A DNA stretch of 53,524 nucleotides from Guillardia theta CCMP2712 (lineage: Eukaryota; Protista; Cryptophyta). Shown here piece after piece: positions 1 to 53,524 of this stretch. The notes below the pieces were generated by a model. That model saw only the letters and a program-made list of their open reading frames with translations, ran no database searches and had not been told where the DNA came from. The stretch's first letter is position 1. Every line of letters starts with the position of its first letter. The stretch is from the NCBI RefSeq assembly GCF_000315625.1, contig NW_005434642.1, positions 647,744 to 701,267 of the forward strand. Direction: 5' to 3'. The position numbers were made by a program, and so were the translations under genes.

Positions 1-176
1 CCCTACCTCTACCTTCCTACGTTTCGTCCCCTTTCCTCTTCGCTCCTTCCCCTTCCTCTTGTATCCTCCCCCCCCCCCCCAGCCCCCCTTGGTCCTTCTC
101 TCCTCCCCCGAACTTGCTCCTTCATCTCCTCTGCTCCTCCCCTCCTGCTTTGCTCTTCTCCCTTCTGACCCCCCAC

Positions 177-445
177 TCTCCAGGGATGCATCGAGGCGAG
201 CTGGGGGAAGTCAACAACCCGAATGCAAATCCAGGAGACCTCTGCCCTTACTGATCTCCTCCTCTCTTCTTCCGTCCCCTCAGTCTCTCCCCCCTCCCTC
301 CCCCTACTCTCCCCTCTCCTTTCCTCCCCGCTATCGTTTCTTTCGCCTTTCCCTTGAGTGCGTCAATGTTGTCCGAGGGTAGCACTGAAAAGAAGGAGAG
401 ATCAACTCAGGCAAACTCCCTCTGGTTCCCTGTGAACCTCTTCCT
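177..445 (-). CDS. Possible exons of an unidentified minus-strand gene running off the left edge
   Basis: Two non-repetitive islands (~177-241 and ~347-445) sit between purine-rich low-complexity tracts, with AG acceptor-like sites on the minus strand. Frame unresolved. Confidence 0.2.
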
Positions 446-517
446 CTAGATGTCAGCGGGCAACGCAAGTGAACCCCTATTAGTAAAGAGATTGAGACTG
501 AGAGCGATCAGTGTGAG

Positions 518-571
518 TAGAAATGTAACTGATCATAGAAATGTAACTGATCATAGAAATTTAACTGATCA
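518..571. repeat. 18-bp tandem repeat x3 (TAGAAATGTAACTGATCA)
   Basis: Units at 518, 536 and 554; one mismatch in the third. Confidence 0.95.
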
Positions 572-829
572 TGTTTTCATGTCTAACTGTTTCAGACTGT
601 ATGAGAGTGTCTCAGGCATCATACACATGTCTTAGTATGATGGGATTTAGGGGTTGGCCTGGGGCCGGGGGTTGGCCCAGTAGCCTCCGTTTAGGGGTAT
701 AGTGTTTAGGGGTTATCCTCCTGGACCGCCATCTAACTGTCACTGAGTCTGCAACCGTTCCGACACAGTTGTCCGAAAGTGTTGATAAAAAATGTGACGA
801 GCGATGTCATGTTGTAGTTAAGACTCTCA

Positions 830-1470
830 GGGTTACTAAGTTAGCACGCCGGAGAGCCGCCGATCAGATGTCACACTGCTCCGAGGCTCAGGTCTGCCGC
901 ATCACGGTAGTTGGCACACGCGAGGCGGGCGAGATGTCGGATCGCCGGGATTCCGGGTGACGAGTGACTCAGTGAAGTAACGCCGCCGGACCGCCGGCCG
1001 CCAGGCCGCGGCGTCCGGCGGCGCCGGGCCGCGGGGAGTCCGATCCGGACCGCGGCGGCAACGGCGGCGTGACTCAGTGCCAGCGGCATGTCGGACCGGG
1101 CGGTCGGCCCCGGCGCCGGGGCTCCGAATCCGAGTCCGACGGTCTGACTCATCACTCAGAGTCGGAGTTGTGCCGAAGTTCCGACTTTGACTTGTACCCG
1201 GCCGTTCGCGACGGAAGCGCCCCGCCAGTGCGGCCTGACGGGCGCGGCCACCAGTGGTGACCGGCGTGGCGGTGACCGTCCGATCCGACGGTACTAGCGG
1301 CGGTCGCTTTGAATAAAGAGACCGTACCGGGCCGAGTGACTGAGAGCCGCTCGGCCCCGGGACCGTCCGACCGTCCCACGGGCCGACTCAGCCTCCACCG
1401 ACCGAGTCGCGGCCGGGCCGCGGCGCCCGCCCGGCCGCCGGTTACTAGGCTGCACCGGTCACGGTATCAC
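830..1470. repeat. GC-rich intergenic block rich in CCGG, GAGTC/GACTC and GTGAC/GTCAC
   Basis: Motif composition visible; similar blocks recur at ~6830-7500, 24270-24850, 28560-28640, 31810-32240 and 48940-49860. Confidence 0.6.
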
Positions 1471-1779
1471 ACAGCTCGATTAGGAGTAAAGCATCGGGTT
1501 TCGCATCGTTTCGAACATAGCTGACGCAGAACTTGTGTTGTAAACTGAAAGAGGCAACCATTCATCGCAAGAGACATATCATAGTACCCCCCCGCATGTT
1601 TCACGTAGTAACTTCTGCGTGGTAAACTGAATTAAAATGGATAGTACCCTGACAACGGAGATATGCTGGCCGTCATGACGGGTGATCAATAGCCGAGCTC
1701 AAGTATTTGAAATGTGTTAATATTATTTGAATATCTCATTGATCAAAGTTTTCAACCTTTCTTTTATTCCTCTGGAATT

Positions 1780-2640
1780 CACCCCACCCTACTATTAAGG
1801 CTTCTTTGTAGAACTCAACCTACCGTACCCCAGCTCTTCGCTATATAAAGACTACCCCTCCCTTGAGGCCATTTTCTACCCCATCATTCCAAGTCATTTC
1901 AGTCAATTCACGGATAGATAGGTACTATCCGAAGTCAGATAGGACTGTAGGGTGGGTACTCCCTACCACCACCACCCTTCTCTATATTTACACCCACCCC
2001 AACAAGCCTCGAGATCAAGTTTACCAACTTTACTACGAAGCCAGAAGACTGGGCTCTCACTGCTCCACCCCACCCTCTACCCTTCAGCCTTTTGAATTCA
2101 TGACCCTACCTTGAAAGCTGTACCCTACCCTCTTTCAATCAACGGATCACCCCTACCTCATAAACAATCATTCAATAACTGCTCGAATACCCCTACCATA
2201 TCTATATCTGAGAAGAATGGGTTCTTTGAAGGGGTTCGTTTCATTGTTTCCCCTCGCTATGGCTACCCACCCCCTGACGACTATCCTGTCTGAAAGATAG
2301 ATTAGGGAACCCGTACTGGATTCAATATGTGTACCCTACCCGGTTTCAAGTACCCACCCTATTGACATGGTGAATTACCCACCAGGAAGGCGGTTCGACT
2401 TGCATGGGGGAAACCAAGGGTACTTTGCTTTGCTCCACCACCGCGCACCTCACCGGGTCCCCTACTACCCCACCGTGGCTGACAAAGAGCCTCTGTCCTC
2501 TTCAATGACCCCAACCTACACAGTACAGCCCAGCACTAATCAAATCAAAGGGGATTCGGGGGGTAGTCCTGTAATGTGGACTACCCTACCTCAGGACGAT
2601 TGAGGTACTCCCCAAGGTACCCCACCCTTGCTCCGTCCTT
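1780..2640 (+). repeat. TACCC/CACCC-rich strand-biased intergenic block
   Basis: Dense taccct/cacccc words; similar blocks at 11590-12240 and 28040-28550, and reverse-complemented at 20130-21170. Confidence 0.6.
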
Positions 2641-3296
2641 CCCTGCGCTCCCTCGCCGCTCCTCCCCTGTGTGCATTTTTAGTTGTAAGCTCGTTGCTTC
2701 GCAATGCTGCAAGAGCGTACACAGCGAATTCTTCATTGTATCCTCACATTCATTGATAGATCTCAATGTGTACGTATGGCCCTCTTTTCGCGCCCTCTTT
2801 ACTTTTTTAGATGTAGACTATCAGCAACAGATCTGTCTCTGTTGCAATAGAGGAACCCATTCTCTTTGGTAGCATCTTCTTCCTTTTATTTTGTCATATC
2901 TTCCATCGAATCACCATATCTCACATCTTGCGATGTCTCATTGATTTTTGTTTGCGCATGCCTCATATCGTGATAGCTGTACTGGCCCGAACGTTACACC
3001 TGAGGGAGGACATTTTTGTATTTCCTTGTATGGTCTTTTTGTCGAGGCCGAACGTGCTGTTACGAATGTGAACGATTTCTTATAGTTGCCCTGCAGATTC
3101 CCGCAAGCGATATGACAAGGTGTGTCTGAAATCTAGTGTGGAACGAAGCACAGCAGCATTCCACAGGTGGCATTTCAGCCCCGAATGAAAAGCATTACTA
3201 TCACTTGCATCATATGAAGGATTCTACAGTGACCTGGTTTTACTGGAGCTGAAGTGGAACAGGGATCACGGTCCTGATTACTGAGCTATTTCAGGA

Positions 3297-6200
3297 ATGA
3301 GCAGCAACAGCGTGGTGCAACGACCCAACTATAGCCATGCAACTCACATAGCGGCACGTGATGAATGTGCAGACAAGTATCTTGGAAATGCTGTGAGCAC
3401 CAACATTGTGCGTTCGAATCATTGTCTTCCGGATGATGTTGGTAAAGAACACCTGCATGATGGGGACAGGGATAGAGACTCTCATGGTCACTCGTCGGAC
3501 CTCAGTGACGACGAGGTTGCAAACATTCGTGATGAGAACGATGATGATCAGAACACTGTTCGCGTCGACAAAATTATGGCGTTGGTATCGAGAGAGAAAG
3601 AATACAACGTGTTAGTAGGATGGCCAGACAGAAACGAAGAGGCTTTCTTGCGTGGAAAGCCCGAGCTCAAATCTTTGATCCTTGATGCTACTTCATTTGA
3701 TGAAGATGATCTTTTACATCTCACTTTGGAAATTTTCTTGGAAGTCGGTGTTCACGAGAAGCTTGGTATTCCCACGGATAAGATGAAAAGATTCATTTTG
3801 GGAGTGCGGGATAGAATGCTTGATAATCCATACCATAACTGGACTCATGTTTTTGATGTGATGCAAACAGTGTACAGCCTTGCAACAATGTGCCGTGCTT
3901 TTGATAAGTTGTCAGACATTCAAACCTTTGCCTTGATTGTGTCGGCTCTTTGCCACGATTTAGAGCACCCAGGTGTTAACAATCTCTTCCTGATCAAGTC
4001 AAGATCTTCTTTGGCAACACTGTACAACGAAACCTCTATCTTAGAGAAGCACCATGCATTTCGTGCTTTTGAGCTGATGTTTCATGCAAATACAGATCTG
4101 TTGTCCAGCTTTACCCCGGAACAATATGCAGACTTTCGTGAAATAATGATGAGCATCATTCTTGCAACCGACATGGCTCGACATGGAGATTACATGGCTC
4201 GTTTGAAGCAAATTTTGGCTGAAAACGAGGGTAAAGAAGGTCAAATCGAAGTGGATGAACTCTTTCTTATGGAGATCATCATCAAGTGCGCAGACACTGC
4301 TAATGTGCTCAAGCCATTCGAAGTTGCAAAGAAGTGGGCTCTGAGAGTAACAGATGAATTTTTCCTGCAAGGGGATATGGAAAGAGCTAGTGGAATGGAA
4401 GTCACGCCTATTTGCGATAGAACTTCTCAAAGCAGGGTGGCTGTACAGAAAGGCTTCATCGATTTTGTGATCACACCATTTTACACCTTGGTTGGCAACT
4501 TGCTGCCGGACTTGCTGGAGTGTTTCAAACAAATTCAAATTAACCGTCAAGCCTGGGATGCATATGATGACGCCATGTTGGTTGAAGAGGTGGGGAAACA
4601 CAAGTCGGGATTGCTCCCGAGCAATGGTGAGCCGGTTTCTCTCAGGATAGTAACATGGAACATAGCTGCAGTGAACAATAACCCGTTTGAATACTGGATC
4701 ACACATGGTCAAACCAGGCAGAGCGCAGACTATGCAAGTTTGATGCAAGAGGTACAGCTATTAATCGACAATCCGGAAGGACGGGACTTTGAAATTAAGG
4801 ATATAATTTCCGACGAAATGGTGGCAGAAGTCAAGGCGGAGATGGAATCATTTGGATTGGAGGGTCTGGACGAGTGGGAGAACAGGTGGAAGACAGAATA
4901 TAAGCATCGTTTAGCAATCAGCGGCTTTTTGAAGGACAAAGCAATTGGAAGCAAGCGCTTGATATCTATGCCTGACAGAGTTACGAATACCATCAACAGC
5001 GAGGGCTCAGTCTTGATGCGACCTTCGGTGATATCCATGTTTGATGGAGATTGTATGGGCTCGTTAGATGAATGGTGGGTGACATGGAAGGACTACATGT
5101 TTCATCGTCAAGTCAAGATCATCGACAGAAACAAACCTGGAGTTTCCAATGAGTTGTTTGTCATCGAGATGCTTCAAAAAATCGCTCACTCTAAATACCC
5201 CGCGATCACTGAGGAAGAAGAAGCCATTTCTATTCCACTACAAGTATGTTTTGTGCGTTTTCTTATTCATTGCTGATTTTTCGTAATCAGGTGATTGTGC
5301 TTGCCGTCTTTGATGCAATTTTAATTCATATTCTGAATTCGCTTGCTCCCACGACCTGGCAGCCAATCAAACGCTCTCTTTGCCAGGCCTTCAATCAAAA
5401 CAAAAGTCTACAGGTTGTTATGCTCTTGTTTTGTCCGGCTGCATTGCAAATCATTGCCACATTTTCGGTGTTGACATAGCTGGTAGGTGTTATCCATACT
5501 GAAGAATACCTACTCGGACGTGGATGTATTCTTCATTCAAGAAGCAGCGGCCGGATTTGTAGATGCTGCAAAACAGGTTATGGGAAGGAAGTACATGGTG
5601 ATGAGGCCCTATCTTCTTGATGGTAATGCAACTCAATTCTCAAGCCTGAATTGAAATTGACTTCTGCACAAAGGATTTCGAAATCAGAACAGCATCATTC
5701 TAGCCTCTCGCGAATTCTTCGTCGAAGGAAGTACGGAACATGTTATTCGCCTTGCCGGGGGAGGGAAATGGATCGCTCCAGGCGATCTCTGTGCAATGAC
5801 CATGAAGGCAAGTGCAAGGGACTGTTCTGAACTGTGTGAGGTAAAATTGCCTTGTTAGGGAGTAGACGGGTTTCGATATCTTCTTGCCTCCTTCCATGGC
5901 GACACCAACGGCTTGGCTTCGCTGCCTGTGTTGAAGGTCAAGATGGCTTGCACGCATGAGCCAAGTCTCACTTTAGCGCAGGCCTTGCACGAAGCAATCA
6001 CAACATCATATCCAGGTCTCGTTGAACGCTATGATGATACTGTAGTGCAGCGGAGCTCATGATATCTGCACAGATCATGTCTTCATATGTGGCATCGACG
6101 CCAACACACACAAGGTAAACCAGAGCCCTTGCTAACAATGCGCATGAGTGACCGTGGCGGCAGCAACACGGGTCCAACTGTCAGGGAGTGAATCACTTCC

Positions 6201-6724
6201 ATGACGCCTTCGCCGAGATGGGGATGGACTCCTGCTGGGGTGAGCTGCTGAAGAGGTGTGGAGGAGACAGAAGCTGACAGCAGACTTGATGCAGGAGAAA
6301 CCCCCAGTGTCAAGACTTGGACGACGAGGAACGCAAGGACTTACCTCCAGCCTCAGCTGCAGAAGGCTGTTGGCATCGCGGATGCAGCTCGAAAGGTGAG
6401 ATGGAAGGGATAGACGGGTGTTGAGATGACTCCCATGTACAGGGCGATGTAAACTTGAAAGACTGGTTGATCTTCTATGAAAATCAGGCAAGGGTTCTTT
6501 CTTTTCTTGACAACTTGGCTTGCCATTGGAGTGACTCTTCCTTCAGTTTGTTTGCGCTGAGCAAGCTCGCGACAACACGGGTGCTCGCAACTTTGATGAG
6601 GTCTGAGGTTGGTGTGGCTGTAGCTGGTGGCTCACTCCTTACCCAGGAAATGGTTTTCCCGACGCTTCAATTTCCCTCCGATCATGCGATCGTATCTGCT
6701 TTACTCACTCGCAAGCCTTCATGA
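3297..6724 (+). CDS. Class I 3',5'-cyclic nucleotide phosphodiesterase fused to a C-terminal EEP (exo/endonuclease/phosphatase) domain
   Basis: PDE motifs YHNWTHVFDV, HDLEHPGVNN, LATDMARH, CADTAN, EFFLQGDME, QKGFIDF. EEP motifs TWNI, FFIQE, SFHGDTNG, GIDANT, DWLIFY, FPSDH. Hand-spliced exons: 3297-5243, 5291-5413, 5487-5622, 5674-5807, 5859-5936, 5982-6015, 6074-6114, 6164-6239, 6295-6395, 6443-6487, 6547-6580, 6624-6724. An acceptor at 3294 suggests an upstream exon or UTR intron. Confidence 0.9.
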
Positions 6725-8511
6725 GCACTTGGTCCATCTCAACTTAATGAATTGCTACAAATCTGAGTCTCGCAGGCCGCCGCATCCCGAAGGTATTTAA
6801 CCAGTTCAATATAGAAAGTTCAACGGTTCAAGTCGCGGTTTGGGGGACAGCCGCCGCTCGGCCCGGCGGGTGACCGTAGGCTAGCCCCTGCCCAGCCGAG
6901 CCGCCGGCCGTCGCCGGGTTCTCAGTTCGGGCCGCCGTTCAAGCTGTCACGAGTCAGCCGGGCTCTCTGCTTTCCTAACTAGAAAGTCCCATCAACGCCT
7001 GCAGCCGCTCTAGTGCGCCCCGGGCCCGGCCTGCCGCTTAGTGCTGCCACGGGCCGCCCGGCCCGGCGGCCCGCTCAGCGGCCCGTGGCTACCCTTGGAG
7101 GCTCCCGGCAAATTCCGAAGTTCGGTGAGAATGACGCGGGTCACAGTCCTGGCATAAACTATCATAACGTCCAATCAACAAAATTTTGGAGTAATCATTT
7201 TCCATGATGAGCCGCGCCGCTACCGGGACATCAACATTGAACAGTGAGACAAAAGCCACTTTTCCTTTGTACGGTGAAAATTTCAACGGCGAGTCCTGGG
7301 GCCGGGCAAAAACCCAGGCAGCGGCTACACATCGGAACTCCGGCGAACGCTGGGCCCGGAGTCCCGGAGTCCAACTCGCCAGTGGCACTGAGCAGCCCGG
7401 CCCCTTGCGGCCACGCCGGCCGGCGGCCGGCGTGACCGCGCCGGCGACGCCGGGTACACCGTGACTCGACACGGTCACGGACACTCAGTGAACTCAACTT
7501 AGCTCGGAGGCTGCACCAATTCTTTACTCAAAGTTAAGTAAAACATCAGTACGAGGACAATCAGGAAGCCGCTACGGTTACAGACTCTGAGGCTGGCTTG
7601 AAGATCACGCGGTGGAAGATATTACTCGATTTAAAACGATACTCATTCTTACCTCTTCGTCATCAATGTGAAAAGACTCAATTTCGCTGAGTCATCCATG
7701 AGAATCTCGGGTTGCTAAAAACAACTTGTAAGAGTAATGGTTTTGAAGAATCCTTCTTGTTTACGTTTGGATTTGTTCAACGCAACGTTTCAAGATGGCG
7801 GGCTGAACCCCCGAGAAGAAGAGGAAAAAGACGCCATCTGACAACTGCATGACCGGCGCGAAAAATGAACGATGTGGGCGTCTGGGAAGTGAAGAGGCGG
7901 GGGGAAGGGAGGAGGAGGGGAAGGCACAGAAGGACGATGCATGGAGCTACTGTACAAGAGGAGAGGACAGAGTAAGACTCTAGCGCTGAACACGACAGTA
8001 CGCGTGAAGAGGAGGGGGAATGTTGCCGGGTATCAGGAGGGGCCGGAAAGGCCATGGAGGAGAGCAGGAGGGGGCAGTGCATAGGGAAGGGACGAGAAGG
8101 CGGGAGGTTGGAGAGCATAGGAGTAGCCAAATATGACCAGTGAGTTAGTGCAGTAGGTGCAAGAGTTTGGTCCCTTCTACTTAGTAGCACAAGAGAGAGA
8201 TGTTTGAAAAAGGAAACCAAACTGATGTCTGATTGTACAGGAACGAAGAACAAAAAATACATCAACGCAACTCCATCAACTGGATTATTTATGGGAACAC
8301 CGACTTGTTGAGACACAAGAGGCCATCGTCGACAACAGAGCGAGAGTGTGAGAGAGGAAGGAGGTGGTGGTGGAGGTAGACGGAGTACAGACAGTGAGTA
8401 GGGTGTAGACGAGCTTCAGCGGTGACTGGCTCGAGAGCGAGGTGTAACAACATCAAGGATAGCAGCTAGTTGCTATCATTGCCCATGTGCTGAAGGCCTG
8501 CTGGAGCAACC

Positions 8512-10080
8512 TTGAGGAAAAGGATGGAGTTTGAAAAACTGAGCGCGCAGGGCAGCATCTGCGAGGAGAGCGTCAGTGCGATGGTGATGGAGGCGATGAA
8601 GGAGATGGAGGAGATGAAAGAGCGGGTTGAGTGGCTGTCTGCCATCAGCATCCTCTTCTTCTCCATGACCTGCCTCGTCATCGCATCCTCCCTACGGGTG
8701 GCTGCTGCTCCCCCCGCTCCCTCCCTGCGCACATCGTCCACTTCAAAGGAGCCGCAGGAGAAGAGGAGGAGCTCGCCGCACAAGCTTGAGTCAGACATTG
8801 ACGGCAACAAGACGTTGAACTGGGGAACCGCCTACCGCCGGCTGCCCATCCCAACTTCGAGCTTCCTCCTGCGCCCTCATGGGATCTTCAAGTCGGTCAG
8901 GGAGGATGTGCGGGGGCGCGAGCGGCACGAGGACGGGGGGTCGTCCCTGCGGGAAATGTGGAGGGCTTTGAAGACCCTGGTGGGGACGGGGCTGAACAGC
9001 ATCGAAGTCTGGCGCTTCTTGTTCCTCGCTATCGTGTTGAGGATCTATAATGGGACGTGGACTGTGTTCCTTATGCTGTCGTCCTCCTTCCTGCTCGTTC
9101 AGTCGTACGCCGCCACCTTCACCCACGAGTTGCCGCACAGGCACAGCAGGCAGCATCACGGCTCGAGGCACTCGGAACATGCGGGGGCTCGATCCACTTC
9201 CTCACCTCGCTCGCCGCTGCACTCGCCGCCGCACTCGCCGCTGCGCTCATCGATGCCTCCCCCCGTCGCTGTCAGCTCGCTTGTGGAGTCGCAGATCAGC
9301 TGCGAGGACGCGAGTTCTCCGCCGATCTCGTCGCCAATGGAGGAGCGAGGCAGAAACGATGAGGGAGGAAAGGAGGATGGCGATGTGTTCTCGCGCTGCT
9401 CCAGCGAAGGAGGGTCAGGCAACAAGGGCCAGAGCCCCGTTGTCGACGCGTTTCAGTTGGCGTACGAGGACATGAAAGGCGGCCTCGGCTCTCGCTTCCT
9501 GGGCTCCTCCTGGACCTTTGCGCTCTTCTACTCTTTCGTGAGTCGCGTCAAGGACGGCCAGTCGTCTGCCGCCATCCCCGACCTGCGCGTAAAGCTGCAG
9601 GCGGCGGTGAAGGGGAAGGACAGTCTGCTCAAGGACCTGGTCGAGTCCAAGGAGTTCTCGCAGGAGGTGCTGGATGAGCAGGTGGTGCTGGACTTCTGCC
9701 GGCGCTGGCTCGAGATCCTGACGGAGATGGAGCAAAGCATCAAGAAGCGACGCTACGAGTTCCGTCACGTCTCGTCCTTGGGCACCGCCACCTACACCAC
9801 CAGCGGCGCGTCTCGCTTCTGGGCTCGGGCGGTCAGGAAGGGATCGGTGACGAGGAACGGGTCTGGCAACTCGGATGCAGACGACTGCTCCTCGTCGCGC
9901 AGCCCCACCCGCTCTCCCGTCCTGAGGAACCACGACGCGATTGGCCGATACTTCGGAGGGGAAGGAGGAAGCTCGTACAACAAGCGGATGGGCATGGAGG
10001 AGATGACGGTGAACGAGGCTGAAGCTTACCTGGAGATGATGGAGGACAAGCGGCGAGCCAGGGGATTGAGCCTCGAGTAG
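8512..10080 (+). CDS. Hypothetical membrane protein (long 3' exon; upstream exons probably in ~7850-8500)
   Basis: 522-codon GC3-rich ORF with 2-3 hydrophobic segments and Ser/Pro-rich linkers; exon-like segment at ~8241-8346. No family recognised. Confidence 0.65.
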   Translation: MRKRMEFEKLSAQGSICEESVSAMVMEAMKEMEEMKERVEWLSAISILFFSMTCLVIASSLRVAAAPPAPSLRTSSTSKEPQEKRRSSPHKLESDIDGNKTLNWGTAYRRLPIPTSSFLLRPHGIFKSVREDVRGRERHEDGGSSLREMWRALKTLVGTGLNSIEVWRFLFLAIVLRIYNGTWTVFLMLSSSFLLVQSYAATFTHELPHRHSRQHHGSRHSEHAGARSTSSPRSPLHSPPHSPLRSSMPPPVAVSSLVESQISCEDASSPPISSPMEERGRNDEGGKEDGDVFSRCSSEGGSGNKGQSPVVDAFQLAYEDMKGGLGSRFLGSSWTFALFYSFVSRVKDGQSSAAIPDLRVKLQAAVKGKDSLLKDLVESKEFSQEVLDEQVVLDFCRRWLEILTEMEQSIKKRRYEFRHVSSLGTATYTTSGASRFWARAVRKGSVTRNGSGNSDADDCSSSRSPTRSPVLRNHDAIGRYFGGEGGSSYNKRMGMEEMTVNEAEAYLEMMEDKRRARGLSLE

Positions 10081-10409
10081 CGCAGTAGCACCGGGAGAGG
10101 GAGAGAACAAGGAGGAGTGACGAGGGATGCGGCCAAAGCAGGAAGGCGCTGCTTAGCCTATGGGGCATGCAGAGGAGGAAGGGAAGAGTCGCATGGAGGA
10201 GCACAGGAGTTAAAAAGAGGAGCAGGCATGGGAAGAAGGAAGAGAGGGCAGCAGAAGAGAAGGAGGGAGGAGGATGGAGGAGAAGAGAGCAGATGCGTGC
10301 GACGCTAGTAGAAACGAGAATGAATCAAAAGAGTGCAACTCCTGCTGTTTAACTTCACTGTCGTTCACTAGAGGTCGAGCCGCTAGGCTTCCCTTGTTTC
10401 TCCTCCTCC

Positions 10410-11573
10410 TCACGCGAGCTGCTTGAGGATGTTGATGCGCTGGAACAGCCACTGCTTGAGCTCCGGCTTCATCGACCCAGCCTGTCGATTCCGGTCAGTG
10501 AGAGAACTGTAGCAGCAGCAGCAGCAGCAGCAGGGGAGAGGAGGAAGGAGTGAGCAAGGAAGATAACCAACTCGAGGACAGGAGGCAGTCCCTAAAGTGG
10601 AAAGATGGACAAGAAGAGGATAATGCTGGAGGAAGTGAGAACAGGCGGGTGATGCTGGAGGAAGTGAGAACAGGCGGGTGCCGGAGGGAGAGGAGAGGAA
10701 GTAGGTTGTTGAGGAAAGAGACTGACCGCCATGCCATTGAGGCGGGTGAGCTCCTTGCTGCGATCCTCAGCGGACTTGGCCTGCATGGTCTCGATGAACT
10801 TCTTCTCCTTGTCGGTGCATCCCTTGGGATCCTTCACGTCGCACTTCACCTCCAGGTTGTCCTGCACTTATTTCAGTCTCCTCCTCCTCCTCCTCCTCCT
10901 CCTCCTCCTCCTCCTCCTCCTCCTCCTCCTCCTCCTCCTTCGCTCGACAAACAGCTCATACTTACTCCATCTTTCCAATAAGCACTCCTCGTCTCACACT
11001 ATCACTAAAGCCCACCGCAATCCTCATCCTTTCTGCTCCTGCTCGTGCTCACCTCAGTGAATTTCTTGAGGTCGTCAAGGGATCGTCCGCCATTGTAGGG
11101 CTTGCCCTCCTTGTCTCCAGCAGGAAAGTACTTGATGGTGGGGTAGCCGCTGACACCGTACTTGGAGCAGAGCTCGTTTTCCTGCCATCAAAGTCATCGG
11201 GAGGGATCGCACCCAACCGACTTGGCATGCCAAACAAAACACGGGACCAGGGCGGGGCTCGCATCACAAGAGAGGAGGAGAGGGAGGAGTCTGCGTCTTC
11301 TTCTTATCTTACTGCATGTCTCACCTGGGTACAGTCGACATCGCCGATAAGGACGGAGGAGGAGGCGAGGTAGTGCTTGCCCAAGTCATCCCAGGCAGGC
11401 TTCATGGCCTTGCAGTGGCCGCACCATGGCGCGTAGAACTTGATGAAGGAGCCCTTGCCGGAGTTGAAGACTTCATTCTCAAAGTTCTTCGAGTCGAGCA
11501 CGACCGGCATGCCCATCGCTTCTCCCGCCATCGCCGCCGCTGCCGCCGTCACCAGCATCCACTTGCTCGCCAT
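10410..11573 (-). CDS. Secretory single-thioredoxin-domain PDI-like protein with helical C-terminal domain
   Basis: Signal peptide MASKWMLVTAAAAAMA, KFYAPWCGHCK, DVDCT, GVSGYPTIKYF, YNGGRS. Exons 11573-11325, 11181-11053, 10861-10727, 10481-10410 (ends QRINILKQLA*). Confidence 0.9.
10622..10679. repeat. 29-bp tandem duplication inside PDI intron
   Basis: ATGCTGGAGGAAGTGAGAACAGGCGGGT repeated twice. Confidence 0.9.
10878..10939. repeat. (CCT)n intronic microsatellite
   Basis: Pure CCT run directly adjacent to a splice acceptor. Confidence 0.95.
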
Positions 11574-12320
11574 GTTTCGATGTAGCTACTACCCTCTGTG
11601 TGACCACCCCCGACTTTTGTACCCCTACCCTAGGTTGGGTCCACCCTCTATTCTCAATCCTTCCCCGCTCTAGATTCTACGAAAGACTTCAAAATTCCAG
11701 TTGAATTTTGAAACTTTCGAATTTTAATTCAGATAATTTCTGTAACAATTCATGATTTGTTCCGTACCACCCCAGCATACAAGAACCCCTACCCCCTACC
11801 CTTGAGATGAGCACGTCACCTATATCCACCCACCCCTTCACTTCATCTTAATTCCCACCTCCACCCCATCAACCATGCACCCTACCCCTTCGATGGCCTT
11901 ATGTGATGTTATACTGACCCCCTACCTCTTCTTCGACTGATTTGACCCCACCAGGGCTAATACTGGTGCTGCACTACCCTACCCTCACACCGAACACACA
12001 TGTTGGATCAGAAGATGAACGTACCCTACTACCCCCTTCTTTGTACAGGAGAGCGGGGTACTTTGACTGACCTTGCTGCCGCGTGGCAAGTCGAAACTTG
12101 AGTGAATAAATTTGAAACTTTAATTTGAAGCTTCAAAAGTTTTTGAATAATTTAAAATGTTTTAAGATTCAGTCATCCCTTCAGTGACTCCGGGCCCGGA
12201 TACCCCCCATCCCACCTCTGACCACTCTTACACCCCACCGGAGGCCACCGGGAAATGGGTGACAGGACAATCCTGAGGAGGAGGAGGAGGAGGAGGAGGA
12301 GCAGGAGCAGGAGGAGGAGG

Positions 12321-12360
<40 letters not shown>

Positions 12361-12859
12361 ACCTTCTTTCTGCAAGGGAGAACGTAGGAGAGGAGAGAAA
12401 GAACATTGAGAGAGAAAGAGAGAGATAGACTGACTGGCAGAGAGAGAGAGACAGAGAGAGACAGAGACAGAGAATCAGGCCTGTGGAAGCGAATAAAAGA
12501 CAATCGGGTTGAATGCAAAGCCAAGACATAATGTTATGACGATGACATGTCCGTATCATGGAAATGTGATAAATAGTGTATCTCAGCAGAGAAGCGACAA
12601 GAGGAAAACAAGGAAGATGAATTTAAGAAAACGTTTAGACATGTGTTGCATTTCTAAGCAAATAGCTGAAACAGGATCAACAAGCAAGGTTCTGATCATG
12701 ACCGACGTCTCTCGAGCTCAGCGAGCTGGTGATTCTTGTTGCTATACCTACCTATGGAAACGCATGGAACGAGGGGGGGGGATTTGGGTAGAGGCATTCA
12801 CGGGAGGCAGGAGGAGGAGGAGGAAAGAGGGGAGGGAGAAGAGCAGGAGTCACTTATGG

Positions 12860-13376
12860 TGGGTTCAGCATTTGCCCGAGGCTCTTTCTTCTCCTCCTCG
12901 CTGTCAGCTGCCATGCGTTCGCCTTCAACCCCGCAGCTCCTCACGCGATTTTCCAAGGTTAATTGTTGCCTGCCAACCCCTTCTCCCCTCTGTCTCTCTT
13001 CAGTCTTCTTCTTCTCCTCTCCTCTCCTCTCCTCTCCTCTCCTCTCCTCTCCTCTCCTCTCCTCTCCTCTCCTCTCTTCTACCTCCACTTATACTTTATG
13101 CCTGAACCAGCATCAGGACGTCATCCTGTCCTTCGAGCCCGCAGCAGCAGACCTGCTGCTTCTCTGAAGCTTCGAATGGTCTCGCAGGTGATAAAGCACC
13201 CTTCCTACATGTTCGCTCTTCTGCTCGCATCCTTGCCTCCTCTCTTTGTCGTCTGACTGTCTGTCGGACAACGCAGGAGATGGTTCAGGGAGTCGTAGAC
13301 GCGTCTCAAGCTGGTCTGCATCTTGCCTTTGCAGGTGCATCCTAACTCAGATCCCTACTTGTCTTGCTCCTCCTCC

Positions 13377-13428
<52 letters not shown>

Positions 13429-13501
13429 CATCATCACCATCACCATCATCATCATCATCATCATCATCATAATCATAATCATCATCATCATCACCATCAC
13501 C

Positions 13502-13532
<31 letters not shown>

Positions 13533-16500
13533 CCACCACCACCATCATCATCATCATCACCACCACCACCACCACCACCACCACCATACGTTGCCTCCTC
13601 TTCCTGCTTGTCCTCCTCCACCACCACCATATCCTCCCCCTCCTCCTCTCTGTCCGCCTTCTGCTTCCCTTCAGTTTCCTCTCATCGTCACTTGTCTCTG
13701 CCTTCTCCTCTCGTCTCTCCTCGTGCTGAGGTCATCTGAAGACCAGGGAAGCAATCTGGCAGGGAAATTTTTCCAGGTAACGCAGGGAAAACATGAGCAT
13801 GAGGGAAAGAAGGAGAGGAGACGAGAGGAGAGAAAAACATGAGGAGCAGCGGCAGGAAGCAGGAGCAGGCAGGAAGTCTTAGGAGCATGCAGGCGAGTCT
13901 CCTGCCCTACCTGGCGTTTCTCTACTTCCTCAACAACAACGGGGCGAAAACACCCAAACTATCAGGATTCGGCTTCGGGGTAGATCTCTCCTCCTCCTTC
14001 TCTCTTTCCTTCTCCCTCCCCCTCCTCCTCCCCCTCCCCCTCCCCCTCCCCCTCTATCTCCCCCTCCCCCTCCTCCTCCCCCTCCCCATCTCTCTCCCCC
14101 TCTCCCTCCTCTTTCTATTCCTCTTCCCCTTCCTCTTTCTCTTCCTCTTCCTCTTTCTCTTTCTCTTTCTCTTTCTCTTTCTCTTTCTCTATACTCTCTC
14201 TCCTTCTGCTCTCCTCCTCCTCCTTTCTCTCTCTCTCTCTCTCTTGCTTCTTAAATTTTGCTTCAGTTTCTCCTCCTCTTCGTCATCGCCACCATACCTA
14301 CAGGCATCATCTCTAAGACGGTGAGAAAGCAGCAGCAGCAGCAGCAGTCTTTGATGTGCCTGCAGGTCTACGGAGTCTCACTAGCAGATGTTGACTGGCT
14401 GCATGGAAGTGCCGAAGCACTTTTAACGGTAAACGAGGGGGGGGGGAGGAGAGAAGGGAGGAGAGAGAGAGAGAGAGAGAGAGGAGGAGGAGGAGGGAGA
14501 TACAGAGAGGGAGAATAAGGAGGGGATCAGGAGGAGGAGATGAACAGGAAGGAGCACAAGAAATGATCAAGGCTTAGGTCACAAATATTCTCATCGCGGT
14601 TGGCTTTCGGGATGCGATGAGCTCAGGGACAGCTGAGGGTGAGAGAGGAACGTTGAAAATCGTTGGTAAGAAAGCAGAGCATCGTTCCTCCTCTCCTCTC
14701 CTCTCCTCTCCTCTCCTCTCCTCTCCTCTCCTCTCCTCTCCTCTCCTCTCCTCTCCTCTCCTCTCCTATCCTATCCTATCCTATTCTCTCCTCTCCTCTC
14801 CTCTTCTCGCCCTTGTTCCATTACTCCTGCCTCATCTTGCTGCGTTTCTTCTTGCATTTGCTCTTCCTCTCCCTCTCTGACTCTTCTCAGCCATCGCGAT
14901 TGCTGCTCTTGTTGCTGGTGCTGCAGCTATTGGAAGTCCAGTGCTCGGTTTCGAAGCTCATACGCCATTCTTGGTACCTTTCGTTCCTCCCCTCCCCTCC
15001 CCCTCCCCCTCTCCTTCCTCTTCTCTCCTCTCCCTCCCTCCCTCTTTCATCGTTTTTGGCATCACCACCACCTCTCTACGCATCATCACCACCACCACCA
15101 CCACCACCACCTCCTCCTCCTCCTCCACCACCTCCACCTCCTCCTCCTCCTCCTCCACTGTTTCGTTTCTTCCTCCTCCTGACTCCCTCAGGCCGGCCTT
15201 GGCGATCTTCCTTCAAACTTCTTCGCAAGCATGGGAGCTGCCTCTGGTCATCATCCTCCCTTGAACCTTTCCAACCCTCCTGCTATCACCACTCCTCCTC
15301 CTCCTCCTCCTTCCTCTCCCTCCTCCTTCCTCCCCTCCATCCTCCTTCCTTCGTCGCTCTCGCTTTTCACCGCTCCTTCTCCCCTGCCTTCTCCTCCATG
15401 ACCTCCTTAGTTCTCATCTCACCCTCACTGCTTCCTCTTATCGTGCCTCATGCTTCTCACTTGATCGGGTAGAGCCTGCAAATGCTCTTAGCATCCCAAC
15501 TTGGGCGATTCACTTCTCTTCCGTCTTTGAGGTGCCTTCGCCTTCCCTTCCCTCCCTCCCTCCTCCCTCCTCCCTCCTCCCTCCTCCCTCCTCCCTCCTC
15601 CCTCCTCCCTCCTCCCGCCTTTTCTCACCTACTCTCTCAGTGGATCTTTGCGATGCGTCTCGTCTGGGACTATGCCGACGCTTCGAAGGTGAAAATCTCT
15701 TCCACCTGTCCATCCCCATCCTACCTTCTCATCCACCTCCCCACGCTTCGACTTCGCCTCTCCCCTAACATCTTCACCCCCTTCTCCCTCCTCCTTGTTT
15801 CCTTCTGTACCCCAACTCATCTGCTTTCTCTGCTTCGTCTCCCTTCCCTTTGAGTCCCTTGTACTTGAACTGCTTCCCCCCATCTTCTTCGCCTTCTTCC
15901 TCCTCCTTCCTCTCGCCTTCTTCCTCATCCTGCTTCTTGGCATCCAAACTCATCCTTCATGCAGGACCAGACGTGGAAGGGCCTTACATGGGGCATGCTT
16001 CCCTTGCATGCGAGGTATGGCGACACTTGAGCACTGACAACTTCTTTCCTCCTCCTCCTCCATTCCTCCTCTCCACTCCTTCTTTTCACTCGATTCCCGG
16101 CTCTCGTTGTCTACGCGCACTCATCGTTTCTTCCCTTTCAGCGGCGTTGCTGCCTGTACCTATCACTTCTTTTACAACAACCCTGGTATACCTTCCTCAC
16201 AGTCCCCTCCTCTGCCCTATCCGATCTTCTCCTCCTCTTTACCTGCTCCTAACCTCGACATTTGCTTTGGTTCCTCCTATTCCATCTTCTCACTCCTTCC
16301 TCCCTTCTCTCTTGCTCTTTGCCCTCCTCCCTCCGTTTCATTTTCGTTCTCACAAGTGACGGAGCAGATCTTTCCTTTCTTGTTGCCTTGCAAGCTGGAC
16401 TGACAGTGAGAAGATGCAGAATGTTTCACCTCTGACTGACTTTGCTCCTGCCTCCCCCCCCATCCCCCGTCCTCCTCCTCCTCCTCTCTCCTCCTCCTCC

Positions 16501-17446
16501 TCCTCTCTCCTCCTCCTCCTCCTCTCTCCTCCTCCGATTTCAGTGCCTTGGAAACTTTACTGTTGCCATTGCTGCAGCAAGAATCGCACTCGCCAACGGC
16601 TGGAAGGTATGGGCATGCGTGAACGAGGCGAGATTGAGGGGAGTGGGGAGGAGGAACAGGAGGATGGGGAGACGATGGAGTGGGTGGGGCTGACGGATGT
16701 CTCAGGTGCCTTTCTTCTCCTCCACAGGTTTTCTGCGATCTCTCCTCTCACCCTCTTCCCCTCCCCTATCCGCTCTCTTCCTCTCTTGACCTCGCTGCCC
16801 TCGGTTACCATACCCTACCCACCTCATCTTCTCTTCTCTCGTCTCACTCCAATCTTCCTCGCCTTCTCCGTTGACCCTCACAGTCTGAATCTTCTCTTAC
16901 CTGCTCCTATCGATGACGATGTGGCAGAGGCTGCATCACAGCAAGGAGATGAGAAGAAGCAGTTTCTCGAAGTGAGCTTTCCTTCCCCTGCTCCAACCTG
17001 CTCTCTATCATCCTTCCCGTTCGCCTGTCCTCGCACCTCATCCTTCTTCTCTTCGCCTCTACACAACTTTCTCTTGTTCTCCTTGCTGACAGTCGTTCAG
17101 TCAAAGCCTCCCCAGGAGAGCGACACCATGCTCATCGCCAAGCTTGCCGGCTTGACTGTCACCTCTGCGTATCTGGTGATTGACCTGCTACCTCCTCGTG
17201 CGCTCCTGCTGTCTGTCCTCCCACTACTTGTCTCTATGCTCACATCTTACCATCTTCACGCAGGTCAAGTACGGCGAGCTTTTCCTCTCCCTTCCCTTCC
17301 AGGCCAACGCAGTCGCCGCCATCGCCATGGCAAGTTTCTTGCCCAAGGCGTGAGTGGCCTTACGATTCTCGCAGGTCGCTACTCCCCCGGCTCTTCTCGC
17401 CTCTTTCTACTTGCAGAAGGCGGCGGCAGCACAGGAAGCAGCGTAG
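12860..17446 (+). CDS. DUF3593 + DUF2499 (Ycf49-like) multi-pass membrane protein, probably plastid-targeted
   Basis: Spliced fragments NLAGKFFQ/ASLLPYLAFLYFL, FVIATIPTGII, YGVSLADVDWLHGSAEALLT/VTNILIAVGFR (DUF3593). ANALSIPTWAIHFSSVFE/WIFAMRLVW, WKGLTWGMLPLHA, GVAACTYHFFYN, LVALQAGLT/LGNFT (DUF2499). C-terminal VKYGELFL...AAAAQEAA*. Signal-like LFLLLLAVSCHAFAF at ~12885-12926; start codon unresolved. Confidence 0.8.
13378..13586. repeat. Compound (CAT)n/(CAC)n intronic microsatellite
   Basis: About 200 bp of CAT/CAC triplets; source of spurious poly-His/Asp/Met ORFs. Confidence 0.95.
14686..14802. repeat. (CTCCT)n pentanucleotide intronic repeat (second copy at ~13012-13077)
   Basis: Directly visible. 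Confidence 0.95.
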
Positions 17447-17605
17447 AAGAGAAGAGCAGCAAGCAAATTGCAAGCTCCTAACACAAGGATAGGAAAGAGT
17501 CAGTAATTTACCCTTTTGTTTACTTCTCCCTGCCTACCAACACTCTTCAACATCACAACACCCCACGCTACACCGGTCAACTTGGATGGTCCAAGCACAA
17601 TGCCA

Positions 17606-19259
17606 TCACTGCTGCGAGCATGCTTTCTTCTTCTTGTCGCGCACGTCCTTGCTCTGCCACAGAACATCAGTCACGCATGACCAGCACAAGACATCCTTAC
17701 ATCCGAGGCATTGGTTGAAGCTCCCTTGCGCTCCGGTTGCGATGTGCGCGTCGGGGACGCGTGGCGGGTGCCTGAGCTGCTTGACGAGCTCTCCTTGCTC
17801 GGCGTGGGTGAGGAGCTTGCAGCAGTCGCTCCATCGGCCTCAAAAGGTGCTGCAGCGCGTCTTACTCGCGCCTGTGACACACGATCAGAATCTTGTTGTG
17901 CTGCAGAACCTTGTGCTCACCTGTCCAATCTGAGCTAGACGAGTTTTGAGGATAGGGAATCTCTCCATAACAGCTTCAAAGTCTGATCTCATCAGTCGGA
18001 ACAACTCGACAGCCTCCACAGGCTTGTTTGTGTTCTTAGGTCCACTTCCTGCTCCCAACGATTTGACATCTGCTGTCCTCTGCTTCGACACGGTGAGAGC
18101 AACTTCACCGAAGAAGTCACCTGCACAAGAAGCGTCAGCACATATACTTGGGCATCCAAAGCCACAAATCACCTGTTGTAAGACGATCCACAGTGTTGCC
18201 GTTAACAAGAATTTCCACCGATCCAGAATTAATGAAGTACATGCAATCACCTACTTCACCCGCCTGAATAACAGGCTTTCCATACTCAATCTTAATCAGC
18301 TGCAATTTCTGCGTAACTTCCTGAAGACAAGCAGGATCGATGTTGTCGAAGATAGGCAACTTTCTGATAAGCAAGAATGCACGATGAGAGCTATGCAGCT
18401 TCTTGGCTGAGGCTTCACCAGCATTCTGGATCCACGGATGATCCAAGCACTGCTGTGCGGAGTACCTCTTGGCGGGATCAACAACCAACATCTTGGACAC
18501 CAGATCTTTCGCTTCTTCTGAAACACCATCCCAATAAGGCGATGGAAATGTATACTCCCCCTTGCGAATTTGTTTAAATAATACTGCTGTAGAATCGTCG
18601 TAAAATGGAGGGAAACCGCAAAGCATGATGTAGAGAACCACTCCCAGAGACCAGAGATCAACCTCAGGGCCATAACCATTTGTGAAAGGAAGGTACGGAT
18701 CCAAAACCTCAGGCGCTACATACCCTGGAGTTCCACAAGTGGTCTTCATCTGGGAATTCTCCGACACAAATTTCGATAGACCAAAATCTGCAACTTTGAT
18801 CGTATTGTAATCAGGTGAGCTCGGATCATTGGAAGCATAAAGAAGGTTCTCAGGTTTCAAATCGCGGTGAGTGATTCCAATGCTGTGCAAATAATGTACT
18901 GCATTGAGAACGTCTGCGGTCACAGAAGCGGCATCCTTTTCAGAGAAATGATCAATAGCGATAATGCGGTCCATGACCGTTCCCCCTGTGATAAGATCCA
19001 GAATCAAATAAGTTTTGTTCGCTTCATCATAAACTTCGTGCAGCAGGACGCAGTTGGGGTGTGAAACCTTTTTCATCGTGGCTATTTCCTGCTCCAGTGA
19101 TTCGGCATCAAAAACAGCATCCTTCTTATCAACGATCTTAATGGCAACCCGAGTTCGGCTAGCCTTGTGAATCCCTTCTTTAACAACCGCAAAGGATCCT
19201 TTTCCTATGGTTTTCCCGATTTCATAGGATTTGTGGACTCCTTTTGATAGGATACCCAT
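17606..19259 (-). CDS. CaMK1-like Ser/Thr kinase with C-terminal cyclic-nucleotide-binding domain and polybasic CaaX tail
   Basis: GKGSFAVV, VAIK, HRDLKPEN, DFG, CGTPGYVAPE, GFPPF. CNB motifs GEVGDCMYFINSGSVE and FFGEVAL...RTADV. Exons 19259-18173, 18120-17921, 17871-17701, 17653-17606, ending DKKKKACSQQ*. Confidence 0.9.
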
Positions 19260-21660
19260 CTTAGGCAACGGTGTTCAGATACTTGAGACACCTCAAACAC
19301 CCGACGATGGTAATCCTCTCTGGAGCAAAGACAAACACGTTCCTAAGCCCAATCGACCTCTCCTGGCTTCAATGGGATACTTCCTGCTACGCCAGGCAAA
19401 TACGTCAGTGAAGGCAAGAAAATTCATTTATCCACAATACTAGAATGAAGTGTCGAAAGGCAATCTAATCTCCCTTAAATCAAATCTCGCTTGAAATAGC
19501 ACATCAAATCATTACTGCTGCTTAGCTGAAAAATATGCTTCGCATATCAGCAAGCTTGCAACCAAAAGAAACACAGAACACAAAGCAGGCCCAAAGATAC
19601 AAAAACGTCATTGCCCGTCAAAGCATTTCAGCAAGTCACATGCGTGTTCGCTGAAATGATCAGATTCAAAAAGCAACCAATCGATGACTACTGTCCCATA
19701 GCAAGTAACCCCATCACATTGCATCACGTAAGCTACTTGCAATGCAGCTTCTGCGTGAGTTCCAAGATCAAATGAAGAACACGATAATGGAAAAAGATCT
19801 TTTCAATGAGAAGGTGCGTTGAAGCAGTCAAGCATTGAACGAGTTCATGACAAGTTGCGATGACAAGAAGGTACAGAGGACAAGCCGGCTTAAGTGTTGG
19901 AGCACAGATGTCATGAGGGAGAAGGCAAACAAACCAGGAAAGGAAGGGAGAGGAGAGCAAATGAGCGCTGAGAAACGAAATGAGAGTCAAAACACATCAA
20001 GCCAAACAAACGCGGATGAGGAACTGCATTGAGAGCATCCCTTCGCCACGCCATTGCCGCGACGCGGAAGGTTGGCGTGTGACTCGGCCAAGCACCAATG
20101 GAGCTTGATCGGTACGTGGGGTGGGTCCTTTTCAGGTATTTACCGGGGTAGAATTCGTAATTTTTGGTGATCAGGTTCTCTTGAGCAGGTGGGTACTGGG
20201 GATACACCGGTGTACATCTCCATTGGAGGGTCCTGCAAAGCAAAATACACCTAATGAGGTGGGGTACTGTTGCAGGGTGACTTCAACACCTCGATCAGAT
20301 TGTATTGTTTTGAGGGGTAGGTTGTTGAGAATTCATAAGGTAGGGTACCTATCCCAAGGGACGTTGGCGTACAAAATCGCCATGGAGCGTGTCTAAACTT
20401 AGATGGCTGAAGCACACGAATATCTGAGTAACTGAGTCTAAATGTGGTTTACATATTTCAAATATAAAGAAAACATTTGAGTATTTGATGGTATATTGGG
20501 AGTAATATCCAAATGAATACGCCAAATCTTGAATCGATGTAGAATGGGTGCGACTTCAGATCAGATTTGTGGGTGGGTGGTTTCATATCTTGGGGTGGGT
20601 GTTTTGAACGCCGACATGGGGTGGTCATACCCGATCGCCCCACCCCACAGGCAGACCGGGGAGTTCAAGATCTTTGTGGGGGTGAGTGATACTTTACAAA
20701 CCCTGTGGATAGGGTATTTTGCTTTGAGGGTACTTAACCCTAGGGGTAGGGCTCCTTCTTGTCTCGAACACGTGGGGTCCTTAAGCCCCATAGGGGTCAA
20801 AGAGACCGTAGCGGATGTAGCGAGCAAGGGGTACCAAAAGGTAAAGTAATGTGATGCGCAGGGTAAAGTAGGGTAGGGTAGGGTGATGGAGGGTGGGGTA
20901 GGGTAGGGTAAGATATTTCACCAGCAAGATGATTGTGAGAAGATAAACGGGGTTGATTTGGGGGTGGTGAGGTAAGGGGGTAGGGTATTAATCGTCTTCC
21001 AATTAAAGAAAAGATGGGTAAAGGGAGGGTAGCCAAGCCTGTCCAGGGGTTTTAATTACAGTGATACCCTTATGGATAAAATTGGGGTAGGGTACTGGAG
21101 GGTTTTGGGGGGAGCAGGTGGGTGAGATGTGAAAGGGGGGGTCATCGGCGAGAGATGGTGGGGGTTGTCCCATTCATGCAATTAATAATAAGACGGATTA
21201 TAAATCTACAATCATATTGTAAATGTATTAGCCATACCTCATTTCTATTCGTTGTAAATTGGTTTAACTGCTGGCCGCGCTGTGCGTACTGCGGTGATCT
21301 GAGGCGGGTCTATCGTAATGTAGTCGTCGATGAGTAATAATTTTGGCCATGAGTGTGTTTCGAGAGGAGCAGGGGCAGGAGCAGGAGCAGGTGAAGCAAG
21401 ACCAGGATCAGGAGCAGGAGGAGCAGCAGGAGCAGCAGGAGCAGCAGGAGCAGCAGGAGAAAATCATGTGCAAAAGGGGGATGGTGATGTGACATGGAAG
21501 TCGACCGTCCTTGCTCTTCTTGACGAATGACGTAAGGTTTTGACATTTAGAAGTTAAGGGATACAGACGTTAAGAAGGACCAGGCTGCGTGTAAGCTTCC
21601 TTGGTGTAGACGGCGGAGGAAGGGGAGGAAGTTGAAGAGCCTTGGAAAGAGAGGGTCGGT

Positions 21661-22768
21661 ATGTGGAGGACCCTTCAACCAGATCTCGTGCTCGCGTTCA
21701 CGATGGGGCTACACGAGCGCCTTGGTGAGGGCTCGCCTGTACAGATCCTGACAGCAGACATCATTGAGCGCGAGATCGCCCGTGTCCTGCTGTGGTCTTG
21801 TGGCCAAATCGCAAATCTTCATGGTGAGGTGGTAGAGTTGAAAGGACATTTTCGGCTTCCCCATTTCCTTACCATCGATGAAGAGGGGAACATTTTTGTT
21901 TTGGACGAAGAGTTGGAATCCATCCTGACCTTCAGCCCTCATGGCGCGCTGGTGCAGAAGGTCAAGTATGATACCAAGGTACTGCAGGTCCCTCGAGGGC
22001 TGGTGGGTGACCGAGGCCAGCTCTTCACGTGCGACTGGGGCATGCACTATGTGGTCAAGCTTGCAGCATGGTGGCCAACTGGAAAGCTGGACAGCGTCGA
22101 GATCGATCGATCGGGCAAGTTGTGCTATCCCTACGGGGTCGCGATGACGAGCGAGCGGGATTTGGTGGTGACCGACTCCGGGAGGTCACGGGTTGTTGTC
22201 ATGAAGCGAGGAGGTGGCGAGATCAGCATCGAGAGCGAGGCCTTTGTAGAGCCCATGTCAGTAGTTGTTGACAAGGAAGACAACATCTACGTGACTGGTG
22301 AGAGAGGAGGAGGAGGAGGACGAGGAGGATGACGTCGGACGCCGCAGATAGGGAGGAGAACTTGTCGCAGGGGCCGGTAGGGAAGGTGATACTAATGACG
22401 CTGAGTGGAGAGCTGGTCCGGAGCTTCACTTCATGGTTCGACTGTGAGAGGAAGACGCTGGTTCCTCTCGGTGAGGAGCTAGCGATCGCTCTAGATCCCT
22501 GGGGATACATCTTCATCTCCGACTATCTCAACGGAACAGTCATGTGTCTCAACTCCGACTTTGAGGGGCAAGGGTGAATACTGTGTTGCTTGCTTCCCTT
22601 CCTTCCCTCCTCATTCTTCTTGTCTGCAGATACTCAGAGTTCGATGGCTCTGAACTGAAGCCCTTTGGACTTGTGTGCGACGCTGGGGGCAACTTGTTGC
22701 TTACTGACGAGAGGCAAGCACGGGTGCTAATGATACCTCACTCCTTCTTCCGGCAATCTACGACTTGA
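21661..22768 (+). CDS. NHL-repeat beta-propeller protein with short N-terminal F-box-like motif
   Basis: NHL units FRLPHFLTIDEEGNIFVLD, LCYPYGVAMTSERDLVVTD, FVEPMSVVVDKEDNIYVTD, KPFGLVCDAGGNLLLTD. Exons 21661-22297, 22348-22573, 22630-22768. Confidence 0.85.
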
Positions 22769-22854
22769 CTTGTACATATCCATACAAACAAACAAACCCT
22801 CTTGCTACGATGCAATTTCACGCATGTAACATCTTCGCTTTCATCTTCCATGTC

Positions 22855-23902
22855 TCAGTAAAACAGGTCGATGTTATCCTCCACGGTAGAAGTGCTCTCT
22901 CCCATCTCCTCCCCTTGCGCCAGCCGCTCTTCCACACACCCCCTTGGCTTTCTCAGTACACATTCCACTCACTTCTGCCTGTACATAGCCAACGCCTTCT
23001 CCAGCTCAGCTCGCTTCTGCTTGTCCGACTTGATCCTCTCCATGTACTGGTCGAGCTGTTTCTGCATGCCCATCTGCAGCACCTGAAGCCGCCCAGCAAG
23101 TCAGACAGGCAGAGAGGAGGAGGAGGAGGAGGGTAAGCATGCTGGTGATGGTAGAGACCTGTAGCTTTGCCACAGCGGCAGCTTCCTCATGGATCATCTC
23201 CTCTACAAACTCTGCGAGTTGCAACTTGAATCAGACTGCAGTCGCACATGCATCCTCGTTCCTCCTCCAGTCTTACTCCTTTGCTGCGCCCCTCTTCGTC
23301 CTCAACCTTTCTACTCCCCTCTTCCTCCCTCACCAGGGTCTCTGCTCTGAATCGCCATGATCTTGCCAGTGACGACAGGGCAGGTGGGAGATCGCACGTT
23401 GTGCTCGTAGGCAGGATCATCCTTAGGGCCCCACTCGGCGAGCTCGAGGTTGCAGAAGGCGCAGAGCACGCGGTCCTTGTACTGGTCGTTGGGGGAGAAG
23501 TAGAAGCCTTGCGACGCGAGCGCTGCTGGGGTGGCGAGGGGGCGCATGGCGGCAGCGTGCGGCCACTGTCTGAAGGTCTTGAGGCGAGAGTCGTAGGTGG
23601 ACATGGCATAGTTTTGGATGGAGGCGAAGAGCGAGTCGTTCTTGCAGGTATGCCGCATAGTCTCCTGCATGCTGAACCCCGCCTGAGCTAGCGACGCTGT
23701 AAGCTCCCGCTCTTCTCGCTCCAACCTGACAAACCAGCGCTGTCATGTTCTCCCTCCTTGCAACCTCAGCCTACCGGTCAATCTCGTCGCGAAGCAGCAT
23801 GCTCTCTTTCTTGTATGCCGCCAACTCTGCTGACAGACGGTCTGACTCCTCATTGGCCAGCAAGAACTGCTTGGAGGCTTCTTGTAGTTCAAGTCCCGCC
23901 AT
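22855..23902 (-). CDS. BIR-domain (IAP/survivin-like) coiled-coil protein; 5' end may extend to ~24230
   Basis: RLKTFRQWP...LASQGFYF...DRVLCAFC...WGPKDDPAYEH...SPTCP with C-x2-C...H...C ligands. Flanking coiled-coil exons; spliced end EDNIDLFY*. Confidence 0.85.
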
Positions 23903-24047
23903 CTGCCCAGACAGACGGTCAGGTACGCCCAATGCGATGACGTGCGTTGAATCCTCTGCATCATTTTACACAACCAGGGCAATGGCTACCTTCTTGGCAT
24001 TCTTGCTTACTGCTCTCCTGCTACAAGATGGCATCCAACATGATACC

Positions 24048-24146
24048 AACGTATCCTACATGACACAAACAGTGTGTCTGAACGTATCCGACATGACACA
24101 AACAGTGTGTCTGAACGTATCCTACATGACACAAACAGTGTGTCTG
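24048..24146. repeat. 33-bp tandem repeat x3
   Basis: AACGTATCC(T/G)ACATGACACAAACAGTGTGTCTG repeated three times. Confidence 0.95.
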
Positions 24147-24909
24147 GCACTAACTCTATCTCTACATGTCCTCTCGTTAAGCGTCCTATGCCTCTTCCCC
24201 TCCTCCACCCTTCTCAACCCTTCGCTGCATGTCCATCTGAGAGCTATTTTATCCGAGTGCACTGGCATGCCCACAGTGCGGCCGGGCCCGGCGCTCGCCG
24301 CCGCCGGGCCGGCCGGCCGCCGGAGGCTCCCCGGCGGCATGAGATCCGATGATCGGGTGGCGGGGGCCCTCGGTGTACTTGCTGTGCACCCTTGTACTCG
24401 ACTTAAAGGAGACGGCCGCATTCAGTATCCGCTGCCTTGAAGGCCTCCTCTTCATCAGTTCAACGGTTCAGTGTTTCTGTCACCGGGTACCGTGACGGTG
24501 CTCACTGAGCTCAGCCTCGGATCCGGGTCAATCAGAGGGGTTGCAAGGAGCTTTTGTACCATATATAAATCCTAAAATCTCTCAAAAACAACTTTCATGT
24601 AATTACTCAAAAATCATTTCTGGCGTACAGGCTAGCACCCGGTGACCGTGTGATTGAATCATTTGCGGTGTCACGGGGCCACAACTTGACGATTCGCAGC
24701 TGCCGCACGGCCGCCGCAGGCTCTCCGAGAGCCTCACTGACACGGCACTGTATCAGGCTCAGGGGCTTGTTGATCACTCCTATGGGTGCTTATGACCGTC
24801 ACAGCGGTGGCGGCCGCAGTCAGCTTGCCAGGTTCGCCAAGACCGCCATGTTCAATGACTGTCTGTCGGACATGCTTGTTCCTGGGTAGCTTTGCTTGCT
24901 TGTGCCTGG

Positions 24910-27733
24910 TTAGCTTTGCTTGCTTTGCGAGTCCGAGCTGGTGTCTGAGTGAGGCAAGGGAGGGTCGACAGTGAGCAGCTGAGAGAGGCTCGAGCTTTGA
25001 GGCCCCCGTATCCCCTGCCTGCCGCTCCTGCTGTAGTCGAAGTGAGTCTTGGGGGGCACGAAGACAAGGTCGTCGATCAGAGCTGGGTCCTGCACGCGAG
25101 GATCATTACAGGACAGCGACATGCTTCTGTGCCGCAGCATCGCGGAAGAGTCTCTGCTCCTGCTGCTCGTCTTGACAGGTGCAGACGTCGGTTTCGAGGC
25201 TGACTCAGGCGTCTTGCTCTCAGCAAAGGATTTCGATCGACTGCGATGGACGAACGTGCTGGAAGGCACTCGATTGATCACTTGCTGTTGCGCTCTTGAG
25301 TCGACGAGTCTCGAAGAGTCCTCAAAAGTTCCGCTCGCCTTGTCCTGGTCTTGTTCTGCCGGTGGCTCCAAGACTGCTGCATGCAGAAGCTTGGCCGCTG
25401 GGATCGGGCCGAGAGAGGGCGGGAGAGGCTCCGGAGCAGACGGCACTTGGGGGTTGTGGGAGAGGCTGCGAGTCACCTTGACGTCTTTGGTTGCCTGTTG
25501 GCTGTTGAGGAGAATTTTCCTGCCGATTGCTGCATCAGCTTGCGATGGGGCTGGTTGACTGGAAACTCCTAGTTGAGTGCCTGGGGGAGGGTCAAAGGGG
25601 AGCACATGGTCTGGTTTGAGACTGACTCACCTAGGACCTTCTCAAGGGACTGAGTGAAGGACTTGAAATCTTGTCTCAGCGCCTTCACGTCAGCTTCGAT
25701 CGATCTCAGGCGAAAGTCGTTCTCGTCCTCAACTATCTGACTGACGTGAATGAACTCTTCCTTGCTGATTTGATGATCCTTGTCAGAGTCCAGCCGCGCA
25801 ATCACGAGTGGATGGAGAGAAGGAGGAATGCCCAGCAGCTCCAGAGCTTCCTTGGCTTCATTCAGGTCCAACACGCCATTCTCGTCCTGGTCGACCTGAT
25901 GAAAGATATCGAGGACTCTGCCCGTGCCTCTGTTTGAGTAGCCCCACGAGTTGATTATATCTGACTGCTGTGCCGCCTGCATCGCAAGCAACTTCATCAT
26001 CAGAAACAGCGCAGAGAACTCCTTGCTCGACGTCTCTGCCATCGCATTCGACATCTTCCTCAAAGCGTATCGACGAAGCTCTTCTTTCATGATCTCTTGG
26101 AACTGATCACGGCTGAACTCGCCGTTGCTGTTGCAATGCCTTCCTCCTTCTGTCAGAAACTCGAAGTCGTCCTGCAGGATGTGGATCGGCGAAGAGGTCG
26201 GAAGCTGCTTGAGGCCTCGCTGGAACTCCTCGAAGTTGAGGCCACCAGACCCGTCCTTGTCCAACCGCTCGTAGGTCTCCGAGATGCGCTGCGTTAGATC
26301 CCTTTCGTTGACGAACAAGGCAAGATGAGCTGAGAGAGGATCGAGCACGCTCTTGGAGCGACGTAGCTCCTTCTCCTTCTCCTCTTGCTCTCGCTTCTCA
26401 GTCTCTATCTGAAGCTTCTCGGCTTGAATCGAGGTGATGAATTCATCCAGCAGCACCGCCACAACCACGTTGATGAGGAAAACTCCAGCGATGAGCACGT
26501 AGCTCACGAAGAAGAAAGAGGTCCAGTAGTCGAATTGAGTCTTCATCTCCGGTCCGTCGAAGATCGACCGTGTTACTGCAGAGGCCCAGCTGCATGATCA
26601 TCGTCAGTGCTGAAAGGCGCGGTCTCAGTCAAAGTTGATCGTTACCTGTCTCCTGTGACAACTTGAAACATCTGCGATACCCCAGCAAGGTCAGAACCGA
26701 TTAGGATAAGTGATTGTGTCACCGTGAAGAGCGATCTCGAGAAGGTTCCGAAGAAAGCTTCACTTCTTGCGGAGAAGAAGTGAGTTCCGAGAGCGGCCCA
26801 AATACAAGTAACAAGAGCGAGGATGATGAAGCTGTTGGCAACAGGAATGACGGCAGAGGCCAGGGCTGTGATGATTCTGTTGAGAGATTTCAACTTGCGG
26901 AAGACTCGAGCGACTCGGAAGACTCGGATAAGTCGAAACACTTTGAGCGAGGGAATCCCCGACGCAAGAACCGTCAGCAGCGACAAGCTGACAATGATTA
27001 CATCCAGGAGATTCCATCCATCAGATAAAAACTCCTTGCACCAGTTCTTGGACTTAGCAAACAAGTTGACAGCGAGTTCGAAGCAGAAAACAGAGGCAAA
27101 GAAGATGTCCATCTGATCAAAGAGGTTTTGAGTTGGACTGCCATCTTCTGGCAGAATCTCTGCTTGCACAAGATCCATAGCAAAGCTCGCCATGATGAGG
27201 CTTGCAATTACAGTCTGAGTTATTGAATTCTCATAAGCGCGCTTAACACGCAGTCTCCACAGTGCCAACGGTCCTTTTTCAGTTCTGTTCGCCTCTTCTT
27301 GCACCCAACGTGCATGTTTCGATTCCCTTTCAATGGCTTCCGACCATTTGCCAGCATCTGTACGGAGTGCTCTATGAATATAGGCTCTGCCGCTATTGAA
27401 TCCGTCAGGAATAGTCTCAATGATGATTTCCTGGTAGTCATCGTTGCTTTCGTCTTCATCCTCTTGCAGAAAGACCTTGTTGATCTCGTGCAAGGGGATG
27501 TGATCGATGATCAAGTCTGTCGAAGGGTTCGCGAAGTACAAGCACTCCTGCGTCAAGACGGCCAGTCGCGGCATCCATGTGATGGTGGAGCCGACGCGTT
27601 TCTTATCGATGAGTCCTTCTCTGATCCGCGAGGACTCAGGTGGCAGCGTGAAACTTTTTGCCATGTCTTCGGGCACTACATTCTCGTGAACGATGTGCCC
27701 TGCATTTCGTATCGCGGAGATGGCTGCTGCCAT
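24910..27733 (-). CDS. Single-domain voltage-gated cation channel (EukCat/BacNav-like) with N-terminal PH domain and C-terminal EF-hands
   Basis: PH-like IREGLIDKK...WMPRLAVLT...IIDHIPL...KWSEAI. S3 DGWNLLDVIIV; S4 LKVFRLIRVFRVARVFRKLK; pore FTMFQVVTGDSWAS; S6 FLINVVVAVLLDEF. EF loops DKDGSGGLNFEE, DQDENGVLDLNE, DSDKDHQISKEE. Exons 27733-26723, 26671-26646, 26589-25631, 25568-24910. Confidence 0.9.
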
Positions 27734-28714
27734 GATGAGGGATCTGAGAGGAGGATATGTTAGTTTCAGCCATTTCATGCCATTGAAACAAACTAGTTGC
27801 CATGCGACTGAAGCACAAGCATCTGACATGCACATACAACAACTATGCTTATTCAAGCTTTACGCAAGCATGTAAATAATCTGATTCGAACCTGTATGGT
27901 GGCCGATGTTAACAAGAGAACGGATGATGATCAGAGACAATGCATCACAGCAACAGCGCCTTTACGATCACCGTGAACAATCGTACTGTTCTCTTCCTAA
28001 ACTACGCATGCCGCCGCGCTCTGGTCAATTGCTGAGAGCCACCCCCCATCTTTTTGACTTGTGAACCCCCTATTCCCCTGACTACCCCCTCGTTCCCCAC
28101 AGAGTACCTCTGCGAAGCGTAACTTTCAGCCTTCCACCCACCCACCCGGTGACCCACCTACGACGCAAGCTGCAAGGAGCTGACCACCCCTGCAAGACTC
28201 CAATAACCCACCGGTCATGCTAGAACCTTTTCGCACCCCATGATCCATTTGTTAACTTTCGCAAAGGGCCCGGGGGTATTCTAGACTACCTTGTTGTCCC
28301 GGGGTCGGTACCCTACAGGCTGTTGGATCACGGTAGCTCGGATACAGAGGGGTGTAAAGTGGGGGGTCACCGATCTACAACCCCACCCCCCACCCCCCCT
28401 ATGCTTTACACGTTAAATTTTTCTTCGGATTGCTTTACTTTTGCCCAGTTTTTGTACCAACAACCGGACCACCCCCTCGCTTCCCCGATAAATCACCCCT
28501 CTCCTCATGCCTATCAACCACCCCCTTTCGTCCATGTGACGATTGCACACTACCAACCGTCATGGACCCGGCCGTACCCGCCTGCTGCGGGCCCGGGCCG
28601 CGGGGCCCCGGCGGCCGGGCGGGTCGGCCGTCACAAGTTGAATGCTAATCGGACTGACTCCCTCAGTGAGCAACTTGAAGCAAATCGGCAAGTTACGTGA
28701 CTCACTGGCGACAG

Positions 28715-30014
28715 CTAAAAGTAGGCTCCTGCAAACTTTCCGACGCCAGTTGACCCGGGCCCCATGAAGTGAGGAGTCGGCATGTCGTCTCTCGGCCCGT
28801 CTGCCATGCTGGCGACCTACAAATGGAGCATCAAACGTGTCCGGGGCGACACATATCCGATAGAATCGCAAGCTTACAAGCTCGGTCATGGTAGAACGCT
28901 CGTCAGAGGACACAAGTTCGTCGCCGATGCCTGGCAAGTTATCCACGGGGAGGTTTTCGTTGGCCTGCGCAGCAATCAGTTGTAAAGAGGACCGACAAGG
29001 GCTCACTTCGATATGATCTGCGTTCTCATCATCTGACAGCTCTGGGGCGATTGTGTGCTTTGTAACATGACCACCTGTCTCTACCACCATCCCGGCAACT
29101 GAGAAAGGATTGTGCAAAGTGTGGAGCTTCCCAACAGCTTCCTTGTACTTGAGCTCGAGGTCTTGTATACGGTTCTCGAGCCCGCTCAATCGACCTCGTG
29201 CTGACTTGTACCGAGTTTTGAACTCCATATTTCTTCGCAGCAACATGTCTCTCTCTGTCTCCAGTCGAATTCTCTCCTCGTGTTCCCATGCATATCGCCT
29301 CATCGCTCGTTCATGATACAATTTCAAGTCCTCCTGCAGAAGCCGCTCGCGGAAAAGAATGTCATCGATCCTAGAGATGTTATCGGCGGTGTTTGAGCAA
29401 GCCTGCCATGTCTGAACCATCGCATGGGAGGCGAAGCTGTGCGATTGAGAGGCCTCGGAGAGTTTGCTGTCAGAGGTGTGGCCCATGATGCGAGACTCGA
29501 TCAGCTGCAGGTCGTTGTGCTTGGGGCCAAAGTCGAAGTCGACGTGCTTCACGTGGATATCAGGATGAGATTTCTCGCAGGTGGAGGTGTAACGACTGCC
29601 GTGACTATCCTCTAAGGTCAAGCTGACACTCTTGACGTTCTTGTGCCGGTCAAAGTGAGCGTCGAGATCTTGCAACGTGTTTGCATAGCACGGTTCATCT
29701 TGTATCATGAGGAGGGCGTCTCCTACCTCAGGCACTCTTGATGCCCTAGACGCACCTCCGTTCTTTAGGATGCCATGAACCAATATCTTGCTGCTTGTTA
29801 GCGAGAAGATGATGCCAACTCCAGCACGGGCAAGCACACTTGTCAGCTGAACTTTACATTCGCCCTCGTTCGACGACGTTGACTCAGACAGACTTGTTTC
29901 GTGATAGTGAAGTTCGCATGCCGAGTTAGAATCCTGGTTCTCCTGCCCGTAACTTGCCAGTTCTTTCCTCAAATACTCTTGTCCTGCTGGAATAGCGATC
30001 TGTGAGCCAGCCAT
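28715..30014 (-). CDS. PDZ-like domain + coiled-coil protein
   Basis: AGVGIIF...ILVHGILKNGGASRAS...EVGDALLMIQD (PDZ-like) and coiled coil EERIRLETERD...LENRIQDLELKY. Intron after 28878; last exon ends KFAGAYF*. Confidence 0.7.
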
Positions 30015-30170
30015 CTCTGTTTGAGGCACCGCAGTACAAGCTGCTGCATCAGCATCACCCACAACTCGACTGAATATTCATTATCAGTGATCAAGAACAG
30101 CACAAGTCAATCTGATTGTTACCTGTCGTTCTCATTTGCTCCTTGTTTGCTCTGATGTGATAAATTCAGG

Positions 30171-30869
30171 ATTAGCGCGAACAGCTTGCAAGAGCAAGAT
30201 GAAACAAGTCACATTGATGTCTGCGTTGGATTGAGTTGACGGTGAGCGGGAAATCCTGCATCTCTTATGAGAACATCCTAACACCAACTAGCCCGCGTAC
30301 CGGGCAGCTGCGAGAACTGCAGCAGCAAGGTGATCTGTTCTCTTCTTCCAATCATCTAGACCTCGTCTACTGGACTCCTCCTGCCATTCAGCTTTCAGGA
30401 GGGCAGCAACTTAAAGCCTTCCCTCACCTCTGCACTCGAAGAGATGTTGGTGGGGAACTGCAAAGCCTGAGGGGAAGGAGAGGATTGTCGGGTGATGGGA
30501 GGGACAGCATCTAATCGTCAGGTCAGAGGAGACGGCCACATCCCGCACGGCGTTTCTTGCAGCAACCTGCCGACATTCGAGGTCGCAGAGGAGGGGAACC
30601 GGAGAATCCTCGCCTTGGACGAGATCCTGACAAGCTTGTTACATCATGCCGCCGCACTTGGCGGCAAGGTTGTACCTGTGTTGATTATCATCCCGCGATC
30701 AGCCTGGGGAGAGGGATGGTCTGCGTTCACCGCCGAAACATTAGACTCAGCTAAGGCCTGTGAGGTTCTGAATCACCTGTGGAATCGCTACGATGAGTTT
30801 GCTGAGCTCCTGGCCCTTCCGGCAAAGATTGATTCGTTGCTGAAGGAGAACTTGAAGGAGACGTCGTGA
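30171..30869 (+). CDS. Small multi-exon hypothetical protein
   Basis: Exon-like segments (NLPTFEVAEEGNRRILALDEIL; ACEVLNHLWNRYDEFAELL) separated by short intron-like gaps; structure unresolved. Confidence 0.35.
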
Positions 30870-32309
30870 CCCTACGACTCTGCAACAATCAGACTCAGTG
30901 TCTGATATCTTGACGATCTTGAAGCATACAAGTCGAGGAAGAGGAGGTTTGGGTGAAAGTCGGTTGCTACTCATTGGCGGACACGGCTGTCAATCTACAG
31001 GCATCCTGCCCATTATAACGATCAGACCTTCAGCAATGCAAGCTTTCAAACTGTGAGCAAGATTCAGGCTCATTCGAGATGAAAAGTACAAGAACACAGC
31101 GAAATGCTATAATTCAGTGTCACACCTAGTTTAGGTAAGTTACATCACTCCTAGTTTAGGTAAGTTACATGGGATCAAGATTTTAGCAGAACAGATAAGG
31201 ACAAAAAGAAGCGTCACAGGAGAATGCAAAAGATACAAATATACGTGAATCAGATCCTGGAATCACTATTGAAAATTAATGGAAACGAATAGTTACAATG
31301 GGAACATGTTGCAACACTTTTCACGTTAACGTTATCCTTGTCACGCCATCGAGAGTAGAAGCAAAGCTGCAGCAACACAAAGCAACACAATCTACTAGGC
31401 TACAGCAATGCAAGGCTCGGTCAGACAGATAGTCTAACTGAACATGAAGAATTGAAAGGGCAGGAGGGGGCGGTGGGAGGGGGCGGGAGACTCGGGAGGA
31501 AGGGGAAGGGACCCGAGAGGGGGGAGACAAGAAAGTAGTGGGGCTGAGAGGAGTTTGAAGGAAGACGGGAAAGCGTGTCCGGGGAGGAACTGCTAGAGTC
31601 GCGAGTAAGAGGAGACTGAAACTTAGAGCTGGAAGGCTGCCGAGAGGGAGGAGGGGAGGGGAGGAGAGGAAGGACATAGCCCTGCATGGAGCTGCGCCCA
31701 CAAGCCTAGCTGCCGCCATTGTGGCGCTCAGCGGCTCTGATGAGAAACGGCTGGTAGCATCCAGAAAGAAGAGCCGTCTAGAGGAATGGTAGAACCTGAA
31801 CTAGGACCTCGGTACCTAGCTCACGGTACGACCTCCTGCCGCAGCCGGGCCGGGCCCCGGTGGGGAGCCTCGGAGTTTGTTCTCAGAGAGATCGGACCCG
31901 GCGGCCCGCCGGGCCGGCCCGGCGCGGCTCGTTGAACCGGGCCTCAAGCGCCTCCCGACGCCGGGGCAGGGCAGCCCGGGGATCGGACGGGTCGGAGCGG
32001 CGGCGACTATGCGGCCTACACACATTCTCCACACTGACAATCCAGGTTGATTGTTCCGATGATAGCCTCCACTTACATGTGACCGTCGCTGAGACGCCGA
32101 GATCCGATCGGATTCAAGTTGAAGTTATTCTTTTTTCTAATTTATTCATTGCCACCGTTGGCAGGGCTAGTGTGACACAGGCTTTGACTGACTCGTACAC
32201 TGTCATGATACGCCCGGTAGTGATCGGCGAGTCGCCGGAAGCCTTGAGAGGAATCTCGGAGCTGCAAAACACGCAAATGTGTATGGATGCACAGAGTTCA
32301 CAGTGGCAT

Positions 32310-33738
32310 CAAAACCCTGTAGCGAACGTGAGTTGCTCCAACAACATCATAACAAGATCTAGACCTCTTAGCTTGTCGAGCGTATCGAACTGATCTTGCA
32401 AGACTGCGTCAAAAGTAGTCGCATCATAATCCATCTCCTGCAAAACTCACAAGCTTCAGCGTGTTTGGTCTCAATCTCTCTCGGCTACCAATAGTCGAGC
32501 TAAATGCATGGAAGTTGAGCTGACTGGTGCCCATGGCTCGATTTGATGGCTCGAGTTTAGTAGGATCGTACTCTCAGTTCTTGTTGTGCTCCGAAGTCTG
32601 TGCAGCAAAATCTTAAGCATTCTCACAGCGAAACGACAAACGTGTCACATTGTGCGGAACTTGAGCACGGCACCTCGCAGCTCATGCTCGTTCATTTCAC
32701 TGACATTTTTTTTCATCAGGAGATCCATCTCCTCGTCGTTCAATCCATCCAGAAGACAGGCCTGCCTGCCATGCTTCCTTGTACTGCTCTGAGTCCGGAG
32801 GTTCACCTTGAGAAACGATCATCCACGCAGACGGCAAGAATGGACAACGTGCGACTCATTCTTGTGCTGCATACAGAACTTAATCTGTCCACCTGACTGC
32901 TACACCATCAGCTGAAGCACTTGCTGTTGACTCCTACCTCGCCATAGCTGGCTTGCTTCGTGCAGTTTTCCATGCGGCACTTCCTACTTGCGACATTCTG
33001 CATATCCTTAGTCCTTGCAGAGCAATCAGGCATAAAAGCGCAAAAATTTGAGGAGGTCCTAGATACCTGTGCAAATTGCAGTAAACAGGAGGAGAGCCAA
33101 CCAGCCCGAAACATGGCTGCTTCGAACAGCCTTCCTCTCTTCGGCGCAAGGCGATCACGAGAGCACTTGATTGATGACAGCAGTTACCTGCACTTCTTGT
33201 GGAGCCATTGTCTCGGAGTGCTGCCCCTTCTGTCGCTTCTTTGCTTGAGGTAAACTTGTCACGCTGCTGTGCAACCAAGAAAGAGGGGAGCTCACGGGAA
33301 ACGAGGACCGGATTCTTCTGTGCCTGCTATGCTGTACACCAGAAGAAAACGGCAGGTCTGCGTTGAAGGGCATTGAGGTGGGAGGAGTCAGCAAGAGCAG
33401 CTCACACCATGGATCACTCGGTGCAAGGCCTGCTTATGCTCTTGACAGTAGAGCTTGATGCTCGTCCCTGGATGTCCGTGCATCGCCTGGTGCTTTCGTG
33501 AACTCAAATACCACAAGGTCAGCAGTACTTGGTTGGAGCAGCTTCCTTGCAGGCAGACGTCAACATGCTCTAGCTGAGGAGGGGCTGGAGGGGCCGGGTT
33601 CAAGGGAGACAACGCGGAGAGGAGCGCGTTGTTGTTCTCATGCAGCTCTTGAGCGACCTGCCTCCATTGAAGGTCGTGCTGTGGAACATGTCCCAAGGAC
33701 GAGGCGAACAGCAAGAGTGAGAGAACAAGTATGCTCAT
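32310..33738 (-). CDS. EsV-1-7-type Cys/His-repeat protein with signal-peptide-like N-terminus
   Basis: MSILVLSLLLFASSLG; repeats CLQGSCSNQ..KLYCQEHK, GCSKQPCFGLVGSPPVYCNLHR, CRMENCTKQASYGE..KFCMQHK. 3' exons uncertain. Confidence 0.65.
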
Positions 33739-34107
33739 ATCAAGCAGCCTCTGCCTCGAGCCCGGGCACCATGGTAGCCCGGGCACCATCCCAATTCCTC
33801 TACCCGGAGGCGGGCAGAGCATGAAGCCACAAGTCAATCATCCTGCTGCTGCTCTTACTCCTGCTCCTGCTCTTACCCCTGCTCCTGCTCCTCTCATCGA
33901 ACAGTCCCGAGCCAGGGTCTCTGTCACAGCATGTAACTCCTGCACGACATCGGCATGGGCACCCACATGGGGATGGCAGCTGGTACGGCACCGGAAGGGA
34001 TAGTATCTTGCATTGGTCAACCATCATCCCGGAAACAACTTCCAGTTTTTTGTTGAGCTCCGAACCTCGGAGATTTCTCCATGCTGAGGGAGTAGCGAGA
34101 TTCATAG

Positions 34108-37100
34108 ATGCAATGCTCGCGCTGCCTGGCGGCTTTTCTGCTGGTGATGCATGCAGTGGGAGGAGAAGAGAAGAGAGATCTCGGCGTTCTGCGTCAGTTA
34201 GGACACCATGAAGACTCCTGGTCCTTTCCTGCTATCGTGACCTCAACTTGTCTCCCTCCTGCTGTCTCGCCTGGTTTCTTGTCTGGCCGCATCTATCACA
34301 GCTTCCTTGGCCCGCGGTTCGATCTGTGTCCGCGGGAGTTTGCGGTTCCATTCCACCATGACACCGTCGTCATGCGTTCTTACTTGTTGGTTCGACCAGT
34401 GGACCAGGAGAACTGCCGCAGCATCGTCGCACTCGTGGCTGAACGATTAGCGAGACACCCCAGCCATAAACGATACGCGAAGATGAGAAGCTGCGTCAGG
34501 TCTGTAGCAAAGAGAATGCTCGAAGACTGGGAGTATGAGATTGCGGTCAACATGTTCGCCTCTGAGCTATCTCTCAGAAGCAGAGTGAATACAGCTTTGC
34601 TCTGTGATGCGTTGCAGCAACAGATTACCCTGTTCGATGCGTGGACAGAGGATCGCCTGCAAGAGGTTGAAACGCGTGAAATTGACCTGCCTGACTTGAC
34701 AAGTGCGATTCGATTGGCAACGACGCAATGCAACATCACCTTATGGTGGCTGTGCAACGATACAAGGCCCGAGAGTGAAGCCTTGGAGTTGTTGACACGA
34801 TGGAATTCGTTGCAGTTGTTGGCCTCCAAGACTGTTGATCAAGCTCTTCGTATTCTTGTCCATGTCTGCAACAAGCTAGTGGATGATGCATACATGCGAT
34901 GGTTGGGAAGGCCAGCAGATACAGCAGGGTTGAAGGCATACTCGAGTCTGATCCTCAATGAGGGGAAGACTGCTCAGCACATGAGAGCAATCCTGCAAGA
35001 AAGTGACGAATACAAGGGGAGGTGCAAGAGATTCGATTGCACGTCAGCAGGAACGATGGTAGAAAAGGCCTTCTTGGACGAGCTGCTCCGAGAGCCCGAG
35101 CAGCAGGCGGTGGAATCCTACTCAAACCTCCTCATCAGCACTGGAAACCTCTCCCTTGTCGTTGAGATTCTCAGAAACTCTTCTGAATATGCGGAACTTC
35201 ACCGCATTAAGGGACGGGCAGAGCAGGTCGGTCGGTACGTGCGCATGCTTGACGACAGTGACGAGGAGTGGCAGACACTCAAGGAGGTAGAGGCGGTGTT
35301 TGCTGAGGTGTTGGGAAGGAAGCCGGACAGGAGAGGAGCCTCTTCCTACACGCGTGAGATTCTGTTGGGACATCTGACGCCGCAGGAGCTTAGAAATGCC
35401 TTGCAAGAGAGCGACGAGTTCAACAACATCGCCTCCTTCCTCTCTCGCTCCTTGACACTCACTGAGGCTGTCAAATGGTCCCTCCCAACCTGTCTCAGTG
35501 ACCTGCCGCTCGCATCCCTCCTAAGCAAAGAGCCTCAGATTGAAGTTTACACCTGTACGTGCTGCCTTCGCTCTGTCGTTTTGCTCCTTCGTGGCTTCTA
35601 TGTCCTCCTCTACTTCTCTTCCTTGCCTGATCAATGTTCATACAGACTCCTTGTCTTTTCTCCGATCACGGCGAGATTACGGAGCAGGCAGGTGGTGTAG
35701 GAGACAAGATTGCAACAGTCCTCATACGAAGGTGCTACCTGTGCTCGTACACCAACTGTTGCTCTTACTCTAAATGTTGGCAGAGCTGTGGGCACTGGCC
35801 GGTGGAGCTTTACAACATCATAGAATTGGTTGGGCAAGAGAAAGCTTGTAGCCAGTACAATGAAATCTCCCTCTCAGATGGTTTTGGGCGACGATGAAGA
35901 TGAACAGCTCAAGTCATTCAGGTCGTCGGCGCTTGCGGGGCAAGAGAGAGAGCACGAAGAGCGCTGGCCAACCTTGGCTTTCGAAGATCGTCTTCGAGAT
36001 CGGAGAAGCATCGTAATCGATATTTGCTATCTCATCTCGTGACCTCTATCCAACATCTCCTCTCGCGCTGCTCCCCTCAGTGCTCTTACAGAATGTCCGA
36101 GCTTGTACTGACTGCTTCGTTATGACCTCAGGCTTCGATGTATAGCGAATTGTATGGTCGTTTTCCTCTGCCGCGTGAATTATCTGCAGCAATCTCTGCA
36201 ATCTCGCAGAACGGGTGATAGACAATTGAAGTTGTTCCTTCCTGTGACTGACATGTGACAGTTCGAGTCTCGATGTGTTGGAGAAGAAGATGAGGAATGA
36301 ATCTAATCATGTGCTAGATTCCTCGATGTTGATAAATTTTGGTGTGAATTTCTGTGTTGGAAGATGAAGGCATTGCAAAACACAACCGACACGTACACCA
36401 AGTGGTTGGACGCGGTTCAAACGATGGTTTGACAATAATGCGTGAGGTTTTAAGGCTGACATGTTACCTGCCAGGTCTCTCTCTTCGACCTCTTCGACTT
36501 GTCTCTGCCTGAGGAGATTCATTCCTGCTTTCGCAAGGTCGACATGATGCCATCAAGCCTCATCTTACTTGAGGCAGGGGATGGTTTACAGCTCAGCTCA
36601 GAGCAAGCTCGGGTCCGGTGACGTCATTCGAGTCTGAGCGCGATAACTTGGAGTAGGTTCGCCTGTTTGGCCTCTGAGTCCATCGAGAAAACCCTTGAGC
36701 AGGCGAGTCGCTCATGTCTCAGGGCTTGAAGTTTGACGTCTCGTGACAGGGAGCGGCCGAATCGTCTCCTCCATGTCTATGCAGATCGATGAGCGAGAGA
36801 GTTTGTCAGAGAGGAATGCTTTTATGCAGGTTGATGCTCCCTTGATCTTTCACGGCATAATCTCTCCTCTCCTCTCTGCTCCTGTGCTGTCCTGTTCGTG
36901 TCGTGTCGTGTCGTGTCGTGTCGTGTCATGTGTTGTCTTGTCCTCTAATATGAATCAGATGGGTTCATGACGATGATTGCAGACCGTTGGAGTCCATGGT
37001 AATTCCCAGCGAACTACATCACTGCAATCAAGACACACACTTGTCATATCTTACGTGTATTTCATCGAGATGCATCAATATGGATGAGCTGAGTTGTGAA

Positions 37101-38868
37101 GCAGACGGTAACGTTTTCTGGCCAAGATCTTCCAACGATCTCTTTCACGAGGTAGACGACTGGTTCAAATAGCATGCTTGCTCATGACACGCTGTCTAGT
37201 TTGAATGCCACAACACCGGCAAGCTCCTTGCGCAGCTGCAGAACCGTTGGAACTCTCATTCTCCTCTCTTCCACAACGCGACCTGCATGTAAGTTCACAA
37301 CTATGACGAACTCTGTGATGATTGATGCTCCAATATCAGATCTCCGCGAGGCTCTTGGCAGCAACACGATGGTGAAACCACGTTTCCTCTGGCTATGTAC
37401 GTCAACGACCGCCCTCTCTACTTTGCAGAGGTGACAGTACGATTCTCTTTCATACCGGCGCTCCTCTTAAAGTGCTTCTCCTCCCCTGTCCTTCCTTCTT
37501 ATGTCAGCGTTGTCTGACTGCTACAGCAGGTCATCCGCAGCCTTCAGGCCGCCAGAAGCGTCTCAACCATCAAGCTGCTCGTCGTCTCTCTTGACTCAGT
37601 TCGCCAGGACATGATCGAGCTAGTTCTCAACATGTTGGCATACCACCTTTGCTCTTTCTGCTCTTACTTATTCATAGAGATTTCCTTACTGTTCGTCTCC
37701 TCTTCCATCCAGTCCGCGAAGATCTGCTCAGCATGAGCCCGGTGACTCTGAGTTCTCAAATGCAGCTAGGCACTACGTTTCCTGTCTACTTCTCTTTTCT
37801 TTCTCTATGTTCCATTGGCTCATTGCATGCAAGCTTTCTTTGCGTTTGCTCCTTCTCTTTCTGTGCTGTGAGAATCTTCCAGGTTCTGGCGATTAAGAGT
37901 CACTGGTGGTGGCTGCAGCACATGATATGGAATGAAGTAGAGGAGCTGAGGTGATGGCAGAGGGGACGAGGATCGGCAGAGGGGCGAGGAGGAGGCGATG
38001 AGAACAAGTGATGACGCAGGTCGTATGATGGGAACATTGCTTTGCTCGAGGAGGATCATGTTGTGACCCCGGACTACGTTGAGCTCATGCGTATGCCATG
38101 TTGCCTAATGCTCTGCTCACTCGCGGCGTGTAGGTCTTCTCATCGCAATGCAGCAGAACGCTTGCCCGCAGTGCTGGGGGGTCTGCGTACGGCATGGGTG
38201 TGCGAGCGAGAGGGAGAGAGACTTGTACAAGATCTGCCGGTCAGGATGCTTGCTGCTACGATATGCTTGACTGGTAAAGCAGCACCCGAGCCGTTATCAA
38301 CACGGGAATTTCTTTCAATCGATCCATCTACAACCTCATAACACAGTCAGTCTGTTACTAAGACTCGTCGGCCTCTTTGCCTCACCTTGCTCTTTATTGC
38401 AGAAGTGACTTTCTACACTTCTTGGACGGATGGGACTGGTCCATATTTCATCTCGCTCAGGTCGCTTTGAATTCCTTTCTTCCTCCTCCTCCCTCTCTTT
38501 CAATACACATTGAGACGCTCGCAGACGGGTCAAATACCCGACATGATGTTAGCACCAGCTATCTCGCGGGTTCGCAACATAGGGAGGAAGGGCTCGACAG
38601 TGAACGATATTGTCCACGAGGATCTGCTGAGACAGGAAGAGACGCACCTCCTCTCCTCCTGCCGTTCTCACATTCTATGCAGCTGAACTACACAGACGTC
38701 GGCTCCAAAGCAGACTTCCACGAGTCCTCGTTCCGGATCGACGACGCAGGTCACTGTCGCCTTCTTGACGTCTGCCTGAGACCTGCTCGCCTCTCAGCTC
38801 CTCTCCCTCACACTCCGCCAGCGTGGGAGCCGCTTTATATCGGGGGGATCGGATTTGTGTCAAGATAG
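34108..38868 (+). CDS. Secretory protein with three DUF4214-like repeats and a C-terminal MGAT2 (GT16)-like GlcNAc-transferase domain
   Basis: Signal-like N-terminus; repeats AYMRWLGRPAD..SDEY, AFLDELLREPE..SSEY, VFAEVLGRKPD..SDEF. Spliced GT motifs LYVNDRPLYF, LLVVSLD, IKSHWWWLQHMIW, LLEEDHVVTPDY, CPQC, NTGISFNR, DGWDWSI, SRVRNIG. Middle exons only partly resolved. Confidence 0.7.
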
Positions 38869-39173
38869 CGCGGCTCTCCCCTTCCCCTCCCTCGTCCCTC
38901 CCCTTCTTTCTCCCCCCTCTCGCTCTTCCCTGGGGTCTGTAAAAGAGAAAAAACTTCACTCATCAGGCCTCAGTCGGGGCCAAGAAAGCCTGAGGGGGGG
39001 GTGGGGGCGAGAGCAGGGATACGAGGAAGGGAGGACGACGAGACGACGAGATGATGGTAGGAGGAGAAGGGAGACAAGGCAAGAAGAGACAAGAAGACAA
39101 GGCATAGGACTCACTCGGTTGACTCCGAGCCCAAGGACCAACCCGACATGAGAGCACATTGAGCGAGCAGCCA

Positions 39174-42100
39174 ATGAGCATGAGGCAGTCGACCTCAAGC
39201 CTGTTGCTCTTCCGAGGGGGCGTCTCGAGGGCATGCCGTCGTCCCTGTGGCATGGCAATGCTTCTCCTCCTCGCCTTCGCCCTCCCCCGCTGCGAGCTCA
39301 CCCATTCTTTGACATCACCGGCCAATAGCGACGAGACGTGCGCCCATGGCTCCGCCGCTTGCGGGCCAGACGGCAAGTGCGTTTGCATCCCTGCGGCTCG
39401 AGCGAAGACAGGAAAGGACCTAGAACCCCAAGGTGAGGAGGAGAGAGTGTAGTTGGGGGCCGAGGAGCGGAGGAGCGGAGGAGAGGAGGAGCAGGCGAGC
39501 ATTTACTAGGTTGCGTAGGATGGATCTCAGCAGCAAAGAACAAGCTGGTGGGATACGCCGTACATCAGGGCCGGCGGGTGACACAGGAGGACTATGTGAG
39601 CGTTCACAGGCTCAGCACTTGTAGGGAAGGAACAAGGAAGAAAGCAGGTCAGCGCTTGCGCTTCGATCCTCGCTCCCTGAACTTCTTTAGACCAATGCAG
39701 GGATGTGCTCTTCGTCGCTGTATTTGATGGTCATGGAGGGAAAACAGCAGCAGAGAAAGCAAGCACAAGGTGATGGTGGTGGTGGTGATGAGGATGAGGA
39801 TGAAGATGAGGATGAGGATGAGGATGAGGATGATGAGGATGATTACAGTCGTGGGGATGGTACTGGAAATAAGATTCGATCAGGCTGTACAAGCTGGTGA
39901 AAGCACAGGATTCTTTCTATCGGGATAATTTTGAGCTCGCGTTGAAGACGGTGAACTGATGCTGCAGGACTTCTCTAAGTCTTGTGATGATGGTTGATTA
40001 TCACAGGCCATGGAAGAGTTTAATGCGTGGTTCCTCGACTACTCGATTGCCAACAACAGGACTGATGGAGCGACAACTGTGGTTGGACTAATCGACGAGA
40101 AGAATGTAACAACAGCCAATAAGATTTGTTTGATTTGATCTCCTTGATCTGAGCACACTCAGATTCATTTCATTTCATTTCATTTCATTTCATTTCCACG
40201 TCATGGAAACATGTTCTTCTCTTTCTTTCTGGTTTCTCACATGCTTTTTCTTCAGGTCACGCTTGCTGTCGTTGGTGACTGCAGAGCTGCCATGTTGCGA
40301 ACAGCCACCGACGCGTCTCCGCATGGAGCGATGCTCACGGTCTTGCACCGACCGCATCATGCAGCTGAGAAGAGTCGCATCGAGGCAGCTGGAGGCTCAG
40401 TTGAGCTCCTACGTGGGCACTGGCGGATGCTTCCTGGTGAGCTGGCAGTGAGCAGAGCGATTGGAGATGTCAACCTGAAGCGCTACTTGTCACATACGCC
40501 CGACGTCCTCACGGTAAATTATTGTTGTCTGTTCCCTTCTATCCTCCTCTCTCTTCGCGGTGCATGCCCTTGGTTCTCCTCCATTTTTCTGGACTGTATT
40601 GTGTTGAAACTTCTCGTCTTTCGTATCATTCTCTTCTTCGCTTCCTTCCCCTTGCTGACTTTGACTCGCCGCAGGTGCAGATGTCGCGCGGTGACGAGCT
40701 GCTGGTCTTGGGGTCTGACGGACTTTGGGATGTGATGACGGCAGACGACGCGAGTGTCTTTCTGGTCCCGCGGCTTTACAGGATGAGCCAAAGTCAAGGT
40801 AAGCTACGGGTGTGGCGGCCTGGAGGAGCAGAAGCAGAAGGTGGTGGTGGTAGTGGTAGTGATGGTGGTGGTGGAGGAGGAGGAGTCTGGTGAGCTCGAT
40901 TAATGTGCTTTTAGATGGCGAGGGTAAGGAGGAGCAGCTCCATGCTGGCGTCGACCTGCACGACTTAGCGCAGGAACTAGTGGAGGAGGCGTATGCCCGT
41001 GGCAGTCATGACAAGTGAAGTAATGGTTTCACTTTTCCTACTCACCTTGCCTCTCAGCATTGCCGCTATACTTGTGGACTGTCGGAGGTTCTTCCGCGAT
41101 AGTTTTCCTTTCCACTACAAGCACGAGACGTTGCAGGAGAAAAGTAGAGGTGAGGCGTCACAGCAGCTGCTGATTTGTTGAGACGAGCATGGCAGGTCGG
41201 GGTCGAGCTGGCAAGCAGCTGACGGCAGGATGGCAGTCGTGGGTGAAGGATCACCCGGCAGCTCTCGCAAGCTTTCATCGAGTCGGACCTCACGGGCAGG
41301 TGAGCTTGAGAGGCCACTGGCCCGCCCCTGACGCAGCTTTCACCCCAGTACTCGCTCATGGATAGAATTGCCGTCATCCGCGCTCGGGACCTCTTTGTTT
41401 CTCCTAAAATGATCGGAGGGGAGAAACTGAAGGGAGGACGAGGAGCGAGGAGGGCGGAAGACGCGAAGTTTCGATCGTCTGAGCTGTGGGACCTTATCCA
41501 TGTGCGGGGTCACAGCTTTGAATTTAATTCTATTGGTGACGGCTGTCAAGGTTCCAGTTCATATCGCTGAGACGCACGAGCAAGATGCTTCGGCTCAGGT
41601 GAATCTAAACTGTCTTTGTATCCTCTTGTTCTTTTGACTTTCATTAGATCGCTCGTTTCAACCACCTGCTGGACGATCAACAGAATTCCCTTAACCACTC
41701 GGCTGACTTGCAGGTCAACAAACTCTGCTAGATTTCTCGCACTCAAATCATGCGCAGGAAACTTTCAATCTTCTCATGTCTCTTGCTCAAGCGCATGAAG
41801 CCGTTGGGGATGCTGAGGGAGCCATCAGATCGTACAAGGTCAGCATTTCAAAACAACCCCCCCCCCTCCCCCCTCCCGCTTCCCTTCGAGCTAGCCTCCG
41901 TTCCTCCCTCCCTCCCTCTCTATCGTGTTGTATACGATTCCCCTTCTCAGCCAGTGGCTTTGATCACCTTCATAGGCGGTGCTCAATATGTGCAACCGGA
42001 AAGGAGCACCACTTGCTGCTGTGCCAGCGTATGACTCTTGTTGTCATCGACTCGTTCTGCCTACTCCTCTTGTTCACGCCCTTGTCCTGATTCTCTTTAT

Positions 42101-45100
42101 TTTCCCTCCTTGCCCTCTTCGTTGTTGCTTTCTCCTCAAGCTGCTTTACCTTGTTGCTTCTTGTCTCACGTTTCTGTCTTGGGGGGCTTGCACTCACATG
42201 CTGCAGACTCGCTCGGCTGGGAGAGCTTCACCTCGCTCTTGGTGATTTCAGAGAGTCGCTGCAGGTGAAACGATGGCAGGGAGAGGAGGAAGAAAGAAGG
42301 AGTAGAGAGCATTTCAATGACACGGGGGTCTGGGAGTTCATGTGAGGGGAAAGTACAGGAGAACAAACAGGAGGAGCGTTTGAGAGAGCAAGTAACATGA
42401 CTTGTAGTGTGCGGACGAGCTGCTCAAGCTTTCAGATCACTTCATGGATGGACCAGCGCGAGTTCTTTCATGCAGACTTCTCTTCCTCCTGGAGCACCAA
42501 GCTGACATCTCCATGCACAATCGCTTGCGACGCTGTCAAGACGAAGAGCTGCAGCAACGCATCCGAGAGAAAGAGAGGAAATACAAGGCATTGTCCTCGT
42601 CCTCGTCCTCGTCCTCGTCTACGTTTCTTATTCCCGCCGCATGGACACATCCGGATCGCCTGAACTACTCGGAGGTGAGAAATGAATAGGAAAGGAAAGT
42701 AGACGAAGGAAAGTAGATGAAGGAAAGTAAATGAAGGAAAGTAGATGAAGGAAAGTAGATGAAGGAAAGCAGATGAAGGAAAGCAGATGAAGGAAAGCAG
42801 ATGAAGGAAAGCAGATGAAGGAAAGCAGATGAAGGAAAGCACAAGCAGAGAAATATGGGAGGAAGGGAAACTCAGAGGAAAGGCAGAGTGAAACCGAAGT
42901 CTCAGCCCTACTTGCTTCATTTGACACCTTGAGCCGGAGCAGTCAGGGGCTTGATGAGCCGGAGCAGTCAGGAGCTTGATGAGCCGGAGCAGTCAGGAGC
43001 TTGATTTGGTCTGATCACTCTGGTAGTTGTCTTTGCATGCACATCAACTGGGTCCTGCCGCTCACGAGAGAGGAGAAGAAGCGTCTGCGCCGCACTTCCC
43101 CATCGCTGACACTCCACAAGGATCCAAGACAGAGATCGGTGATAAAGGGACTAGTGTTGTAGGAAAGGAGAGCGGGAAGGGGAGGGGAGAGGAGAGGAGA
43201 CAAGGGAACAGAGCAAGAGGCGAGAAAAAATGGATCGGGGGTGAGGAGGAGGAGGAGGAGGAGGAGGACGAAGGAAGGAAGAAGAGTGACGGATGAGCGG
43301 AGCAGAAGGGACGGGACATCCTGTTGTGAAGCTCGTGGGGTCACTTATGACCATCGACCATGATGTGGCTTCCTTGGACGCGCAAGAGAAGATTGGGACG
43401 GGAGAGCGACCGCAAGAGCATCACTTCCGGTACGACATGAGCGACCCCATCGGCGCAGGGAAGTTTGGAGAGGTGAAAACAGGAGGAGAGAGGAGAGCAA
43501 GAGTAGAGGGGCGGGGCAAGGAAGAGGCTTATCAGTAAATCAGGTGTGGAGGGCGCGACTTCATGGGCAGCCGGAGGGAAAGGGTGACACTTTCATATTG
43601 AAACGTGAGGGTTGTCAATGACGAGGAAGGGAAATAACTTCGTTTCTTGCAGGACTCTATGTTGAGAAGGGAGAAGCAATACGTTTGTCAGGGTTGCGAG
43701 AGATTCACTTCGGCCAGCAGGTTGCTTTGCTTCCTTTTCACCGTCTCCTCTTTTCCCTTTGGTATTCCTTGCCTTTCCTCGCAGTAGCTTCTTGCTTGCT
43801 CCTTCTCTAATCATCCTGACTTTCTATCAGCTCAGAGACGTCCCTCATGTCTGCAGATTCGTCGAGTCATTCATCGAGGCGGATGAGTCTTCCAACGTTA
43901 GCGTCCCTTCCTGCCTTTCCTTGCTTGCTTGCTTGCTTTTGTACTTTGTTTTGCTTGCTTTCCTACTTTGTTTCCTTCCTTGCTTACTTTGCTTGCTTCC
44001 TCGGCTTTTGCCTTCCTATCTTGCCTTGCTCTGTTTGTCTTCTCTACTCGCTGCGTCTGTTTCTCGTTCGCTTCCTTCTCTCGCTGTCCTTTTCCCCTTC
44101 CTTGCTGTCTCTTTTGCTCGTCACACTTACTCGCCCAGCTCTTCATTTGACATGAGCACGCAGTCAACCAACAACTTATGGCTTGTCTTCTACCACGAGG
44201 GGTTTTCTCTTCGCTCTTTTCTCTATGAGGTTCTATCAAAGTGTCCTCTTCTCCTCTCATCTTCCAACAGGCGAACGCGGAAGGCGATTCCATCCGCTAC
44301 ACGGTGTCACGGATGTATGAGGAGAGCGAGAGAAGTGCAAGTCTCACAGGAGGGCGTAGGTGGAAGGACCTGCGAACGTCAAGGAGAGGAGAGGAGACTC
44401 TGCGGGAGTTGATGCGGCAGCTGCTCGAGGGCATCGCCGACTGTCATCGTCGGAATGTGACGCATCGCGATCTCAAGCCGGAGAATCTCATCCTTCACAC
44501 GCTGAGCCAGGGCGAGCAGGCGGACTCCTCCTCTCCTCTCCTCAAACTCGCTGACTTTGGCAGCGCCATTGACACCTACGCGCTGAGACATCTATACGGG
44601 AAGGAGGGTCCCTCAATCCTGGACGAGACGCTGGACTACGCGCCTCCGGAGGTCCTCTTCGGTGATGGCGTCCCCATGTCGCTCATGCGCCCCGCGAGCT
44701 ACGACATGTGGTCGGTCGGCGTCATCTTCCTCGAGATCGTCCTCGGCTCCTCCAAGGTCTTCCAAGTCGACGCCAGGACTCGCGCAATAATCGATCAGAA
44801 GCTGAGGACCTCAAGCGCGGCGGTCAGGCAGCAAGCCTATCTCTTCCGCGCCATGATCGTCTACTGCATCTACCCACCAATGCCTAGCGCCAAGAGCCAC
44901 TCCCAGCAGAGCAGGAGTGCGCTTGTGCCGTCAAAGTGCTCAGATGAGCACATGCACGAGCTGCTTCGGAGCAGAGACCCTCTCCTGCTGGGCCTCCCCA
45001 ACATCTGGGCAGTGAAGCTCGTCCGCCGACTCCTCGCATGGAACGCAGAGTCTCGCATCACCGCAGAGCGCGCGTTGCAGCATGCGTACTTCACCACAGA

Positions 45101-45197
45101 TGGGACAGGCTTTACATGCGCGTCCGTTGGGCGAGGAAAGGACACCTCGAGCGCGTGGGAGTTTGAGGACGAAGCGTTTGAAAATTGTTATGGATGA
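39174..45197 (+). CDS. Signal peptide/Cys-rich module + PP2C phosphatase + TPR-like region + Ser/Thr kinase fusion (plant At3g63330/At3g63340-like)
   Basis: PP2C: QGRRVTQED, VFDGHGG, VGDCRA, LAVSRAIGD, GSDGLWD, RGSHD. Kinase: GAGKFGEV, FILKR, SGLREIHFG, HRDLKPEN, DFGSA, YAPPEV, YDMWSVG, SRDPL..GLPNIWA. TPR-like SLAQAHEAVGDAEGAIRSYK and LARLGELHLALGDFRESLQ. Confidence 0.8.
42700..42841. repeat. 14-bp intronic minisatellite (GATGAAGGAAAG[C/T]A) ~x10
   Basis: Directly visible. Confidence 0.95.
42931..43005. repeat. 25-bp tandem repeat x3
   Basis: GAGCCGGAGCAGTCAGG(G/A)GCTTGAT repeated three times. Confidence 0.95.
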
Positions 45198-45321
45198 CCA
45201 GTGAAGAACAGAAAGTGGAAGAGGATCAGGACATTATGAGTAGGAGTTGTAAACATTATTGAATGATCCGTCTTTGCTAAAGTTGCAATTAATTCGAGTT
45301 TTTTCGCATGCTTCACTGCGT

Positions 45322-45869
45322 TCATGTCTGTCCTGGTTTTCTTTGTAATACAAACAGTGTGTAGCCCTTCTCTTTCGTCTGCACAAAGCCCGTCATGTCG
45401 TAGCGCCATCCTTGCTTTTCACTCACCGCCCCAGTGACGCCATAACGAACTTCGCCCCAGAAGGGAGCAACAAGAATCTCGAACCTTTTCGTATCAATCC
45501 TGAAGTAGGTCAAGTCGTTCTGAACAGATGGGGGTGTCAGGGAGCAAGCGCAAAACATCACTGAAGTGCCTGCGGATCGACATCTCTGACAGCTGTGCGC
45601 GCAATTGATTGCAAGACGAAGATCTGCTCCCCATATTTTTCTGCAAGCTCTTGCGGAAGACTGTACCTGCGCAAGTGCTCAACAAGCGCTCAACAACTCC
45701 CGACAATGAGCAGGGATGGTTAAAAAAGCGAACAAGAACGAAATAAGAGAAGGAGAGTAAGAAAGATGTATATCAACCTTGCAAGTTTTCCGGCATCGTC
45801 AAGAACTGCCACACCCATGACACCGCTGTGTGCTGTTATCCTCTTCAGCGCCTCCTCAATGTCGGACAT
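45322..45869 (-). CDS. DYNLRB: Dynein light chain roadblock/LC7
   Basis: Spliced: MSDIEEALKRITAHSGVMGVAVLDDAGKLARYSLPQELAEKYGEQIFVLQSIARTAVRDVDPQNDLTYFRIDTKRFEILVAP...GYTLFVLQ. Matches the LC7 pattern (VRDIDPQNDLTFLRI...EIMVAP). Confidence 0.9.
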
Positions 45870-45999
45870 CGATCGTTAGCTCTTTGCACAACCGCTCGTA
45901 CCCTCATCCCCCAACAACCCTCTAGGGTTTGCGGGCTGGTTTGCGGGCGCCGGGCCGCAGGTTTGCGGGTTTGCCGCAGTGCGGCCCGGCCAGGTTTGT

Positions 46000-46285
46000 G
46001 ACGGACTACAAGTTTGTCACAGTGTTAGACTTGTACCATGTTAAAGTAATGCAGATATCATGATTAACCTATGATGTAACAAGACAGTTTTTGCTCAAGA
46101 CTGAGTTTAATGCACACGAAACCAGAATTGAGGAGCACACTAATGATGAGAGATAGACTGTATGCTAGGATGTGAAACCCAAGCATCCAGACATGAGAGG
46201 ACCTTAGCAAGACGGCTAGAAGAGGCCCCCCCTTCGTCCGCGTGCTACATTGCCGTCTGCCACGTGTATTTTTCGTCTTGGTTCT
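46000..46285 (+). repeat. ~280-bp direct repeat, copy 1
   Basis: Near-identical to 47238-47519 apart from small indels. Confidence 0.95.
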
Positions 46286-47237
46286 GGAAGCTTCTGTTAC
46301 TAGTTAACTCGCCGCGCTATCTGGCTGGCACGGCTGGCATATGATCCATCCTCCCCCCGACTTTCTGGGAAAGTACATGGTACGTTAGAAAGCCTGGCAC
46401 ACAAACAAGAGAATGTCAGCAGATCCAAGTCAAGATACGATGATACTACGTCAAGTTCACAGTCATGCTGAGTGGGCAATCATTGAACCATTCAAGGATT
46501 GTCCATTCTGAAGAAGATTTTCATGCAGGGCTGTTAGATGTGCGGCGCAGAGATAGGGGACTCGGGAGATGCCTGGCGAGCGGATGCAATGACGAGAGAT
46601 GGAGGATAGGATAGGAGAGTCTGAAGAGAGAGAAGATAAGCGAGATAGAGAGGGAGAGAGTGTGTGCCCGCCGGCACTGATTTGAAGACCAAAAGATAAA
46701 TTTTTGAACCGTAAAGAACTTGTTGCCAGAGATCGTCGCCGCGAGATGGAACATACGGTTTCAAGGCATTTGATGATGTTGTACAGTTGTACCTTGTTCG
46801 CCGAGCCAAAAGTAGCTCCAGTTATGCATGCCACAGCCTAGCTCCATGACATGAAACTTCCGCCAGATCTCCTGGGAGTTCCATTTGATCCTACTCAAAG
46901 ATCAAGAAAAATAAGAATCGAATTCGCTCCAGGTGTGTTGCTCCAAGCAGATTTTCGACCGACCGATCTGGCTGGGGAGAGGCTTGTTTTTCCTATTCGA
47001 AGATCAATCAAACAAATCAGTTGTGGCTGGGATGAGAAGCCTAAACAACTTGCGGCTAGAGAGGCGTCGGAGCCTGATTGAAGAGAAAAAGTCATCCGAA
47101 TGTGCAAGGCTTGAAAGAGTGCATGAAATTTTCAACAGTAACGAAACAAACCGAGAAAGAAAGGCTCCAGAAACCTTGTGACTAACCGAACTGATAAGAT
47201 TAACATGATTGAGCATGTAAACGAGCGGCTCATAACC

Positions 47238-47519
47238 GACGGACTACAAGTTTGTTAGACTTGTACCATGTCAAAGTAATGCAGATATCATGATTAACCT
47301 ATGATGTAACAAGACAGTTTTTGCTCAAGACTGAGTTTAATGCACACGAAACCAGAATTGAGGAGCACATGAGAGATAGACTGTATGCTAGGATGTGAAA
47401 CCCAAGCATCCAGACATGAGAGGACCTTAGCATTGAAGACGGCCGCGCCGCAGGAGAGGCCCCCCCTTCGTCCGCGTGCTACATTGCCGTCTGCCACGTG
47501 TATTTTTCGTCTTGGTTCT
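47238..47519 (+). repeat. ~280-bp direct repeat, copy 2
   Basis: Near-identical to 46000-46285. Confidence 0.95.
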
Positions 47520-48486
47520 CATACATTTACATGTGTCCATGCTTCTTCATACGTTTGCATGTGTCCATGTTAATTGTTGCAGGTTCTGACAGAAATCCTG
47601 TGTAAACCTCAGAATGTGCTTCATAAGGGTTGGCAAGGTAAATATTACTGGGCGGCTCATCTGTAGGAAAATCTTCAAGGCTATTCAAAACTTTCCAAAC
47701 ATGAGGAGGATACGATTCATCCTAGACAAACACATGACGACAACTCTTTGGCCCGTGTTGCTTCCGGCATGTAACATGCCAAAGCCCCATTGACGGTGAA
47801 ATTCTCATCCTTGCTTGCCATGCAGTGTTGCTTGTAGAAAGAGAATGCTTGGGAGCTCAAGAGACTCTGCTCAATCATCACAATCTCATGCTCAGTTGTA
47901 CCATTCCAATCATAAATCCTCTTGGGCTGCAGTGGGACGATTTCCACCCACCCCACTTAGATTTTTGGCTAAGCAGTACCGGTACGGTATGTTGTGACAT
48001 TCTGTACGGGATTGGAAGTTCCTGGTAACAATATGTAAACATTGTGTACGTGTTTATATATTTAAAAATAAATAAAACGAAAATAATACAAATGTGTAAC
48101 TGACTCATACAAAAATAGCTATGAGAAATTTGAACAAAAATACGCTGTATTAAAAAGTAATTCAACGACCCCTCTCAAACAATCCAGGTACCACCACCCC
48201 CTCATTCGGGGGAAACCACCGGGTCATTAGTCATAACCGGTACGAGTGGGAGATCGAGAACTGACAAAAAGCCACTTTTCCTTGGTTTTTCCTGGGCGAA
48301 AGCCTACAGAATGTTCTGTAGGATTTTGGGCAGGTAGGCATATACGGTGTCTTGTAGGGTAGTCCCTGGGAATCGAGGGGTGGTTTAGGGTTTTCAGTTA
48401 TTTGTACCATGTAATTTGAGACCTTACGAAATTGATTTGAAATGTTCATTAGAATAGGTTTTATTCGTCGATAACAGTACAAAATG

Positions 48487-48643
48487 AAAAATATTTTATT
48501 TTGCTGCCTCCTTGTCCTTTACCCCTTGCTTGAAAAAAAAATATTTTATTTTGCTGCCTCCTTGTCCTTTACACCCCTCCGGTCCTTTACCCCTTGCTTG
48601 AAAAAAAAATATTTTATTTTGCTGCCTCCTTGTCCTTTACCCC
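48487..48643. repeat. ~50-bp tandem repeat x3 (AAAAATATTTTATTTTGCTGCCTCCTTGTCCTTTAC...)
   Basis: Three units visible; partial echo TTTTGCTGCCTCCTT at ~49902. Confidence 0.9.
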
Positions 48644-50105
48644 TGCCACCGGAGCAGGGGGAACGGGGGGGGGGGCCGGGGGGGCTCGCGCCGCACCAAT
48701 CTACGTGGTCGCCCTCTCCGTACTTGCAGGCTCTTCCACCTGAGTCACCCGACGGTTAGTTCAGAGCTCTTTACTCAAAGTTAAGTTAAAATCAGTACGA
48801 GGACAATAAGGAGAAGAGAGGAGGCTTGACCCTGACACTGCCGCACAAGCCGAACGGCGAGAAGAGAAAAGACAGCGAGCCTCGGAGAACCAACCCTCAT
48901 CCTGCCCACTGCTGTCCCTCAAACTTAACTGATACCTTCACTTAACCCCGGCGCGCAGGCCATTCCCCCGCGCCATGTCACCGATGTCGCTGTGGCCGCC
49001 GCCGAAGGAATGAGACGCATATCTGTACGCACCCGCAATGATGGCAGCATAGGACAGGGAGGCCTTGAGCTGACGAAAGATCCTGGACCAGAGACTCTGT
49101 GTATCACAGTGAGGTGCCAGGCGGAGGCCGCCGAGGCCGCGGCAGTCACGGGCTGGCACGGTGGTCCTTCAAGACTTCAAGGAGTTCGTCGGGGGCCGGT
49201 TAGGCAGTGGCAGGCCTCGGCCCTGAAACTTGAAACATTCAAGCCTCTCGTCATCAGCGGCTCATCACAGAGTCATGGCCTCGGGCGACTCCCGGACGAA
49301 GATGCAGACTGACCGGGCGGAATCTCTCTCAATAAATCAGTTCACTGCCAAGTCAGCTGCAGGCCAGTGGACCTGACATGATCGGACTCAGTAAAACCCG
49401 ATCCTTCGAATGGAACGCCGGGACGAGGCTACCAAGGATGCCTACAACTTCCGGAACTTCATTCTGCCAACTTCCTCTCGTCTTACCGCCGGGGTTTCGA
49501 CACTGCATAGAAAGTCCACGGCCAGCTTCTTCGCAGACCTCAGCCGACATTCTCGACCCCCTGAGGCAGTCCCCTGTTCTCTCGCCTGGATGCCAGGGTA
49601 ACACTTCTCCGGGCTCATGGCAGCTACACAGTGGAGGCGGCTCTATCCCCCAGAGTCAGCAAGTCAACCTTCGAGCCCACTGTTCGCCGGAACGGTTCCG
49701 GGGGCCCCCCGGGCAGTGGAGCCCTGCGGCACTGACGCGGCCAGTGCCCCATCATGCCGGGCCCATCCACTGAGCCTCGCACGAGGGACAGTCGATCGCT
49801 TCACAGAGTCAGCCTCCATCGTTGATGAAGTGGGGTCAGTGGTTCTGGCTCGGACTTCATTGCCTTGCCTGCCGTCGCCGCTTGCGTGGTTGGAGTAGCG
49901 GTTTTGCTGCCTCCTTCGTTTCCTAGTATTTTCTCGAGGCGGAGTTGTAGGTTTTCTCCTAAGTTTTCCTCCTTGCTTGCTCCCGGTTTGGTTTTCCCGG
50001 TTTTTCAGTCAATGATCTGACAGACGGGCCAACCCCTAGTGTGGGAATTAAAACTGGTACAAATATTTAGTTAAATACCCCCCCTCCTTTCCTCATCGCG
50101 CCTCC

Positions 50106-51660
50106 ATGCAGAGCGTTCGGGGCGGCGGGGGATTTAGGGGGTGCTGCATGCCATGGCAGGGTGTCACGAGAAAATTCAAATCAAAGTTTTGGCGGGCAAA
50201 GCTATGTTGCACCACACCATGGGCAGGCCCGGCGAGGCCTCCAGCGAAGAAAACATGCACATCATGCCACAGACGAAGAGAGATGACCAGTATTCGAAAG
50301 TGCCGCATGTTGCAAGGTTCAAAAAACAAAACACTTGCAATGATCTTGAGCAGATCTTGCTCTCTAAATGGGATGATGCCTTGGTTTTCAAGCTGTTGGA
50401 TTTCTTGCGATGTCATGGCCATGCAACTTTATCTGTGGAGTGTGAAGACTAGAATCTTTTAGCTGAGTTCAGCGACCCAGAACCTCAAGTGGAATCTTCG
50501 TTCTGTATCTTTGTTTGAAATCCAGAACAAACTAAAGGTCCTCGGAGATGTCTATGGGCATACATCAGAAGGATTTTCGAGATTGTTTCTCCAGCACTAC
50601 ATGCAGGTTTTCGAACAACAAGCATCTGGTAAATCACATGGAGGCACAAAGGTCATTTATGAGCACTTGAATCAACTTCGTACACGTATTTGCAACATTC
50701 GCAGGAAGAATGGAAACCTTCTTTCTCGAATGGAAGAATGGTCTACTGGTCACTTCGTGGATTTACACACCTCAGCAAGGAATTGTACAGATGGATGTTG
50801 CCGAGATGACTCAGAGAAATCAAACAGTTTGTTTTGCAGTTGTGACAGAACCAGGCCATATGGCAAGTTCAAAAGAAGAAGACGCTACGATGCAACACGA
50901 GCAAGAGGCCGAGAGCGACCCTGAAAGAGATGTTTTGCAGGCTTCAAATATTTTGCAGACGGTATGGATATGAAGAAGTTCTTTCATTGGCCAACCACAA
51001 TGACGAGAAGGAGGAAACATTCACTCCTTGGGAGATGGAGCGAAGAATAGCTGATGGACTAAATGACTTTGATGAACACAAGATCCGCTTTAGATTCGAC
51101 GAATGGTTATCCAATCCCCGGTCCTCTCTCCAGTTACGAACAAGTTGTTTTTCTCGCCGTGCATCAATCACTTGTTGAATTGGATCAGGGAAGTCGCAGT
51201 CATCATCAAGCGAAGCGATGATGGGGCATAAAGCTTACAGCGATATCGCCAAGAAGAATCCTGCTTGGATGACTCAGATGGAAGTCGACGGGACCGCCGA
51301 TCCACAATCGGTGGATATCATGCTGAAGATGTTCAGTGACAAGGCCATCAGTCTACTAAAGGCAGAAGGACATGAAGCGACAGCAAGAATGGCAGAGGCT
51401 ATGTCTGGCCTGCACAAAGCATTCGATGAAAGAGTGCTGAAAGTTTCAGAGAGGATACGTCTCGTTCACGAGGGTCGATGGCTATTGGAAGGCATCGACT
51501 GGACCAATGTCAGCCACAAATATGTCAAGGGACTATCCTCTGTAATATTTGAAGGCTTCATAGTTGCAATTGATACTCATCTGCAAGTAAAGCAGTATGT
51601 GAGGGATAAGAATCAAGCGCTGGGTAATAGAGACTATGACTTCAACTTGCCAAGAGGAAC
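50106..51660 (+). mobile_element. Decayed P-element/THAP9-like DNA transposase (frameshifted)
   Basis: Staggered intronless ORFs in different frames. C-x2-H motif CINHLLNWIRE at 51160; DPQSVDIMLKMFS...EATARM...AFDER...KGLSSVIFEGFIVAIDT resembles the P-like insertion and RNase H regions. Confidence 0.55.
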
Positions 51661-51689
51661 AAGGATCCGCATCGCAAGGAGGAAGAGGG

Positions 51690-52475
51690 GGAGCAGCTGC
51701 GCAAAGAGAAGGAGCAGCTCCGCAAGAAGGAGGAGGAGCTGCGCAAGAAGGAGGAGCAGCTGCGCAAGAAGGAGGAGCAGCTCCGCAAGAAAAAGGAGGA
51801 GAGCTTCGCAAGGAGAAGGAGGAGGAGCAGCTTCGCAAGAAGGAGGAGGACGAGCTTCGTAAGGAGAAGGAGGAGCAGCTTCGCAAGAAGGAGGAGGAGC
51901 TTCGCAAGGAGAAGAATGAGCAGCTTCGCAAGGAGAAGGAGGAGCAGCTGCGCAAGGAGAAGGAGGAGCAGCTGCGCAAGAAGGAGGAGGAGCAGCTGCG
52001 CAAGAAGGAGGAGGAGCAGCTGCGCAAGAAGGAGGAGCAGCTTCGCAAGGAGAAGGAGGAGGCCCAGCTTCGCAAGAAGGAGGAGGAGCAGCTTCGCAAG
52101 GAGAAGGAGCAGCTCCGCAAGGAGAATGAGGAGGAGCTTCGCAAAAAGGAGGAGCAGCTTCGCAAGAAGGAGGAGCAGCTTTTCGCAAGGAGGAGGAGCA
52201 GCTTCGCAAGGAGAAGGAGGAGCAGCTTCGCAAGAAGGTGGAGCAGCTTCGCAAGAAGGAGGCCCAGCTTTGCAAGGAGAACCTGGTTTTGAGGCAGATT
52301 CCGTCATCTGTAGAGCGAGGGATAGCTTGGGAGGAGTCAGAGGCAGGGCTTGATCGCATGGGCTTTTGCGAGCAGAGAAAGTGCTTCCGCCTCGATAGCT
52401 CGTACTTATCGATGGATGCAAGCGATGTCAGCAACCAGGAGCTCTTTCTCTACTGCCGAGAAGCCTTCACGAAAA
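51690..52475 (+). pseudogene. Truncated N-terminal part of a Crinkler-like gene: (EEQLRK[E]K)n coiled coil + LFLYCREAF
   Basis: More than 20 degenerate GAGCAGCT[T/G]CGCAAG units with frameshifts, then unique LDSSYL...LFLYCREAF that stops abruptly in AT-rich DNA. Confidence 0.5.
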
Positions 52476-53018
52476 TTTATGGGATATGTATTTGTATGAT
52501 ATAAACTTCCATAAAATCTGGTTCAACCCGAAAACCGGATACATAATAAATAAAGATAGCATGCTGTCACATACGAGTAGAGCTGCTTGAACTTGTTGAA
52601 GTTGCAGTGTACAACCTTCACCGTCGTGTCAATGATGATGCAAGGAAAGAAGAGCGGAAAGGGGCGACCTTTCCATCGAGTCCTGCTGCAGCCTGCCGCC
52701 ATGGAGTACCCTCAACGGACAAACGCTCGAGTGTGCCTTGCGCCGGCGCGAGCACGAATTAAGTCATCTGGGCGCCAGCTTCAATGACAAGTAGGCACTT
52801 GGCTCTCAGCCTCGGCATGGAAGGAGACGGATGATGAAGAACTGCTGCGTCTCGATTGGAACAACATGACCAGTGAAAGCCTTTGCTTGACATGTCCAAG
52901 ACTTTACTCTTCACAAACATCAGCCGCATAACTGTGAAGGGGTTTGGCTACCTCCATGCGTGCCTCAAGAAACGATGTTCTTCGGCATGTGACCTCTCCT
53001 CTCTAAGGATCTCCCTGA

Positions 53019-53524
53019 CTATAAGATAGAAATCCCTGCTACTTCTGCTTGCATTGCCTCCTCTCCTCTCTTCCATCCGTAATCCTTTAGCGCCCCGCTG
53101 TCTTCGATGGGTTTGATCTCAAACCTTGCAAGCTCCTCAACCGGAATCAGGAAAACAACCTCCACCTTCCACTCCCCACCTTCCGGGATGTTAAGCGCTT
53201 TCAGAGCCTTCAAGAAGAAAGAGAGTTTGAAAGAGTGTTTCTGTGCGATCGTTGCTTGTACAAACATCACCTTCCGCTTCTCTTTGTCGACCATCACTGC
53301 GTCATAGCCCCCCTGAAACGCGCTAATGGGCCTCAAGCACGTATTTTGCGCAGGAAGCGTCTTGATCCCTTGCAATGATGAGAAATTCACCACAAGACAT
53401 CGATCCCAGCTCTCGGTCTGTCTCGGGCCACGGTAAGTCACACTCAACCCTGTTTGTTCCATCTTCTTGAAGAAAAGCATCTCGAAAAGACTTCCCTTCA
53501 CGCCCGGATTTCCATAGCCATAAC
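53019..53524 (-). CDS. C-terminal restriction-endonuclease-like (PD-(D/E)xK) domain of a Crinkler-like protein, 5'-truncated by the window edge
   Basis: GSLFEMLFF...LRPISAFQGGYDAVMVD...VMFVQATIAQKHSFKL...VEVVFLIP; intronless. Confidence 0.7.
   Translation of the reverse strand, partial: YGYGNPGVKGSLFEMLFFKKMEQTGLSVTYRGPRQTESWDRCLVVNFSSLQGIKTLPAQNTCLRPISAFQGGYDAVMVDKEKRKVMFVQATIAQKHSFKLSFFLKALKALNIPEGGEWKVEVVFLIPVEELARFEIKPIEDSGALKDYGWKRGEEAMQAEVAGISIL

What the first reader, a model, noticed from the sequence alone, without database searches (positions are those of the whole stretch)
3297..6724. Cyclic-nucleotide PDE fused to an intact EEP hydrolase
Seen: the PDE catalytic domain runs directly into LRIVTWNIAAVNNNPFEYW within one exon, so the fusion is not a splicing artefact. 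Eleven downstream exons supply the remaining EEP motifs (IQE, FHGD, GIDAN, D-WLIF, PSDH). Known: class I PDEs normally pair with N-terminal GAF, PAS or CaM-binding regulators, and EEP enzymes include PDE12, nocturnin, CCR4 and inositol 5-phosphatases. Inference: a two-active-site enzyme, either relaying cNMP to NMP to nucleoside or coupling two second-messenger pools. I do not recall this architecture being described.
Basis: partly seen in the sequence, partly recalled or inferred. Interest (0 to 1): 0.78.

Follow-up and report, generated by a model that had tools for sequence, protein, structure and literature searches.

The report
Cyclic-nucleotide phosphodiesterase fused to orphan hydrolase
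One expressed gene of the cryptophyte alga Guillardia theta joins a cAMP/cGMP-degrading enzyme to a second, intact phosphate-ester hydrolase of an uncharacterised algal family, a pairing kept across cryptophytes, hidden by the public gene models, and found in no paper I could search.

Summary
Window 3297-6724 (+) is one 12-exon gene whose spliced product is identical to a 948-aa transcriptome protein (P0001). Transcript contigs from two studies remove all 11 introns.

Exon 1 alone carries a complete class I PDE domain (Pfam PF00233, E 5.5e-80). It also carries the first strand and motif (WNIAAVNNNPFEYW) of the second domain.

The C-terminal 500 aa fold with high confidence (pLDDT 91) as an EEP hydrolase. 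VIA-align Z is 22 to nocturnin, TDP2, CNOT6L, PDE12 and ANGEL2, and about 15 to inositol 5-phosphatases. All catalytic residues are in place. A conserved 230-aa insert matches no solved fold. By sequence the domain belongs to DUF8234 (PF26695), which is uncharacterised.

The fusion, always PDE then EEP, occurs in Guillardia, Hanusia, Geminigera, Rhodomonas and Hemiselmis, and in unnamed marine contigs. I saw it only in cryptophytes. The public Guillardia models split the gene into a 313-aa PDE piece and a 441-aa EEP piece, so the fusion is hidden there.

No searched paper mentions the architecture or the DUF. What the EEP domain cleaves is unknown, so a relay (cNMP to NMP to nucleoside) and a two-messenger role both remain untested. 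The scan notes shown to me hold no earlier report of this architecture. Verdict: a new variant of a known kind, of moderate interest.

The parts
3100..6766 (+). Transcribed region seen in RNA contigs. The 5' UTR reaches at least 3100 and the X3 contig runs on further upstream. The 3' UTR is 6725-6766 and ends in poly(A).
   Evidence: tables 5, 7, 8; in-frame stop at 3282-3284 just upstream of the ATG, read
3297..5243 (+). Exon 1, aa 1-649: acidic N-terminal tail, the whole PDE domain, the linker, EEP strand 1 and most of the insert
3831..4535 (+). Class I PDE catalytic domain as Pfam matches it (aa 179-413). The structural core aligned to PDE9A is aa 129-430, which is 3681-4586.
3954..3983 (+). 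PDE signature HDLEHPGVNN (aa 220-229). Other PDE residues: H180 and H184 in YHNWTH, D292 in ATDMARH, D333 in KCAD, Q384.
4587..4637 (+). Inter-domain linker (aa 431-447), short, with E431 and G433 invariant in the orthologues
4638..4697 (+). EEP strand 1 and the family motif SLRIVTWNIAAVNNNPFEYW (aa 448-467). The catalytic Asn455 is at 4659-4661.
4665..5519 (+). DUF8234-specific insert of about 230-245 aa (aa 457-701, spanning exons 1-3 and introns 1-2). It is helical with two small sheets. Invariant motifs: KRLxSMPDRxxNxI and KYP.
5291..5413 (+). Exon 2 (aa 650-690)
5487..5622 (+). Exon 3 (aa 691-735); the catalytic Glu709 of FFIQEAA is at 5541-5543
5674..5807 (+). Exon 4 (aa 736-780), holds the NQNS motif and is followed by a GC-AG intron
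5859..5936 (+). Exon 5 (aa 781-806); SFHGDTNG with His793 at 5895-5897 and Asp795 at 5901-5903
5982..6015 (+). Exon 6 (aa 807-817)
6074..6114 (+). Exon 7 (aa 818-831); GIDANTH with Asp826 at 6097-6099 and Asn828 at 6103-6105
6164..6239 (+). Exon 8 (aa 832-856). Its start was corrected from 6185 to 6164 by the transcript.
6295..6395 (+). Exon 9 (aa 857-890); motif TTRNARTYLQPQLQKA
6443..6487 (+). Exon 10 (aa 891-905); KDWLIF with Asp897; followed by a GC-AG intron
6547..6600 (+). Exon 11 (aa 906-923); RDNTG motif
6647..6724 (+). Exon 12 (aa 924-948 plus the stop); PSDH with Asp935 at 6680-6682 and His936 at 6683-6685

Best explanation
One expressed 12-exon gene of Guillardia theta encodes a 948-residue protein with no signal peptide or membrane segment and with two complete hydrolase active sites. 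The N-terminal one is a class I 3',5'-cyclic-nucleotide phosphodiesterase. About 17 residues later comes a metal-dependent EEP-fold phosphoesterase of the uncharacterised family DUF8234 (PF26695). Its core is interrupted after strand 1 by a conserved 230-residue insert that matches no solved fold.

Shown here: the gene structure, the transcript, both domains, the fold, the conserved catalytic residues, and conservation of the fusion through cryptophytes.

Inferred: both domains are active. The PDE opens cAMP and/or cGMP to the 5'-NMP. The EEP domain cleaves a second phosphate ester on a nucleotide-type substrate. That substrate is either the 5'-NMP product (giving nucleoside plus phosphate) or another nucleotide-derived messenger. 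One polypeptide would then carry out two successive steps, or switch off two signals, at one place in the cell.
For: Gene and transcript:
- The spliced translation is identical to P0001.
- All 11 introns are removed in transcript contigs of two studies, with poly(A) at about 6766.

PDE domain:
- PF00233, E 5.5e-80.
- Alignment to PDE9A, TbrPDEB1 and PDE4D at E 1e-50 to 1e-56, with the HD signature, metal ligands and purine-clamp Gln present.

EEP domain:
- AF2 model with pLDDT 91.4 and pTM 0.90.
- VIA-align Z 22.2-21.1 (rmsd about 3 A, 229-254 residues) to nocturnin 6bt1, TDP2 4fpv, CNOT6L 3ngn, PDE12 4zkf and ANGEL2 6rw0. Foldseek E 6e-10, probability 1.00.
- N455, H793 and D795 are invariant, and E709, D826, N828, D935 and H936 are at least 90% conserved, in 40 family members. 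They sit at predicted strand ends.

Conservation of the fusion:
All have the order PDE then EEP, with 7-16 residues between the matched domain ends.
- Named sources are Guillardia, Hanusia phi, Geminigera cryophila, Rhodomonas, and Hemiselmis andersenii and rufescens.
- Both active sites are conserved in the orthologue alignment, and the linker has invariant residues.
- The EEP parts of 9 fusions form one clade, SH-aLRT 98.

Nucleotide-type substrate: this rests only on the best structural neighbours all being nucleotide or nucleic-acid phosphoesterases, and on the PDE partner.
Against: - No activity was measured for either domain.
- Structural ties among EEP branches are weak guides to substrate. 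Neutral sphingomyelinase scores Z 20 and AP endonucleases Z 19, only 2-3 below the top.
- About 41% of stand-alone DUF8234 proteins with an N-terminal extension carry one hydrophobic anchor with a positively charged N-flank. That suggests a luminal or surface catalytic domain, a setting unlike a cytosolic cNMP pathway.
- A 5'-nucleotidase activity has, to my knowledge, no precedent among EEP enzymes.
- The docking test of the two domains gave no verdict.
- One orthologue (P0007) has lost the second His and an Asp of the YHNWTHxFD motif, so the PDE site is not kept everywhere.
Confidence: 0.55

Rival explanations
1. Two-pathway enzyme with a lipid or inositol substrate. The PDE degrades cNMP. 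The EEP domain acts like a sphingomyelinase, a phospholipase C or an inositol-phosphate phosphatase, and so couples cyclic-nucleotide signalling to lipid or inositol signalling.
For: - Human neutral sphingomyelinase 8j2f scores Z 20.0, close to the top tie.
- Many stand-alone family members are membrane-anchored, which fits a membrane-bound substrate.
- The insert carries invariant Lys and Arg residues (K553, R554, R561, R575) that could bind anionic head groups.
Against: - Inositol 5-phosphatases are the weakest EEP matches (Z 14-16).
- The 5-phosphatase signature motifs, recalled from my own knowledge, are not in the sequence.
- The fused protein has no membrane segment (sequence).
Confidence: 0.22
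2. Only one domain is a working enzyme. The other serves as a regulatory, ligand-binding or targeting module, for example an EEP domain that binds a metabolite and gates the PDE, which has no N-terminal GAF, PAS or CaM module of its own.
For: - No regulatory domain is found N-terminal of the PDE.
- The short linker with invariant residues suggests a fixed arrangement of the two domains.
- Orthologue P0007 has lost PDE metal-site residues, which shows that one site can decay.
Against: - Every canonical EEP catalytic residue, and the PDE residues, are kept in the Guillardia protein and in nearly all orthologues. Pseudo-enzymes usually lose them.
Confidence: 0.1
3. The fusion is an artefact: a chimeric assembly or a read-through of two neighbouring genes. 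The cell would then make two separate proteins, as the public annotation implies.
For: Public Guillardia models are separate. One is a 313-aa PDE piece (P0296 = aa 94-406). The other is a 441-aa EEP piece (P0121, XP_005833126.1 = aa 508-948).
Against: - The junction lies inside one uninterrupted exon with no stop.
- The public EEP model starts at an internal Met and lacks strand 1 and the catalytic Asn, so it cannot be a complete EEP domain.
- Independent transcript contigs span the junction.
- The same junction is present in five other cryptophyte genera.
Confidence: 0.02

Closest known systems
Class I cyclic-nucleotide phosphodiesterase catalytic domains (human PDE9A, PDE4D; trypanosomatid PDEB1)
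   Same: Full-length PF00233 match. About 300 residues align to PDE9A. The HD signature, metal ligands and purine-clamp Gln are present.
   Different: The PDE sits at the N-terminal side with no GAF, PAS, CaM-binding, REC or FYVE module ahead of it. It is followed by a second catalytic domain. Substrate preference (cAMP or cGMP) cannot be read from the near-equal matches to cGMP- and cAMP-specific enzymes.
DUF8234 (PF26695) stand-alone proteins of algae, e.g. the Guillardia paralogue P0118 (519 aa) and Aureococcus anophagefferens JL722_3756
   Same: 41-50% identity over the whole 500-aa domain, with the same insert and the same invariant motifs. Guillardia has three further loci of the family.
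   Different: The stand-alone proteins have no PDE. Many carry a single N-terminal hydrophobic anchor at the place where the PDE sits in the fusion. None has a described function.
Nocturnin, CCR4-type deadenylase CNOT6L, PDE12, ANGEL2 and TDP2 (EEP enzymes acting on nucleotides or nucleic acids)
   Same: Best structural matches, Z 21-22 over 229-254 residues. Same order of catalytic residues at the strand ends.
   Different: Only 11-18% identity. No relation detectable by sequence, even with a family profile. None of them has the 230-aa insert after strand 1, which has no PDB match (best Z 3.7).
Bacterial CpdB/UshA-type bifunctional 2',3'-cyclic-nucleotide phosphodiesterase/3'-nucleotidase (from my own knowledge, not tested here)
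   Same: A precedent for one polypeptide that first opens a cyclic nucleotide and then removes the phosphate from the product.
   Different: Different folds (calcineurin-like metallophosphoesterase plus a 5'-nucleotidase C-terminal domain), periplasmic location, and action on 2',3'- rather than 3',5'-cyclic nucleotides.
Other modular PDEs of protists: rhodopsin-PDE of choanoflagellates (PMC7644710, title and abstract as listed) and the cyclase-CNB-PDE fusion noted by this scan in the same genome (s1-443914, unchecked)
   Same: A class I PDE catalytic domain recombined with an unusual partner in a unicellular eukaryote.
   Different: In those proteins the partner is a sensor or the opposing enzyme, and lies N-terminal. 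Here the partner is a second hydrolase of unknown substrate, and lies C-terminal.

Membership tests
Class I 3',5'-cyclic-nucleotide phosphodiesterase (PF00233) | Pfam model matched above its gathering score over its full length | tested here: met
   268.9 bits against a cut-off of 24.8; profile positions 1-238 of 238; aa 179-413
Class I 3',5'-cyclic-nucleotide phosphodiesterase (PF00233) | Signature H-D-x-x-H-x-[AG]-x-x-[NQ], plus the metal-binding His and Asp residues and the general-acid His | tested here: met
   HDLEHPGVNN at aa 220-229. H180 and H184, D292 and D333 align to the PDE9A residues. H180, H220, D221, H224, D292 and D333 are invariant in 9 orthologues. H184 is lost in one orthologue, P0007.
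Class I 3',5'-cyclic-nucleotide phosphodiesterase (PF00233) | Invariant purine-clamping glutamine | tested here: met
   Q384 in VQKGF, invariant in the orthologues
Class I 3',5'-cyclic-nucleotide phosphodiesterase (PF00233) | Hydrolysis of cAMP and/or cGMP to the 5'-NMP | not testable with these tools
   Needs an enzyme assay
EEP (endonuclease/exonuclease/phosphatase) superfamily | Four-layer alpha/beta sandwich fold | tested here: met
   Model pLDDT 91.4. Z 22 to five EEP enzymes, and 38 chains with Z of 8 or more, all EEP. Foldseek probability 1.00.
EEP (endonuclease/exonuclease/phosphatase) superfamily | Catalytic set Asn (strand 1), Glu (strand 2), His/Asp, Asp-x-Asn, and Asp-His before the last strand | tested here: met
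   N455, E709, H793/D795, D826/N828 and D935/H936 lie at predicted strand ends. They are invariant or at least 90% conserved in 40 family members. Residue-by-residue superposition on a solved EEP enzyme was not available.
EEP (endonuclease/exonuclease/phosphatase) superfamily | Match to Pfam PF03372 above its gathering score | tested here: not met
   No hit for P0001. Orthologue P0004 reaches 17.8 bits and relative P0110 19.1 bits against a cut-off of 24.5. Only the triple-domain P0152 passes, at 26.4 bits. The family is therefore an outlier that is filed separately.
DUF8234 (PF26695) | Pfam PF26695 match | tested here: met
   Precomputed PF26695.1 on P0001 and on all close relatives. Atlas clusters are 93-100% PF26695 DUF8234 at scores 0.97-0.98. 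The local Pfam copy lacks this model, so I could not rescore it.
DUF8234 (PF26695) | Family-specific motif after strand 1 (NNNPFEYW) and the conserved insert of about 230 aa | tested here: met
   N460-Y466 are invariant. The insert aligns without large gaps in 39 members at 43-68% identity.
Nocturnin / CCR4 / PDE12 / ANGEL branch of EEP | Sequence-level relationship to the branch | tested here: not met
   phmmer and a 40-sequence profile find no EEP chain in the PDB even at E 10. The structural Z ties with TDP2 and with Bacteroides EEP proteins.
Inositol polyphosphate 5-phosphatase | Closest structural similarity among the EEP branches | tested here: not met
   Z 14.2-15.7, the lowest of all EEP branches listed. 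I did not see the two 5-phosphatase signature motifs, which I recall from memory, in the sequence. The motif check rests on my own knowledge.

The most novel reading that the evidence does not exclude
DUF8234 is a new class of nucleotide-messenger hydrolase, and the cryptophyte protein is a self-contained two-step or two-signal terminator. It would either take cAMP or cGMP all the way to the nucleoside, or switch off a cyclic nucleotide together with a second nucleotide-derived messenger such as NAADP/NADP(H) or a 2',3'-cyclic nucleotide. The fusion would then act as a Rosetta stone that assigns a function to hundreds of orphan algal proteins.
Probability: 0.25. Interest if true: 0.75.

Novelty: new variant of a known kind. 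Interest (0 to 1): 0.55.

Why it matters
- **New PDE layout.** Class I PDEs are normally built as N-terminal regulator plus C-terminal catalytic domain. Here the PDE comes first and a second intact hydrolase follows, and this has been kept across cryptophyte genera. That argues for a functional link and not for chance domain shuffling.
- **A lead for an orphan family.** The partner belongs to DUF8234, which is spread through marine algae (diatoms, haptophytes, prasinophytes, pelagophytes, dinoflagellates, Paulinella). Of the proteins fetched here, 237 matched the EEP part alone. A fusion to a cyclic-nucleotide PDE is the first contextual clue to what the family does, and it gives a short list of substrates to test.
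- **An annotation fix.** Two public Guillardia theta gene models should be merged into one 948-aa protein. As they stand, domain-architecture databases built on the reference genome miss the fusion.

Tried and rejected
Slips in my own calls:
- translated one base out of frame; discarded.
- One search had a term-syntax error and exceeded the residue limit. Neither ran.

Gene model:
- My first exon model had a wrong exon 3/4 junction, which I corrected through the upstream acceptor at 5673.
- It also had a wrong exon 8 start, which the transcript protein and the RNA joints corrected.

Searches that found nothing:
- Sequence searches of the EEP half against the PDB, as a single sequence and as a 40-sequence profile, found no EEP chain.
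- The local Pfam copy lacks PF26695 and gives no significant EEP hit for this protein.
- The look-up of encoding contigs for the public EEP model: not on record.
- The insert folded alone (pLDDT 88) matched nothing in the PDB (best Z 3.7; Foldseek nothing at E 0.001 or better). This does not prove that the fold is new.
- Literature: no hit for PF26695, DUF8234, PF00233 with PF03372, or PDEase_I with Exo_endo_phos. General searches on Guillardia or cryptophyte PDEs returned only rhodopsin and optogenetics papers and unrelated reviews.

No verdict:
- Complex prediction of the PDE domain (aa 120-436) against the EEP domain (aa 445-948) scored 0.00. It is no evidence either way.

Other partners of DUF8234 gave no decisive clue:
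- tandem triple DUF8234 (P0152);
- TPR (P0253);
- MatE in Durusdinium gene models, possibly merged genes (P0282);
- DUF952 (P0192) and a HAD_2 hydrolase (P0199) in Paulinella chromatophora transcripts.

Readings rejected:
- inositol 5-phosphatase membership (lowest Z);
- assembly chimera (the junction lies inside one exon and is shared by five other genera).

Searches used exon 1 by reference and the database protein P0001. The exons were joined only inside local scripts, to check the reading frame and to compare the translation with P0001.
Full report
**1. What is there**

The window comes from Guillardia theta. Earlier scan notes say so. I confirmed it: the public protein that matches the 3' half of this gene is XP_005833126.1, GUITHDRAFT_152541, of G. 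theta CCMP2712. The window is the last 53.5 kb of the 701,267-bp contig C32.

ORF 3297-5276 on the + strand is used as exon 1 up to a GTATGT donor at 5244. Eleven short exons follow, separated by introns of 45-73 nt. Nine introns are GT-AG and two are GC-AG. They keep the frame open to the stop codon at 6722-6724.

My by-eye model needed two corrections. The intron 3 acceptor lies at 5673. Exon 8 starts at 6164. With these, the spliced translation is identical, residue for residue, to P0001, a 948-aa 'complete' ORF from a transcriptome assembly.

I sent no joined exon sequence to any search tool. Searches used exon 1 by reference, or P0001. The exons were joined only inside local scripts, to check the frame and for that comparison.

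**2. RNA evidence**

Transcript contigs of two runs from different studies (X1, X3) lie on 3138-6900 and 3100-6766. Each of the 11 introns is skipped exactly. X3 ends in a poly(A) run at about 6766.

Raw RNA-seq reads (X22, a 3'-biased library) show the last four joints in 3 to 44 reads each. A run that holds the locus unspliced (X15) shows no joints.

Contigs cannot exclude a rare isoform.

**3. The N-terminal half**

Residues 179-413 match Pfam PDEase_I end to end (E 5.5e-80). Residues 129-430 align to human PDE9A (E 2e-56). Trypanosomatid PDEB1 and PDE4D follow closely.

The signature HDLEHPGVNN is present. So are the His and Asp metal ligands (H184, H220, D221, D333), the general-acid His180, D292 and the purine-clamp Gln384.

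Nothing recognisable precedes the catalytic domain. Residues 1-128 are acidic and poorly conserved. Preference for cAMP or cGMP cannot be read from these data.

**4. The C-terminal half**

By sequence it matches no solved structure, even with a 40-sequence profile. In my Pfam copy the generic EEP model reaches it only weakly, and only through relatives. Precomputed annotation and the ESM Atlas place it in PF26695, DUF8234.

An AlphaFold2 model of aa 440-948, built on 40 relatives, is confident (pLDDT 91.4, pTM 0.90). It is clearly an EEP fold.
- Z 22.2 to nocturnin and TDP2.
- Z 22.1 to CNOT6L and PDE12.
- Z 21.1 to ANGEL2.
- Z 20 to neutral sphingomyelinase.
- Z about 19 to AP endonucleases.
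- Z 14-16 to inositol 5-phosphatases (Foldseek agrees).

The canonical catalytic residues sit at the ends of the predicted strands: N455, E709, H793/D795, D826/N828 and D935/H936. They are invariant or nearly so in the family.

Between strand 1 and the helix before strand 2 lies an insert of about 230 residues. It is strongly conserved, with the motifs NNNPFEYW, KRLxSMPDRxxNxI and KYP. Folded on its own it is confident (pLDDT 88). It matches nothing in the PDB (best Z 3.7).

**5. Distribution**

Among all proteins fetched, 37 carry both domains. All have the order PDE then EEP, with only 7-16 residues between the matched domain ends.

The named ones are all cryptophytes: Guillardia theta, Hanusia phi, Geminigera cryophila, Rhodomonas, Hemiselmis andersenii and Hemiselmis rufescens. 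The rest are unnamed transcriptome or marine metagenome contigs.

A full HMMER pass over 1.84 billion representatives put only this small clade on top as true fusions. The other multi-stretch hits are tandem DUF8234 or multi-PDE proteins.

In a tree of the EEP domains, nine fusions form one clade (SH-aLRT 98). That clade sits inside a wider starred group, which also holds the second Hemiselmis fusion lineage and Guillardia's own stand-alone paralogue. This fits one or two origins within cryptophytes.

Guillardia has four DUF8234 loci, and only this one is joined to a PDE. In the orthologue alignment both active sites and parts of the linker are invariant. The exceptions are obvious assembly frameshifts, and one orthologue (P0007) that has lost two residues of the first PDE metal motif.

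**6. Public annotation**

The reference genome carries two partial models on this gene. One is a 313-aa PDE piece equal to aa 94-406 (P0296). The other is a 441-aa 'hypothetical protein' equal to aa 508-948 (P0121).

Residues 407-507 are in neither model. They include the linker, EEP strand 1 and the catalytic Asn. The reference proteome therefore hides the fusion.

**7. How it probably works**

Shown: one soluble polypeptide, two complete and conserved active sites, and a short conserved tether.

Inferred: both sites are active. The PDE opens 3',5'-cNMP. For the EEP domain the only pointers are its nearest structural neighbours, all of which are nucleotide or nucleic-acid phosphoesterases, and its partner. 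I therefore favour a nucleotide-type substrate (confidence 0.55 for the whole statement). I leave open whether it takes the 5'-NMP product (relay) or a second messenger (parallel).

Evidence pulling the other way:
- Sphingomyelinase is only 2 Z units behind the top matches.
- 61 of 148 stand-alone relatives with an N-terminal extension carry a single hydrophobic anchor. Their positively charged N-flank predicts a catalytic domain outside the cytosol. In the fusion the PDE occupies exactly the place of that anchor.
- A Paulinella transcript fuses DUF8234 to a HAD-type hydrolase. This again links the family to phosphate-ester hydrolysis but does not fix the substrate.
- The docking test of the two halves gave no verdict.

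**8. Novelty**

No paper in the searched library mentions PF26695 or DUF8234, the domain pair, or PDEs of cryptophytes beyond rhodopsin work.

The architecture does exist silently in automatic annotation of transcriptome proteins. I rate it a new variant of a known kind: a class I PDE with a new, catalytic, C-terminal partner. Interest is 0.55, because it is clearly real and conserved, but its function is open and odd fusions are common in this genome.

Noticed in passing
window 3576-4514 and 4818-6724: The public Guillardia theta annotation covers this one gene with two partial models: a 313-aa PDE piece (aa 94-406) and a 441-aa EEP piece starting at internal Met508. The models should be merged into the 948-aa protein.
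   Followed up: yes
stand-alone DUF8234 proteins, e.g. P0019, P0032, P0018; L004:1288-2502 (G000 contig 22, about 93 kb): 61 of 148 stand-alone family members with an N-terminal extension have one hydrophobic segment (15-residue Kyte-Doolittle mean of 2.0 or more) some 20-50 residues from the start, with a Lys/Arg-rich N-flank. This looks like a signal anchor. One Guillardia paralogue has it too. The test was only a crude hydrophobicity scan.
   Followed up: partly
P0199 and P0192 (Paulinella chromatophora transcripts); P0152 (ENA contig); P0253; P0282 (Durusdinium trenchii): Other partners of DUF8234: a C-terminal HAD_2 hydrolase 12 residues after the domain, DUF952, three tandem DUF8234 copies in one 1681-aa protein, TPR repeats, and an N-terminal MatE transporter (possibly a merged gene model).
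   Followed up: partly
P0007 (Logan transcript, 862 aa), PDE motif YHNWTHxFD: This orthologue reads YHNWVRAFN, so it has lost the second His and the Asp of the first PDE metal motif while keeping the EEP residues. It may be a lineage in which the PDE site is decaying.
   Followed up: no
window 5808-5858 and 6488-6546: Introns 4 and 10 use GC-AG instead of GT-AG. Both are removed in the transcripts.
   Followed up: yes
window 18135-19268 (-): An ORF with a full protein-kinase domain followed by the start of a cyclic-nucleotide-binding domain, about 11 kb from the PDE gene. The scan has already reported it (s1-441254). I found no evidence of a functional link to the PDE-EEP gene.
   Followed up: no
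window 25569-27856 (-): Adjacent ORFs with EF-hands and an Ion_trans voltage-gated-channel domain. The scan has already reported them (s1-441312).
   Followed up: no
window 13500-16540: A dense run of polypyrimidine (CT-, CCT- and CTCCT-type) microsatellites on the + strand. It gives GC skew -0.46 and AT skew -0.40 over 14-16 kb.
   Followed up: partly
window 34108-35700 (+) and 44241-45197 (+): A 530-aa ORF with a DUF4214 match (E 9e-9), and a 318-aa ORF holding the C-terminal two thirds of a protein-kinase domain. Neither was examined further.
   Followed up: no

What the first reader, a model, noticed from the sequence alone, without database searches (positions are those of the whole stretch)
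17606..19259. CaMK1-type kinase with a C-terminal cNMP sensor: a reversed PKG analogue
Seen: a CAMK-group kinase (CGTPGYVAPEVL, GFPPFYD) is followed, where the CaM-binding autoinhibitory helix usually lies, by a complete CNB domain with cassette FGEVAL...RTA. Known: PKA and PKG are AGC kinases with N-terminal or separate CNBs; Thr after the cassette Arg (RTA) is the PKG-type cGMP determinant, versus RAA in PKA. Inference: an independently assembled cyclic-nucleotide-gated kinase, possibly cGMP-preferring.
Basis: partly seen in the sequence, partly recalled or inferred. Interest (0 to 1): 0.78.

Follow-up and report, generated by a model that had tools for sequence, protein, structure and literature searches.

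The report
Lipid-anchored CaMK-type kinase with cNMP sensor
A cryptophyte alga (Guillardia theta) expresses a calmodulin-kinase-type enzyme whose calmodulin-binding segment is replaced by a cyclic-nucleotide sensor and which ends in a lipid-anchor signal; it belongs to a conserved, uncharacterised family that appears to be a separate way of building a cAMP/cGMP-controlled kinase.

Summary
Window 17606-19259 (minus strand) holds a four-exon gene of Guillardia theta CCMP2712. RNA assemblies from two studies splice out all three introns. The product equals a 501-aa transcript-derived database protein.

- **Kinase type.** The kinase is CaMK1-like, not AGC. Its best solved relatives are CaMK1D, CaMK1, CaMKIV, DCLK1 and CaMKII.
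- **Sensor.** After a conserved CaMK-type regulatory helix comes one complete CNB domain. The phosphate-binding cassette residues Glu368, Arg377 and Ala379 are invariant in 34 full-length relatives.
The protein ends in a disordered tail with a polybasic stretch and a CaaX box (CSQQ). Some paralogues end in a transmembrane-like tail instead. G. theta has at least 9 kinase->CNB loci. The public annotation splits this gene into two models.
- **Range.** Every named member is a cryptophyte.
- **Mechanism (inferred).** Models place the linker helix on the kinase as in autoinhibited CaMKII/DAPK, and the sensor's moving parts touch the kinase. cNMP binding would therefore release autoinhibition.
- **Ligand.** The RTA argument for cGMP preference is weak. 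The nearest CNB folds are HCN/SthK channel domains, and paralogues carry RIA or RVA.

It is not a PKG despite automatic names. It is a new variant of a known kind. The scan noted paralogues elsewhere in this genome (s1-433756, s1-434800).

The parts
17505..19385 (-). Minimum transcribed region. The 5' end is at least at 19385. The poly(A) site is near 17504-17508.
   Evidence: In one search the X5 contig starts at 19385, the X1 contig ends at 17508, and poly-T loose ends lie before 17504.
18173..19259 (-). Exon 1 (coding): residues 1-362 plus the first base of codon 363. It covers the kinase, the linker and the first half of the CNB.
18121..18172 (-). Intron 1, 52 nt, GT..AG, inside the CNB just before the cassette. 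The same intron position is seen in four paralogous loci.
   Evidence: Skipped in the X1 and X5 contigs.
17921..18120 (-). Exon 2: residues 363-429. It covers the cassette, a variable loop, beta8, alphaB and most of alphaC.
17872..17920 (-). Intron 2, 49 nt, GT..AG.
17701..17871 (-). Exon 3: residues 430-486. It holds the end of alphaC and then a Ser-rich disordered tail.
   Evidence: pLDDT is below 50 for residues 440-501.
17654..17700 (-). Intron 3, 47 nt, GT..AG.
   Evidence: 17 raw RNA reads and two contigs skip it.
17606..17653 (-). Exon 4 (coding): residues 487-501 plus the stop codon.
18429..19226 (-). Protein kinase domain, residues 12-277, CaMK1-like. K41, E58, HRD 131-133, DFG 158-160, activation-loop T173 and APE 182-184 are all present.
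   Evidence: Pfam scores 248 bits. The PDB best match is CaMK1D at 7e-81. T173 aligns with the activation-loop Thr of CaMK1.
18363..18428 (-). Linker, residues 278-299 (QNAGEASAKKLHSSHRAFLLIR). It is a CaMK alphaR1-like regulatory helix that runs into the N-terminal helix of the CNB.
   Evidence: KKLHSS aligns with KNIHQS of CaMK1. The model range up to residue 307 superposes on the regulatory segment of autoinhibited CaMKII 2bdw. It is nearly invariant in alignment A1.
17851..18362 (-). Cyclic-nucleotide-binding domain, residues 300-436, interrupted by introns 1 and 2.
   Evidence: Pfam scores 48.2 bits. The domain-alone model has pLDDT 89 and matches HCN2 at Z 20.0, rmsd 2.0, 134 aligned.
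18071..18112 (-). Phosphate-binding cassette FGEVALTVSKQRTA, residues 366-379.
   Evidence: F366, G367, E368, L371, R377 and A379 are invariant in 34 sequences.
17609..17635 (-). Polybasic stretch (KKKK, residues 493-496) and the CaaX-type end CSQQ (498-501).
   Evidence: 21 of 63 full-length family members end in Cxxx, and 13 of these have 4 or more K/R just upstream.
17505..17605 (-). 3' UTR of about 100 nt.

Best explanation
This is an expressed nuclear gene of Guillardia theta. It encodes a 501-aa protein with four parts: a catalytically intact CaMK1-like kinase, a CaMK-type regulatory (alphaR1-like) helix, one HCN-like CNB domain in place of the Ca2+/calmodulin-binding segment, and a disordered tail ending in a polybasic stretch plus CaaX box.

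Proposed mechanism. The protein is held at a membrane by a farnesyl anchor plus basic residues. Without ligand, the linker helix lies on the alphaD/alphaF-alphaG surface of the kinase C-lobe as in autoinhibited CaMKs, braced by the CNB. Binding of cAMP and/or cGMP to the cassette (Glu368, Arg377) moves the cassette and the C-helix, pulls the helix off and activates the kinase. The conserved activation-loop Thr173 may need phosphorylation as well.

Shown here: the gene structure, its expression, the identity of the domains, the conservation and the family. Inferred: ligand binding, the direction of regulation, prenylation and the identity of the ligand.
For: Splicing and expression are shown.

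The kinase is CAMK-type. All 60 best solved relatives are CAMK-group, led by CaMK1D at 7e-81, with no AGC kinase among them. The alignment with CaMK1 runs through the activation-loop Thr and into the start of alphaR1.

The CNB is complete. Pfam scores 48.2 bits. The fold matches HCN2 at Z 20.0 and PKG II CNB-B at Z 18.8 over the whole domain. The cassette Glu, Arg and Ala are invariant in 34 full-length relatives.

The full-length AF2 model (pLDDT 80.5, pTM 0.77) superposes residues 8-307 on autoinhibited CaMKII 2bdw_B residues 9-300 (Z 37.1, rmsd 1.8, 289 aligned). It superposes likewise on autoinhibited DAPK and on the CASK CaM-kinase domain.

The two-chain test of kinase 1-283 against 284-440 scored ipSAE 0.68, with the best of 3 controls at 0.01. 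The mark was reached by 51 of 78 solved complexes and 2 of 108 mismatched pairs. The runs agree in at least 88% of contacts and the partner's pLDDT is at least 77. The interface joins kinase residues 96-107, 211-222 and 239-246 to residues 286-299, 306-312, 362-363 and 419-423. A similar complex is solved for CaMKs, so this pass may come from memory.

Membrane tails recur across subfamilies as CaaX or TM-like ends. The genome holds at least 81 class III cyclase-domain matches. The family is conserved in at least eight cryptophyte genera and has at least 9 loci in G. theta.
Against: There is no biochemical evidence for cNMP binding or regulation. The docking comes only from structure predictors trained on autoinhibited CaMK structures, and I could not inspect model coordinates. 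A variable loop of about 15-25 residues sits between beta7 and beta8, and its effect on the pocket is unknown. CSQQ is not a textbook aliphatic CaaX. Some divergent paralogues have lost the cassette Glu or Arg (P0160/P0282, P0172), so not every member can sense cNMP.
Confidence: 0.6

Rival explanations
1. The CNB domain is a structural or otherwise-liganded regulatory module. Either cyclic nucleotides do not control the kinase, or they inhibit it rather than activate it.
For: CNB-homology domains that do not bind cNMP exist, for example in KCNH channels (established knowledge). Some divergent family members have degenerate cassettes. The direction of regulation cannot be read from the models.
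Against: In this gene and in the bulk of the family the cassette Gly, Glu, Arg and Ala are invariant. That is the signature of ligand-binding CNBs and is lost in non-binding homologues. The whole fold, including the lid helices, is preserved.
Confidence: 0.2
2. The kinase is still controlled by Ca2+/calmodulin, which would bind the basic amphipathic linker (HRAFLLIRKL). The CNB would add a second input, making the kinase a coincidence detector.
For: The linker sits exactly where CaMKs bind calmodulin. It is hydrophobic and basic, and nearly invariant.
Against: Sequence similarity to CaMK1 stops at about residues 289-294, before the CaM-anchor region. Residues 295-307 are the CNB's own N-terminal helix and are predicted to be packed. 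Pro302 interrupts a long CaM-target helix. I ran no CaM-binding test.
Confidence: 0.12
3. The fusion is an annotation or assembly artefact: two neighbouring genes (kinase and CNB) or a decaying gene.
For: The public genome annotation has two separate models, GUITHDRAFT_157803 (kinase, 307 aa) and GUITHDRAFT_159653 (CNB, 162 aa).
Against: Single RNA contigs from two studies span all four exons with the introns removed. A complete 501-aa transcript ORF is identical piece by piece to the exons. The same order of domains is conserved in many cryptophytes and in at least 9 loci of this genome.
Confidence: 0.01

Closest known systems
CaMKI / CaMKIV / CaMKII (Ca2+/calmodulin-dependent kinases, CAMK group)
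   Same: The catalytic domain is the closest match (7e-81 to CaMK1D, about 40-44% identity in structural alignments). The activation-loop Thr is conserved. The start of the regulatory alphaR1 helix is kept, and in models it takes the autoinhibited pose.
   Different: The calmodulin-binding part of the regulatory segment is replaced by a CNB domain. There is no CaMKII association domain. The C-terminus carries a CaaX/polybasic signal.
PKG and PKA (AGC-group cyclic-nucleotide-dependent kinases)
   Same: A protein kinase is combined with a canonical CNB domain carrying a Glu/Arg cassette. UniProt's automatic naming calls relatives 'cGMP-dependent protein kinase'.
   Different: The kinase is CAMK, not AGC. 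There is one CNB C-terminal to the kinase, not tandem CNBs N-terminal to it or on a separate subunit. Autoinhibition is predicted to work through a CaMK-type helix, not a pseudosubstrate upstream of the CNBs. The CNB is closer to channel CNBDs (28-29% identity) than to PKG CNBs (19-24%).
CDPKs (kinase - junction - calmodulin-like EF-hand domain)
   Same: The logic is the same: a CAMK catalytic domain, a junction/autoinhibitory helix and a sensor fused in cis C-terminally. A kinase+EF-hand protein (P0074) is 59% identical in the kinase domain and groups next to cryptophyte CaMK1-like kinases.
   Different: The sensor is a CNB domain, not EF-hands. Pfam finds no EF-hand.
Dictyostelium GbpC (Roco kinase with C-terminal cGMP-binding domains)
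   Same: It is a precedent for a non-AGC kinase whose cNMP sensors lie C-terminal to the kinase in the same polypeptide (PMC6320773, PMC8684759).
   Different: GbpC is a 294-kDa protein with a MEKK-like kinase domain. The signal passes through RasGEF and Roc domains. Here a single CNB directly follows a CaMK regulatory helix.
HCN / SthK / MloK1 channel CNBDs
   Same: These are the best structural and single-domain sequence matches for the CNB (Z 19.5-20, rmsd about 2.0, 28-29% identity). The helix preceding the barrel is included in the match.
   Different: Here the domain is attached to a kinase, not to a channel C-linker.

Membership tests
CAMK group, CaMK1-like kinases | An intact eukaryotic protein kinase catalytic core (VAIK Lys, alphaC Glu, HRD, DFG, APE) | tested here: met
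   K41, E58, HRD 131-133, DFG 158-160 and APE 182-184 are present. Pkinase scores 248 bits.
CAMK group, CaMK1-like kinases | The catalytic domain is closest to CaMK1/CaMKIV/CaMKII rather than to AGC or other groups | tested here: met
   The best 60 PDB sequence matches are all CAMK-group, led by CaMK1D at 7e-81. The best structural matches are CaMKII, CASK, DAPK and DCLK1 at Z 35-38. I built no tree with AGC outgroups.
CAMK group, CaMK1-like kinases | An activation-loop Thr equivalent to the CaMKK site of CaMK1 | tested here: met
   T173 in MKTTCGTP aligns with the Thr of LSTACGTP in CaMK1. It is invariant in 34 relatives. That this is Thr177, the CaMKK site, is recalled knowledge.
CAMK group, CaMK1-like kinases | A Ca2+/calmodulin-binding segment after the autoinhibitory helix | tested here: not met
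   Similarity to CaMK1 ends at residues 289-294. From about residue 295 the sequence is the CNB domain. It is therefore CaMK-like in its catalytic and alphaR1 parts but cannot be filed as a Ca2+/CaM-dependent kinase.
Cyclic-nucleotide-binding domain (Pfam PF00027) | A profile match above the curated threshold | tested here: met
   48.2 bits against 27.5 on the transcript protein. Exon by exon the match is 21.6 plus 15.1 bits.
Cyclic-nucleotide-binding domain (Pfam PF00027) | An eight-stranded beta-barrel with a cassette helix and alphaB/alphaC lid | tested here: met
   The domain model has pLDDT 89.1. It matches HCN2 at Z 20.0 (134 aligned, rmsd 2.0) and PKG II CNB-B at Z 18.8 (139 aligned) over model residues 1-151.
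Cyclic-nucleotide-binding domain (Pfam PF00027) | Cassette residues that hold the ribose and phosphate (Gly-Glu ... Arg-x-Ala) | tested here: met
   G367, E368, R377 and A379 are invariant in alignment A1. They are present in 83 of 109 family sequences by pattern.
Cyclic-nucleotide-binding domain (Pfam PF00027) | Actual binding of cAMP or cGMP | not testable with these tools
   This needs binding assays.
PKG (cGMP-dependent protein kinase, AGC) | An AGC-type catalytic domain | tested here: not met
   No AGC kinase is among the best 60 solved relatives. The kinase is followed by a CaMK-type alphaR1 helix.
PKG (cGMP-dependent protein kinase, AGC) | Tandem CNB domains N-terminal to the kinase | tested here: not met
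   There is a single CNB at 300-436, C-terminal to the kinase at 12-277. Only 11 residues precede the kinase.
PKG (cGMP-dependent protein kinase, AGC) | cGMP selectivity determinants (Thr after the cassette Arg; beta5 Arg) | tested here: inconclusive
   Thr378 is present. It is replaced by V or I in 23 of 83 relatives. The residue aligned with the beta5 Arg of PfPKG CNB-D is Asp358. The role of those PKG residues is recalled from the literature, not tested here.
CaaX-prenylated, polybasic membrane-anchored proteins | Cys at the fourth position from the C-terminus, conserved among relatives | tested here: met
   This protein ends in CSQQ. Relatives end in CVQS, CHQQ, CTQS, CVCS, CIQQ, CSHQ, CVVS, CTIS, CRVS or CVQQ. 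In all, 21 of 63 full-length members do so.
CaaX-prenylated, polybasic membrane-anchored proteins | A basic cluster just upstream | tested here: met
   6 K/R lie in the 12 residues before Cys498. 13 of the 21 CaaX members have 4 or more.
CaaX-prenylated, polybasic membrane-anchored proteins | Actual prenylation and membrane localisation | not testable with these tools
   This needs labelling or localisation experiments.
CDPK | C-terminal EF-hand calmodulin-like domain | tested here: not met
   No EF-hand family appears in the Pfam scan.

The most novel reading that the evidence does not exclude
Cryptophytes evolved their own class of cyclic-nucleotide-dependent protein kinases. A channel-type (HCN-like) CNB domain directly gates the CaMK autoinhibitory helix. 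The enzymes are pinned to membranes by farnesyl or transmembrane tails. The family has expanded to at least 9 genes per genome. It would serve as the main kinase output of the very large cyclase repertoire, for example in flagellar or light-guided behaviour, in place of or beside PKA/PKG.
Probability: 0.35. Interest if true: 0.75.

Novelty: new variant of a known kind. Interest (0 to 1): 0.6.

Why it matters
Cyclic-nucleotide-dependent kinases are textbook AGC enzymes (PKA, PKG). A conserved, expressed and expanded family that couples a CNB sensor to a CaMK catalytic core through the CaMK autoinhibitory helix would be an independent solution to the same signalling problem. It would show that the CaMK regulatory helix is a general-purpose switch that accepts calmodulin, EF-hand domains (CDPK) or a CNB domain. 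It would also give a compact single-chain, membrane-targeted cNMP-gated kinase with CaMK substrate preference, which could serve as a tool. Finally, it identifies a likely effector for the large cyclase complement of cryptophytes, organisms otherwise best known for their channelrhodopsins. On the practical side, the reference annotation of G. theta splits this gene into two models and should be corrected.

Tried and rejected
1. **Joined exons.** The exons were searched by reference. The full length was studied through the transcript-derived database protein P0125, into which each exon translation fits exactly. Gly363 comes from the split codon G|GT.
2. **Literature.** Seven searches found no paper describing this architecture. 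The Phytophthora infestans kinome paper lists 'cNMP binding' under 'AGC, CAMK' in its Table 2 (PMC3019232). All six entries I could reach in its supplement are AGC/PKG or PP2C+cNMP pseudokinases. I could not locate the CAMK entry, so an oomycete counterpart is neither shown nor excluded.
3. **ESM Atlas feature search.** It returned kinase+CNB clusters labelled Chlorophyta or Ciliophora. It gives no domain order. The Ostreococcus kinome paper places that alga's cNMP kinases in AGC (PMC4143559). I treat these rows as PKG-like, not as the same architecture. This is unverified.
4. **Two-stretch hits in the large search.** I suspected CNB-kinase proteins. They are tandem kinases.
5. **Canonical PKG in G. 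theta.** The four best multi-CNB ORFs carry no kinase. I made no systematic search for PKG or PKA, so whether cryptophytes also have them is open.
6. **N-myristoylation.** The conserved start MGILSKG does not fit the usual Gly-x-x-x-Ser/Thr spacing, and one paralogue group starts MAIL, so I make no claim.
7. **Kinase-domain tree (FastTree).** It does not make the CNB-bearing kinases strictly one clade. Most exceptions are truncated gene models. P0019 looks like a chimeric transcript, because its C-terminal half matches P0011.
Full report
**What is there.** The window is nuclear DNA of the cryptophyte Guillardia theta CCMP2712. Two public gene models of that strain lie in the same 90% cluster as the product: GUITHDRAFT_157803 (a 307-aa kinase) and GUITHDRAFT_159653 (a 162-aa CNB protein). 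The genome tool places the window on contig C32. On the minus strand an ORF starts at ATG 19259 and runs through a kinase domain into the first half of a CNB domain. With three short GT..AG introns (18172-18121, 17920-17872, 17700-17654; 52, 49 and 47 nt) the reading frame continues to a stop at 17608-17606.

Each exon was searched by reference. Each exon translation is an exact substring (residues 1-362, 364-429, 430-486, 487-501) of P0125, a complete 501-aa ORF from a public transcriptome. P0125 was then used for all full-length work.

**Expression and splicing.** Assembled RNA contigs from two separate studies (X1, X5) cover the gene and skip exactly the three introns. A DNA-like run (X16) is colinear with the genome. 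In a raw RNA-seq run (X23, 3'-biased) 17 reads cross intron 3, and poly(A) loose ends mark the 3' end near 17504. The published annotation, which splits the gene into two models, is wrong at this locus.

**The kinase.** Pfam Pkinase covers residues 12-277 at 248 bits. The 60 best solved relatives by sequence are all CAMK-group: CaMK1D (7e-81), CaMK1, CaMKIV, CaMK1G, DCLK1, CaMKII, CDPKs, CHK2, the RSK C-terminal kinase, phosphorylase kinase and MAPKAPKs. No AGC kinase is among them. All catalytic residues are present. The alignment with human and rat CaMK1 runs through the activation loop, where T173 matches the Thr of LSTACGTP. It continues past the kinase domain into KKLHSS, which matches KNIHQS, the start of the CaMK regulatory helix.

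**The sensor.** On the full-length protein, cNMP_binding scores 48.2 bits against a cut-off of 27.5. A model of residues 288-438 alone (pLDDT 89.1, pTM 0.83) matches complete CNB domains over its whole length:

| Solved structure | Z | rmsd | Aligned | Identity |
|---|---|---|---|---|
| HCN2 | 20.0 | 2.0 | 134 | 28% |
| SthK | 19.5 | – | – | – |
| PKA RI-alpha CNB-B | 18.9 | – | – | – |
| PKG II CNB-B | 18.8 | – | – | 19% |
| MloK1 | 18.8 | – | – | – |
| CNGA1 / TAX-4 | about 18 | – | – | – |

By sequence, the best single-domain match is also an HCN CNBD (56 bits in one stretch). The high rank of Plasmodium PKG comes from summing its four CNBs, of which the best single domain scores 36 bits.

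The cassette is FGEVALTVSKQRTA (residues 366-379, window 18071-18112). F366, G367, E368, L371, R377 and A379 are invariant in 34 full-length relatives. A variable loop of about 15-25 residues lies between beta7 and beta8.

**The junction.** Only about 20 residues separate the kinase from the CNB, and they are nearly invariant (L288, H289, H292, F295, L296, L297, I298, L301, F304). The full-length AlphaFold2 model has pLDDT 80.5 and pTM 0.77. Its residues 8-307 superpose on autoinhibited CaMKII (2bdw_B residues 9-300; Z 37.1, rmsd 1.8, 289 aligned). They superpose likewise on autoinhibited DAPK1/2, DCLK1 and the CASK CaM-kinase domain. So the helix at 290-299 occupies the place of the CaMK regulatory segment, and the CNB begins where CaMKs bind calmodulin.

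A two-chain test of the kinase (1-283) against the regulatory module (284-440) gave ipSAE 0.68, with the best of three controls at 0.01. The mark was reached by 51 of 78 solved complexes and 2 of 108 mismatched pairs. The runs agree in at least 88% of contacts and the partner's pLDDT is at least 77. Residues 286-299 and 306-312 contact kinase residues 96-107 (alphaD), 211-222 and 239-246 (alphaF-alphaG). Residues 362-363, just before the cassette, and 419-423 on the C-helix also touch the kinase. Autoinhibited CaMK structures are solved, so this pass may be from memory. It shows likeness, not binding.

Residues 440-501 are predicted to be disordered. They end in KKKKACSQQ, a polybasic stretch followed by a Cys four residues from the end. 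Among 63 full-length family members, 21 end in Cxxx (CVQS, CHQQ, CTQS, CVCS, CIQQ, CSHQ, CVVS, CTIS, CRVS, CVQQ), spread over divergent subfamilies. 13 of these have at least 4 K/R just upstream. Six other members end in a transmembrane-like hydrophobic segment. Recurrent C-terminal membrane anchoring is therefore a property of the family. Prenylation itself is an inference.

**The family.**
- The word search found full-length relatives carrying both domains in Rhodomonas, Hemiselmis, Cryptomonas, Hanusia and Guillardia.
- Cluster look-ups added Rhodomonas salina, Teleaulax amphioxeia and Baffinella frigidus.
- The exhaustive search of 1.84 billion representatives listed about 15 representatives that match collinearly across kinase and CNB. 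Every named one is a cryptophyte. The other top hits are kinase-only proteins or tandem kinases.
- A shape search of the ESM Atlas found one unlabelled cluster (52 members) with the kinase C-lobe plus CNB in the same arrangement.
- In G. theta itself, six-frame HMM scans show kinase followed by CNB at no fewer than 9 loci: C32 (this gene), C44, C24, C13, C11, C40 and three within 10 kb on C28. The intron inside the CNB sits at the same position in five of them.
- In a FastTree of kinase domains (160 rows), a 98%-supported branch separates 40 rows from 120 rows. The 40 rows are 32 CNB-bearing plus 8 without a CNB match: six are truncated models and two (P0075, P0090) have long tails without a CNB match. 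The 120 rows include 116 without a CNB. The nearest kinases without a CNB are cryptophyte CaMK1-like proteins of about 330 aa and one kinase+EF-hand protein. This fits assembly of the fusion within, or at the base of, cryptophytes from a local CaMK-type gene. The tree has no AGC outgroup and only local support values.
- A few divergent members have lost the cassette Glu or Arg (P0160/P0282, P0172).

**Ligand.** The evidence does not decide the matter.
- The nearest CNB folds are channel domains solved with cAMP as well as cGMP.
- The residue after Arg is T in 60, V in 13 and I in 10 of the 83 relatives with a recognisable cassette.
- The position aligned with the beta5 Arg of Plasmodium PKG CNB-D is the nearly invariant Asp358. 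That the beta5 Arg contacts guanine in cGMP-selective PKG domains is recalled from the literature.

I therefore leave the preference open. My rough guess is 40% cGMP, 35% cAMP and 25% both. The genome can clearly make cyclic nucleotides: at least 81 class III cyclase-domain matches.

**Comparison with known systems.** It works like a CDPK or CaMK in which the sensor has been swapped for a CNB. In outcome it works like PKG or PKA. It is not a PKG: the AGC catalytic domain and the N-terminal tandem CNBs were tested and not met. This holds although UniProt's automatic names call relatives 'cGMP-dependent protein kinase' and JGI calls them 'CaMK I'. It is not a Ca2+/CaM-dependent kinase in the strict sense either, because the CaM-binding segment is replaced. 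Dictyostelium GbpC is a precedent for a non-AGC kinase with C-terminal cGMP-binding domains, but the signal there passes through RasGEF and Roc domains (PMC6320773, PMC8684759).

I found no paper on this architecture. The Phytophthora kinome table mentions cNMP binding in 'AGC, CAMK' without detail (PMC3019232), and I could not resolve that entry.

**Earlier notes of this scan.** After forming my reading, I found that the scan had already noted paralogues on other DNA of the same genome. One note describes a three-gene cluster, two with prenylation tails and one a dead copy (s1-433756). The other describes a kinase-CNB-transmembrane gene (s1-434800). My own genome search found the C28 cluster independently. 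Its third copy scores weakly for both domains (kinase 97 and 20 bits, CNB 26.5 bits), which fits a degenerate copy.

**Verdict.** The architectural interpretation is supported. The cGMP inference is not supported. The mechanism is plausible but untested. This is a new variant of a known kind of system, of moderate to good interest.

Noticed in passing
window 17606-19259: The public G. theta annotation splits this single transcribed gene into two models: GUITHDRAFT_157803 (kinase, with a spurious N-terminal extension and a wrong 3' end) and GUITHDRAFT_159653 (the CNB from MYFINSG onward).
   Followed up: yes
window 13500-17400: About 3.5 kb just downstream of the gene is pyrimidine-rich on the + strand. 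GC skew falls to -0.46 and AT skew to -0.40. It is made of many CT/CCT/CTCCT-type microsatellites, and the long ORFs listed there are low-complexity.
   Followed up: partly
window 19386-19500 and beyond: One RNA contig (X1) continues at least 549 nt upstream of 19500, while another (X5) starts at 19385. Either there is a long 5' UTR variant or the assembly merged the gene with a neighbouring transcript.
   Followed up: no
window 3297-6724 and 24910-27733: Other first-stage notes on this window report a cyclic-nucleotide phosphodiesterase fused to an EEP hydrolase about 11 kb away, and a PH+EF-hand voltage-gated-type channel about 6 kb away. I did not examine either. A cNMP-degrading enzyme near a putative cNMP effector may be coincidence.
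   Followed up: no
L004 (G000:C28:644000-653999): Three kinase->CNB genes lie within 10 kb. Two are strong copies on the + strand. A third, on the - strand, scores weakly for both the kinase and the CNB and is probably degenerate.
   Followed up: partly
L010 2416-4878 (+); L009, L011, L012; proteins P0224, P0254: G. theta and related data hold proteins made almost only of CNB repeats. Examples are an 821-aa ORF with 6 Pfam CNB stretches, P0224 (1011 aa, 7 Pfam stretches) and P0254 (9 matches to the family CNB HMM). One ORF combines a CNB with MORN repeats. None has a kinase.
   Followed up: partly
G000 genome-wide: There are at least 81 matches to the class III adenylyl/guanylyl cyclase domain, many as two-domain ORFs of 900-1300 aa. 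This is a very large cyclase repertoire.
   Followed up: no
P0126 (Hanusia phi), P0019, P0160/P0282, P0172: The Hanusia orthologue has a 517-aa form with 16 extra residues at the exon 3/4 junction, which looks like in-frame retention of intron 3 that keeps the CaaX end. P0019 looks like a chimeric transcript. P0160/P0282 have Leu for the cassette Glu and P0172 has His for the cassette Arg, so they are likely non-binding sensors.
   Followed up: partly

What the first reader, a model, noticed from the sequence alone, without database searches (positions are those of the whole stretch)
24910..27733. PH-domain + EF-hand single-domain voltage-gated channel with TGDSWAS filter
Seen: one 6TM unit with an Arg/Lys-rich S4, a filter split across two introns (TGD-S-WAS), an N-terminal PH-like domain and at least three canonical EF loops. 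Known: bacterial NaChBac-type filters are TLESW, Asp substitution generally favours Ca2+, and algal EukCat channels are single-domain. Inference: a homotetrameric, possibly Ca2+-permeable channel integrating voltage, phosphoinositide (PH) and Ca2+ feedback. A PH domain on this channel class is unusual.
Basis: partly seen in the sequence, partly recalled or inferred. Interest (0 to 1): 0.72.

Follow-up and report, generated by a model that had tools for sequence, protein, structure and literature searches.

The report
PH-domain voltage-gated cation channel, cryptophyte
This Guillardia theta gene encodes one subunit of a bacterial-style, one-repeat voltage-gated cation channel with a PH domain in front and a calcium-sensor tail; it is one of about 45-50 such genes in this genome, a cryptophyte-wide design I found in no paper.

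Summary
On the minus strand, 27733-24910, lies a four-exon gene. It encodes one 6TM Ion_trans unit (Pfam E 6e-26) with five Arg at every third position of S4.

- **Pore:** it reads TGD-S-WAS. The TGD sits on a 26-nt micro-exon between introns of 51 and 56 nt. A transcript-derived Hanusia phi orthologue (75% identical) reads this stretch uninterrupted.
- **N-terminus:** it is a true PH fold (AlphaFold pLDDT 89; 215 Foldseek PDB matches at E<=1e-3, the listed top 50 PH or PH-like folds).
- **C-terminus:** three canonical EF loops plus one degenerate loop follow S6.

This gene is not a one-off:
- About 45-50 loci in this genome share the design.
- About 90 of the top 150 representative clusters carry the PH module.
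- Every named PH-bearing relative is a cryptophyte (seven genera).
- This scan has already reported the family several times on other DNA of this genome.

The channel domain groups (100/100) with haptophyte EukCatB/NavEh-type channels, away from BacNav-like and four-domain channels. Those relatives lack the PH domain.

The natural Asp filter matches the engineered EhEUKCATB1 E305D mutant, which gained Ca2+ permeability. The first 12 residues resemble the NavEh pore-plugging N-helix.

Function is inferred, not shown. RNA support in G. theta is two reads. Verdict: a new variant of a known kind, of moderate interest.

The parts
26723..27733 (-). Exon 1 (337 codons): N-terminal helix, PH domain, S1-S5, first part of the pore helix (ends ...SLFT)
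   Evidence: ORF and translation; Pfam Ion_trans E 5.7e-26; 75% identical over its full length to Hanusia phi P0006
27698..27733 (-). N-terminal helix MAAAISAIRNAG, a candidate N-type inactivation 'ball'
   Evidence: AF2 helix 2-10 at low pLDDT; similar starts in cryptophyte paralogues and in haptophyte TGESW channels such as P0198 and P0195; NavEh N-helix function in PMC9114117. The role here is inferred.
27230..27625 (-). PH domain: seven strands (residues 38-123) and a long C-terminal helix (124-168) that runs towards S1
   Evidence: AF2 pLDDT 89; Foldseek PDB, 215 hits at E<=1e-3, e.g. TAPP1 and DAPP1 with TM 0.77; profiles hit only PH domains in the PDB; Pfam PH above cut-off in paralogues
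26882..27223 (-). Voltage-sensor domain S1-S4; S4 at 26882-26947 (one Lys, five Arg at every third position, then two Lys)
   Evidence: Read directly from the sequence; aligned to the voltage sensors of Nav/Cav channels and NavEh 7x5v
26723..26842 (-). S5 and the start of the pore helix
26672..26722 (-). Intron 1 (51 nt, GT..AG, in frame and without a stop, so it looks like coding sequence)
   Evidence: Absent from the Hanusia transcript P0006 and from paralogues L007 and L009; L002 has a stop codon here; P0001, 98% identical in the exon, diverges here
26646..26671 (-). 26-nt micro-exon: MFQVVTGD plus the first two bases of the Ser codon (first half of the selectivity filter)
   Evidence: continuous in P0006
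26590..26645 (-). Intron 2 (56 nt, GTAACG..CAG), splits the filter's Ser codon
   Evidence: P0006
25631..26589 (-). Exon 3: second half of the filter (S)WAS, S6 (26439-26528), helical neck (26358-26438), and a four-EF-hand domain (loops at 26226-26261, 26103-26138 degenerate, 25857-25892, 25755-25790)
   Evidence: Pfam EF-hand_1 E 3.8e-16 with three stretches, and the end of Ion_trans; conserved in paralogues; coordinates
25581..25630 (-). Intron 3 (50 nt, GTGAGT..CCCCAG), predicted only
   Evidence: Splice consensus, and it joins in frame to the 231-codon downstream ORF. No transcript evidence. Without splicing the protein would end 21 codons later, at the stop at 25569-25571.
24910..25580 (-). 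Exon 4: Ser/Pro-rich, probably disordered tail of 222 codons, stop TAA at 24910-24912 (predicted)
   Evidence: ORF; no Pfam hit; not conserved in paralogues or the orthologue; one RNA read lies here

Best explanation
The gene encodes one subunit of a homotetrameric, depolarisation-activated cation channel. It belongs to the lineage that also holds the haptophyte EukCatB/NavEh channels.

Shown here:
- Four-exon structure, with the third intron and the last exon predicted only.
- A single 6TM unit with a fully charged S4.
- The pore sequence FQVVTGDSWAS.
- A genuine PH fold between a short N-terminal helix and S1.
- A helical neck after S6, followed by a four-EF-hand domain with three canonical Ca2+ loops.
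- Membership of a family of about 45-50 genes in this genome, seen by name only in cryptophytes.

Inferred:
(a) The Asp at the high-field-strength site makes the pore permeable to Ca2+ as well as Na+. The engineered E305D mutant of EhEUKCATB1, which has the same TGDSW core, behaves this way.
(b) The EF-hand domain makes gating depend on cytosolic Ca2+, as proposed for EhEUKCATB1.
(c) The hydrophobic N-terminal helix acts as an N-type inactivation plug, as in NavEh.
(d) The PH domain sits in the 'chain' between plug and voltage sensor, and its C-terminal helix is predicted to run on towards S1. It may hold the N-terminus at the inner membrane leaflet through acidic lipids, and so could tune gating or inactivation, or set where the channel sits in the cell.
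For: - Gene model.
- Ion_trans and EF-hand hits.
- No further repeat.
- PH fold.
- Closest solved single-domain channel is NavEh 7x5v (76 bits, E 4e-20, against 57-61 bits for NavMs- and NaChBac-type chains).
- Careful ML tree: PH-bearing channels, haptophyte TGESW channels and two-domain relatives separate 100/100 from four-domain and BacNav-like domains.
- The E305D experiment and EF-hand/Ca2+ dependence of EhEUKCATB1: bioRxiv 10.1101/2020.04.29.068528.
- NavEh N-helix plug: PMC9114117. Similar N-termini in paralogues and haptophyte channels.
- Conserved basic residues K44/K45, R56, R116 and R121 at PH positions aligned to the lipid-binding TAPP1.
- Family size and taxa.
- Organism identity: the paralogous locus is 100% identical to GUITHDRAFT_100126 of G. 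theta CCMP2712.
Against: - No electrophysiology exists for any PH-bearing member.
- RNA support in G. theta is two reads in about 6% of one run, with no junction reads and the strand not settled.
- Pfam PH does not score this protein itself.
- The PH lipid motif lacks its middle basic residue (Met54), so high-affinity phosphoinositide binding is doubtful.
- The N-helix has one Arg (R9) where NavEh has five (R9-R13), and mutating those five abolished inactivation in NavEh.
- Ion selectivity cannot be read reliably from one filter residue.
- The exons were never joined for a search or a fold. The orthologue P0006 stood in for the full-length protein.
Confidence: 0.72

Rival explanations
1. The PH domain is not a lipid sensor. 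It would be a protein-interaction or assembly module, for example docking on the EF-hand domain, the cytoskeleton or a trafficking or flagellar partner, or simply a rigid spacer in the inactivation chain.
For: - Only a minority of PH domains bind phosphoinositides tightly (general knowledge).
- The K-Xn-(K/R)-X-R motif is incomplete here and in most of the family.
- The best Foldseek hits include the GRK2 PH domain, a Gbeta-gamma binder, and talin and PTB folds, which bind peptides.
- The family's nearly invariant residues T107 and G115, and the common N113, are not the usual lipid-binding positions.
Against: Basic residues at the canonical beta1, beta2 and beta7 positions are conserved in 79-96% of family members. 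The domain is attached directly to a membrane protein, so it is held next to the inner leaflet.
Confidence: 0.35
2. The channel is Na+-selective like the characterised coccolithophore EukCatB channels, despite the Asp in its filter.
For: The filter otherwise matches the Na+-selective pattern (T-G-x-S-W, and the WAS of NaChBac's LESWAS). The channel's nearest characterised relatives are Na+ channels.
Against: The single E-to-D change in EhEUKCATB1 gave Ca2+ and Ba2+ currents without Na+. Diatom EukCatA channels with Asp at this site conduct both ions.
Confidence: 0.15
3. This copy is a silent or decaying member of a large, recently expanded family and makes no working channel.
For: Only two RNA reads were laid. 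The family holds broken copies elsewhere in the genome, with matches that carry several stop codons. The tail exon is not conserved.
Against: - All conserved exons are open.
- All gating charges, the filter and three EF loops are intact.
- An orthologue in another genus is 75% identical and is transcribed.
- A 98%-identical copy from another sample differs mainly inside the intron.
Confidence: 0.07

Closest known systems
EukCatB / NavEh (EhEUKCATB1 of Emiliania huxleyi; PDB 7X5V; Helliwell et al. 2020 preprint; Zhang et al. 2022, PMC9114117)
   Same: - Single 6TM subunit that would form a homotetramer.
- T-G-x-S-W filter core, and a C-terminal EF-hand domain after a helical neck.
- A hydrophobic N-terminal helix.
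- Best single-domain PDB match, and the same major clade in the tree (100/100).
   Different: - NavEh is 542 aa with about 75 residues before S1 and no PH domain. The window protein has a full PH fold there.
- The filter has Asp where NavEh has Glu (TGDSWAS against TGESWSE).
- The N-helix has one Arg instead of five.
- There are four EF motifs plus a long disordered tail.
BacNav channels (NaChBac, NavAb, NavMs)
   Same: One-repeat voltage-gated channel; the pore helix FQVVT-x-x-SWAS is almost identical to NaChBac's; a helical neck follows S6.
   Different: Bacterial, with no PH or EF-hand domains. The filter is TLESW. They are weaker matches (57-61 bits) and fall in a separate clade. This is a nuclear eukaryotic gene with introns.
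Diatom EukCatA channels (PtEUKCATA1, OsEUKCATA1; PMC6509283)
   Same: Single-domain eukaryotic voltage-gated channels. Some have Asp at filter position 0 and conduct both Na+ and Ca2+.
   Different: Reported as a different clade, with a coiled coil and no EF-hand or PH domain. No labelled EukCatA sequence was in my tree.
CatSper
   Same: Single-domain subunits with a T-x-D-x-W filter; Ca2+ channels.
   Different: CatSper channels are heterotetramers with many accessory subunits, weakly charged S4 segments and no PH or EF domain on the pore subunit (general knowledge). Not tested phylogenetically here.
Plant/animal two-pore channels (TPC1)
   Same: Voltage-gated Ion_trans units regulated by cytosolic EF-hands; S6 and the neck give the best PDB hits for exon 3.
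   Different: TPCs have two repeats per chain, with the EF-hands between them. The window gene has one repeat.

Membership tests
Voltage-gated ion channel superfamily (Pfam Ion_trans PF00520) | Six transmembrane segments with a charged S4 and a pore loop, matching the family profile | tested here: met
   PF00520 E 5.7e-26 (91.6 bits, cut-off 25) on exon 1, and the S6 part on exon 3; 114 PDB channel chains matched
EukCatB (Helliwell 2019/2020) | Single-domain channel (one 6TM unit per polypeptide) | tested here: met
   One Ion_trans unit; no other repeat in the window or beside the gene
EukCatB (Helliwell 2019/2020) | Phylogenetic placement in the clade of haptophyte, cryptophyte and pelagophyte channels, apart from EukCatA, EukCatC, BacNav and CatSper | tested here: inconclusive
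   The orthologue P0006 and the haptophyte TGESW channels share a clade at 100/100, away from BacNav-like and four-domain channel domains. No labelled EukCatA, EukCatC or CatSper references were available, and the paper's sequence lists are not held.
EukCatB (coccolithophore type, Na+-selective) | Glu at filter position 0 (TGESWSE) | tested here: not met
   The filter is TGDSWAS. The characterised type has Glu, and its E305D mutant loses Na+ selectivity.
EukCatB / NavEh | N-terminal helix with a hydrophobic start followed by an Arg cluster (inactivation plug) | tested here: inconclusive
   MAAAISAIR... matches the hydrophobic part and R9, but the R9-R13 cluster is missing
PH domain (Pfam PF00169, PH-like clan) | Seven-stranded beta sandwich capped by a C-terminal helix with a conserved Trp | tested here: met
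   AF2 pLDDT 89, strands 38-123, helix from 124, W130; Foldseek PDB hits TAPP1, DAPP1, PEPP1, PLEKHA7 and GRK2
PH domain (Pfam PF00169) | Score above the Pfam gathering threshold | tested here: not met
   No hit on the window protein even at E<=10. Paralogues at 36-46% identity in this region score 28-31 bits against the 25.1 cut-off. Membership therefore rests on homology to those paralogues and on the fold.
Phosphoinositide-binding PH domains | Basic motif K-Xn-(K/R)-X-R in the beta1-beta2 region | tested here: inconclusive
   K44/K45 and R56 are present and conserved; the (K/R) position is Met54 here and Gln/Asn in the family; R116 on beta7 is 96% basic. Lipid binding cannot be tested with these tools.
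EF-hand | 12-residue loop with Asp at 1, Asp/Asn at 3, Asp/Ser/Asn at 5, a hydrophobic residue at 8 and Glu at 12 | tested here: met
   Three loops fit and a fourth is degenerate (His at 1, Gln at 12); Pfam EF-hand_1 E 3.8e-16, EF-hand_7 E 3.3e-14
Two-pore or four-domain channels | Two or four Ion_trans repeats in one polypeptide | tested here: not met
   Single repeat; the neighbouring ORFs are unrelated

The most novel reading that the evidence does not exclude
The PH domain lies between an N-type inactivation plug and the voltage sensor. It would then make fast inactivation, or voltage-sensor movement, depend on inner-leaflet phosphoinositides. That would be a lipid-controlled ball-and-chain in a BacNav-type channel. 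It would let a cryptophyte combine membrane voltage, lipid signalling and Ca2+ in one small subunit, and the roughly 45-50 paralogues would provide differently tuned versions.
Probability: 0.2. Interest if true: 0.8.

Novelty: new variant of a known kind. Interest (0 to 1): 0.55.

Why it matters
Single-domain eukaryotic voltage-gated channels (EukCats) are a recent discovery, and only a few diatom and coccolithophore members have been studied. The window gene belongs to a much larger, unstudied branch in which a PH domain is fused in front of the voltage sensor. I found this combination in no paper on voltage-gated channels.

If the PH domain binds lipids, these would be compact channels that sense voltage, lipids and Ca2+ together. 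The gene also offers a natural test of the Glu/Asp selectivity switch that was shown by mutagenesis in EhEUKCATB1.

There is a practical point as well. The 26-nt micro-exon carrying half of the filter is easy to miss. The public model of a paralogue, GUITHDRAFT_100126, leaves out the pore helix and this half of the filter. That may explain why the family has gone unremarked.

Tried and rejected
- **Three-exon model.** My first model treated 26722-26672 as coding, because it is in frame and has no stop. Comparison with a Hanusia fragment and with paralogues showed it is an intron.
- **Single-sequence AlphaFold.** The N-terminus alone gave a useless model (pLDDT 39). Only the run with a 54-sequence alignment was used.
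- **RNA reads.** The four runs that hold the stretch are DNA and collinear with the genome. The one RNA run gave two reads and no junctions, so splicing rests on homology.
- **Tail exon.** Exon 4 against the orthologue's tail gave E 0.27, which is not evidence.
- **Giant-virus origin.** I checked this for the intronless metagenomic relatives of the P0009 cluster. IMG/VR gave no match, and the contig's neighbouring genes gave no clue.
- **Paper supplements.** The supplement of PMC6509283, which would list the G. theta EukCatB identifiers, is not held.
- **Literature.** Searches for a PH domain on EukCat or cryptophyte channels found nothing relevant.
- **Joined protein.** The exons were never joined. 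Each was searched by reference, and the full-length orthologue P0006 served as proxy. So there is no full-length fold, tetramer model or complex test of the window protein itself.
Full report
**Where and what.** The window is contig C32:647744-701267 of an 87.1-Mb, 669-contig assembly. A paralogous locus in the same assembly (L004) is 100% identical across exons to GUITHDRAFT_100126 of Guillardia theta CCMP2712. The organism is therefore this cryptophyte alga. The finding lies on the minus strand.

**Gene model.** Translation of the three minus-strand frames first suggested three exons. Two comparisons showed that an in-frame, stop-free stretch (26722-26672) is really an intron:
- A Hanusia phi fragment and then the full Hanusia phi orthologue P0006 read ...SLFTMFQVVTGDSWASAVTR... 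without it. P0006 is 855 aa, comes from the EukProt transcriptome set, and is 75% identical over all 337 codons of exon 1.
- Paralogues L007 and L009 lack the stretch, and L002 has a stop codon in it.

The model is:

| Feature | Coordinates | Note |
|---|---|---|
| Exon 1 | 27733-26723 | 337 codons |
| Intron 1 | 26722-26672 | 51 nt |
| Micro-exon | 26671-26646 | 26 nt, MFQVVTGD plus AG |
| Intron 2 | 26645-26590 | 56 nt |
| Exon 3 | 26589-25631 | 319 full codons plus split codons at both ends |
| Intron 3 | 25630-25581 | 50 nt, predicted |
| Exon 4 | 25580-24910 | 222 codons, stop TAA |

All introns are GT..AG. The total is about 888 residues. The last intron and the tail exon are predictions. 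The tail is Ser/Pro-rich, has no Pfam hit, and is not significantly similar to the paralogues' or the orthologue's tails. Each was searched by reference, and P0006 served as the full-length stand-in.

**Transcription.** The four runs that hold the stretch are DNA, and their contigs are collinear with the genome, introns included. The one RNA run laid two reads, one in exon 1 and one in exon 4, from about 6% of the run. There were no junction reads. Expression in G. theta is therefore weakly supported. The orthologue in Hanusia comes from a transcriptome.

**The channel.**
- Pfam Ion_trans matches residues 171-346 of the first ORF (E 5.7e-26) and the S6 part in exon 3.
- S4 reads LKVFRLIRVFRVARVFRKLKSL: one Lys, five Arg at every third position, then two more Lys. 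The acidic partners are present in S2 (FELAVN) and S3 (LLDVIIV).
- The pore reads FQVVTGDSWAS, very close to NaChBac's pore helix and LESWAS filter as quoted in the EukCatB preprint.
- No second repeat lies in the window. The flanking ORFs are unrelated.
- Among solved structures, the four-domain Nav and Cav chains score highest in total, but only by adding up their repeats (each repeat scores 38 bits or less). The best single-domain match is the Emiliania huxleyi channel NavEh (7x5v, 8j7h; 76 bits, E 4e-20), ahead of NavMs- and NaChBac-type chains (57-61 bits).

**The PH domain.**
- Pfam finds nothing in residues 1-170 of this protein, even at E<=10. PF00169 does score above its cut-off on four paralogous loci and on the relative P0002 (28-31 bits against 25.1). 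Those sequences are 36-46% identical to the window protein in this region.
- Profiles of the family's N-termini match only PH domains in the PDB: 14 of 14 hits at E<=1 with 9 sequences, and 24 of 24 at E<=0.01 with 54 sequences. The best is PLEKHA6 at E 1e-6.
- AlphaFold without an alignment failed (pLDDT 39). With the 54-row alignment it gave pLDDT 89 and pTM 0.75: seven strands (38-123) and a C-terminal helix from 124 that runs unbroken to 168, just before S1.
- Foldseek against the PDB gave 215 matches at E<=1e-3. The listed top 50 are PH or PH-like folds: the GRK2 PH domain, TAPP1 and DAPP1 (TM 0.77, rmsd about 3 A), PEPP1, PLEKHA7, ArhGAP9, and some talin and PTB folds.

The fold is therefore settled. 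Lipid binding is not. Across the family, basic residues are conserved at the canonical positions: K44 84%, K45 60%, R56 79%, R116 96%, R121 80%. R56 aligns with the key beta2 Arg of TAPP1. However, the middle basic residue of the K-Xn-(K/R)-X-R signature is Met54 here, and Gln or Asn in most relatives.

**The EF-hand tail.** After S6 comes a charged helical neck (ITSIQAEKLQIETEKREQEEKEKE). Then come four EF motifs: three canonical loops and one degenerate loop. The whole region is conserved in the paralogues.

**The N-terminus.** The protein starts MAAAISAIRNAG. The Hanusia orthologue starts MAAAIAAIRHAA. Other paralogues start with similar runs of small hydrophobic residues followed by a few basic ones. 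Haptophyte channels with the EhEUKCATB1-type filter TGESWSE start the same way but carry a strong basic cluster, for example MAAAIRAIRRQNKRKK. In NavEh, residues 2-13 form a helix that plugs the open gate and causes fast inactivation, and the Arg9-Arg13 cluster is needed for this (PMC9114117). The window protein keeps the hydrophobic part and R9 only. A plug function is a reasonable but unproven inference. If it is right, the PH domain sits in the 'chain'.

**Family and relatives.**
- Within the genome, a profile of the PH-type N-terminus finds 52 matches at about 45-50 loci. Nearly all coincide with Ion_trans matches.
- In the 1.84-billion-protein representative library the query has 6,431 hits at E<=0.001. 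Of the best 150, about 90 single-domain representatives carry the same PH module.
- Every PH-bearing relative that has a name is a cryptophyte: Guillardia, Hanusia, Geminigera, Cryptomonas, Hemiselmis, Rhodomonas and Proteomonas. The rest are unnamed metagenomic sequences.
- An ESM Atlas look-up likewise finds clusters annotated Ion_trans plus PH plus EF-hand.
- Haptophyte TGESW channels have no PH module.

A careful ML tree of 62 channel domains (LG+G4, ultrafast bootstrap / SH-aLRT) gives these results:
- PH-bearing channels, haptophyte TGESW channels and a set of two-domain relatives separate from four-domain channel repeats and BacNav-like sequences at 100/100.
- The channels without PH (haptophyte plus two-domain) form one clade (99/92).
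- The PH-bearing ones form four supported groups around it, so a single gain or loss of the PH domain is compatible with the tree. The PH label forms one group in 48% of bootstrap trees.
- The larger quick tree agrees in outline.

No labelled EukCatA, EukCatC or CatSper sequences were available. Formal placement in 'EukCatB' as defined by Helliwell et al. (PMC6509283) is therefore likely but not proven. That paper does state that EukCatB includes cryptophytes and that G. theta was surveyed.

**Function.** The nearest experimental anchor is EhEUKCATB1. It is a fast, voltage-gated, Na+-selective channel whose currents need Ca2+, which the authors link to its EF-hand pair. Its E305D mutant (TGESWSE to TGDSWSE) conducts Ca2+ and Ba2+ without Na+. 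The window protein, and most of the PH-bearing family, carry that Asp naturally. The most likely reading is a depolarisation-activated cation channel that passes Ca2+, with Ca2+ feedback through the EF-hand domain, N-type inactivation, and a PH domain that couples the N-terminus to the inner leaflet or to a partner. Only the architecture is shown. Selectivity, Ca2+ dependence, inactivation and lipid sensing are inferences.

**Novelty.** Full-text searches found the EukCat and NavEh papers but nothing on a PH domain in this channel class. Automatic annotation already lists PH plus Ion_trans plus EF-hand for the paralogue GUITHDRAFT_100126, so the combination exists in databases but not in print. 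This scan has already reported the family at least seven times on other DNA of the same genome, with follow-up notes that reach the same conclusions. I read those after my own tests, and they agree. This gene is thus one typical, intact member of an undescribed subfamily of a known channel kind.

Noticed in passing
L004 (G000:C3:1231535-1235575), about 2380-2700: The public protein model GUITHDRAFT_100126 (P0181) of a paralogue jumps from ...AALATHLF straight to SWASAV. It leaves out the pore helix and the micro-exon MFQVVTGD, which the locus encodes in frame. The public model therefore lacks half of the selectivity filter.
   Followed up: yes
P0009 cluster; locus L011:1322-4027: A 900-aa intronless relative (N-terminal EF pair, PH, channel with TGDSWAS, EF tail) occurs in 57 near-identical copies on 5-10 kb marine metagenome contigs. 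One member is labelled as coming from a Promethearchaeia (Asgard) MAG on a 1.7-kb contig, which is probably a mis-binned eukaryotic contig. IMG/VR gave no match.
   Followed up: partly
P0010, P0013, P0016 and about 15 more representatives: Two-domain (two-pore-like) relatives with TGDSW or TFDSW filters in both repeats and no PH domain group with the haptophyte EukCatB-type channels (99/92). Their organisms are unknown.
   Followed up: partly
G000, about 45-50 loci (e.g. C17:79855-81042, C292, C166, C140, C53): Many family members lie in tandem or in clusters, and several matches carry multiple stop codons, so the expansion includes broken copies.
   Followed up: no
window 23311-23724 (-): A 137-aa ORF has the look of a BIR (IAP-repeat) zinc-binding domain (Cys-x2-Cys ... 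His ... Cys pattern). It lies just downstream of the channel gene.
   Followed up: no
window 21661-22332 (+): A 223-aa ORF has repeated motifs that resemble NHL repeats.
   Followed up: no
P0001 (ENA, 346 aa): A copy 98% identical to exon 1, from another sample, diverges from the window exactly inside intron 1. This fits an allele or strain variant and relaxed constraint on the intron.
   Followed up: partly
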